Shown here in pieces: positions 1 to 64,000 of a stretch of DNA of 64,000 bases; position 1 is the first letter of the stretch; each line of letters opens with the position of its first letter. The translations under genes were made by a program, and so were the position numbers. The notes under the pieces were generated by a model. It searched no databases and was not told the DNA's origin. It saw nothing but the letters and a program-made list of their open reading frames with translations. Source of the DNA: Eledone cirrhosa (Eukaryota); NCBI GenBank assembly GCA_964016885.1, contig OZ024754.1, forward strand, positions 23,188,001 to 23,252,000. The letters are read 5' to 3'.

Positions 1-3000
1 GACTTAGACTTAAACCCCAACCTTAAGCCTTAGACTTAGACTCAAACCACAACCACAAGCCTTAGACATAGATTTAAATCCCACACCTAACCCCAAGTCT
101 TAGACTTAAACCCTAACCCCAAGCCTTAGACTTAATACCTAACCCCAAACCTTAGACTTAGCCTTAAACCCCAACACTAAGCCTTAGACTTAGACTTAAA
201 CCCTAACCCCAAGCCTTAGACTTACACTTACACCCTAAACACAAGTCTTAGAATTAGACGTAAACCGTAAGACAAGCCTTAAACTTAGACTTAAAACCTA
301 AATCCAAGCTTTAGACTTACATTTACACCCTAACCCCAAGACTTAGACTTAGACTTAAACCCCAAACTTAAGCCTTATACTTAGACTTAAACCCCAACCA
401 CAAGCCTTAGAATTAGACTTAAAGCCCAACTACAAGCCTTACACATAGATTTAAACACCAGACCTAACCCCAAGTCTTAGACTTAAACCCTAACCCCAAG
501 CCTTAGACTTAGACTTAAAACCCAACCCCAAAACATAGACTTAGACATAAACCCTAACCCCATGCCTTAAACTTAGACGTAAAATCCATCACAAGCCTTA
601 GACTTAGACTTAACTCCAACCCCAAGCCTTAAACTTAGACTTAAACCCTAACCCCAAGCCTCAGGAATAGACTTAAACTCCAACAGCAAGCCTTTCAGTT
701 AGACTTACACCGCAACCCCAAGCCTTAGACTTAGACTTAAAGCCAAACTCCTAGCCTTAGACTTAAAACCTAACCCCAAGCCTTAGACTTAAAACCTAAC
801 CCCAACCCTTAGAATTAGCCTTAAATCCCAACACTAAGCCTTAGACTTAGACTTAAACCCTAACCCCAAGCCTTAGACTTACACTTACACCCTAAACAGA
901 AGCCTTAGAATTAGACATAAACTCTAACACCAAATCTTAAACTTAGACTTAAACCCTAACTCCAAGCCTTAGATTTACATTTACACCCTAACCCCAAGAC
1001 TTAGACTTAGACTTAAACCCCAACTACAAGCCTTAGACATAGATTTAAACCCCGAACCTAACCCCAAGTCTTAGACTTAAACCCTAACCCCAAGCATTAG
1101 ACTTAAACCCTAACCCCAAGCCTTGGACTTATACTTAAAGCCCATCCCCAAGCCTTAGAATTACACTTACATCCTAACCACAAGCCTTAGAATTAGACTT
1201 AAATCCCCCAACTATAAGCCTTAGACATAGATTTCAACCCCAAACCTAACCCCAAGTCTTAGACTTAAACCCCAACCTTAAGCCTTAGACTTAGTCTCAA
1301 ACCACAACCACAAGCCTTAGACATAGATTTAAACCCACACCTAACCCCAAGTCTTAGACTTAAACCCTAACCCCAAGCCTTAGACTTACACTTACACCCT
1401 AACCACAGGCCTTAGAATTAGACTTAAACCCTAAACCCAAACCTTAAACTTAGACTTAAACCCTAACCACAAGCTTTAGACTTACATTTACACCCTAACC
1501 CCAAGCCTTAGACTTAATACCTGACCCCAAACCTTAGACTTAGCCTTAAACCCCAACACTAAGCCTTAGACTTAGACTTAAACCCTAACCCCAAGCCTTA
1601 GACTTACACTTAAACCTCAACCCCAAGCCTTAAACTTAGACTTAAAACCTAACTCCAAGCCTTAGACTTACATTTACACCCTAACCCCAAAACTTAGACT
1701 TAGACTTAAACCCCAAACCTTAAGCCTTAGACTTAGACTTAAACCCCAACCACAAACCTTAGAATTAGATTTAAAGCCCAACTACAAGCCTTACACATAG
1801 ATTTAAACACCAGACCTAACCCCAAGTCTTAGACTTAAACCCTAATCGCAAGCCTTGGACTTACACTTACGCCTTAACCCCAAGCCTTAGATTTAAAATT
1901 AAACCCCAACCACAAGCCTTAGACATAGATTTAAATCCTAACCCCTAGTCTCAGAAACAGACCTAAACCCCAACCCCAAGCCTTATACTTAGACCCTAAA
2001 CCCAAGCCTTAGACTTAAACCCTAACCCCAAGCCTTAAACTTAAACCCTAACCCCAAACCTTAGACTTAGTCTTAAACCACATCACTAAGCCTTAGACTT
2101 AGATTTAAACCCCATCCCCATGCCTTAGACTTACTTACACCGTAACCACAAGCCTTAGAATTAGACTTAAACCCATTAGACCTAACCCCAAGTCTTAGAC
2201 TTAAACCCTAATCCCAAGCCTTGGACTTACACTTACGCCTTAACCCCAAGACTTAGACATAGACTTAAAACCCAAACTTAAGCCTTAGATTTAAAATTAA
2301 ACCCCAACCACAAGCCTTAGACATAGATTTAAATCCTAACCCCTAGTCTCAGGAACAGACCTAAACCCCAACCCCAAGCCTTAGACTTAAACCCTAACCC
2401 CAAGCCTTAGACTTAAACCCTAACCCCAAACCTTAGACTTAGTCTTAAACCCCATCACTAAGCCTTAGACTTAGATTTAAACCCCATCCCCAAGCCTTAG
2501 ACTGACTTACACCGTAACCACAAGCCTTAGAATTAGACTTAAACCCCAACTACCAGCCTGAGACATAGATTTAAACCCCAAACCTAACCCCGAGTCTTAG
2601 ACTTAAATCCTAACCCCAAGCCTTAGACTTAGACTTAAACCGCAACCCCAAGCTTTAGACTTACACTTACACCTTAATCACAAGACTTAGAATTAGACTT
2701 ACATACCAACTACAAGCCTTAGACATAGATTTAAACACCAAATTTAACCCCGTCTTAGAGCTAAACCCTAACCCCAAGCCTTAGACTTAAACCCTAACCC
2801 CAAGCCTTAGACTTAAACCCTAACCCCATGCCGTAAACTTAGACTTTAACCCTGAGCCCAAGCCTTAGACTTACACTTACACCCTAACACCAAGAATTAG
2901 ACGTAGACTTAAACCATAAACCCAAACCTTAGACATAGATTTAAACCTCAACATTACACCTTAGACTTAGACTTAAACACAAACTACAAACCTTAGACAT

Positions 3001-6000
3001 AGATTTAAATCCCAAACCTATACGCAAGACTTAGATTTAAACCCTAACCCCAAGTCTTAGACTTACACTTATACCCTCACCCTAAGCCTTAGAATTAGAC
3101 TTAAATCACAACTACAAGCCTTACACATAGATTTAAACCCCAAACCTAACCCCAAGTCTTAGACTTAAACCCTAACCCCAAGCCTTAGACTTAGACTTAA
3201 AAACCAACCCCAAAACTTAGACTTAAACCCTAACCCCATGCCTTAAACTTAGATTTAAACCCCAACTCCAAGCCTTACATTTAGACTTAACTCCAACCCC
3301 AAGCCTTAAACTTAGACTTAAACCCTAATCCCAGGCCTCAGAAATAGACTTAAAACCCAACCCCAAGCCTTAGACTTAGACCCTAACCCCAAACCTTAGA
3401 CTTAGTCTTTAACCCCTTCACTAAGCCTTAGACTTAGATTTAAACCCCATCCCCAAGCCTTAGACTTACTTACACCCTAACCACAAGCCTTAGAATTAGT
3501 CTTAAACCTCACCTACCAGCCTGAGACATAGATTTAAACCCCAAACCTAACCCCAAGTCTTAGACTTACACCCTAACCCCAAGCCTTAGACTTAAACCGC
3601 AACCCCAAGCTTTAGACTTACACTTACACCTTAATAACAAGCCTTAGAATTAGACTTACATACCAACTACAAGCCTTAGACATAGATTTAAACACCAAAT
3701 TTAACCCCAAGTCTTAGAGCTAAACCCTAACCCCAAGCCTTAGACTTAAACCCTAACCCCAAGCCTTAGACTTAGACTTTAACCGCAACCCCAAGACTTA
3801 GACTTAAACCCTAACCCCATGCCGTAAACTTAGACTTTAACCCTGAGCCCAAGCCTTAGACTTACACTTACACCCTAACACCAAGAATTAGACGTAGACT
3901 TAAACCCTAAACCCAAATCTTAGACATAGACTTAAACCTCAACTTTACGCCTTAGACTTAGACTTAAACACAAACTACAAACCTTAGACATAGATTTAAA
4001 CCCCAAACCTAAACGCAAGTCTTAGACTTAAACCCTAACCCTAAGCCTAAGACTTTCACCCTAACTCCAAGCCTTAGGCGTAGCCTTAAACCCAAACCCT
4101 AAGCCTTAGACTTAGACTTAAAACCTAACCACAAGCCTTAGAATTAGACTAAAAACCTAACCCCAAGCTTTAAACTTAGACTTAAAGCCTAACCACAAGA
4201 TTAGACTTACATTTACACCCTAACCCCAAGGTTTAGAATTAGACTTAAACGCCAACATTAAGCCTTGGACTTAGACTTAAACCACAACCACAAGACTTAG
4301 ACATAGATTTAAACCCCAAACCTAACCCAAAGTCTTAGACTTAAACCCTAACCCCAAGCCTCAGACTTAAACCCTAACACCCAAGCCTAAGACTTACACT
4401 TACACCCTAACCACATGCCTTAGAATTAGACATAAACCCTAACCCCAAGCCTTAAACTTAGACTTAAACCCTAACCCCAAGACTTAGACTTAGACTCAAA
4501 CCCCAAACTTAAGCCTTAGACTTAGACTTAAACCCTAACCCCAAGCATTAGACTTACATTTACACCCTACCCATAAGCCGTAGAATTAGACTTAACCCCA
4601 AAATACAAGCCATACATATAGATTCAAGCCCCAAACCTAACCCCAAGTCTTAGACTTAAACCCTAACCCGAAGCCTTAGACTTATACCCTAACCCCAAGC
4701 CTTAGACTTAGACTTAAACCCCAACCACAAGAGTTAGACTTATACTTAAACCCTAACCCCATGCCTAAAACTTAGACTTAAACCATAACCCCAAGTCTTA
4801 GACTTACACTTATACCCTCACCTTAAGCCTTAGAATTAGACTTAAACCCCAACTACAAGCCTTACACATAGATTTAAACCCCAAACCTAACCCCAAGTCT
4901 TACACTTAAACCCTAACCCCAAGCCTTAGACTTAGACTTAAAACCCAACCCCAAAACATAGACTTAAACCCTAACCCCATGCCTTAAACTTAGATTTAAA
5001 CCCCAACTCCAAGCCTTACATTTAGACTTAACTCCAACCCCAAGCCTTAAACTTAGACTTAAACCCTAACACCAAGCCTCTGAAATAGACTTAAACCCTA
5101 ACCCCAAGCCTTAGACATAGACTTACATCCCAACTCCTAGCCTTAGACTTAAACCCTAACCCCAAGCCTTAGACTTAAACCCTAACCGCAAGCCTTAGAC
5201 TTAAACCCTAACCCAAACCTTAGACTTAACCTTAAACCCCATCACTAAGTCTTAGAATTAGACTTATACACCAAATACAAGCCTTATATTTAGATTTAAC
5301 ACCAAACCTAACCCCAAGTCTTAGACATAGACCCTAAGCCCAAGCCTAATACTTAAACCCCAACCCCATGCCTTAAACTTACACTTAAACCCTGAGCCCA
5401 AGCCCTAGACTTACACTTACACTCTAACAGCAAGACTTAGACGTAGACTTAAACCGTAACCCCAAGCCTTAGACATAGACTTAAACCTCAAACTTAACCC
5501 TAAGCCTTAGACTTACACTTACACCCAAACGACAAGCCTTAGAATTACACTTAAAACCTAACCCCAAGACTTAGACTTAGACTTAAACCACAACATTAAG
5601 CCTTGGACTTAGACTTAAACCACAACCACAAGACTTAGACATAGATTTAAACCCCAAACCAAACCGCAAGTCTTAGACTTAAACCCTAACCCCAAGCCTT
5701 AGACGTAAACCCTAACCACAAGCGTTAGACTTATACTTAAACCCCATCCCCAAGCGTTAGACTTAGACTTAAACCCTAACCCCAAGCCTTAGACTTACAC
5801 TTACACCCTAACCACAAGCCTTGGAATTAGACTTAAACCCCAACTACAAGCCTTACACATAGATTTAAACCCCAAACCTAACCCCAAGTCTTAGACTTAA
5901 ACCTTAGCCACAAGCCTTAGACTTAAACCCTAACCCCAAGCCTTAGACGTACACTTACATCCTAACCCCAAGCCTTAGACTTAAACCCCATCCCCAAGCC

Positions 6001-9000
6001 TTATACTTACACTTACACCCTAACCACAAGCATTAGAATTAAACTTAAACACCAGCTACAAGGCATAGACATAGATTTAAACCCCAAACCTAACCCCAAG
6101 TCTTAGACTTAAAACCTAACCACAAGCCTTAGAATTAGACTTAAAACCTAACCCCAAGCTTTAAACTTAGACTTAAACCCTAACCACAAGATTAGACTTA
6201 CATTTACACCGTAACCCCAAGATTTAGACTTAGACTTAAACGCCAACATTAAGCCTTAGACTTAGACTTAAACCACAACCACAAGACTTAGACATAGATT
6301 TAAACCCCAAACCTAACCCAAAGACTTAGACTTAAACCCTAACCCGAAGCCTTAGACTTAGACTTAAACCCCAACCACAAGCCTTAGACTTATACTTAAA
6401 CCCTAACCCCATGCCTAAAACTTAGACTTAAACCCTAACCCCAAGTCTTAGACTTACACTTATACCCTCACCCTAAGCCTTAGAATTAGACTTAAACCCC
6501 AACTACAAGCCTTACACGTAGATTTAAACCCCAAACCTAACCCCAAGTCTTAGACTTAAACCCTAACCCCAAGCCTTAGACTTAGACTTAAAACCCAACC
6601 CCAAAACTTAGACTTAAACCCTAACCCCATGCCTTAAACTTAGATTTAAACCCCAACTCCAAGCCTTACATTTAGACTTAACTCCAACCCCAAGCCTTAA
6701 ACTTAGACTTAAACCCTAATCCCAGGCCTCAGAAATAGACTTAAAACCCAACCCCAAGCCTTTGAGTTAGACTTAAAGCCCAACTCTTAGCCTTAAATTA
6801 AACCTTAACCACAAGTCTTAGACTTAAACCCTAACCCCAAGCCTTAGACTTAGACTCAAACCCAATCCCCAAGCCTAAGACTTACACTTACACCCTAACC
6901 ACATGCCTTAGAATTAGACATAAACCCTAACCCCAAGCCTTAAACTTAGACTTAAACCCTAACCCCATGACTTAGACTTAGACTCAAACCCCAAACTTAA
7001 GCCTTAGACTTAGACTTAAACCCTAACCCCAAGCCTTAGACTTACATTTACACCGTACGCATAAGCCGTAGAATTAGACTTAAATCCAAAATACAAGCTA
7101 TACATATAGATTTAAACCCCAAACCTAACCCCAAGTCTTAGACTTAAACCCTAACCCCAAGTCTTAGACTTACACTTATACCCTCACCTAAGCCTTAGAA
7201 TTAGACTTAAACCCCAACTACAAGCCTTACACATAGATTTAAACACCAAACCTAACCCCAAGTCTTAGACATAGACCCTAAGCCCAAGCCTAATACTTAA
7301 ACCCCAACCACATGCCTTAAACTTACACTTAAACCCTGAGCCCAAGCCCTAGACTTACACTTACACTCTAACCCCAAGCCTTAGACTTACACTTACACCC
7401 AAACGACAAGCCTTAGAATTACACTTAAAACCTAACCCCAAGACTTAGACTTAGACTTAAACCACAACATTAAGCCTTGGACTTAGACTTAAACCACAAC
7501 CACAAGACTTAGACATAGATTTAAACCCCAAACCAAACCGCAAGTCTTAGACTTAAACCCTAACCCCAAGACTTAGACGTAAACCCTAACCACAAGCATT
7601 AGACTTATACTTAAACCCCATCCCCAAGCGTTAGACTTAGACTTAAACCCTAACCCCAAGCCTTAGACTTACACTTACACCCTCACCTTAAGCCTTAGAA
7701 TTAGACTTAAACCCCAACTACAAGCCTTACACATAGATTTAAACCCCAAACCTAACCCCAAGTCTTAGACTTAAACCCTAACCCCAAGCCTTAGACTTAG
7801 ACTTAAAAACCAACCCCAAAACTTAGACTTAAACCCTAACCCCATGCCTTAAACTTAGATTTAAACCCCAACTCCAAGCCTTACATTTAGACTTAACTCC
7901 AACCCCAAGCCTTAAACTTAGACTTAAACCCTAATCCCAGGCCTCAGAAATAGACTTAAAACCCAACCCCAAGCCTTAGACTTAGACCCTAACCCCAAAC
8001 CTTAGACTTAGTCTTAAACCCCTTCACTAAGCCTTAGACTTAGATTTAAACCCCATCCCCAAGCCTTAGACTTACTTACACCCTAACCACAAGCCTTAGA
8101 ATTAGTCTTAAACCCCACCTACCAGCCTGAGACATAGATTTAAACCCCAAACCTAACCCCAAGTCTTAGACTTACACCCTAACCCCAAGCCTTAGACTTA
8201 AACCGCAACCCCAAGCTTTAGACTTACACTTACACCTTAATAACAAGCCTTAGAATTAGACTTACATACCAACTACAAGCCTTAGACATAGATTTAAACA
8301 CCAAATTTAACCCCAAGTCTTAGAGCTAAACCCTAACCCCAAGCCTTAGACTTAAACCCTAACCCCAAGCCTTAGACTTAGACTTTAACCGCAACCCCAA
8401 GACTTAGACTTAAACCCTAACCCCATGCCGTAAACTTAGACTTTAACCCTGAGCCCAAGCCTTAGACTTACACTTACACCCTAACACCAAGAATTAGACG
8501 TAGACTTAAACCCTAAACCCAAATCTTAGACATAGACTTAAACCTCAACTTTACGCCTTAGACTTAGACTTAAACACAAACTACAAACCTTAGACATAGA
8601 TTTAAACCCCAAACCTAAACGCAAGTCTTAGACTTAAACCCTAACCCTAAGCCTAAGACTTTCACCCTAACTCCAAGCCTTAGGCGTAGCCTTAAACCCA
8701 AACCCTAAGCCTTAGACTTAGACTTAAAACCTAACCACAAGCCTTAGAATTAGACTAAAAACCTAACCCCAAGCTTTAAACTTAGACTTAAAGCCTAACC
8801 ACAAGATTAGACTTACATTTACACCCTAACCCCAAGGTTTAGAATTAGACTTAAACGCCAACATTAAGCCTTGGACTTAGACTTAAACCACAACCACAAG
8901 ACTTAGACATAGATTTAAACCCCAAACCTAACCCAAAGTCTTAGACTTAAACCCTAACCCCAAGCCTCAGACTTAAACCCTAACACCCAAGCCTAAGACT

Positions 9001-12000
9001 TACACTTACACCCTAACCACATGCCTTAGAATTAGACATAAACCCTAACCCCAAGCCTTAAACTTAGACTTAAACCCTAACCCCAAGACTTAGACTTAGA
9101 CTCAAACCCCAAACTTAAGCCTTAGACTTAGACTTAAACCCTAACCCCAAGCATTAGACTTACATTTACACCCTACCCATAAGCCGTAGAATTAGACTTA
9201 ACCCCAAAATACAAGCCATACATATAGATTCAAGCCCCAAACCTAACCCCAAGTCTTAGACTTAAACCCTAACCCGAAGCCTTAGACTTATACCCTAACC
9301 CCAAGCCTTAGACTTAGACTTAAACCCCAACCACAAGAGTTAGACTTATACTTAAACCCTAACCCCATGCCTAAAACTTAGACTTAAACCATAACCCCAA
9401 GTCTTAGACTTACACTTATACCCTCACCTTAAGCCTTAGAATTAGACTTAAACCCCAACTACAAGCCTTACACATAGATTTAAACCCCAAACCTAACCCC
9501 AAGTCTTACACTTAAACCCTAACCCCAAGCCTTAGACTTAGACTTAAAACCCAACCCCAAAACATAGACTTAAACCCTAACCCCATGCCTTAAACTTAGA
9601 TTTAAACCCCAACTCCAAGCCTTACATTTAGACTTAACTCCAACCCCAAGCCTTAAACTTAGACTTAAACCCTAACACCAAGCCTCTGAAATAGACTTAA
9701 ACCCTAACCCCAAGCCTTAGACATAGACTTACATCCCAACTCCTAGCCTTAGACTTAAACCCTAACCCCAAGCCTTAGACTTAAACCCTAACCGCAAGCC
9801 TTAGACTTAAACCCTAACCCAAACCTTAGACTTAACCTTAAACCCCATCACTAAGTCTTAGAATTAGACTTATACACCAAATACAAGCCTTATATTTAGA
9901 TTTAACACCAAACCTAACCCCAAGTCTTAGACATAGACCCTAAGCCCAAGCCTAATACTTAAACCCCAACCCCATGCCTTAAACTTACACTTAAACCCTG
10001 AGCCCAAGCCCTAGACTTACACTTACACTCTAACAGCAAGACTTAGACGTAGACTTAAACCGTAACCCCAAGCCTTAGACATAGACTTAAACCTCAAACT
10101 TAACCCTAAGCCTTAGACTTACACTTACACCCAAACGACAAGCCTTAGAATTACACTTAAAACCTAACCCCAAGACTTAGACTTAGACTTAAACCACAAC
10201 ATTAAGCCTTGGACTTAGACTTAAACCACAACCACAAGACTTAGACATAGATTTAAACCCCAAACCAAACCGCAAGTCTTAGACTTAAACCCTAACCCCA
10301 AGCCTTAGACGTAAACCCTAACCACAAGCGTTAGACTTATACTTAAACCCCATCCCCAAGCGTTAGACTTAGACTTAAACCCTAACCCCAAGCCTTAGAC
10401 TTACACTTACACCCTAACCACAAGCCTTGGAATTAGACTTAAACCCCAACTACAAGCCTTACACATAGATTTAAACCCCAAACCTAACCCCAAGTCTTAG
10501 ACTTAAACCTTAGCCACAAGCCTTAGACTTAAACCCTAACCCCAAGCCTTAGACGTACACTTACATCCTAACCCCAAGCCTTAGACTTAAACCCCATCCC
10601 CAAGCCTTATACTTACACTTACACCCTAACCACAAGCATTAGAATTAAACTTAAACACCAGCTACAAGGCATAGACATAGATTTAAACCCCAAACCTAAC
10701 CCCAAGTCTTAGACTTAAAACCTAACCACAAGCCTTAGAATTAGACTTAAAACCTAACCCCAAGCTTTAAACTTAGACTTAAACCCTAACCACAAGATTA
10801 GACTTACATTTACACCGTAACCCCAAGATTTAGACTTAGACTTAAACGCCAACATTAAGCCTTAGACTTAGACTTAAACCACAACCACAAGACTTAGACA
10901 TAGATTTAAACCCCAAACCTAACCCAAAGACTTAGACTTAAACCCTAACCCGAAGCCTTAGACTTAGACTTAAACCCCAACCACAAGCCTTAGACTTATA
11001 CTTAAACCCTAACCCCATGCCTAAAACTTAGACTTAAACCCTAACCCCAAGTCTTAGACTTACACTTATACCCTCACCCTAAGCCTTAGAATTAGACTTA
11101 AACCCCAACTACAAGCCTTACACGTAGATTTAAACCCCAAACCTAACCCCAAGTCTTAGACTTAAACCCTAACCCCAAGCCTTAGACTTAGACTTAAAAC
11201 CCAACCCCAAAACTTAGACTTAAACCCTAACCCCATGCCTTAAACTTAGATTTAAACCCCAACTCCAAGCCTTACATTTAGACTTAACTCCAACCCCAAG
11301 CCTTAAACTTAGACTTAAACCCTAATCCCAGGCCTCAGAAATAGACTTAAAACCCAACCCCAAGCCTTTGAGTTAGACTTAAAGCCCAACTCTTAGCCTT
11401 AAATTAAACCTTAACCACAAGTCTTAGACTTAAACCCTAACCCCAAGCCTTAGACTTAGACTCAAACCCAATCCCCAAGCCTAAGACTTACACTTACACC
11501 CTAACCACATGCCTTAGAATTAGACATAAACCCTAACCCCAAGCCTTAAACTTAGACTTAAACCCTAACCCCATGACTTAGACTTAGACTCAAACCCCAA
11601 ACTTAAGCCTTAGACTTAGACTTAAACCCTAACCCCAAGCCTTAGACTTACATTTACACCGTACGCATAAGCCGTAGAATTAGACTTAAATCCAAAATAC
11701 AAGCTATACATATAGATTTAAACCCCAAACCTAACCCCAAGTCTTAGACTTAAACCCTAACCCCAAGTCTTAGACTTACACTTATACCCTCACCTAAGCC
11801 TTAGAATTAGACTTAAACCCCAACTACAAGCCTTACACATAGATTTAAACCCCAAACCTAACCCCAAGTCTTAGACTTAAACCCTAAACCCAAGCCTTAA
11901 ACTTAGATTTAAACCCCAACTCCAAGCCTTACATTTAGACTTAACTCCAACCCCAAGCCTTAAACTTAGACTTAAACCCTAATCTCAGGCTTCAGAAATA

Positions 12001-15000
12001 GACTTAAAACCCAACCCCAAGCCTTTGAGTTAGAATTAAAGCCCAACACTTAGCCTTAAATTAAACCTTAACCCCAAGTTTTAGACTTAAACCCTAACCC
12101 CAAGCCTTAGACTTAGACTGAAACCCAATCCCCAAGCCTTAGACTTACACTTACACTCTATCCACAAGCTTTAGAAATAGACTTAAACCCAAACTACAAG
12201 CCTTAAACATAGATTTCAACCCCAAACCTAACCCCAAGTCTTAGACTTAAACCCTAACCACTAGACTAAGACTTAAACCCTAACCCCAAGCCTTAGACTT
12301 AGACTTAAACCCTAACCCCAAGCCTTAGACTTACATTTACACCCTACCCATAAGCCGTAGAATTAGACTTAAACCCAAAATACAAGCCATACATATAGAT
12401 TTAAACCCCAAACCTAACCCCAAGTCTTAGACTTAAACCCTAACCCGAAGCCTTAGACTTATACCCTAACCCCAAGCCTTAGACTTAGACTTAAACCCCA
12501 ACCACAAGAGTTAGACTTATACTTAAACCCTAACCCCATGCCTAAAACTCAGACTTAAACCCTAACCCCAAGTCTTAGACTTACACTTATACCCTCACCT
12601 TAAGCCTTAGAATTAGACTTAAACCCCAACTACAAGCCTTACACATAGATTTAAACCCCAAACCTAACCCCAAGTCTTAGACTTAAACCCTAACCCCAAG
12701 CCTTAGACTTAGACTTAAAACAAAACCCCAAAACATAGACTTAAACCTTAAACCCATGCCTTAAACTTAGATTTAAACCCCAACTCCAAGCCTTACATTT
12801 AGACTTAACTCCAACCCCAAGCCTTAAACTTAGACTTAAACCCTAATCCCAGACCTCAGAAATAGACTTAAAACCCAACCCCAAGCCTTTGAGTTCGACT
12901 TAAAGCCCAACTCTTAGCCTTAAATTAAACATTAACCCCAAGTCTTAGACTTAAACCCTAACCCCAAGCCTTAGACTTAGACTGAAACCCAATCCCCAAG
13001 CCTTAGACTTACACTTACACTCTATCCACAAGCCTTAGACTTAGAGTTAACTCCAACCACAAGTCTTAAACTTAGACTTAAACCCTAACCCCATGCCTTA
13101 AACTTAGACTTAAACCCTAACCACAAGCCTTAGACTTACACTTACACCCTAACCACAAGCCTTAGCATTAGACTTAAACCCAAACTACAAGCCTTAAACA
13201 TAGATTTCAACCCCAAACCTAACCCCAAATCTTAGGCTTAAACCCTAACCACTAGACTAAGACTTAAACCCTAACCCCAAGCCTTAGACTTAGACTTAAA
13301 CCCAACCCCAAGACTTAAAACTTAGACTTAAACACCAACCCCAAGCCTTAAACTTAGACTTAAACCCTAACACCAAGCCTCTGAAATAGACTTAAACCCC
13401 AACCCCAAGCCTTAGACATAGACTTACATCCCAACTCCTAGCCTTAGACTTAAACCCTAACCCCAAGCCTTAGACTTAAACCCTAACCGTAAGCCTTAGA
13501 CTTAAACCCTAACCCAAACCTTAGACTTAACCTTAAACCCCATCACTAAGTCTTAGAATTAGACTTATACAAGCCTTATATTTAGATTTAAACACCAAAC
13601 CTAACCCCAAGTCTTAGACATAGACCCTAAGCCCAAGCCTAATACTTAAACCCCAACCACATGCCTTAAACTTACACTTAAACCCTGAGCCCAAGCCCTA
13701 GACTTACACTTACACTCTAACCCCAAGCCTTAGACTTACACTTACACCCAAACGACAAGCCTTAGAATTACACTTAAAACCTAACCCCAAGACTTAGACT
13801 TAGACTTAAACCACAACATTAAGCCTTGGACTTAGACTTAAACCACAACCACAAGACTTAGACATAGATTTAAACCCCAAACCAAACCGCAAGTCTTAGA
13901 CTTAAACCCTAACCCCAAGACTTAGACGTAAACCCTAACCACAAGCATTAGACTTATACTTAAACCCCATCCCCAAGCGTTAGACTTAGACTTAAACCCT
14001 AACCCCAAGCCTTAGACTTACACTTACACCCTAACCACAAGCCTTGGAATTAGACTTAAACCCCAACTACAAGCCTTACACATAGATTTAAACCCCAAAC
14101 CTAACCCCAAGTCTTAGACTTAAACCTTAGCCCCAAGCCTTAGACTTAAACCCTAACCCCAAGCCTTAGACGTACACTTACATCCTAACCCCAAGCCTTA
14201 GATTTAAACCCCATCCCCAAGCCTTATACTTACACTTACACCCTAACCACAAGCATTAGAATTAAACTTAAACACCAGCTACAAGGCATAGACATAGATT
14301 TAAACCCCAAACCTAACCCCAAGTCTTAGACTTAAAACCTAACCACAAGCCTTAGAATTAGACTTAAAACCTAACCCCAAGCTTTAAACTTAGACTTAAA
14401 CCCTAACCACAAGATTAGACTTACATTTACACCGTAACCCCAAGATTTAGACTTAGACTTAAACGCCAACATTAAGCCTTAGACTTAGACTTAAACCACA
14501 ACCACAAGACTTAGACATAGATTTAAACCCCAAACCTAACCCAAAGTCTTAGACTTAAACCCTAACCCGAAGCCTTAGACTTAGACTTAAACCCCAACCA
14601 CAAGACTTAGACTTATACTTAAACCCTAACCCCATGCCTAAAACTTAGACTTAAACCCTAACCCCAAGTCTTAGACTTACACTTATACCCTCACCCTAAG
14701 CCTTAGAATTAGACTTAAACCCCAACTACAAGCCTTACACGTAGATTTAAACCCCAAACCTAACCCCAAGTCTTAGACTTAAACCCTAACCCCAAGCCTT
14801 AGACTTAGACTTAAAACCCAACCCCAAAACTTAGACTTAAACCCTAACCCCATGCCTTAAACTTAGATTTAAACCCCAACTCCAAGCCTTACATTTAGAC
14901 TTAACTCCAACCCCAAGCCTTAAACTTAGACTTAAACCCTAATCCCAGGCCTCAGAAATAGACTTAAAACCCAACCCCAAGCCTTTGAGTTAGACTTAAA

Positions 15001-15316
15001 GCCCAACTCTTAGCCTTAAATTAAACCTTAACCACAAGTCTTAGACTTAAACCCTAACCCCAAGCCTTAGACTTAGACTCAAACCCAATCCCCAAGCCTA
15101 AGACTTACACTTACACCCTAACCACATGCCTTAGAATTAGACATAAACCCTAACCCCAAGCCTTAAACTTAGACTTAAACCCTAACCCCATGACTTAGAC
15201 TTAGACTCAAACCCCAAACTTAAGCCTTAGACTTAGACTTAAACCCTAACCCCAAGCCTTAGACTTACATTTACACCGTACGCATAAGCCGTAGAATTAG
15301 ACTTAAATCCAAAATA
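1..15316 (+). repeat. Telomere-related complex satellite array (left), 26/32/38-bp monomers, C/A-rich on +
   Basis: Continuous monomers of AAACCCTAACCCCAAGCCTTAGACTT(AGACTT). Measured spacings: 32 bp (CCCTAA at 858 and 890) and 26 bp (AAGCCTTAGAC at 5164 and 5190); a 38-bp form is AAGCCTTAGACATAGATTTAAACCCCAAACCTAACCCC. No ORF in the supplied track lies wholly within it. Confidence 0.97.
3110..11850 (+). repeat. Near-identical direct duplication of about 4.1 kb (about 3110-7245 vs about 7716-11850), offset 4606 bp
   Basis: Rare variants recur at a constant 4606-bp offset: CCCCTTCA 3413/8019, GCCTTAGGCG 4071/8677, ACCAGCTACAAGGC 6051/10657, CACCGTACGC 7051/11657. Confidence 0.92.
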
Positions 15317-18150
15317 ACAAACCCTAACCCTAACCCTAGCCCTAACCCTAACCGAAAACCTAACCCTATCCCTAACCCTAACCCAAACCCTAAACCTAAC
15401 CCTAATCCTAACCCTAACCCTAACTCTAACTCTAACCTTAACACTAAGCCTAAACCTAATCCAAACCCTAACCCAAATTCTAACCCTAACCCTAACCCTG
15501 ACCCTAATCCTATCCCTAACCCTAACATAATCCCTAACCCTAAACATAATCCTAACCCTAACCCAAACACAAACCCAAACCCTAACACAAACCCTAACCC
15601 TAACCCTAACCCTAGCCCTATCCCTAACCCAAAACCTAACCCTATCCCTAACCCTAACCTTAACCCTAACCCTAACCAAAATCCTAACCCTAAACCAAAC
15701 CCTAACCCTATCCCCAAACCTAACACTAACCGTAACCCTAGCCCTAAATCTAACCCCAAGCCTAACCCCTACGCTAACCCCAACCCAAACCCCAACCCCA
15801 AACTTAACACTAACCGTAAACCTAACCCTAACCCTAACCCTAACAATAACACTAACCCTAACTCTTACCCTAACCCTAACCCTAACACAAATCCTAACCC
15901 TAACCCTAACCCTAACCCAAACCCTAACACTAACCCCAAACTTCAACCTAACCCTAACCCCAACCCTAACCCTAACCCTAACCCCAACCCTAACCCTAAC
16001 CCTAACCCCAACCCTAATCCTATCCCTAAACCCAAATCTATCCCCAACTCTAACCCCAACCCTAACTCCAACCTTAAGCCTTACCCTAACCCTAACACTA
16101 AACCTAACCCTAACCCCAACTCTAACCCAATCTCTAACCCTAACCCTAACCCTAACCCAAACTCTAACCCTAACCCTAACTCTAACACTAACCCAAACCC
16201 TAACACTAACACTAATCTTAACTCTGACTCTAACCCTAACCATAACGCAAACCCAAACACTAACACAAACCCTGACCCTAACCCTCACACAAATCCTAAC
16301 CCTAACCCTAACCCCAACACTGAATCTAACCGTAAACCTAACACTAACCCCAACCCCAACACCAACCCCAATGCTAACCCTAACCCTAACTCTAACCCAA
16401 ACCCTAACACAAATCCATAATCCCAACCGTAGCCCCAACCCTATTACTAACCCTAACCCTAACCCCATCCCTAAACCCAACCATAAGCTCAACCGTAGCC
16501 CCAACACTAACCCTAACTCTAACCCTAACACTAACCTTAACCCCAACACTAACCCTAACACCAAACCCAATCCCAACGCTAACCCCAACCCTAACCCTAA
16601 TCCTAACCCCAACAATTAACCCTAAACTTAACACAAACCCTAACCCTAACCCAAACTCAAACCCTAACCCTAACCCTAACCCTAACCCAAACTCAAACCC
16701 TAAACCTAAGCCTAACCCTAACCTTAACACTAACCCTAACCCTAACACTAACCCTAACCCTAACCCTAACCGTAGCTCTAACTCCAAACCTAACACTAAC
16801 CAAACCCTAACACTAACACTAAGCCTCACCCTCACCCTAACCCTAGCCCCAACCCTAACCCCAAACATAAGCCCAACCCTAACCCTAACCCCAAACCCAA
16901 CCCTAACCCTAACCCTAAGCCTAACCCAAACCCCAAACCAAATCCTAACCTTAACCCTAACCCAAACCCTAACCCTTACCCAAACCCTAAATCTAACCCT
17001 AAGCCTAACCCAAACCAAAACCGTAACCCTAACCCAAAACCTAAACCTAACCCAAACCCTAACCCTAACACTAACCCACACCCTAATCCTAACCCTAACC
17101 CCAACCCTAACCCCAACCCTAATCCCAACCCTAACACTAACCCTATCCCTAACCCCAACCCTAACCCCAACCCTAACCCTAAGCCTAACCCTAACCCTAC
17201 TTTTTACCCTAACCCTAATCCAAACCCCAAACCAGATCCTAACCCTAACCCTAACCCCAACCCAACCCTAACCCTAACCCTAAACCAAACCCTAACCCTA
17301 ACCCTAACCCAAACCCCAACACGAACCCCAACTCCAACCAAAACTCCAATCCTAAACCTAAACCTAACCCTAACCCAAACACTAACCCTAACATAAACCC
17401 AAACCCTACCCCTAACCCCAAACCTAACCCCAACCCTAACCCTAACACTAAGCCTAACCCTAACCCTCACATTTACCCTAACCCAAACCCAAAACCAAAT
17501 CCCTACCCTAACCTTAACCCAAACCCTAACCCCAACCCAAACCCAAAACCAAATCCCTACCCTAACCTTAACCCAAACCCTAACCCCAACCCTAACCCTA
17601 ACCCTAACCAAACCCTAACCCTAACCCAAACCCCAACACGAACCCTAACCCCAACCCAAACCCCAATCCTAAACCTAACCTTAACCCAAACACTAACCCT
17701 AACACAAACCCAAACCCTAACCCTAACCCTAACCCCAACCATAAGCCCAACCGTAGCCCCAACCCTAACCCGAACCCTAACCTTAAACCTAACCCGAATC
17801 TTAACTCTACCCCTAACCCGAATCCTAAACCTAATTCTAACCCTAACCCTAACCCCAAACCTAACCCTACCCCTAACCCTAACTCCAAACCTAACCGTAA
17901 CCCTAACCCAAATCCTAACCCTAACCCTCACCCTAACCCCAACCCTAACCCCAACCCTAACCCCAACCATAAGCCCAACCCTAACCCTAACCCTAACCCT
18001 AACACCAACACGAACCCCAACCCAAACCCAATAGTAAACCTAAAACTAACCCTAACCCAAACACTAACCCTAACACAAACCCAAACCCTAACCCTAACCC
18101 TAACCCCAACCCTAACCCCAACCATAAGCCCAACCGTAGCCCCAACCCTA
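15317..18150 (-). repeat. Degenerate interstitial telomeric tract (CCCTAA)n, G-strand on - running toward lower coordinates
   Basis: About 2.8 kb of CCCTAA interspersed with CCCCAA, CCCAAA, CACTAA, CTCTAA, TCCTAA, CCTTAA and GCCTAA variants. The satellite AGACTT units disappear abruptly after about 15305. Confidence 0.97.
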
Positions 18151-19092
18151 CTTCAGCTCTATCAAAATGTGAACGAAAAGCCTAAATCAGCCTAAATAAA
18201 AAAATAATAATTTAATAAATGCCAAAAAATCAATTTGTAAACACAGAACTAAATATTTCGAAAATTGTAAAAAAATCAATCTGTGGACTCATAATGATTC
18301 TTTTTCGAAAAAGCAAAGAAAATCAAAAATATTTCGGAAAATGCAAAAAAATTAATCTATGAACGACTTTTTAACGAAAAACGTAAAAAAATTAATCTGT
18401 AAATATTTCGAAAGATTGATATTTATGTAAAAAAAATCAATCATGTTGATTCTTTTTCGAAAAACCTAAAATCACAAATCTGTGAAATCAGAGGTAAATA
18501 ATTTGAAAAATGCCAAAAATTCAACGAAAAATGTAAAAGAAATCAATGAACCCAGATTGACTTTTTAACGAAAAACGTAGAAAAAAAAAAAAAAATGTTT
18601 TAAAAATCAATTCGTGAACGCATAATGATTCTTTTTCGAAAAACCTAAAAAGATCAATTTTTTGTAAACACGGAAGTAAATATTTTGATAAATGTAAAAA
18701 AATCAATCTATGAACGCAGATTGACTTTTTAACGAAAAATGTAAAAAAATTAATCTGCAAAAGCAGAAGTAAATATTTCAATTTTTGAAATCAGAAGCAA
18801 AAGAATCAATCCGTTGAAAGCATTAATTTTTTTCTTGATTTTTTTTTACATTTTTCGTTCATAAATCCTTAAAACGGATTGATTTTTCTGCATCTTTCGA
18901 AAATTAATTTTTTTACACTTTTCGAAATATTTTTAGACTTCGCAGATTGATTTTTTTTAGTTTTTTCGAAAATATGCGTTCACAAATTGATTCATTTACA
19001 TTTTTCGAAATATTTGTGTTTATAAATTGATTTTTTTTACATTTTTCGAAATATTTACTTATAGATTTTTTTTAGGTTTTTCAAAAAGAATC
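18151..19092. repeat. AT-rich core made of degenerate ~45-bp units in two opposed arms (fold-back)
   Basis: The left arm repeats TTTCGAAAAATGTAAAAAAATCAATCT..; after about 18820 the reverse complement repeats. The reverse complement of 19026-19060 is AAGTAAATATTTCGAAAAATGTAAAAAAAATCAAT, compared with 18247-18280 AACTAAATATTTCGAAAATTGTAAAAAAATCAAT. Confidence 0.88.
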
Positions 19093-19160
19093 AGTCTAAG
19101 GCTCTTGGGGTTCAAGGCTTGGGGTTGGGGTTTAAGTCTGTCTAAGGCTTGTGGTTGGGG
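19093..19160 (-). repeat. Short inverted fragment (about 2-3 monomers) of the flanking satellite
   Basis: AGTCTAAGGCT..AAGGCTTGGGGTTGGGGTTTAAGTCTGTCTAAGGCTTGTGGTTGGGG is the reverse complement of CCCCAACCACAAGCCTTAGACAGACTTAAACCCCAACCCCAAGCCTT..AGCCTTAGACT. Confidence 0.92.
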
Positions 19161-20009
19161 TTAGGGTTAGGGTTAGGGTTAGGGTTTGGGTTTGGGTTAG
19201 GGTTTGGGTTAGGGTTACGGTTAGGGTTAGGGTTGGGATTAGGGTTAGAGTTAGGGTTTGGATTAGGGTTAGGGTTAGGGTTGGAGATGGGGATGGGGTT
19301 AGGGTTAAAGGTTTGGGTTTGGGTTAGAGTTGGGTTAGGGTTAGGGTTAGGGTTAGGGTTGGGATTAGGGTTAGGGTTAGGGTTTGGATTAGGGTTAGGG
19401 TTAGGGTTGGAGATGGGGATGGGGTTGGGGTTGGGGTTGGGATTAGGGTTAGGTTTAGGGTTAGGGTTTGGGTTAGGGTTAGGGTTAGGGTTAGGGTTAG
19501 GGTAGGGTTACGGTTAGGGTTGGGGTTGGGGTGGAATTTGTGTTAGGGTTGGGGTTAGGGTTGGGGTTAGGGTTAGGGTTAGGGTTAGGGTTAGGTTTAG
19601 GGTTAGGGTTAGGGTCGGGGTCAGGGTCAGGGTCAGCGTCATGGTCAGGGTCGGGGTCAGGGTTGCGGTTAGGGTTAGGGTTGGGGTTAGGGATAGGTTT
19701 AGGGTTAGGGTTTGGGTTAGGGTTGGGGTTAGGGTTAGGGTTAGGGTTAGGGTTGGGGTTAGGGTTCGGTTTGGGTTGGTGTTAGGGTTGGGGTTAGGGT
19801 TAGGGTTAGTGTTAGTGTTAGGGTTAGGGTTAGGGTTAGGGTCAGGGTTAGGGTTAGGGTTGGGGTTAGGGTTAGGGTTGGGGTTGGGTAGGGGTTGGGT
19901 TTGGGGTTGGTATTGGTATTGGGGTTGGGATTGGGGTTGGAGGTTGGGTTAGGGTTGCGGTTAGGGTTGGAGTTAGGTTTGGGGTTAGGGTTGGGATTAG
20001 GGTTGGGGA
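19161..20009 (+). repeat. Degenerate interstitial telomeric tract (TTAGGG)n, G-strand on +
   Basis: About 0.85 kb of TTAGGG with TTGGGG, TTTGGG, TTGGGA, TCAGGG, TTAGTG and ATGGGG variants. Confidence 0.97.
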
Positions 20010-22149
20010 TAGACTTAAACACCAACTCCAATCCTTAGACTTAAACCCTAACCCCAAACCTTAGTCGTAAACCCTAACCCAAATCCTTAGACTTAGACTT
20101 AAACCAGAACCCCAAGCCTTAGAATTACACTTACACCCTAAACCCAAGCCTTAGACTTAGACTTAAACCACAACTCCAAGCTTTAGACATAGATTTAAAC
20201 CCAACCCTAACCCCAAGACTTAGGCTTAAACCCCAACACCAAGCCTTAGACTTAAACCCAAGCGCCTAGACTTAGACTTAGACATAAACACCAACCACAA
20301 GCATTAGACTTAGAGTTAAACACCAAACTTAAGCCTTAGACTTGGGCTTAAACCCAAACCCCAAGCCTTAGACATAGATTTAAACTCAAATTCCAAGCTT
20401 ATACTTAGAATTAAAACCCAACACCAAGCCTTAGACTTAGACTTAAACCCCAACCCCAAGCCTTAGGCTTAGACTTAAAATCTAACGCCAAGCCTTAGAT
20501 TAGACATAAACCCGAACCACAAGCCTTAGACATACACTTAAACCCCAACCGCAAGCCTTAGACATAGACTTAAACCCCAACCACAAGCATAAGATTTAGT
20601 CTTAAACCCCAACCACAAGCCTTTGTGTTAGACTTAAAACCCAACCACAAGCCTTAGAATTAAACCCTAACCCCAAGCCTTAGACTTAAACACTAACCCC
20701 AAGCGTTAGACTTAGACCTAAACCCCAACCCCAAGCCTTAGACTTAGACTTAATCCCCGAAGCCAAGCCTTAGACTTAGACTTAAACCCCAACCACAAGA
20801 CTTAGCCTTAGACATAAACGGAAACCCATAGCCTTAGACATAGACATAAACACCAACCCCAATCCTTAGAACTAAACATTAATCCTTGGACTTAAATCCC
20901 ATACCCAAGCCTTAGTCTTAAACCCTAACCCAACACGAAGCCTTAGACTTAGACTTAAACCCCAACCCCAATCCTTAGACGTAGACTTAAACCCTAACAA
21001 CAAGCCTTAGACTTACACTTACACCCTAACCACAAGCCTTAGAATTAGACTTAAACCCTAACTCCACGCCTTAAACTTGGATTTAAACCCTAACCCCAAG
21101 CCTTAGACTTACATTTACACCCTAACCCCAAGACTTAGACTTACAGTTAAAACCCAACCTTAAGCCTTAGACTTAGACTTAAACCCCAACCACAAGCCTT
21201 AGACATAGATTTAAACCCCAAAACTAACCCCAAGTCTTAGACTTAAACCCTAACCCCAAGCCTTAGACTTAAAACCTAACCCCAAGCCTTAGACTTAGCC
21301 TTAAACCCCAACCCCAAGCCTTAGACTTAGATTTAAACCCTAACCCCAAGCCTTAGATTTACACTTACACCGTAACCACAAGCCTTAGAATTAGACATAA
21401 ACCCTAACCCCAAGCCTAAGACATAGACTTAACCTCCAACTACAAGCCTTAGACATATATTTAAACCCCAAACCTAACCCCAAGTCCTAGACTTAAACCC
21501 TAACCACAAGCCTTAGACTTACACGTACACCCTAACCACAAGCCTTCGAATTAGAGATAAAGCCTAACCCCAAGCCTTAGACATAGACTTAACCCCCAAC
21601 ACCAAGCCTTAGAATTAGACTTAAACCCCAACTACAAGTCTTAGACATAGATTTAAACACCAAACCTAACCTCAAGCCTTAGACCTAAACCCTAACCCAA
21701 AGCCTAAGACTTAAACCCCAACCTCAAGCCTTAGACTTAGACTTAAACCCTAACCCCAAGCCTTAGACTTACACTTACACCCTAACCACCAGCCTTAGAA
21801 TGAGACTTAAACCCTAACCACAAACCTTAGACTTACATTTACTCCCTAACCCCAAACACTTAGGCATAGATTTCAACCCCAACCACAAGCATAAGACTTA
21901 GATTTAAACACCAACTCCAAGCCTTAGGCTTAACCCCTAACCCCAAGCATTAGACTTACACTTACACCATAACCCCAAGACTTAGACTTAGACTTAAGCC
22001 CCAACCCCAAGCCTTAGACTAAGACTTAAACCCTAACCCAAGCCTTAGACTTACACTTACACCCTAACCACAAGCACGAGACTTAGAATTAAACAACAAG
22101 CTTAAGCCTTAGACTTAGACTTAATCCGCAACCTCAAACCTTAGACTTA

Positions 22150-24600
22150 GACATAAACCCTAACCCCAAGCCTCAGACATAGACTTAAACCCCAACCCCA
22201 AGCCTTTGAGTTAGACTTAAACCCTATCTACAAGACTTAGACTTACACTTACACCCTAACCACAAGGCTTAGAATTAGACTTAAACCCTAACCCCAAGCC
22301 TTAAACTTAAACTTAAACCCTAACCCCAAGCCTTAGACTTACATTTACAAACTAACCTCATGATTTGGAGTTAGACTTGAACCCTAACCACAAGCCTTAG
22401 ACATAGATTTAAACCCCAAACCTAACCCCAAGCCTTGGACTTAAACCCTAACCCCAAGCCTTAGACTTAGCCTTAAACCCCAACCCCAAGCCTTAGACTA
22501 AAATTTAAACCCTAACCACAAGCCTTAGACTTAGACTGAAACCCTAACCCAAGCCTTAGACTTAAACTTACACCCTAACTACAAGCCTTAGAATTAGACT
22601 TAAACCACAACAACAAGCCTTACACAGATTTAAACCCCAAACCTAAACCCAAGCCTTAGACTTAGACTTAACTTCAACCTCAAGCCTTAAACTTAGACTT
22701 AAACACTAACCCCAAGCCTCAGAAATAGAGTTAAAACCCAACGCCAAGCCTTTGAGATAGACTTAAACCCCAACCCAAGCCTAAACCCACCCTAACCCCA
22801 AGACTTAGACTTAGACTTAAACCCCAACCTTAAGCCTTAGACTTAGACTCAAACCACAACCACAAGCCTTAGACATAGATTTAAATCCCACACCTAACCC
22901 CAAGTCTTAGACTTAAACCCTAACCCCAAGCCTTAGACTTAATACCTAACCCCAAACCTTAGACTTAGCCTTAAACCCCAACACTAAGCCTTAGACTTAG
23001 ACTTAAACCCTAACCCCAAGCCTTAGACTTACACTTACACCCTAAACACAAGTCTTAGAATTAGACGTAAACCGTAAGACAAGCCTTAAACTTAGACTTA
23101 AAACCTAAATCCAAGCTTTAGACTTACATTTACACCCTAACCCCAAGACTTAGACTTAGACTTAAACCCCAAACTTAAGCCTTATACTTAGACTTAAACC
23201 CCAACCACAAGCCTTAGAATTAGACTTAAAGCCCAACTACAAGCCTTACACATAGATTTAAACACCAGACCTAACCCCAAGTCTTAGACTTAAACCCTAA
23301 CCCCAAGCCTTAGACTTAGACTTAAAACCCAACCCCAAAACATAGACTTAGACATAAACCCTAACCCCATGCCTTAAACTTAGACGTAAAATCCATCACA
23401 AGCCTTAGACTTAGACTTAACTCCAACCCCAAGCCTTAAACTTAGACTTAAACCCTAACCCCAAGCCTCAGGAATAGACTTAAACTCCAACAGCAAGCCT
23501 TTCAGTTAGACTTACACCGCAACCCCAAGCCTTAGACTTAGACTTAAAGCCAAACTCCTAGCCTTAGACTTAAAACCTAACCCCAAGCCTTAGACTTAAA
23601 ACCTAACCCCAACCCTTAGAATTAGCCTTAAATCCCAACACTAAGCCTTAGACTTAGACTTAAACCCTAACCCCAAGCCTCAGACATAGACTTAAACCCC
23701 AACCCCAAGCCTTTGAGTTAGACTTAAACCCTATCTACAAGACTTAGACTTACACTTACACCCTAACCACAAGGCTTAGAATTAGACTTAAACCCTAACC
23801 CCAAGCCTTAAACTTAAACTTAAACCCTAACCCCAAGCCTTAGACTTACATTTACAAACTAACCTCATGATTTGGAGTTAGACTTGAACCCTAACCACAA
23901 GCCTTAGACATAGATTTAAACCCCAAACCTAACCCCAAGCCTTGGACTTAAACCCTAACCCCAAGCCTTAGACTTAGCCTTAAACCCCAACCCCAAGCCT
24001 TAGACTAAAATTTAAACCCTAACCACAAGCCTTAGACTTAGACTGAAACCCTAACCCAAGCCTTAGACTTAAACTTACACCCTAACTACAAGCCTTAGAA
24101 TTAGACTTAAACCACAACAACAAGCCTTACACAGATTTAAACCCCAAACCTAAACCCAAGCCTTAGACTTAGACTTAACTTCAACCTCAAGCCTTAAACT
24201 TAGACTTAAACACTAACCCCAAGCCTCAGAAATAGAGTTAAAACCCAACGCCAAGCCTTTGAGATAGACTTAAACCCCAACCCAAGCCTTAGACTTAGAC
24301 TTAAAGCGCATCTCCTAGACTTAGACTTAAACCCTAAACCCAAGCCTAAACCCACCCTAACCCCAAGACTTAGACTTAGACTTAAACCCCAACCTTAAGC
24401 CTTAGACTTAGACTCAAACCACAACCACAAGCCTTAGACATAGATTTAAATCCCACACCTAACCCCAAGTCTTAGACTTAAACCCTAACCCCAAGCCTTA
24501 GACTTAATACCTAACCCCAAACCTTAGACTTAGCCTTAAACCCCAACACTAAGCCTTAGACTTAGACTTAAACCCTAACCCCAAGCCTTAGACTTACACT
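22150..24600 (+). repeat. Local direct duplication, offset 1507 bp
   Basis: CCCTATCTACAAG at 22222/23729 and TGATTTGGAGTTAGACTTGAA at 22361/23868. Confidence 0.85.
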
Positions 24601-27600
24601 TACACCCTAAACAGAAGCCTTAGAATTAGACATAAACTCTAACACCAAATCTTAAACTTAGACTTAAACCCTAACTCCAAGCCTTAGATTTACATTTACA
24701 CCCTAACCCCAAGACTTAGACTTAGACTTAAACCCCAACTACAAGCCTTAGACATAGATTTAAACCCCGAACCTAACCCCAAGTCTTAGACTTAAACCCT
24801 AACCCCAAGCATTAGACTTAAACCCTAACCCCAAGCCTTGGACTTATACTTAAAGCCCATCCCCAAGCCTTAGAATTACACTTACATCCTAACCACAAGC
24901 CTTAGAATTAGACTTAAATCCCCCAACTATAAGCCTTAGACATAGATTTCAACCCCAAACCTAACCCCAAGTCTTAGACTTAAACCCCAACCTTAAGCCT
25001 TAGACTTAGTCTCAAACCACAACCACAAGCCTTAGACATAGATTTAAACCCACACCTAACCCCAAGTCTTAGACTTAAACCCTAACCCCAAGCCTTAGAC
25101 TTACACTTACACCCTAACCACAGGCCTTAGAATTAGACTTAAACCCTAAACCCAAGCCTTAAACTTAGACTTAAACCCTAACCACAAGCTTTAGACTTAC
25201 ATTTACACCCTAACCCCAAGCCTTAGACTTAATACCTGACCCCAAACCTTAGACTTAGCCTTAAACCCCAACACTAAGCCTTAGACTTAGACTTAAACCC
25301 TAACCCCAAGCCTTAGACTTAGACTTAAACCTCAACCCCAAGCCTTAAACTTAGACTTAAAACCTAACTCCAAGCCTTAGACTTACATTTACACCCTAAC
25401 CCCAAAACTTAGACTTAGACTTAAACCCCAAACCTTAAGCCTTAGACTTAGACTTAAACCCCAACCACAAACCTTAGAATTAGATTTAAAGCCCAACTAC
25501 AAGCCTTACACATAGATTTAAACACCAGACCTAACCCCAAGTCTTAGACTTAAACCCTAATCGCAAGCCTTGGACTTACACTTACGCCTTAACCCCAAGC
25601 CTTAGATTTAAAATTAAACCCCAACCACAAGCCTTAGACATAGATTTAAATCCTAACCCCTAGTCTCAGAAACAGACCTAAACCCCAACCCCAAGCCTTA
25701 TACTTAGACCCTAAACCCAAGCCTTAGACTTAAACCCTAACCCCAAGCCTTAGACTTAAACCCTAACCCCAAACCTTAGACTTAGTCTTAAACCACATCA
25801 CTAAGCCTTAGACTTAGATTTAAACCCCATCCCCATGCCTTAGACTTACTTACACCGTAACCACAAGCCTTAGAATTAGACTTAAACCCATTAGACCTAA
25901 CCCCAAGTCTTAGACTTAAACCCTAATCCCAAGCCTTGGACTTACACTTACGCCTTAACCCCAAGACTTAGACATAGACTTAAAACCCAAACTTAAGCCT
26001 TAGATTTAAAATTAAACCCCAACCACAAGCCTTAGACATAGATTTAAATCCTAACCCCTAGTCTCAGGAACAGACCTAAACCCCAACCCCAAGCCTTAGA
26101 CTTAAACCCTAACCCCAAGCCTTAGACTTAAACCCTAACCCCAAACCTTAGACTTAGTCTTAAACCCTATCACTAAGCCTTAGACTTAGATTTAAACCCC
26201 ATCCCCAAGCCTTAGACTGACTTACACCGTAACCACAAGCCTTAGAATTAGACTTAAACCCCAACTACCAGCCTGAGACATAGATTTAAACCCCAAACCT
26301 AACCCCGAGTCTTAGACTTAAATCCTAACCCCAAGCCTTAGACTTAGACTTAAACCGCAACCCCAAGCTTAAGACTTACACTTACACCTTAATCACAAGA
26401 CTTAGAATTAGACTTACATACCAACTACAAGCCTTAGACATAGATTTAAACAACAAATTTAACCCCAAGTCTTAGAGCTAAACCCTAATCCCAAGCCTTA
26501 GACTTAAACCCTAACCCCATGCCGTAAACTTAGACTTTAACCCTGAGCCCAAGCCTTAGACTTACACTTACACCCTAACACCAAGAATTAGACGTAGACT
26601 TAAACCCTAAACCCAAACATTAGACATAGACTTAAACCTCAACATTACACCTTAGACTTAGACTTAAACACAAACTACAAACCTTAGACATAGATTTGAA
26701 TCCCAAACCTATACGCAAGACTTAGATTTAAACCCTAACCCCAAGTCTTAGACTTACACTTATACCCTCACCCTAAGCCTTAGAATTAGACTTAAATCAC
26801 AACTACAAGCCTTACACATAGATTTAAACCCCAAACCTAACCCCAAGTCTTAGACTTAAACCCTAACCCCAAGCCTTAGACTTAGACTTAAAAACCAACC
26901 CCAAAACTTAGACTTAAACCCTAACCCCATGCCTTAAACTTAGATTTAAACCCCAACTCCAAGCCTTACATTTAGACTTAACTCCAACCCCAAGCCTTAA
27001 ACTTAGACTTAAACCCTAATCCCAGGCCTCAGAAATAGACTTAAAACCCAACCCCAAGCCTTAGACTTAGACCCTAAACCCAAGCCTTAGACATAAACCC
27101 TAACCCCAAGCCTTAGACTTAAACCCTAACCCCAAACCTTAGACTTAGTCTTAAACCCCATCACTAAGCCTTAGACTTAGATTTAAACCCCATCCCCAAG
27201 CCTTAGACTTACTTACACCCTAACCACAAGCCTTAGAATTAGACTTAAACCCCACCTACCAGCCTGAGACATAGATTTAAACCCCAAACCTAACCCCAAG
27301 TCTTAGACTTACACCCTAACCCCAAGCCTTAGACTTAAACCGCAACCCCAAGCTTTAGACTTACACTTACACCTTAATAACAAGCCTTAGAATTAGACTT
27401 ACATACCAACTACAAGCCTTAGACATAGATTTAAACACCAAATTTAACCCCAAGTCTTAGAGCTAAACCCTAACCCCAAGCCTTAGACTTAAACCCTAAC
27501 CCCAAGCCTTAGACTTAGACTTTAACCGCAACCCCAAGACTTAGACTTAAACCCTAACCCCATGCCGTAAACTTAGATTTTAACCCTGAGCCCAAGCCTT

Positions 27601-28799
27601 AGACTTACACTTACACCCTAACACCAAGAATTAGACGTAGACTTAAACCCTAAACCCAAATCTTAGACATAGACTTAAACCTCAACTTTACGCCTTAGAC
27701 TTAGACTTAAACACAAACTACAAACCTTAGACATAGATTTAAACCCCAAACCTAAACGCAAGTCTTAGACTTAAACCCTAACCCTAAGCCTAAGACGTTC
27801 ACCCTAACTCCAAGCCTTAGGCGTAGCCTTAAACCCAAACCCTAAGCCTTAGACTTAGACTTAAAACCTAACCACAAGCCTTAGAATTAGACTAAAAACC
27901 TAACCCCAAGCTTTAAACTTAGACTTAAAGCCTAACCACAAGATTAGACTTACATTTACACCCTAACCCCAAGGTTTAGAATTAGACTTAAACGCCAACA
28001 TTAAGCCTTGGACTTAGACTTAAACCACAACCACAAGACTTAGACATAGATTTAAACCCCAAACCTAACCCAAAGTCTTAGACTTAAACCCTAACCCCAA
28101 GCCTCAGACTTAAACCCTAACCCCCAAGCCTAAGACTTACACTTACACCCTAACCACATGCCTTAGAATTAGACATAAACCCTAACCCCAAGCCTTAAAC
28201 TTAGACTTAAACCCTAACCCCAAGACTTAGACTTAGACTCAAACCCCAAACTTAAGCCTTAGACTTAGACTTAAACCCTAACCCCAAGCATTAGACTTAC
28301 ATTTACACCCTACCCATAAGCCGGAGAATTAGACTTAAACCCAAAATACAAGCCATACATATAGATTTAAGCCCCAAACCTAACCCCAAGTCTTAGACTT
28401 AAACCCTAACCCGAAGCCTTAGACTTATACCCTAACCCCAAGCCTTAGACTTAGACTTAAACCCCAACCACAAGAGTTAGACTTATACTTAAACCCTAAC
28501 CCCATGCCTAAAACTTAGACTTAAACCATAACCCCAAGTCTTAGACTTACACTTATACCCTCACCTTAAGCCTTAGAATTAGACTTAAACCCCAACTACA
28601 AGCCTTACACATAGATTTAAACCCCAAACCTAACCCCAAGTCTTACACTTAAACCCTAACCCCAAGCCTTAGACTTAGACTTAAAACCCAACCCCAAAAC
28701 ATAGACTTAAACCCTAACCCCATGCCTTAAACTTAGATTTAAACCCCAACTCCAAGCCTTACATTTAGACTTAACTCCAACCCCAAGCCTTAAACTTAG

Positions 28800-31700
28800 A
28801 CTTAAACCCTAACACCAAGCCTCTGAAATAGACTTAAACCCTAACCCCAAGCCTTAGACATAGACTTACATCCCAACTCCTAGCCTTAGACTTAAACCCT
28901 AACCCCAAGCCTTAGACTTAAACCCTAACCGCAAGCCTTAGACTTAAACCCTAACCCAAACCTTAGACTTAACCTTAAACCCCATCACTAAGTCTTAGAA
29001 TTAGACTTATACACCAAATACAAGCCTTATATTTAGATTTAAACACCAAACCTAACCCCAAGTCTTAGACATAGACCCTAAGCCCAAGCCTAATACTTAA
29101 AGCCCAACCCCATGCCTTAAACTTACACTTAAACCCTGAGCCCAAGCCCTAGACTTACACTTACACTCTAACAGCAAGACTTAGACGTAGACTTAAACCG
29201 TAACCCCAAGCCTTAGACATAGACTTAAACCTCAAACTTAACCCTAAGCCTTAGACTTATACTTACACCCAAACGACAAGCCTTAGAATTACACTTAAAA
29301 CCTAACCCCAAGACTTAGACTTAGACTTTAACCACAACATTAAGCCTTGGACTTAGACTTAAACCACAACCACAAGACTTAGACATAGATTTAAACCCCA
29401 AACCAAACCGCAAGTCTTAGACTTAAACCCTAACCCCAAGCCTTAGACGTAAACCCTAACCACAAGCGTTAGACTTATACTTAAACCCCATCCCCAAGCG
29501 TTAGACTTAGACTTAAACCCTAACCCCAAGCCTTAGACTTACACTTACACCCTAACCACAAGCCTTGGAATTAGACTTAAACCCCAACTACAAGCCTTAC
29601 ACATAGATTTAAACCCCAAACCTAACCCCAAGTCTTAGACTTAAACCTTAGCCCCAAGCCTTAGACTTAAACCCTAACCCCAAGCCTTAGACGTACACTT
29701 ACATCCTAACCCCAAGCCGTAGATTTAAACCCCATCCCCAAGCCTTATACTTACACTTACACCCTAACCACAAGCATTAGAATTAAACTTAAACACCAGC
29801 TACAAGGCATAGACATAGATTTAAACCCCAAACCTAACCCCAAGTCTTAGACTTAAAACCTAACCACAAGCCTTAGAATTAGACTTAAAACCTAACCCCA
29901 AGCTTTAAACTTAGACTTAAACCCTAACCACAAGATTAGACTTACATTTACACCGTAACCCCAAGATTTAGACTTAGACTTAAACGCCAACATTAAGCCT
30001 TAGACTTAGACTTAAACCACAACCACAAGACTTAGACATAGATTTAAACTCCAAACCTAACCCAAAGTCTTAGACTTAAACCCTAACCCGAAGCCTTAGA
30101 CTTAGACTTAAACCCCAACCACAAGACTTAGACTTATACTTAAACCCTAACCCCATGCCTAAAACTTAGACTTAAACCCTAACACCAAGTCTTAGACTTA
30201 CACATATACCCTCACCCTAAGCCTTAGAATTAGACTTAAACCCCAACTACAAGCCTTACACGTAGATTTAAACCCCAAACCTAACCCCAAGTCTTAGACT
30301 TAAACCCTAACCCCAAGCCTTAGACTTAGCCTTAAAACCCAACCCCAAAACTTAGACTTAAACCCTAACCCCATGCCTTAAACTTAGATTTAAACCCCAA
30401 CTCCAAGCCTTACATTTAGACTTAACTCCAACCCCAAGCCTTAAACTTAGACTTAAAGCCTAATCCCAGGCCTCAGAAATAGACTTAAAACCCAACCCCA
30501 AGCCTTTGAGTTCGACTTAAAGCCCAACTCTTAGCCTTAAATTAAACCTTAACCCCAAGTCTTAGACTTAAACCCTAACCCCAAGCCTTAGACTTAGACT
30601 GAAACCCAATCCCCAAGCCTTAGCCTTACACTTACACTCTATCCACAAGCCTTAGACTTAGAGTTAACTCCAACCACAAGTCTTAAACTTAGACTTAAAC
30701 CCTAACGCCATGCCTTAAACTTAGACTTAAACCCTAACCACAAGCCTTAGACTTACACTTACACCCTAACCACAAGCCTTACAATTAGACTTAAACCCAA
30801 ACTACAAGCCTTAAACATAGATTTCAACCCCAAACCTAACCCCAAATCTTAGGCTTAAACCCTAACCACTAGACTAAGACTTAAACCCTAACCCCAAGCC
30901 TTAGACTTAGACTTAAACCCAACCCCAAAACTTAAAACTTAGACTTAAACCCTAACCCCATGCCTTAAACTTAGACTTAAACACCAACCCCAAGCCTTAA
31001 ATTTAGACTTAAACACCAACCCCAAGCCTTAAACTTAGACTTAAACCCTAACACCAAGCCTCTGAAATAGACTTAAACCCCAACCAAAAGCCTTAGACAG
31101 ACTTACATCCCAACTCCTAGCCTTAGACTTAAACCCTAACCCCACGCCTTAGACTTAAACCCTAACCGCAAGCCTTAGACTTAAACCCTAACCCAAACCT
31201 TAGACTTAACCTTAAACCCCATCACTAAGTCTTAGAATTAGACTTATACACCAAATACAAGCCTTATATTTAGATTTAAACACCAAACCTAACCCCAAGT
31301 CTTAGACATAGACCCTAAGCCCAAGCCTAATACTTAAAGCCCAACCCCATGCCTTAAACTTACACTTAAACCCTGAGCCCAAGCCCTAGACTTACACTTA
31401 CACTCTAACAGCAAGACTTAGACGTAGACTTAAACCGTAACCCCAAGCCTTAGACATAGACTTAAACCTCAAACTTAACCCTAAGCCTTAGACTTACACT
31501 TACACCCAAACGACAAGCCTTAGAATTACACTTAAAACCTAACCCCAAGACTTAGACTTAGACTTTAACCACAACATTAAGCCTTGGACTTAGACTTAAA
31601 CCACAACCACAAGACTTAGACATAGATTTAAACCCCAAACCAAACCGCAAGTCTTAGACTTAAACCCTAACCCCAAGCCTTAGACGTAAACCCTAACCAC

Positions 31701-33050
31701 AAGCGTTAGACTTATACTTAAACCCCATCCCCAAGCGTTAGACTTAGACTTAAACCCTAACCCCAAGCCTTAGACTTACACTTACACCGTAACCACAAGC
31801 CTTGGAATTAGACTTAAACCCCAACTACAAGCCTTACACATAGATTTAAACCCCAAACCTAACCCCAAGTCTTAGACTTAAACCTTAGCCCCAAGCCTTA
31901 GACTTAAACCCTAACCCCAAGCCTTAGACGTACACTTACATCCTAACCCCAAGCCGTAGATTTAAACCCCATCCCCAAGCCTTATACTTACACTTACACC
32001 CTAACCACAAGCATTAGAATTAAACTTAAACACCAGCTACAAGGCATAGACATAGATTTAAACCCCAAACCTAACCCCAAGTCTTAGACTTAAAACCTAA
32101 CCACAAGCCTTAGAATTAGACTTAAAACCTAACCCCAAGCTTTAAACTTAGACTTAAACCCTAACCACAAGATTAGACTTACATTTACACCGTAACCCCA
32201 AGATTTAGACTTAGACTTAAACGCCAACATTAAGCCTTAGACTTAGACTTAAACCACAACCACAAGACTTAGACATAGATTTAAACTCCAAACCTAACCC
32301 AAAGTCTTAGACTTAAACCCTAACCCGAAGCCTTAGACTTAGACTTAAACCCCAACCACAAGACTTAGACTTATACTTAAACCCTAACCCCATGCCTAAA
32401 ACTTAGACTTAAACCCTAACCCCAAGTCTTAGACTTACACATATACCCTCACCCTAAGCCTTAGAATTAGACTTAAACCCCAACTACAAGCCTTACACGT
32501 AGATTTAAACCCCAAACCTAACCCCAAGTCTTAGACTTAAACCCTAACCCCAAGCCTTAGACTTAGCCTTAAAACCCAACCCCAAAACTTAGACTTAAAC
32601 CCTAACCCCATGCCTTAAACTTAGATTTAAACCCCAACTCCAAGCCTTACATTTAGACTTAACTCCAACCCCAAGCCTTAAACTTAGACTTAAACCCTAA
32701 TCCCAGGCCTCAGAAATAGACTTAAAACCCAATCCCAAGCCTTTGAGTTCGACTTAAAGCCCAACTCTTAGCCTTAAATTAAACCCTAACCCCAAGCCTT
32801 AGACTTAGACTGAAACCCAATCCCCAAGCTTTAGACTTACACTTACACTCTATCCACAAGCCTTAGACTTAGAGTTAACTCCAACCACAAGTCTTAAACT
32901 TAGACTTAAACCCTAACCACAAGCCTTAGACTTACACTTACACCCTAACCACAAGCCTTAGAATTAGACTTAAACCCAAACTACAAGCCTTAAACATAGA
33001 TTTCAACCCCAAACCTAACCCCAAATCTTAGGCTTAAACCCTAACCACTA
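28800..33050 (+). repeat. Tandem higher-order duplication, offset 2237 bp
   Basis: AGCCCAACCCCATG at 29101/31338 and CACATATACCC at 30201/32438. Ends are approximate. Confidence 0.85.
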
Positions 33051-36000
33051 GACTAAGACTTAAACCCTAACCCCAAGCCTTAGACTTAGACTTAAACCCA
33101 ACCCCAAGACTTAGACTTAGACTTAAACCCTAACCCCATGCCTTAAACTTAAACACCAACCCCAAGCCTTAGATTTAGACTTAACTCCAACCCCAAGTCT
33201 TAAACTTAGACTTAAAACCTAACCCCAAGCCTCTGAAATAGACTTAAACGCCAACCCCAAGCCTTAGACATAGACTTACATCCCAACTCCTAGCCTTAGA
33301 CTTAAACCCTAACCCCAAGCCTTAGACTTAAACCCTAACTGCAAGCCTTAGACTTAAACCCTAACCCCAAACCTTAGACTTAACCTTAAACCCCATCACT
33401 AAGTCTTAGAATTAGACTTAAACCCCAAATACAAGCCTTATACATAGATTTAAACACCAAACCTAACCCCAAGTCTTAGACATAGACCCTAACCCCAAGT
33501 CTAATACTTAAACCCTTACCCCAAGCCTTAGACTTAGACTTAAACCCTAACCCCATGCCTTAATCTTACACTTAAACCCTGAGCCCAAGCCCTAGACTTA
33601 CACTTACACTCTAACAGCAAGACTTAGACGTAGACTTAAACCCTAACCCCAAGCCTTAGACATAGACTTAAACCTCAAACTTAACCCAAAGCCTTAGACT
33701 TAAACCCTAACCCTAAGCCTTAGACTTACATTTACACCCAAACGACAAGCCTTAGAATTACACTTAAAAGCTAACCCCAAGACTTAGACTTAGACTTAGA
33801 CTTAAACCACAACATTAAGCCTTGGACTTAGACTTAAACCACAACCACAAGACTTAGACATAGATTTAAACCCCAAACCAAACCGCAAGTCTTAGACTTA
33901 AACCCTAACCCCAAGCCTTAGACGTAAACCCTAACCCCAAGCGTTAGACTTAGACTTAAACCCCATCCCCAAGCGTTAGACTTAGACTTAAACCCTAACC
34001 CCAAGCCTTAGACTTACACTTACACCCTAACCACAAGCCTTGGAATTAGACTTAAACCCCAACTACAAGCCTTACACATAGATTTAAACCCCAAACCTAA
34101 CCCCAAGTCTTAGACTTAAACCTTAGCCCCAAGCCTTAAACTTAAACCCTAACCCCAAGCCTTAGACGTACACTTACATCCTAACCCCAAGCCTTAGACT
34201 TAGACTTAAACCCCATCCCCAAGCCTTAGACTTACACTTACACCCTAACCACAAGCCTTAGAATTAAATTTTAAACACCAGCTACAAGCCTTAGACATAG
34301 ATTTAAACCCAAAACCTAACCCCAAGCCTTAGACGTAAACCCTAACCCCAAGCGTTAGACTTAGACTTAAACCCTAACCCCAAGCCTTAGACTTACACTT
34401 ACACCCTAACCACAAGCCTTAGAATTAAATTTTAAACACCAGCTACAAGCCTTAGACATAGATTTAAACCCCAAACCTAACCCCAAGTCTTAGACTTAAA
34501 TCCTAACCCCAAGCGTTAGACTTTGTCTTAAACCACACACCCAAGACTTAGCCTTAGACTTAAACCCTAACCCCAAGCCGTAGACTTAATCCCTAAACCC
34601 AAGCCTTAGACGTAGACTTAAACCCCATCCCCAAGCGTATGACTTAGACTTAAACCCTAACCCCAAGCCTTAGACTTACACTTACACCCTAACCACAGGC
34701 CTTAGAATTAGACTTAAACCCCAACTACAAGTCTTACACATAGATTTAAACCCCAAACGTAACCCCAAGTCTTAAACTTAAACCTTAGCCCCAAGCCTTA
34801 GACTTAAAGCCTAACCCCAAGCCTTAGACGTACACTTACATCCTAACACCAAGCCTTACACATAGACTTAAACCCCATCCCTAAGCCTTAGACTTACACT
34901 TACACCCTAACCACAAGCCTTAGAATTACACTTAAACACCAGCTACAAGTCTTAGACATAGATTAAAACCCCAAACGTAACCCCAAGTCTTAGACTTAAA
35001 TCCTAACCCCAAGCGTTAGACTTTGTCTTAAACCACACACCCAAGACTTAGCCTTAGACTTAAACCCTAACCCCATGCCTTAAACTTAGACTTAAACCCC
35101 AAACCCAAGCCGTAGACTTAATTCCTAAACCCAAGCCTTATACGTAGACTTACATCCTAACACCAAGCCTTAGACTTAGACTTAAACCCCATCCCCAAGC
35201 CTTAGACTTACACTTACACCCTAACCACATGCCTTTGAATTAGACTTAAACCCTAACCCCATGCCTTAAACTTACACTTACACTCTAACAGCAAGACTTA
35301 GACGTAGACTTAAACCCTAACCCCAAGCCTTAGACATAGACTTAAACCTCAACCTTAAGCCAAAGCCTTAGACTTAAACCCTAACCCCAAGCCTTAGACT
35401 TACACTTACACCCAAACGACAAGCCTTAGAATTACACTTAAAAGCTAACCCCAAGACTTAGACTTAGACTTAAACCACAACATTAAGCCTTGGACTTAGA
35501 CTTAAACCACAACCACAAGACTTAGACATAGATTTAAACCCCAAACCTAACCCAAAGTCTTAGACTTAAACCCTAACCCCAAGCCTTAGACGTAAACCCT
35601 AACCCCAAGCGTTAGACTTATACTTAAACCCCATCCCCAAGCGTTAGACTTAGACTTAAACCCTAACCCCAAGCCTTAGACTTACACTTACACCCTAACC
35701 ACAAGCCTTGGAATTAGACTTAAACCCCAACTACAAGCCTTACACATAGATTTAAACCCCAAACCTAACCCCAAGTCTTAGACTTAAACCTTAGCCCCAA
35801 GCCTTAGACTTAAACCCTAACCCCAAGCCTTAGACGTACACTTACATCCTAACCCCAAGCCGTAGATTTAAACCCCATCCCCAAGCCTTATACTTACACT
35901 TACACCCTAACCACAAGCATTAGAATTAAACTTAAACACCAGCTACAAGGCATAGACATAGATTTAAACCCCAAACCTAACCTCAAGTCTTAGACTTAAA

Positions 36001-39000
36001 ACCTAACCACAAGCCTTAGAATTAGACTTAAAACCTAACCCCAAGCTTTAAACTTAGACTTAAACCCTAACCACAAGATTAGACTTACATTTACACCGTA
36101 ACCCCAAGATTTAGACTTAGACTTAAACGCCAACATTAAGCCTTAGACTTAGACTTAAACCACAACCACAAGACTTAGACATAGATTTAAACTCCAAACC
36201 TAACCCAAAGTCTTAGACTTAAACCCTAACCCGAAGCCTTAGACTTAGACTTAAACCCCAACCACAAGACTTAGACTTATACTTAAACCCTAACCCCATG
36301 CCTAAAACTTAGACTTAAACCCTAACCCCAAGTCTTAGACTTACACATATACCCTCACCCTAAGCCTTAGAATTAGACTTAAACCCCAACTACAAGCCTT
36401 ACACGTAGATTTAAACCCCAAACCTAACCCCAAGTCTTAGACTTAAACCCTAACCCAAGCCTTAGACTTAGCCTTAAAACCCAACCCCAAAACTTAGACT
36501 TAAACCCTAACCCCATGCCTTAAACTTAGATTTAAACCCCAACTCCAAGCCTTACATTTAGACTTAACTCCAACCCCAAGCCTTAAACTTAGACTTAAAC
36601 CCTAATCCCAGGCCTCAGAAATAGACTTAAAACCCAACCCCAAGCCTTTGAGTTAGACTTAAAGCCCAACTCTTAGCCTTAAATTAAACCCTAACCCCAA
36701 GCCTTAGACTTAGACTGAAACCCAATCCCCAAGCTTTAGACTTACACTTACACTCTATCCACAAGCCTTAGACTTAGAGTTAACTCCAACCACAAGTCTT
36801 AAACTTAGACTTAAACCCTAACCACAAGCCTTAGACTTACACTTACACCCTAACCACAAGCCTTAGAATTAGACTTAAACCCAAACTACAAGCCTTAAAC
36901 ATAGATTTCAACCCCAAACCTAACCCCAAATCTTAGGCTTAAACCCTAACCACTAGACTAAGACTTAAACCCTAACCCCATGCCTTAAACTTAGACTTAA
37001 ACACCAACCCCAAGCCTTAGATTTAGACTTAACTCCAACCCCAAGTCTTAAACTTAGACTTAAAACCTAACCCCAAGCCTCTGAAATAGACTTAAACGCC
37101 AACCCCAAGCCTTAGACATAGACTTACATCCCAACTCCTAGCCTTAGACTTAAACCCTAACCCCAAGCCTTAGACTTAAACCCTAACTGCAAGCCTTAGA
37201 CTTAAACCCTAACCCCAAACCTTAGACTTAACCTTAAACCCCATCACTAAGTCTTAGAATTAGACTTAAACCCCAAATACAAGCCTTATACATAGATTTA
37301 AACACCAAACCTAACCCCAAGTCTTAGACATAGACCCTAACCCCAAGTCTAATACTTAAACCCTTACCCCAAGCCTTAGACTTAGACTTAAACCCTAACC
37401 CCATGCCTTAATCTTACACTTAAACCCTGAGCCCAAGCCCTAGACTTACACTTACACTCTAACAGCAAGACTTAGACGTAGACTTAAACCCTAACCCCAA
37501 GCCTTAGACATAGACTTAAACCTCAAACTTAACCCAAAGCCTTAGACTTAAACCCTAACCCTAAGCCTTAGACTTACATTTACACCCAAACGACAAGCCT
37601 TAGAATTACACTTAAAAGCTAACCCCAAGACTTAGACTTAGACTTAGACTTAAACCACAACATTAAGCCTTGGACTTAGACTTAAACCACAACCACAAGA
37701 CTTAGACATAGATTTAAACCCCAAACCAAACCGCAAGTCTTAGACTTAAACCCTAACCCCAAGCCTTAGACGTAAACCCTAACCCCAAGCGTTAGACTTA
37801 GACTTAAACCCCATCCCCAAGCGTTAGACTTAGACTTAAACCCTAACCCCAAGCCTTAGACTTACACTTACACCCTAACCACAAGCCTTGGAATTAGACT
37901 TAAACCCCAACTACAAGCCTTACACATAGATTTAAACCCCAAACCTAACCCCAAGTCTTAGACTTAAACCTTAGCCCCAAGCCTTAAACTTAAACCCTAA
38001 CCCCAAGCCTTAGACGTACACTTACATCCTAACCCCAAGCCTTAGACTTAGACTTAAACCCCATCCCCAAGCCTTAGACTTACACTTACACCCTAACCAC
38101 AAGCCTTAGAATTAAATTTTAAACACCAGCTACAAGCCTTAGACATAGATTTAAACACAAAACCTAACCCCAAGCCTTAGACGTAAACCCTAACCCCAAG
38201 CGTTAGACTTAGACTTAAACCCTAACCCCAAGCCTTAGACTTACACTTACACCCTAACCACAAGCCTTAGAATTAAATTTTAAACACCAGCTACAAGCCT
38301 TAGACATAGATTTAAACCCCAAACCTAACCCCAAGTCTTAGACTTAAATCCTAACCCCAAGCGTTAGACTTTGTCTTAAACCACACACCCAAGACTTAGC
38401 CTTAGACTTAAACCCTAACCCCAAGCCGTAGACTTAATCCCTAAACCCAAGCCTTAGACGTAGACTTAAACCCCATCCCCAAGCGTATGACTTAGACTTA
38501 AACCCTAACCCCAAGCCTTAGACTTACACTTACACCCTAACCACAGGCCTTAGAATTAGACTTAAACCCCAACTACAAGTCTTACACATAGATTTAAACC
38601 CCAAACGTAACCCCAAGTCTTAAACTTAAACCTTAGCCCCAAGCCTTAGACTTAAACCCTAACCCCAAGCCTTAGACGTACACTTACATCCTAACACCAA
38701 GCCTTACACATAGACTTAAACCCCATCCCTAAGCCTTAGACTTACACTTACACCCTAACCACAAGCCTTAGAATTACACTTAAACACCAGCTACAAGTCT
38801 TAGACATAGATTAAAACCCCAAACGTAACCCCAAGTCTTAGACTTAAATCCTAACCCCAAGCGTTAGACTTTGTCTTAAACCACACACCCAAGACTTAGC
38901 CTTAGACTTAAACCCTAACCCCATGCCTTAAACTTAGACTTAAACCCCAAACCCAAGCCGTAGACTTAATTCCTAAACCCAAGCCTTATACGTAGACTTA

Positions 39001-39520
39001 CATCCTAACACCAAGCCTTAGACTTAGACTTAAACCCCATCCCCAAGCCTTAGACTTACACTTACACCCTAACCACATGCCTTTGAATTAGACTTAAACC
39101 CTAACCCCATGCCTTAAACTTACACTTACACTCTAACAGCAAGACTTAGACGTAGACTTAAACCCTAACCCCAAGCCTTAGACATAGACTTAAACCTCAA
39201 CCTTAAGCCAAAGCCTTAGACTTAAACCCTAACCCCAAGCCTTAGACTTACACTTACACCCAAACGACAAGCCTTAGAATTACACTTAAAAGCTAACCCC
39301 AAGACTTAGACTTAGACTTAAACCACAACATTAAGCCTTGGACTTAGACTTAAACCACAACCACAAGACTTAGACATAGATTTAAACCCCAAACCTAACC
39401 CAAAGTCTTAGACTTAAACCCTAACCCCAAGCCTTAGACGTAAACCCTAACCCCAAGCGTTAGACTTAGACTTAAACCCCATCCCCAAGCGTTAGACTTA
39501 GACTTAAACCCTAACCCCAA
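31650..39520 (+). repeat. Tandem higher-order duplication, offset 3848-3906 bp
   Basis: TAACTGCAAG at 33336/37184 and AAGCGTATGA at 34633/38481 (offset 3848); CACATATACCC at 32438/36344 (offset 3906). Ends are approximate. Confidence 0.85.
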
Positions 39521-42500
39521 GCCTCAGACTTAAACCCTAACCCCCAAGCCTAAGACTTACACTTAAACCCTAACCACATGCCTTAGAATTAGACATAAAC
39601 CCTAACCCCAAGCCTTAAACTTAGACTTAAACCCTAACCCCAAGACTTAGACTTAGACTCAAACCCCAAACTTAAGCCTTAGACTTAGACCCTAACCCCA
39701 AGCCTTAGACTTACATTTACACCCTACCCATAAGCCGTAGAATTAGACTTAAACCCAAAATACAAGCCATACATATAGATTTAAACCCCAAACCTAACCC
39801 CAAGTCTTAGACTTAAACCCTAACCAGATGCCTTAGACTTATACCCTAACCCCAAGCCTTAGACTTAGACTTAAACCCCAACCACAAGAGTTAGACTTAT
39901 ACTTAAACCCTAACCCCATGCCTAAAACTTAGACTTAAACCCTAACCCCAAGTCTTAGACTTACACTTATACCCTCACCTTAAGCCTTAGAATTAGACTT
40001 AAACCCCAACTACAAGCCTTACACATAGATTTAAACCCCAAACCTAACCCCAAGTCTTAGACTTAAACCCTAACCCCAAGCCTTAGACTTAGACTTAAAA
40101 CCCAACCCCAAAACATAGACTTAAACCCTAACCCCATGCCTTAAACTTAGATTTAAACCCCAACTCCAAGCCTTACATTTAGACTTAACTCCAACCCCAA
40201 GCCTTAAACTTAGACTTAAACCCTAATCCCAGGCCTCAGAAATAGACTTAAAACCCAACCCCAAGCCTTTGAGTTCGACTTAAAGCCCAACTCTTAGCCT
40301 TAAATTAAACCTTAACCCCAAGTCTTAGACTTAAACCCTAACCCCAAGCCTTAGACTTAGACTGAAACCCAATCCCCAAGCCTTAGACTTACACTTACAC
40401 TCTATCCACAAGCCTTAGACTTAGAGTTAACTCCAACCACAAGTCTTAAACTTAGACTTAAACCCTAACCCCATGCCTTAAACTTAGACTTAAACCCTAA
40501 CCACAAGCCTTAGACTTACACTTACACCCTAACCACAAGCCTTAGAATTAGACTTAAACCCAAACTACAAGCCTTAAACATAGATTTCAACCACAAACCT
40601 AACCCCAAATCTTAGGCTTAAACCCTAACCACTAGACTAAGACTTAAACCCTAACCCCAAGCCTTAGACTTAGACTTAAACCCAACCCCAAGACTTAAAA
40701 CTTAGACTTAAACCCTAACCCCATGCCTTAAACTTAGACTTAAACACCAACACCAAGCCTTAGATTTAGACTTAAACACCAACCCCAAGCCTTAAACTTA
40801 GACTTAAACCCTAACACCAAGCCTCTGAAATAAACTTAAACCCCAACCCCAAGCCTTAGATATAGACTTACATCCCAACTCCTAGCCTTAGACTTAAACC
40901 CTAACCCCAAGCCTTAGACTTAAACCCTAACCGCAAGCCTTAGACTTAAACCCTAACCCAAACCTTAGACTTAACCTTAAACCCCATCACTAAGTCTTAG
41001 AATTAGACTTATACACCAAATACAAGCCTTATATTTAGATTTAAACACCAAACCTAACCCCAAGTCTTAGACATAGACCCTAAGCCCAAGCCTAATACTT
41101 AAACCCCAACCCCATGCCTTAAACTTACACTTAAACCCTGAGCCCAAGCCCTAGACTTACACTTACACTCTAACAGCAAGACTTAGACGTAGACTTAAAC
41201 CGTAACCCCTAGCCTTAGACATAGACTTAAACCTCAAACTTAACCCTAAGCCTTAGACTTACACTTACACCCAAACGACAAGCCTTAGAGTTACACTTAA
41301 AACCTAACCCCAAGACTTAGACGTAGACTTAAACCACAACATTAAGCCTTGGACTTAGACTTAAACCACAACCACAAGACTTAGACATAGATTTAAACCC
41401 CAAACCAAACCGCAAGTCTTAGACTTAAACCCTAGCCCCAAGCCTTAGACGTAAACCCTAACCACAAGCGTTAGACTTATACTTAAACCCCATCCCCAAG
41501 CGTTAGACTTAGACTTAAACCCTAACCCCAAGCCTTAGACTTACACTTACACCGTAACCACAAGCCTTGGAATTAGACTTAAACCCCAACTACAAGCCTT
41601 ACACATAGATTTAAACCCCAAACCTAACCCCAAGTCTTAGACTTAAACCTTAACCCCAAGCCTTAGACTTAAACCCTAACCCCAAGCCTTAGACGTACAC
41701 TTACATCCTAACCCCAAGCCTTAGACTTAAACCCCATCCCCAAGCCTTATACTTACACTTACACCCTAACCACAAGCATTAGAATTAAACTTAAACACCA
41801 GCTACAAGGCATAGACATAGATTTAAACCCCAAACCTAACCCCAAGTCTTAGACTTAAAACCTAACCACAAGCCTTAGAATTAGACTTAAAACCTAACCC
41901 CAAGCTTTAAACTTAGACTTAAACCCTAACCACAAGATTAGACTTACATTTACACCGTAACCCCAAGATTTAGACTTAGACTTAAACGCCAACATTAAGC
42001 CTTAGACTTAGACTTAAACCACAACCACAAGACTTAGACATAGATTTAAACCCCAAACCTAACCCAAAGTCTTAGACTTAAACCCTAACCCGAAGCCTTA
42101 GACTTAGACTTAAACCCCAACCACAAGACTTAGACTTATACTTAAACCCTAACCCCATGCCTAAAACTTAGACTTAAACCCTAACCCCAAGTCTTAGACT
42201 TACACTTATACCCTCACCCTAAGCCTTAGAATTAGACTTAAATCCCAACTACAAGCCTTACACGTAGATTTAAACCCCAAACCTAACCCCAAGTCTTAGA
42301 CTTAAACCCTAACCCCAAGCCTTAGACTTAGACTTAAAACCCAACCCCAAAACTTAGACTTAAACCCTAACCCCATGCCCTAAACTTAGATTTAAACCCC
42401 AACTCCAAGCCTTAAATTTAGACTTAACTCCAACCCCAAGCCTTAAACTTAGACTTAAACCCTAATCCCAGGCCTCAGAAATAGACTTAAAACCCAACCC

Positions 42501-45500
42501 CAAGCCTTTGAGTTAGACTTAAAGCCCAACTCTTAGCCTTAAATTAAACCTTAACCACAAGTCTTAGACTTAAACCCTAACCCCAAGCCTTAGACTTAGA
42601 CTCAAACCCAATCCCCAAGCTTAAGACTTACACTTACACCTTAACCACATGCCTTAGAATTAGACATAAACCCTAACCCCAAGCCTTAAACTTAGACTTA
42701 AACCCTAACCCCAAGACTTAGACTTAGACTCAAACCCCAAACTTAAGCCTTAGACTTAGACTTAAACCCTAACCCCAAGCCTTAGACTTACATTTACACC
42801 GTACGCATAAGCCGTAGAATTAGACTTAAACCCAAAATACAACCTATACATATAGATTTAAACCCCAAACCTAACCCCAAGTCTTAGACTTAAACCCTAA
42901 CCCCAAGTCTTAGACTTACACTTATACCCTCACCCTAAGCCTTAGAATTAGACTTAAACCCCAACTACAAGCCTTACACATAGATTTAAACCCCAAACCT
43001 AACCCCAAGTCTTAGACTTAAACCCTAACCCCAAGCCTTAAACTTAGATTTAAACCCCAACTCCAAGCCTTACATTTAGACTTAACTCCAACCCCAAGCC
43101 TTAAACTTAGACTTAAACCCTAATCCCAGGCCTCAGAAATAGACTTAAAACCCAACCCCAAGCCTTTGAGTTAGACTTAAAGCCCAACTCTTAGCCTTAA
43201 ATTAAACCTTAACCCCAAGTTTTAGACTTAAACCCTAACCCCAAGCCTTAGACTTAGACTCAAACCCAATCCCCAAGCCTTAGACTTACACTTACACTCT
43301 ATCCACAAGCCTTAGAATTAGACTTAAACCCAAACTACAAGCCTTAAACATAGATTTCAACCCCAAGCCTAACCCCAAGTCTTAGACTTTAAGCCAAACC
43401 ACTAGACTAAGACTTAAACCCTAACCCCAAGCCTTAGACTTAGACTTAAACCCAACCCCAAGACTTAGAATTAGACTTAAACCCTAACCCCATGCCTTAA
43501 ACTTAGACTTAAACACCAACCCCAAGCCTTAGATTTAGACTTAACTCCAACCCCAAGTCTTAAACTTAGACTTAAAACCTAACCCCAAGCCTCTGAAATA
43601 GACTTAAACGCCAACCCCAAGCCTTAGACATAGACTTACATCCCAACTCCTAGCATTAGACTTAAACCCTAACCCCAAGCCTTAGACTTAAACCCTAACC
43701 GCAAGCCTTAGACTTAAACCCTAACCCCAAACCTTAGACTTAACCTTAAACCCCATCACTAAGGCTTAGAATTAGACTTAAACCCCAAATACAAGCCTTA
43801 TACATAGATTTAAACACCAAACCTAACCCCAAGTCTTAGACATAGACCCTAACCCCAAGTCTAATACTTAAACCCTTACCCCAAGCCTTAGACTTAGACT
43901 TAAACCCTAACCCCATGCCTTAATCTTACACTTAAACCCTGAGCCCAAGCCCTAGACTTACACTTACACTCTAACAGCAAGACTTAGACGTAGACTTAAA
44001 CCCTAACCCCAAGCCTTAGACATAGACTTAAACCTCAAACTTAACCCAAAGCCTTAGACTTAAACCCTAACCCTAAGCCTTAGACTTACACTTACACCCA
44101 AACGACAAGCCTTAGAATTACACTTAAAACCTAACCCCAAGACCTAGACTTAGACTTAGACTTAAACCACAACATTAAGCCTTGGACTTAGACTTAAACC
44201 ACAACCACAAGACTTAGACATAGATTTAAACCCCAAACCAAACCGCAAGTCTTAGACTTAAACCCTAACCCCAAGCCTTAGACGTAAACCCTAACCCCAA
44301 GCGTTAGACTTAGACTTAAACCCCATCCCCAAGCGTTAGACTTAGACTTAAACCCTAACTCCAAGCCTTAGACTTACACTTACACCCTAACCACAAGCCT
44401 TGGAATTAGACTTAAACCCCAACTACAAGCCTTACACATAGATTTAAACCCCAAACCTAACCCCAAGACTTAGACTTAAACCTTAGCCCCAAGCCTTAAA
44501 CTTAAACCCTAACCCCAAGCCTTAGACATACACTTACATCCTAACCCCAAGCCTTAGACTTAGACTTAAACCCCATCCCCAAGCCTTAGACTTACACTTA
44601 CACCCTAACCACAAGCCTTAGAATTAAATTTTAAACACCAGCTACAAGCCTTAGACATAGATTTAAACCCAAAACCTAACCCCAAGCCTTAGACGTAAAC
44701 CCTAACCCCAAGCGTTAGACTTATACTTAAACCCCATCCCCAAGCGTTAGACTTAGACTTAAACCCTAACCCCAAGCCTTAGACTTACACTTACACCCTA
44801 ACCACAAGCCTTAGAATTAAACTTAAACACCAGCTACAAGCCTTAGACATAGTTTTAAACCCCAAACCTAACCCCAAGCCTTAGACTTAAATCCTAACCC
44901 CAAGCGTTAGACTTTGTCTTAAACCACACACCCAAGACTTAGCCTTAGACTTAAACCCTAACCCCAAGCCGTAGACTTAATCCCTAAACCCAAGCCTTAG
45001 ACGTAGACTTAAACCCCATCCCCAAGCGTTAGACTTAGACTTAAACCCTAACTCCAAGCCTTAGACTTACACTTACACCCTAACCACAAGCCTTGGAATT
45101 AGACTTAAACCCCAACTACAAGCCTTACACATAGATTTAAACCCCAAACCTAACCCCAAGACTTAGACTTAAACCTTAGCCCCAAGCCTTAAACTTAAAC
45201 CCTAACCCCAAGCCTTAGACATACACTTACATCCTAACCCCAAGCCTTAGACTTAGACTTAAACCCCATCCCCAAGCCTTAGACTTACACTTACACCCTA
45301 ACCACAAGCCTTAGAATTAAATTTTAAACACCAGCTACAAGCCTTAGACATAGATTTAAACCCAAAACCTAACCCCAAGCCTTAGACGTAAACCCTAACC
45401 CCAAGCGTTAGACTTATACTTAAACCCCATCCCCAAGCGTTAGACTTAGACTTAAACCCTAACCCCAAGCCTTAGACTTACACTTACACCCTAACCACAA

Positions 45501-48500
45501 GCCTTAGAATTAAACTTAAACACCAGCTACAAGCCTTAGACATAGTTTTAAACCCCAAACCTAACCCCAAGCCTTAGACTTAAACCCTAACCCCATGCCT
45601 TAAACTTAGACTTAAACCCCAAACCCAAGCCGTAGACTTAATTCCTAAACCCAAGCCTTATACGTAGACTTACATCCTAACACCAAGCCTTAGACTTAGA
45701 CTTAAACCCCATCCCCAAGCCTTAGACTTACACTTACACCCTAACCACATGCCTTTGAATTAGACTTAAACCCTAACCCCATGCCTTAAACTTACACTTA
45801 CACTCTAACAGCAAGACTTAGACGTAGACTTAAACCCTAACCCCAAGCCTAAGACATAGACTTAAACCTCAACCTTAAGCCAAAGCCTTAGACTTAAACC
45901 CTAACCCCAAGCCTTAGACTTACACTTACACCCAAACGACAAGCCTTAGAATTACACTTAAAAGCTAACCCCAAGACTTAGACTTAGACTTAAACCACAA
46001 CATTAAGCCTTGGACTTAGACTTAAACCACAACCACAAGACTTAGACATAGATTTAAACCCCAAACCTAACCCAAAGTCTTAGACTTAAACCCTAACCCC
46101 AAGCCTTAGACGTAAACCCTAACCCCAAGCGTTAGACTTAGACTTAAACCCCATCCCCAAGCGTTAGACTTAGACTTAAACCCTAACCCCAAGCCTCAGA
46201 CTTAAACCCTAACCCCCAAGCCTAAGACTTACACTTAAACCCTAACCACATGCCTTAGAATTAGACATAAACCCTAACCCCAAGCCTTAAACTTAGACTT
46301 AAACCCTAACCCCAAGACTTAGACTTAGACTCAAACCCCAAACTTAAGCCTTAGACTTAGACCCTAACCCCAAGCCTTAGACTTACATTTACACCCTACC
46401 CATAAGCCGTAGAATTAGACTTAAACCCAAAATACAAGCCATACATATAGATTTAAACCCCAAACCTAACCCCAAGTCTTAGACTTAAACCCTAACCAGA
46501 TGCCTTAGACTTATACCCTAACCCCAAGCCTTAGACTTAGACTTAAACCCCAACCACAAGAGTTAGACTTATACTTAAACCCTAACCCCATGCCTAAAAC
46601 TTAGACTTAAACCCTAACCCCAAGTCTTAGACTTACACTTATACCCTCACCTTAAGCCTTAGAATTAGACTTAAACCCCAACTACAAGCCTTACACATAG
46701 ATTTAAACCCCAAACCTAACCCCAAGTCTTAGACTTAAACCCTAACCCCAAGCCTTAGACTTAGACTTAAAACCCAACCCCAAAACATAGACTTAAACCC
46801 TAACCCCATGCCTTAAACTTAGATTTAAACCCCAACTCCAAGCCTTACATTTAGACTTAACTCCAACCCCAAGCCTTAAACTTAGACTTAAACCCTAATC
46901 CCAGGCCTCAGAAATAGACTTAAAACCCAACCCCAAGCCTTTGAGTTCGACTTAAAGCCCAACTCTTAGCCTTAAATTAAACCTTAACCCCAAGTCTTAG
47001 ACTTAAACCCTAACCCCAAGCCTTAGACTTAGACTGAAACCCAATCCCCAAGCCTTAGACTTACACTTACACTCTATCCACAAGCCTTAGACTTAGAGTT
47101 AACTCCAACCACAAGTCTTAAACTTAGACTTAAACCCTAACCCCATGCCTTAAACTTAGACTTAAACCCTAACCACAAGCCTTAGACTTACACTTACACC
47201 CTAACCACAAGCCTTAGAATTAGACTTAAACCCAAACTACAAGCCTTAAACATAGATTTCAACCACAAACCTAACCCCAAATCTTAGGCTTAAACCCTAA
47301 CCACTAGACTAAGACTTAAACCCTAACCCCAAGCCTTAGACTTAGACTTAAACCCAACCCCAAGACTTAAAACTTAGACTTAAACCCTAACCCCATGCCT
47401 TAAACTTAGACTTAAACACCAACACCAAGCCTTAGATTTAGACTTAAACACCAACCCCAAGCCTTAAACTTAGACTTAAACCCTAACACCAAGCCTCTGA
47501 AATAGACTTAAACCCCAACCCCAAGCCTTAGATATAGACTTACATCCCAACTCCTAGCCTTAGACTTAAACCCTAACCCCAAGCCTTAGACTTAAACCCT
47601 AACCGCAAGCCTTAGACTTAAACCCTAACCCAAACCTTAGACTTAACCTTAAACCCCATCACTAAGTCTTAGAATTAGACTTATACACCAAATACAAGCC
47701 TTATATTTAGATTTAAACACCAAACCTAACCCCAAGTCTTAGACATAGACCCTAAGCCCAAGCCTAATACTTAAACCCCAACCCCATGCCTTAAACTTAC
47801 ACTTAAACCCTGAGCCCAAGCCCTAGACTTACACTTACACTCTAACAGCAAGACTTAGACGTAGACTTAAACCGTAACCCCTAGCCTTAGACATAGACTT
47901 AAACCTCAAACTTAACCCTAAGCCTTAGACGTACACTTACACCCAAACGACAAGCCTTAGAGTTACACTTAAAACCTAACCCCAAGACTTAGACGTAGAC
48001 TTAAACCACAACATTAAGCCTTGGACTTAGACTTAAACCACAACCACAAGACTTAGACATAGATTTAAACCCCAAACCAAACCGCAAGTCTTAGACTTAA
48101 ACCCTAGCCCCAAGCCTTAGACGTAAACCCTAACCACAAGCGTTAGACTTATACTTAAACCCCATCCCCAAGCGTTAGACTTAGACTTAAACCCTAACCC
48201 CAAGCCTTAGACTTACACTTACACCGTAACCACAAGCCTTGGAATTAGACTTAAACCCCAACTACAAGCCTTACACATAGATTTAAACCCCAAACCTAAC
48301 CCCAAGTCTTAGACTTAAACCTTAACCCCAAGCCTTAGACTTAAACCCTAACCCCAAGCCTTAGACGTACACTTACATCCTAACCCCAAGCCTTAGACTT
48401 AAACCCCATCCCCAAGCCTTATACTTACACTTACACCCTAACCACAAGCATTAGAATTAAACTTAAACACCAGCTACAAGCCTTAGACATAGTTTTAAAC

Positions 48501-51500
48501 CCCAAACCTAACCCCAAGCCTTAGACTTAAATCCTAACCCCAAGCGTTAGACTTTGTCTTAAACCACACACCCAAGACTTAGCCTTAGACTTAAACCCTA
48601 ACCCCAAGCCGTAGACTTAATCCCTAAACCCAAGCCTTAGACGTAGACTTAAACCCCATCCCCAAGCGTTAGACTTAGACTTAAACCCTAACTCCAAGCC
48701 TTAGACTTACACTTACACCCTAACCACAAGCCTTGGAATTAGACTTAAACCCCAACTACAAGCCTTACACATAGATTTAAACCCCAAACCTAACCCCAAG
48801 ACTTAGACTTAAACCTTAGCCCCAAGCCTTAAACTTAAACCCTAACCCCAAGCCTTAGACATACACTTACATCCTAACCCCAAGCCTTAGACTTAGACTT
48901 AAACCCCATCCCCAAGCCTTAGACTTACACTTACACCCTAACCACAAGCCTTAGAATTAAATTTTAAACACCAGCTACAAGCCTTAGACATAGATTTAAA
49001 CCCAAAACCTAACCCCAAGCCTTAGACGTAAACCCTAACCCCAAGCGTTAGACTTATACTTAAACCCCATCCCCAAGCGTTAGACTTAGACTTAAACCCT
49101 AACCCCAAGCCTTAGACTTACACTTACACCCTAACCACAAGCCTTAGAATTAAACTTAAACACCAGCTACAAGCCTTAGACATAGTTTTAAACCCCAAAC
49201 CTAACCCCAAGCCTTAGACTTAAACCCTAACCCCATGCCTTAAACTTAGACTTAAACCCCAAACCCAAGCCGTAGACTTAATTCCTAAACCCAAGCCTTA
49301 TACGTAGACTTACATCCTAACACCAAGCCTTAGACTTAGACTTAAACCCCATCCCCAAGCCTTAGACTTACACTTACACCCTAACCACATGCCTTTGAAT
49401 TAGACTTAAACCCTAACCCCATGCCTTAAACTTACACTTACACTCTAACAGCAAGACTTAGACGTAGACTTAAACCCTAACCCCAAGCCTAAGACATAGA
49501 CTTAAACCTCAACCTTAAGCCAAAGCCTTAGACTTAAACCCTAACCCCAAGCCTTAGACTTACACTTACACCCAAACGACAAGCCTTAGAATTACACTTA
49601 AAAGCTAACCCCAAGACTTAGACTTAGACTTAAACCACAACATTAAGCCTTGGACTTAGACTTAAACCACAACCACAAGACTTAGACATAGATTTAAACC
49701 CCAAACCTAACCCAAAGTCTTAGACTTAAACCCTAACCCCAAGCCTTAGACGTAAACCCTAACCCCAAGCGTTAGACTTAGACTTAAACCCCATCCCCAA
49801 GCGTTAGACTTAGACTTAAACCCTAACCCCAAGCCTCAGACTTAAACCCTAACCCCCAAGCCTAAGACTTACACTTAAACCCTAACCACATGCCTTAGAA
49901 TTAGACATAAACCCTAACCCCAAGCCTTAAACTTAGACTTAAACCCTAACCCCAAGACTTAGACTTAGACTCAAACCCCAAACTTAAGCCTTAGACTTAG
50001 ACCCTAACCCCAAGCCTTAGACTTACATTTACACCCTACCCATAAGCCGTAGAATTAGACTTAAACCCAAAATACAAGCCATACATATAGATTTAAACCC
50101 CAAACCTAACCCCAAGTCTTAGACTTAAACCCTAACCAGATGCCTTAGACTTATACCCTAACCCCAAGCCTTAGACTTAGACTTAAACCCCAACCACAAG
50201 AGTTAGACTTATACTTAAACCCTAACCCCATGCCTAAAACTTAGACTTAAACCCTAACCCCAAGTCTTAGACTTACACTTATACCCTCACCTTAAGCCTT
50301 AGAATTAGACTTAAACCCCAACTACAAGCCTTACACATAGATTTAAACCCCAAACCTAACCCCAAGTCTTAGACTTAAACCCTAACCCCAAGCCTTAGAC
50401 TTAGACTTAAAACCCAACCCCAAAACATAGACTTACACTTACACTCTATCCACAAGCCTTAGACTTAGAGTTAACTCCAACCACAAGTCTTAAACTTAGA
50501 CTTAAACCCTAACCCCATGCCTTAAACTTAGACTTAAACCCTAACCACAAGCCTTAGACTTACACTTACACCCTAACCACAAGCCTTAGAATTAGACTTA
50601 AACCCAAACTACAAGCCTTAAACATAGATTTCAACCACAAACCTAACCCCAAATCTTAGGCTTAAACCCTAACCACTAGACTAAGACTTAAACCCTAACC
50701 CCAAGCCTTAGACTTAGACTTAAACCCAACCCCAAGACTTAAAACTTAGACTTAAACCCTAACCCCATGCCTTAAACTTAGACTTAAACACCAACACCAA
50801 GCCTTAGATTTAGACTTAAACACCAACCCCAAGCCTTAAACTTAGACTTAAACCCTAACACCAAGCCTCTGAAATAGACTTAAACCCCAACCCCAAGCCT
50901 TAGATATAGACTTACATCCCAACTCCTAGCCTTAGACTTAAACCCTAACCCCAAGCCTTAGACTTAAACCCTAACCGCAAGCCTTAGACTTAAACCCTAA
51001 CCCAAACCTTAGACTTAACCTTAAACCCCATCACTAAGTCTTAGAATTAGACTTATACACCAAATACAAGCCTTATATTTAGATTTAAACACCAAACCTA
51101 ACCCCAAGTCTTAGACATAGACCCTAAGCCCAAGCCTAATACTTAAACCCCAACCCCATGCCTTAAACTTACACTTAAACCCTGAGCCCAAGCCCTAGAC
51201 TTACACTTACACTCTAACAGCAAGACTTAGACGTAGACTTAAACCGTAACCCCTAGCCTTAGACATAGACTTAAACCTCAAACTTAACCCTAAGCCTTAG
51301 ACGTACACTTACACCCAAACGACAAGCCTTAGAGTTACACTTAAAACCTAACCCCAAGACTTAGACGTAGACTTAAACCACAACATTAAGCCTTGGACTT
51401 AGACTTAAACCACAACCACAAGACTTAGACATAGATTTAAACCCCAAACCAAACCGCAAGTCTTAGACTTAAACCCTAGCCCCAAGCCTTAGACGTAAAC

Positions 51501-54500
51501 CCTAACCACAAGCGTTAGACTTATACTTAAACCCCATCCCCAAGCGTTAGACTTAGACTTAAACCCTAACCCCAAGCCTTAGACTTACACTTACACCGTA
51601 ACCACAAGCCTTGGAATTAGACTTAAACCCCAACTACAAGCCTTACACATAGATTTAAACCCCAAACCTAACCCCAAGTCTTAGACTTAAACCTTAACCC
51701 CAAGCCTTAGACTTAAACCCTAACCCCAAGCCTTAGACGTACACTTACATCCTAACCCCAAGCCTTAGACTTAAACCCCATCCCCAAGCCTTATACTTAC
51801 ACTTACACCCTAACCACAAGCATTAGAATTAAACTTAAACACCAGCTACAAGGCATAGACATAGATTTAAACCCCAAACCTAACCCCAAGTCTTAGACTT
51901 AAAACCTAACCACAAGCCTTAGAATTAGACTTAAAACCTAACCCCAAGCTTTAAACTTAGACTTAAACCCTAACCACAAGATTAGACTTACATTTACACC
52001 GTAACCCCAAGATTTAGACTTAGACTTAAACGCCAACATTAAGCCTTAGACTTAGACTTAAACCACAACCACAAGACTTAGACATAGATTTAAACCCCAA
52101 ACCTAACCCAAAGTCTTAGACTTAAACCCTAACCCGAAGCCTTAGACTTAGACTTAAACCCCAACCACAAGACTTAGACTTATACTTAAACCCTAACCCC
52201 ATGCCTAAAACTTAGACTTAAACCCTAACCCCAAGTCTTAGACTTACACTTATACCCTCACCCTAAGCCTTAGAATTAGACTTAAATCCCAACTACAAGC
52301 CTTACACGTAGATTTAAACCCCAAACCTAACCCCAAGTCTTAGACTTAAACCCTAACCCCAAGCCTTAGACTTAGACTTAAAACCCAACCCCAAAACTTA
52401 GACTTAAACCCTAACCCCATGCCCTAAACTTAGATTTAAACCCCAACTCCAAGCCTTAAATTTAGACTTAACTCCAACCCCAAGCCTTAAACTTAGACTT
52501 AAACCCTAATCCCAGGCCTCAGAAATAGACTTAAAACCCAACCCCAAGCCTTTGAGTTAGACTTAAAGCCCAACTCTTAGCCTTAAATTAAACCTTAACC
52601 ACAAGTCTTAGACTTAAACCCTAACCCCAAGCCTTAGACTTAGACTCAAACCCAATCCCCAAGCTTAAGACTTACACTTACACCTTAACCACATGCCTTA
52701 GAATTAGACATAAACCCTAACCCCAAGCCTTAAACTTAGACTTAAACCCTAACCCCAAGACTTAGACTTAGACTCAAACCCCAAACTTAAGCCTTAGACT
52801 TAGACTTAAACCCTAACCCCAAGCCTTAGACTTACATTTACACCGTACGCATAAGCCGTAGAATTAGACTTAAACCCAAAATACAACCTATACATATAGA
52901 TTTAAACCCCAAACCTAACCCCAAGTCTTAGACTTAAACCCTAACCCCAAGTCTTAGACTTACACTTATACCCTCACCCTAAGCCTTAGAATTAGACTTA
53001 AACCCCAACTACAAGCCTTACACATAGATTTAAACCCCAAACCTAACCCCAAGTCTTAGACTTAAACCCTAACCCCAAGCCTTAAACTTAGATTTAAACC
53101 CCAACTCCAAGCCTTACATTTAGACTTAACTCCAACCCCAAGCCTTAAACTTAGACTTAAACCCTAATCCCAGGCCTCAGAAATAGACTTAAAACCCAAC
53201 CCCAAGCCTTTGAGTTAGACTTAAAGCCCAACTCTTAGCCTTAAATTAAACCTTAACCCCAAGTTTTAGACTTAAACCCTAACCCCAAGCCTTAGACTTA
53301 GACTGAAACCCAATCCCCAAGCCTTAGACTTACACTTACACTCTATCCACAAGCCTTAGAATTAGACTTAAACCCAAACTACAAGCCTTAAACATAGATT
53401 TCAACCCCAAGCCTAACCCCAAGTCTTAGACTTTAACCCAAACCACTAGACTAAGACTTAAACCCTAACCCCAAGCCTTAGACTTAGACTTAAACACCAA
53501 CCCCAAGCCTTAGATTTAGACTTAACTCCAACCCCAAGTCTTAAACTTAGACTTAAAACCTAACCCCAAGCCTCTGAAATAGACTTAAACGCCAACCCCA
53601 AGCCTTAGACATAGACTTACATCCCAACTCCTAGCATTAGACTTAAACCCTAACCCCAAGCCTTAGACTTAAACCCTAACCGCAAGCCTTAGACTTAAAC
53701 CCTAACCCCAAACCTTAGACTTAACCTTAAACCCCATCACTAAGGCTTAGAATTAGACTTAAACCCCAAATACAAGCCTTATACATAGATTTAAACACCA
53801 AACCTAACCCCAAGTCTTAGACATAGACCCTAACCCCAAGTCTAATACTTAAACCCTTACCCCAAGCCTTAGACTTAGACTTAAACCCTAACCCCATGCC
53901 TTAATCTTACACTTAAACCCTGAGCCCAAGCCCTAGACTTACACTTACACTCTAACAGCAAGACTTAGACGTAGACTTAAACCCTAACCCCAAGCCTTAG
54001 ACATAGACTTAAACCTCAAACTTAACCCAAAGCCTTAGACTTAAACCCTAACCCTAAGCCTTAGACTTACACTTACACCCAAACGACAAGCCTTAGAATT
54101 ACACTTAAAACCTAACCCCAAGACTTAGACTTAGACTTAGACTTAAACCACAACATTAAGCCTTGGACTTAGACTTAAACCACAACCACAAGACTTAGAC
54201 ATAGATTTAAACCCCAAACCAAACCGCAAGTCTTAGACTTAAACCCTAACCCCAAGCCTTAGACGTAAACCCTAACCCCAAGCGTTAGACTTAGACTTAA
54301 ACCCCATCCCCAAGCGTTAGACTTAGACTTAAACCCTAACTCCAAGCCTTAGACTTACACTTACACCCTAACCACAAGCCTTGGAATTAGACTTAAACCC
54401 CAACTACAAGCCTTACACATAGATTTAAACCCCAAACCTAACCCCAAGACTTAGACTTAAACCTTAGCCCCAAGCCTTAAACTTAAACCCTAACCCCAAG

Positions 54501-57500
54501 CCTTAGACATACACTTACATCCTAACCCCAAGCCTTAGACTTAGACTTAAACCCCATCCCCAAGCCTTAGACTTACACTTACACCCTAACCACAAGCCTT
54601 AGAATTAAATTTTAAACACCAGCTACAAGCCTTAGACATAGATTTAAACCCAAAACCTAACCCCAAGCCTTAGACGTAAACCCTAACCCCAAGCGTTAGA
54701 CTTATACTTAAACCCCATCCCCAAGCGTTAGACTTAGACTTAAACCCTAACCCCAAGCCTTAGACTTACACTTACACCCTAACCACAAGCCTTAGAATTA
54801 AACTTAAACACCAGCTACAAGCCTTAGACATAGTTTTAAACCCCAAACCTAACCCCAAGCCTTAGACTTAAATCCTAACCCCAAGCGTTAGACTTTGTCT
54901 TAAACCACACACCCAAGACTTAGCCTTAGACTTAAACCCTAACCCCAAGCCGTAGACTTAATCCCTAAACCCAAGCCTTAGACGTAGACTTAAACCCCAT
55001 CCCCAAGCGTTAGACTTAGACTTAAACCCTAACTCCAAGCCTTAGACTTACACTTACACCCTAACCACAAGCCTTGGAATTAGACTTAAACCCCAACTAC
55101 AAGCCTTACACATAGATTTAAACCCCAAACCTAACCCCAAGACTTAGACTTAAACCTTAGCCCCAAGCCTTAAACTTAAACCCTAACCCCAAGCCTTAGA
55201 CATACACTTACATCCTAACCCCAAGCCTTAGACTTAGACTTAAACCCCATCCCCAAGCCTTAGACTTACACTTACACCCTAACCACAAGCCTTAGAATTA
55301 AATTTTAAACACCAGCTACAAGCCTTAGACATAGATTTAAACCCAAAACCTAACCCCAAGCCTTAGACGTAAACCCTAACCCCAAGCGTTAGACTTATAC
55401 TTAAACCCCATCCCCAAGCGTTAGACTTAGACTTAAACCCTAACCCCAAGCCTTAGACTTACACTTACACCATAACCACAAGCCTTAGAATTAAACTTAA
55501 ACACCAGCTACAAGCCTTAGACATAGTTTTAAACCCCAAACCTAACCCCAAGCCTTAGACTTAAACCCTAACCCCATGCCTTAAACTTAGACTTAAACCC
55601 CAAACCCAAGCCGTAGACTTAATTCCTAAGCCCAAGCCTTATACGTAGACTTACATCCTAACACCAAGCCTTAGACTTAGACTTAAACCCCATCCCCAAG
55701 CCTTAGACTTACACTTACACCCTAACCACATGCCTTTGAATTAGACTTAAACCCTAACCCCATGCCTTAAACTTACACTTACACTCTAACAGCAAGACTT
55801 AGACGTAGACTTAAACCCTAACCCCAAGCCTAAGACATAGACTTAAACCTCAACCTTAAGCCAAAGCCTTAGACTTAAACCCTAACCCCAAGCCTTAGAC
55901 TTACACTTACACCCAAACGACAAGCCTTAGAATTACACTTAAAAGCTAACCCCAAGACTTAGACTTAGACTTAAACCACAACATTAAGCCTTGGACTTAG
56001 ACTTAAACCACAACCACAAGACTTAGACATAGATTTAAACCCCAAACCTAACCCAAAGTCTTAGACTTAAACCCTAACCCCAAGCCTTAGACGTAAACCC
56101 TAACCCCAAGCGTTAGACTTAGACTTAAACCCCATCCCCAAGCGTTAGACTTAGACTTAAACCCTAACCCCAAGCCTCAGACTTAAACCCTAACCCCCAA
56201 GCCTAAGACTTACACTTAAACCCTAACCACATGCCTTAGAATTAGACATAAACCCTAACCCCAAGCCTTAAACTTAGACTTAAACCCTAACCCCAAGACT
56301 TAGACTTAGACTCAAACCCCAAACTTAAGCCTTAGACTTAGACCCTAACCCCAAGCCTTAGACTTACATTTACACCCTACCCATAAGCCGTAGAATTAGA
56401 CTTAAACCCAAAATACAAGCCATACATATAGATTTAAACCCCAAACCTAACCCCAAGTCTTAGACTTAAACCCTAACCAGATGCCTTAGACTTATACCCT
56501 AACCCCAAGCCTTAGACTTAGACTTAAACCCCAACCACAAGAGTTAGACTTATACTTAAACCCTAACCCCATGCCTAAAACTTAGACTTAAACCCTAACC
56601 CCAAGTCTTAGACTTACACTTATACCCTCACCTTAAGCCTTAGAATTAGACTTAAACCCCAACTACAAGCCTTACACATAGATTTCAACCCCAAACCTAA
56701 CCCCAAGTCTTAGACTTAAACCCTAACCCCAAGCCTTAGACTTAGACTTAAAACCCAACCCCAAAACATAGACTTAAACCCTAACCCCATGCCTTAAACT
56801 TAGATTTAAACCCCAACTCCAAGCCTTACATTTAGACTTAACTCCAACCCCAAACCTTAAACTTAGACTTAAACCCTAATCCCAGGCCTCAGAAATAGAC
56901 TTAAAACCCAACCCCAAGCCTTTGAGTTCGACTTAAAGCCCAACTCTTAGCCTTAAATTAAACCTTAACCCCAAGTCTTAGACTTAAACCCTAACCCCAA
57001 GCCTTAGACTTAGACTGAAACCCAATCCCCAAGCCTTAGACTTACACTTACACTCTATCCACAAGCCTTAGACTTAGAGTTAACTCCAACCACAAGTCTT
57101 AAACTTAGACTTAAACCCTAACCCCATGCCTTAAACTTAGACTTAAACCCTAACCACAAGCCTTAGACTTACACTTACACCCTAACCACAAGCCTTAGAA
57201 TTAGACTTAAACCCAAACTACAAGCCTTAAACATAGATTTCAACCACAAACCTAACCCCAAATCTTAGGCTTAAACCCTAACCACTAGACTAAGACTTAA
57301 ACCCTAACCCCAAGCCTTAGACTTAGACTTAAACCCAACCCCAAGACTTAAAACTTAGACTTAAACCCTAACCCCATGCCTTAAACTTAGACTTAAACAC
57401 CAACACCAAGCCTTAGATTTAGACTTAAACACCAACCCCAAGCCTTAAACTTAGACTTAAACCCTAACACCAAGCCTCTGAAATAGACTTAAACCCCAAC

Positions 57501-60500
57501 CCCAAGCCTTAGATATAGACTTACATCCCAACTCCTAGCCTTAGACTTAAACCCTAACCCCAAGCCTTAGACTTAAACCCTAACCCAAACCTTAGACTTA
57601 ACCTTAAACCCCATCACTAAGTCTTAGAATTAGACTTATACACCAAATACAAGCCTTATATTTAGATTTAAACACCAAACCTAACCCCAAGTCTTAGACA
57701 TAGACCCTAAGCCCAAGCCTAATACTTAAACCCCAACCCCATGCCTTAAACTTACACTTAAACCCTGAGCCCAAGCCCTAGACTTACACTTACACTCTAA
57801 CAGCAAGACTTAGACGTAGACTTAAACCGTAACCCCTAGCCTTAGACATAGACTTAAACCTCAAACTTAACCCTAAGCCTTAGACGTACACTTACACCCA
57901 AACGACAAGCCTTAGAGTTACACTTAAAACCTAACCCCAAGACTTAGACGTAGACTTAAACCACAACATTAAGCCTTGGACTTAGACTTAAACCACAACC
58001 ACAAGACTTAGACATAGATTTAAACCCCAAACCAAACCGCAAGTCTTAGACTTAAACCCTAGCCCCAAGCCTTAGACGTAAACCCTAACCACAAGCGTTA
58101 GACTTATACTTAAACCCCATCCCCAAGCGTTAGACTTAGACTTAAACCCTAACCCCAAGCCTTAGACTTACACTTACACCGTAACCACAAGCCTTGGAAT
58201 TAGACTTAAACCCCAACTACAAGCCTTACACATAGATTTAAACCCCAAACCTAACCCCAAGTCTTAGACTTAAACCTTAACCCCAAGCCTTAGACTTAAA
58301 CCCTAACCCCAAGCCTTAGACGTACACTTACATCCTAACCCCAAGCCTTAGACTTAAACCCCATCCCCAAGCCTTATACTTACACTTACACCCTAACCAC
58401 AAGCATTAGAATTAAACTTAAACACCAGCTACAAGGCATAGACATAGATTTAAACCCCAAACCTAACCCCAAGTCTTAGACTTAAAACCTAACCACAAGC
58501 CTTAGAATTAGACTTAAAACCTAACCCCAAGCTTTAAACTTAGACTTAAACCCTAACCACAAGATTAGACTTACATTTACACCGTAACCCCAAGATTTAG
58601 ACTTAGACTTAAACGCCAACATTAAGCCTTAGACTTAGACTTAAACCACAACCACAAGACTTAGACATAGATTTAAACCCCAAACCTAACCCAAAGTCTT
58701 AGACTTAAACCCTAACCCGAAGCCTTAGACTTAGACTTAAACCCCAACCACAAGACTTAGACTTATACTTAAACCCTAACCCCATGCCTAAAACTTAGAC
58801 TTAAACCCTAACCCCAAGTCTTAGACTTACACTTATACCCTCACCCTAAGCCTTAGAATTAGACTTAAATCCCAACTACAAGCCTTACACGTAGATTTAA
58901 ACCCCAAACCTAACCCCAAGTCTTAGACTTAAACCCTAACCCCAAGCCTTAGACTTAGACTTAAAACCCAACCCCAAAACTTAGACTTAAACCCTAACCC
59001 CATGCCCTAAACTTAGATTTAAACCCCAACTCCAAGCCTTAAATTTAGACTTAACTCCAACCCCAAGCCTTAAACTTAGACTTAAACCCTAATCCCAGGC
59101 CTCAGAAATAGACTTAAAACCCAACCCCAAGCCTTTGAGTTAGACTTAAAGCCCAACTCTTAGCCTTAAATTAAACCTTAACCACAAGTCTTAGACTTAA
59201 ACCCTAACCCCAAGCCTTAGACTTAGACTCAAACCCAATCCCCAAGCTTAAGACTTACACTTACACCTTAACCACATGCCTTAGAATTAGACATAAACCC
59301 TAACCCCAAGCCTTAAACTTAGACTTAAACCCTAACCCCAAGACTTAGACTTAGACTCAAACCCCAAACTTAAGCCTTAGACTTAGACTTAAACCCTAAC
59401 CCCAAGCCTTAGACTTACATTTACACCGTACGCATAAGCCGTAGAATTAGACTTAAACCCAAAATACAACCTATACATATAGATTTAAACCCCAAACCTA
59501 ACCCCAAGTCTTAGACTTAAACCCTAACCCCAAGTCTTAGACTTACACTTATACCCTCACCCTAAGCCTTAGAATTAGACTTAAACCCCAACTACAAGCC
59601 TTACACATAGATTTAAACCCCAAACCTAACCCCAAGTCTTAGACTTAAACCCTAACCCCAAGCCTTAAACTTAGATTTAAACCCCAACTCCAAGCCTTAC
59701 ATTTAGACTTAACTCCAACCCCAAGCCTTAAACTTAGACTTAAACCCTAATCCCAGGCCTCAGAAATAGACTTAAAACCCAACCCCAAGCCTTTGAGTTA
59801 GACTTAAAGCCCAACTCTTAGCCTTAAATTAAACCTTAACCCCAAGTTTTAGACTTAAACCCTAACCCCAAGCCTTAGACTTAGACTGAAACCCAATCCC
59901 CAAGCCTTAGACTTACACTTACACTCTATCCACAAGCCTTAGAATTAGACTTAAACCCAAACTACAAGCCTTAAACATAGATTTCAACCCCAAGCCTAAC
60001 CCCAAGTCTTAGACTTTAACCAAAACCACTAGACTAAGACTTAAACCCTAACCCCAAGCCTTAGACTTAGACTTAAACCCAACCCCAAGACTTAGACTTA
60101 GACTTAAACCCTAACCCCATGCCTTAAACTTAGACTTAAACACCAACCCCAAGCCTTAGATTTAGACTTAACTCCAACCCCAAGTCTTAAACTTAGACTT
60201 AAAACCTAACCCCAAGCCTCTGAAATAGACTTAAACGCCAACCCCAAGCCTTAGACATAGACTTACATCCCAACTCCTAGCATTAGACTTAAACCCTAAC
60301 CCCAAGCCTTAGACTTAAACCCTAACCGCAAGCCTTAGACTTAAACCCTAACCCCAAACCTTAGACTTAACCTTAAACCCCATCACTAAGGCTTAGAATT
60401 AGACTTAAACCCCAAATACAAGCCTTATACATAGATTTAAACACCAAACCTAACCCCAAGTCTTAGACATAGACCCTAACCCCAAGTCTAATACTTAAAC

Positions 60501-62300
60501 CCTTACCCCAAGCCTTAGACTTAGACTTAAACCCTAACCCCATGCCTTAATCTTACACTTAAACCCTGAGCCCAAGCCCTAGACTTACACTTACACTCTA
60601 ACAGCAAGACTTAGACGTAGACTTAAACCCTAACCCCAAGCCTTAGACATAGACTTAAACCTCAAACTTAACCCAAAGCCTTAGACTTAAACCCTAACCC
60701 TAAGCCTTAGACTTACACTTACACCCAAACGACAAGCCTTAGAATTACACTTAAAACCTAACTCCAAGACTTAGACTTAGACTTAGACTTAAACCACAAC
60801 ATTAAGCCTTGGACTTAGACTTAAACCACAACCACAAGACTTAGACATAGATTTAAACCCCAAACCAAACCGCAAGTCTTAGACTTAAACCCTAACCCCA
60901 AGCCTTAGACGTAAACCCTAACCCCAAGCGTTAGACTTAGACTTAAACCCCATCCCCAAGCGTTAGACTTAGACTTAAACCCTAACTCCAAGCCTTAGAC
61001 TTACACTTACACCCTAACCACAAGCCTTGGAATTAGACTTAAACCCCAACTACAAGCCTTACACATAGATTTAAACCCCAAACCTAACCCCAAGACTTAG
61101 ACTTAAACCTTAGCCCCAAGCCTTAAACTTAAACCCTAACCCCAAGCCTTAGACATACACTTACATCCTAACCCCAAGCCTTAGACTTAGACTTAAACCC
61201 CATCCCCAAGCCTTAGACTTACACTTACACCCTAACCACAAGCCTTAGAATTAAATTTTAAACACCAGCTACAAGCCTTAGACATAGATTTAAACCCAAA
61301 ACCTAACCCCAAGCCTTAGACGTAAACCCTAACCCCAAGCGTTAGACTTATACTTAAACCCCATCCCCAAGCGTTAGACTTAGACTTAAACCCTAACCCC
61401 AAGCCTTAGACTTACACTTACACCCTAACCACAAGCCTTAGAATTAAACTTAAACACCAGCTACAAGCCTTAGACATAGTTTTAAACCCCAAACCTAACC
61501 CCAAGCCTTAGACTTAAATCCTAACCCCAAGCGTTAGACTTTGTCTTAAACCACACACCCAAGACTTAGCCTTAGACTTAAACCCTAACCCCAAGCCGTA
61601 GACTTAATCCCTAAACCCAAGCCTTAGACGTAGACTTAAACCCCATCCTCAAGCGTTAGACTTAGACTTAAACCCTAACTCCAAGCCTTAGACTTACACT
61701 TACACCCTAACCACAAGCCTTGGAATTAGACTTAAACCCCAACTACAAGCCTTACACATAGATTTAAACCCCAAACCTAACCCCAAGACTTAGACTTAAA
61801 CCTTAGCCCCAAGCCTTAAACTTAAACCCTAACCCCAAGCCTTAGACATACACTTACATCCTAACCCCAAGCCTTAGACTTAGACTTAAACCCCATCCCC
61901 AAGCCTTAGACTTACACTTACACCCTAACCACAAGCCTTAGAATTAAATTTTAAACACCAGCTACAAGCCTTAGACATAGATTTAAACCCAAAACCTAAC
62001 CCCAAGCCTTAGACGTAAACCCTAACCCCAAGCGTTAGACTTATACTTAAACCCCATCCCCAAGCGTTAGACTTAGACTTAAACCCTAACCCCAAGCCTT
62101 AGACTTACACTTACACCCTAACCACAAGCCTTAGAATTAAACTTAAACACCAGCTACAAGCCTTAGACATAGTTTTAAACCCCAAACCTAACCCCAAGCC
62201 TTAGACTTAAATCCTAACCCCAAGCGTTAGACTTTGTCTTAAACCACACACCCAAGACTTAGCCTTAGACTTAAACCCTAACCCCAAGCCGTAGACTTTA
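38900..62300 (+). repeat. About 6.3-6.7-kb higher-order repeat (about 3 copies) plus one 3640-bp partial unit and a nested 693-bp duplication
   Basis: CCAGATG at 39824, 46496, 50136, 56477 (steps 6672, 3640, 6341). AGTTTTAAAC pairs at 44851/45544, 48491/49184, 54832/55525, 61478/62171 (693 within pairs; 3640, 6341, 6646 between pairs). Confidence 0.88.
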
Positions 62301-64000
62301 TCCCTAAACCCAAGCCTTAGACGTAGACTTAAACCCCATCCCCAAGCGTTAGACTTAGACTTAAACCCTAACCCCAAGCCTTAGACTTACACTTACACCC
62401 TAACCACAAGCCTTAGAATTAGACTTAAACCCCAACTACAAGTCTTACACATAGATTTAAACCCCAAACGTAACCCCAAGTCTTCAACTTAAACCTTAGC
62501 CCCAAGCCTTAGACTTAAACCCTAACCCAAGCCTTAGACGTACACTTACATCCTAACACCAAGCCTTACACATAGACTTAAACCCCATCCCTAAGCCTTA
62601 GACTTACACTTACACCCTAACAACAAGCCTTAGAATTACACTTAAACACCAGCTACAAGCCTTAGACATAGATTAAAACCCCAAACGTAACCATAAGTCT
62701 TAGACTTAAATCCTAACCCCAAGCGTTAGACTTTGTCTTAAACCACACACCCAAGACTTAGCCTTAGACTTAAACCCTAACCCCATGCCTTAAACTTAGA
62801 CTTAAACCCCAACCCCAAGCCGTAGACTTAATCCCTAAACCCAAGCCTTATACGTAGACTTACATCCTAACACCAAGCCTTAGACTTAGACTTAAACCCC
62901 ATCCCCAAGCCTTACACTTACACCCTAACCACAAGCCTTAGAATTACACTTAAACCCCAGCTACAAGACTTAGACATAGATTTAAACCCAAAACCTAAAC
63001 CCAAGCCTTAGACTTAGTCTTAAACCCCAAACCCAAGACTTAAACTTGGACTTACATCCTAACCCCATGCCTTAAACTTAGACATAAACGCCAGCCCCAA
63101 GCCTTAGACTTAAAACCTAACCCTAAGCCTTAGACTTACACGTACACCCTAACCACAAGCATTAGAATTAGACTTAAACCCCAATTACAAGCCTTAGACA
63201 TAGATTTAAAACGCAAATCTAAACGCAAGTCTTCGGCATAAACCCTAACCCTAAGCCTTAGACTTAAACCCAAACCCCAAGCCTTAGACGTAGCCTTAAA
63301 CCCCAACACTAAGCCTTAGACTTAGACTTAAACCCTAACCCCAAGCTTTAGACATAGAGTTAACCCCCAACCTTAAGCCTTAGACTTAGACCTAAACCCT
63401 AACCCTAAGCCTTAGAGTTAAACCTTAACCCCAAGCCTTAGATTTAGCCTTAAACCCCAACCCTAAGCCTTAGACTTAGACATAAACCCTAGCCCCAAGC
63501 CGTAGACTTACACTTACACCCCAAACTTAGACATATACTTAAACCCTAACACCAAGCCTCAGACTTAAACGCTAACCCCAAACGTTAGACTTAGACTTAA
63601 ACCCCATCCCCAAGCCTTAGACTTAGACTTAAACCCTAACCCCAAGCCTTAGACTTACATTTACACCCTAACCATAAGCCGTAGAATTAGACTTACACCC
63701 CAACTACAAGCCATACACATAGATTTAAACCCCAAACCTAACCCCAAGTCTTAGACTTAAACCCTAACCCCAAGCCTTAGACTTATACCCTAATCCCAAG
63801 CCTTAAACTTAGACTTAAACCCCAACCCCAAGCCTTACACTTAGACTTAACTCCAAACCAAAGCCTTAAACTTAGACTTAAACCGTAACCCCAAGCCTCA
63901 GAAATAGACTTAAACCCCATCCCCAAGCCTTAGACTTACACTTACACTCTAACCACAAGCCTTAGAATTAGACTTAAACCGCAACTACAAGCCTTACACA

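Follow-up and report, generated by a model that had tools for sequence, protein, structure and literature searches.

Tm1, a Mutator/Foldback family of root-knot nematodes, is described as having unequal subrepeat numbers, terminal motifs that are not inverted, and one further unit after its inner motif; it has MITE-like, noncoding members with target-site duplications (TSDs) of 8 to 10 bp and also members without inverted termini (PMC3169594). In the Drosophila Foldback-type elements Tetris and Galileo, the repeat number changes independently in each arm, and the inversions associated with them have been ascribed to recombination between two copies (PMC4079207, PMC3573991). For the 1.17-Mb hk4S inversion of Arabidopsis, which has the Mutator-like element Vandal5 at both breakpoints and for which the un-inverted allele is known, the proposal was that the element kept one end in place and inserted the other at a new target, which was not duplicated (PMC5113708); the Vandal5-induced hk4S inversion is also cited in PMC12312487. 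Degenerate TTAGGG blocks inside chromosomes have been classified as heterochromatic and fusion interstitial telomeric sequences (ITS), often flanked by transposons and satellite (PMC6410037). In fold-back inverted duplications, an unduplicated spacer separates the inverted arms, and the telomeres lie on the outside (PMC3907307, PMC10123110).

The locus described here is an imperfect palindrome (the core) between two telomere-type hexamer arrays, within a 64-kb stretch of DNA that was analyzed as a whole (the window). Like Tm1, the core has inverted arms that consist of different numbers of tandem units, an inner motif plus one extra unit, and noninverted ends. However, the units of Tm1 measure 13 to 15 bp and its arms average 93% identity, whereas those of the core are AT-rich, ~42 bp long, and arranged in arms of 85 to 88% identity over the aligned columns of local alignments, and the likeness is one of described anatomy (PMC3169594). 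Because Tm1-type members lack inverted termini too, the same lack in the core rules out only the canonical Foldback/Mutator-like form. With Tetris and Galileo, the core shares long, internally repetitive inverted arms, a noncoding middle, and an association with an inversion, which is putative here; unlike the core, these elements have true inverted termini and internal repeats of ~210 to 220 bp, and their inversions involve two copies, compared with one copy here (PMC4079207, PMC3573991). The step that we propose below resembles the Vandal5 case in that one end would have gone to a new site with no new target duplication, but the putative inversion here covers 915 bp, has the element at one breakpoint, and has a reconstructed ancestral state.

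Fusion ITS are head to head, with TTAGGG followed by CCCTAA. The order around the core is the opposite, CCCTAA...TTAGGG, and does not agree with a fusion of the 2q13 type; only at the 20008/20009 junction does a G-rich stretch precede a C-rich one, and there the sequence on one side is satellite. Inverted arms, an unduplicated spacer, and telomeres outside also characterize the minichromosome palindromes of Trypanosoma brucei. The same geometry is shared with the fold-back inverted duplications, but those copy everything to the chromosome end, whereas at this locus neither the junctions nor the arrays are mirrored and the spacer measures 57 bp (PMC3907307, PMC10123110). Judging by their listings, none of the papers retrieved on foldback elements with TTAGGG and on telomere-derived satellites presents this anatomy, and the satellite and unit motifs were not found printed in the main texts of the articles searched. 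RcS5 is a telomere-repeat element of C. elegans; a literature search on it returned unrelated papers only.

A telomere-type block within a 32-bp satellite

The whole window is made up of one 32-bp satellite with the unit GACTTAGACTTAAACCCTAACCCCAAGCCTTA (~2,050 copies, 26-bp variants among them), which totals ~59 kb (1-15316 and 20009-64000), has its C-rich strand on + across the window, holds 12 CCCTAA per kb, and is ~88% identical to its own consensus (184 tiles). Because its unit contains CCCTAA, we infer a putative telomeric origin for this satellite. A CCCTAA-containing satellite of this kind would mimic a big interstitial telomere signal. It has been duplicated irregularly in multi-kb blocks of 97 to 100% identity. 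Its single large interruption is the ~4.7-kb block at 15317-20008, in which a CCCTAA array (2,834 bp), the AT-rich core (943 bp), a satellite stub (59 bp), and a TTAGGG array (856 bp) follow one another (Table 1). The unequal lengths of the two arrays agree with the 2.8 and 0.85 kb given in the earlier note on this DNA. No chromosome end lies within the 64-kb window.

Table 1. Features of the window, in order of position
Feature	Position	Strand	Remarks
32-bp telomere-like satellite	1..15316	+ (C-rich)	multi-kb blocks recently amplified; abrupt stop at 15316
Degenerate (CCCTAA)n array	15317..18150	+	471 units, 35% canonical
Candidate TSD, left copy, CCCCAACCCTA	18140..18150	+	equals the reverse complement of 19998-20008
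Left terminal stub, 23 bp	18151..18173	+	no mirror at the other end
Left arm, A-rich units	18174..18815	+	~3.5 copies of a four-unit block
Inner motif ending ATCAATCCGTT, left copy	18793..18815	+	no other CCGTT on + in the core; matches the right copy at 20/23
Spacer, 57 bp	18816..18872	none	one extra reverse unit inside; mirror axis 18844
Right arm, A-rich units	18873..19083	-	six units
Inner motif, right copy	18873..18895	-	
Right terminal stub, 10 bp	19084..19093	-	piece of a unit tail; putative left inversion breakpoint 19093/19094
Stub of the 32-bp satellite, 59 bp	19094..19152	-	94% to the satellite consensus over the aligned columns of 19094-19160
Degenerate (TTAGGG)n array	19153..20008	-	143 units, 48% canonical; units counted on 19153-20010
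Candidate TSD, right copy, displaced and inverted	19998..20008	-	putative right breakpoint 20008/20009
32-bp satellite without recent duplicate in the window	20009..22150	+	in phase with the 59-bp stub once 19094-20008 is turned
32-bp satellite	22151..64000	+	multi-kb duplications of 97-100%

At the left edge of the block (15316/15317), satellite gives way abruptly to the CCCTAA array without a change of polarity. The satellite block that is cut off here, 13725-15316, shares 99.6% identity with 5502-7093 and 10108-11699, both of which run on as satellite. This recent junction would have buried the CCCTAA array. For 2.1 kb, the right flank is without a recent duplicate within the window; the best identity was below 0.95 in 14 of 14 tiles at 20101-22051 (such tiles number 30 of the 394 satellite tiles overall). 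Positions 1-873 and 22808-23680 are 100% identical, and over its first ~7 kb, the window runs parallel to 22808-30600. Judging by this similarity, the satellite on the right of the block may have been the source of that on the left, and there might be another copy of the block farther upstream, outside the window. The satellite at 62400-64000 again has no recent duplicates within the window; perhaps it lies near another array boundary or is duplicated beyond the window. A stop-free frame of 458 codons at 15239-16615 (-), with LG/VR dipeptides on the G-rich strand, is a by-product of the TTAGGG repeats, not a gene.

Canonical hexamers make up 167 of the 471 units of the left array and 68 of the 143 units of the right one. 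The longest perfect runs are 4 (left) and 5 (right) units, and neither array is pure at its outer end. The variants are substitutions (8 of 471 units are off length); the changes are mostly T>C and T>A at position 4 and, in the left array, C>A and C>T at positions 1 and 2 as well, and indels are rare. Both arrays are old. Duplicated patches occur inside them, namely, three related ones (17296-17403, 17637-17762, and 18009-18145), a 54-bp tandem pair (17482-17589), and a 126-bp pair (19185-19424). These patchy duplications show that both hexamer arrays turn over like satellite.

By their sequences, the two arrays are not mirror copies of each other. No mirror similarity of the left and right arrays rose above that of shuffles, 7 of 100 and 25 of 40 of which reached the observed values. 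When the left array was compared with the turned right array, the variant-pattern score was 6.5 against a null mean of 6.9 (reached by 25 of 40 shuffles), whereas the same test detected the within-array duplications with scores of 23.0 and 22.2, compared with a maximum of 9.8 in 8 runs with the shuffled left array. Differences between the arrays extend to unit spectrum (P = 0.016) and purity (P = 0.011), whereas none appeared among the thirds of the left array (P = 0.15). Their junctions with the core differ as well, being direct on the left and by way of the satellite stub on the right. Within the window, reverse-strand DNA of the telomere family is confined to 19094-20008, with no TTAGGG on + outside this interval and no CCCTAA inside it, and 19094-19152 is the only reverse-strand satellite that was found.

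The A-rich core and its mirror axis

The core (18151-19093; 943 bp, 23% GC) is an imperfect palindrome of A-rich units, and the inverted similarity claimed for it in the earlier note exceeded that of shuffled controls. A local alignment of the left arm with the reverse complement of the right arm scored 112, compared with 30 in the direct orientation; none of 1,000 dinucleotide shuffles (maximum, 67) and none of 1,000 homopolymer-run shuffles (maximum, 83) reached this score. The predicted fold energy of the core was -154.4 kcal/mol versus -101.8 ± 6.3 kcal/mol for shuffles, none of 20 of which reached it (z = -8.4). Both of the matches quoted in that note were recovered, i.e., 18794-18815 with the reverse complement of 18873-18894 (19/22) and 18626-18650 with that of 19070-19093 (24/24 aligned bases and one gap; 20/25 without a gap, against 19069-19093), and so was the switch in unit direction near 18820, with units running forward to ~18815 and in reverse from ~18822. 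Repeated units are real, but instead of ~45 bp, their lengths range from 20 to 53 bp (median, 42; 23 units, delimited by hand from CGAAAA-like anchors). The tails, which had been thought to alternate, do not do so simply; the left arm holds ~3.5 copies of a four-unit block whose aligned columns are 86 to 94% identical, and the GACTTTTTAA tail is missing from the right arm. The arms are indeed unequal, with lengths of 642 and 211 bp rather than ~670 and 270 bp.

Across the window, the unit motif was matched 9 times, always inside the core (chance expectation, 0). The unit anchors of the core (18151-19093) are self-complementary TTTCGAAA words; TG is present in 4 of 21 of them, a hint of methylation decay. 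The observed/expected CpG ratio is 2.25 in the core and 0.24 in the satellite. The right arm fits several registers of the left arm, with scores of 112 (outer; 133 of 151 positions identical) and 100 (inner; 138 of 162). When the six right-arm units were reordered, 65 of the 720 orders scored as high as the real one, and the unit-by-unit mirror order is therefore weak and not significant. The core is partly a true mirror and partly the same family merely inverted.

The mirror axis lies at 18844, between the two copies of an inner motif that is absent from the rest of the core. It was placed there because the motif occurs once per arm, at the inner end, and because of the CCTAAA-type outer starts and the pairing in the fold. 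Of the 11 forward continuations, only the innermost carries the motif, and of the 6 reverse ones, only the second-innermost, and the extra unit in the spacer continues the right arm. Both arms start on the outside with a CCTAAA-type unit. In the predicted fold, 18175-18271 pairs with 19082-18995 and 18605-18751 with 18992-18906, i.e., outer with outer and inner with inner parts, and ~330 bp of extra left-arm units is looped out. No inverted repeat reaches both termini of the core; 12 of 30 positions match between the ends, and the right end stops within a unit tail. The axis had been said to coincide with the telomere-strand switch, which turned out to be wrong. The reverse telomere-family DNA begins at 19094, 250 bp to the right of the axis; the switch is the right edge of the core (19093/19094), and the two share only the same 943-bp gap. 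The match of the A-rich to the C-rich strand on either side is no independent evidence, because any palindrome between inverted flanks shows it automatically.

One copy of the core was found in the window. The open reading frames within it encode 47 and 86 amino acids, and an open reading frame scan detected no transposase or other coding sequence around it. An Rfam scan gave 6 matches (E = 0.1 to 0.47), all far below the gathering score, indicating no structured RNA gene; weak matches to microRNA models within this E range, at 19969-20078 (the G-rich/C-rich junction) and 18792-18897 (the inner hairpin), result from the inverted geometry. A tRNA scan found 0 tRNAs. The core had no blastn match among 72,556 plasmids and 50,697 phages, and an exact scan of prokaryotic genome contigs returned 0 hits each for a satellite and a core stretch. 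Helitron termini have the form TC...CTRR, which the termini of the core did not fit in a comparison by eye.

A putative Foldback-type insertion and a probable adjacent inversion

When 19094-20008 is turned round, one pair of breakpoints gives two matches, an in-phase satellite junction and a direct repeat around the core. The turned stub joins the satellite at 20009 in phase; the 20-mer at this junction is native to the array, where it occurs 17 times, and 114 times in a register shifted by one base. The direct repeat, a candidate TSD, is 9, 10, or 11 bp long according to where one sets the left end, and it appears only after the turn; as arranged now, the best duplication directly flanking the core is 4 bp. 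In 200,000 random draws, the duplication match arose by chance with a frequency of 0.047 (≥9 bp exact) or 0.086 (one base of slack), the satellite-junction match with 0.047 (exact) or 0.135 (one base of slack), and both jointly with 0.002 (exact) or 0.012 (one base of slack), in a test that was post hoc. After the turn, a single polarity prevails everywhere in the window except for the right arm and part of the spacer of the core, and the transition from the hexamer array to satellite is gradual, as it would be in a left chromosome end. The ~90 bp to the left of the core has a near-identical copy at 17680-17767, whose continuation differs from the turned right array; such near-identical patches are short and discontinuous in the left array. 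We regard it as likely that the flank 19094-20008 was inverted in place.

The core has the long inverted arms of tandem subrepeats that are expected of Foldback/Mutator-like elements, and these arms are unequal (642 and 211 bp), carry the inner motif once each, and enclose a noncoding 57-bp middle. TSDs of such elements reach 11 bp. By its sequence, the core is built like a foldback element and is probably of this type, with a putative membership in the Foldback/Mutator-like group; it is best seen as a probably unannotated example of an already known type of structure. The fold-back element named as one option in the earlier note thus fits the core in its arms, unequal subrepeats, inner motif, noncoding spacer, and noninverted stubs. 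However, a plain insertion cannot give flanks that face in opposite directions, and a second event, the inversion of 19094-20008, is needed.

The explanation that we prefer, at about an even chance, is a nonautonomous Foldback/Mutator-like element in an internalized telomere array, with the adjacent inversion likely produced by one-ended transposition. A C-rich telomere-type array of ~3.7 kb would have passed gradually into the 32-bp satellite, as if it had once been a left chromosome end, and the element would have inserted into this array with a target duplication of 9 to 11 bp. A transposase acting in trans would then have cut the right end only and joined it 915 bp away, 59 bp into the satellite, and repair would have united the two free ends and flipped the intervening piece without a new duplication. 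Amplified satellite was joined at the far left end, at the junction 15316/15317 described above, in what would have been a later event that buried the array. If the duplication is real, the break falls exactly between the element and the duplication, which suggests a transposase rather than a random break. The units would be former transposase-binding subrepeats; the core has no present function.

This explanation is favored by a palindrome far above shuffles, the mirrored inner motif, the unequal unit numbers, and the two junction matches. Against it, the inversion was recognized post hoc, and the junction matches, taken singly, are both weak. The unlike arrays might also count against it, as the two parts of a split array could be expected to be more alike. 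Moreover, the copy at 17680-17767 continues differently, the core ends are not inverted, the mirror order is not significant, and the window contains a single copy of the core and no transposase open reading frame.

Both junction matches and the ragged, noninverted ends of the core would also be covered by a staggered break in the telomere-type array with a second break 915 bp away, after which the piece was flipped and a fragment of a palindromic repeat was captured as filler. We consider this unlikely, since the core spans both arms nearly end to end, which a random filler fragment need not do. Staggered breaks with inverted duplications at one breakpoint have a precedent in Drosophila, but the duplications described there measure 46 bp to 1.9 kb, compared with 11 bp here, and the word "filler" does not occur in that paper (PMC1885836).

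The arrays face outward, as in a linear chromosome, and the right half, with its units, satellite stub, and TTAGGG, resembles a small subtelomere. Such an arrangement could come from two chromosome ends set back to back, as the earlier note had suggested, or from a broken end that was folded back and copied, with later fusion into the satellite on both sides. A short unduplicated spacer between inverted arms is a hallmark of fold-back duplication (PMC3907307, PMC10123110), and there is one here (18816-18872), whose extra unit continues the right arm; human fold-back spacers, as sequenced, measure at least 766 bp, compared with 57 bp for this one (PMC3907307). A fold-back copy should, however, mirror the unit/telomere junction and the array variants, and here the arms are not mirrored through the telomere junction, the junctions being different and the arrays unrelated. 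Unrelated arrays suit two separate chromosome ends, but two independent ends would both have had to break at the same rare inner motif. Since the arrays are not mirrored and the junctions differ, a folded-back or back-to-back chromosome end is argued against. It is also disfavored by the lack of pure repeats at the outer array ends and by its need for two further fusions, and it leaves the in-phase junction and the 11-bp match to chance (0.002 to 0.012). We therefore hold an origin from chromosome ends to be improbable.

The same inner motif at the end of both arms and the poor mirroring of unit order could be accounted for by duplicated head-to-tail modules (telomere array, units, and inner motif), the second of which was inverted from the axis to 20008. 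This is very improbable, as the array/unit junctions differ between the two modules, the inversion must begin exactly at a module edge, and both junction matches become coincidence. We assign just as little likelihood to the 4.7-kb block having originated from a tiny palindromic linear chromosome, or a telomere-armed mobile unit, with kilobase telomere arrays pointing outward from a sub-kilobase core, that was captured into the putatively telomere-derived satellite and survives there as a fossil.

The 4.7-kb block is a coarse palindrome, and a 10-bp repeat, TAGACTTAAA, is present at 15298-15307 and 20010-20019, as if the whole block were one mobile element with the telomere arrays as its outer arms and this repeat as its TSD. 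We rejected this TSD, because the 10-mer is a satellite word that occurs 861 times (such a match is found in 4.5% of random pairs) and because the paralogues of the left flank go 9 bases past it and then diverge from the right flank. No empty site was found among the satellite paralogues, as 5 of 5 left-flank paralogues continue as satellite and 0 into the right flank. The ends of the block have no inverted repeat beyond the hexamer, and a single large element is extremely doubtful. An assembly or read artifact, in the form of a fold-back chimera or a misjoin in satellite, might be suspected in a window that is almost all repeat with many 99 to 100% duplications, but arms that are 85 to 88% identical with indels do not come from a read fold-back and the array variants are substitutions (8 of 471 units off length), making this a most improbable source.

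Among these readings, only a telomere-armed unit would surprise; if it were true, such units would be free or dispersed in the genome, seeding interstitial telomeres and satellites. The use of the present findings is mainly for repeat and karyotype specialists, with the general picture unchanged. If a Foldback/Mutator-like insertion followed by one-ended transposition is the true history, the locus would be a base-resolution case in which one transposon and a short inversion produced the look of a "mini-chromosome," and it would advise caution, as outward-facing telomere arrays around a palindrome need not be scars of a fusion or a fragment. It would also supply the arms of a possibly unannotated foldback family, together with a telomere array buried in a large telomere-like satellite.
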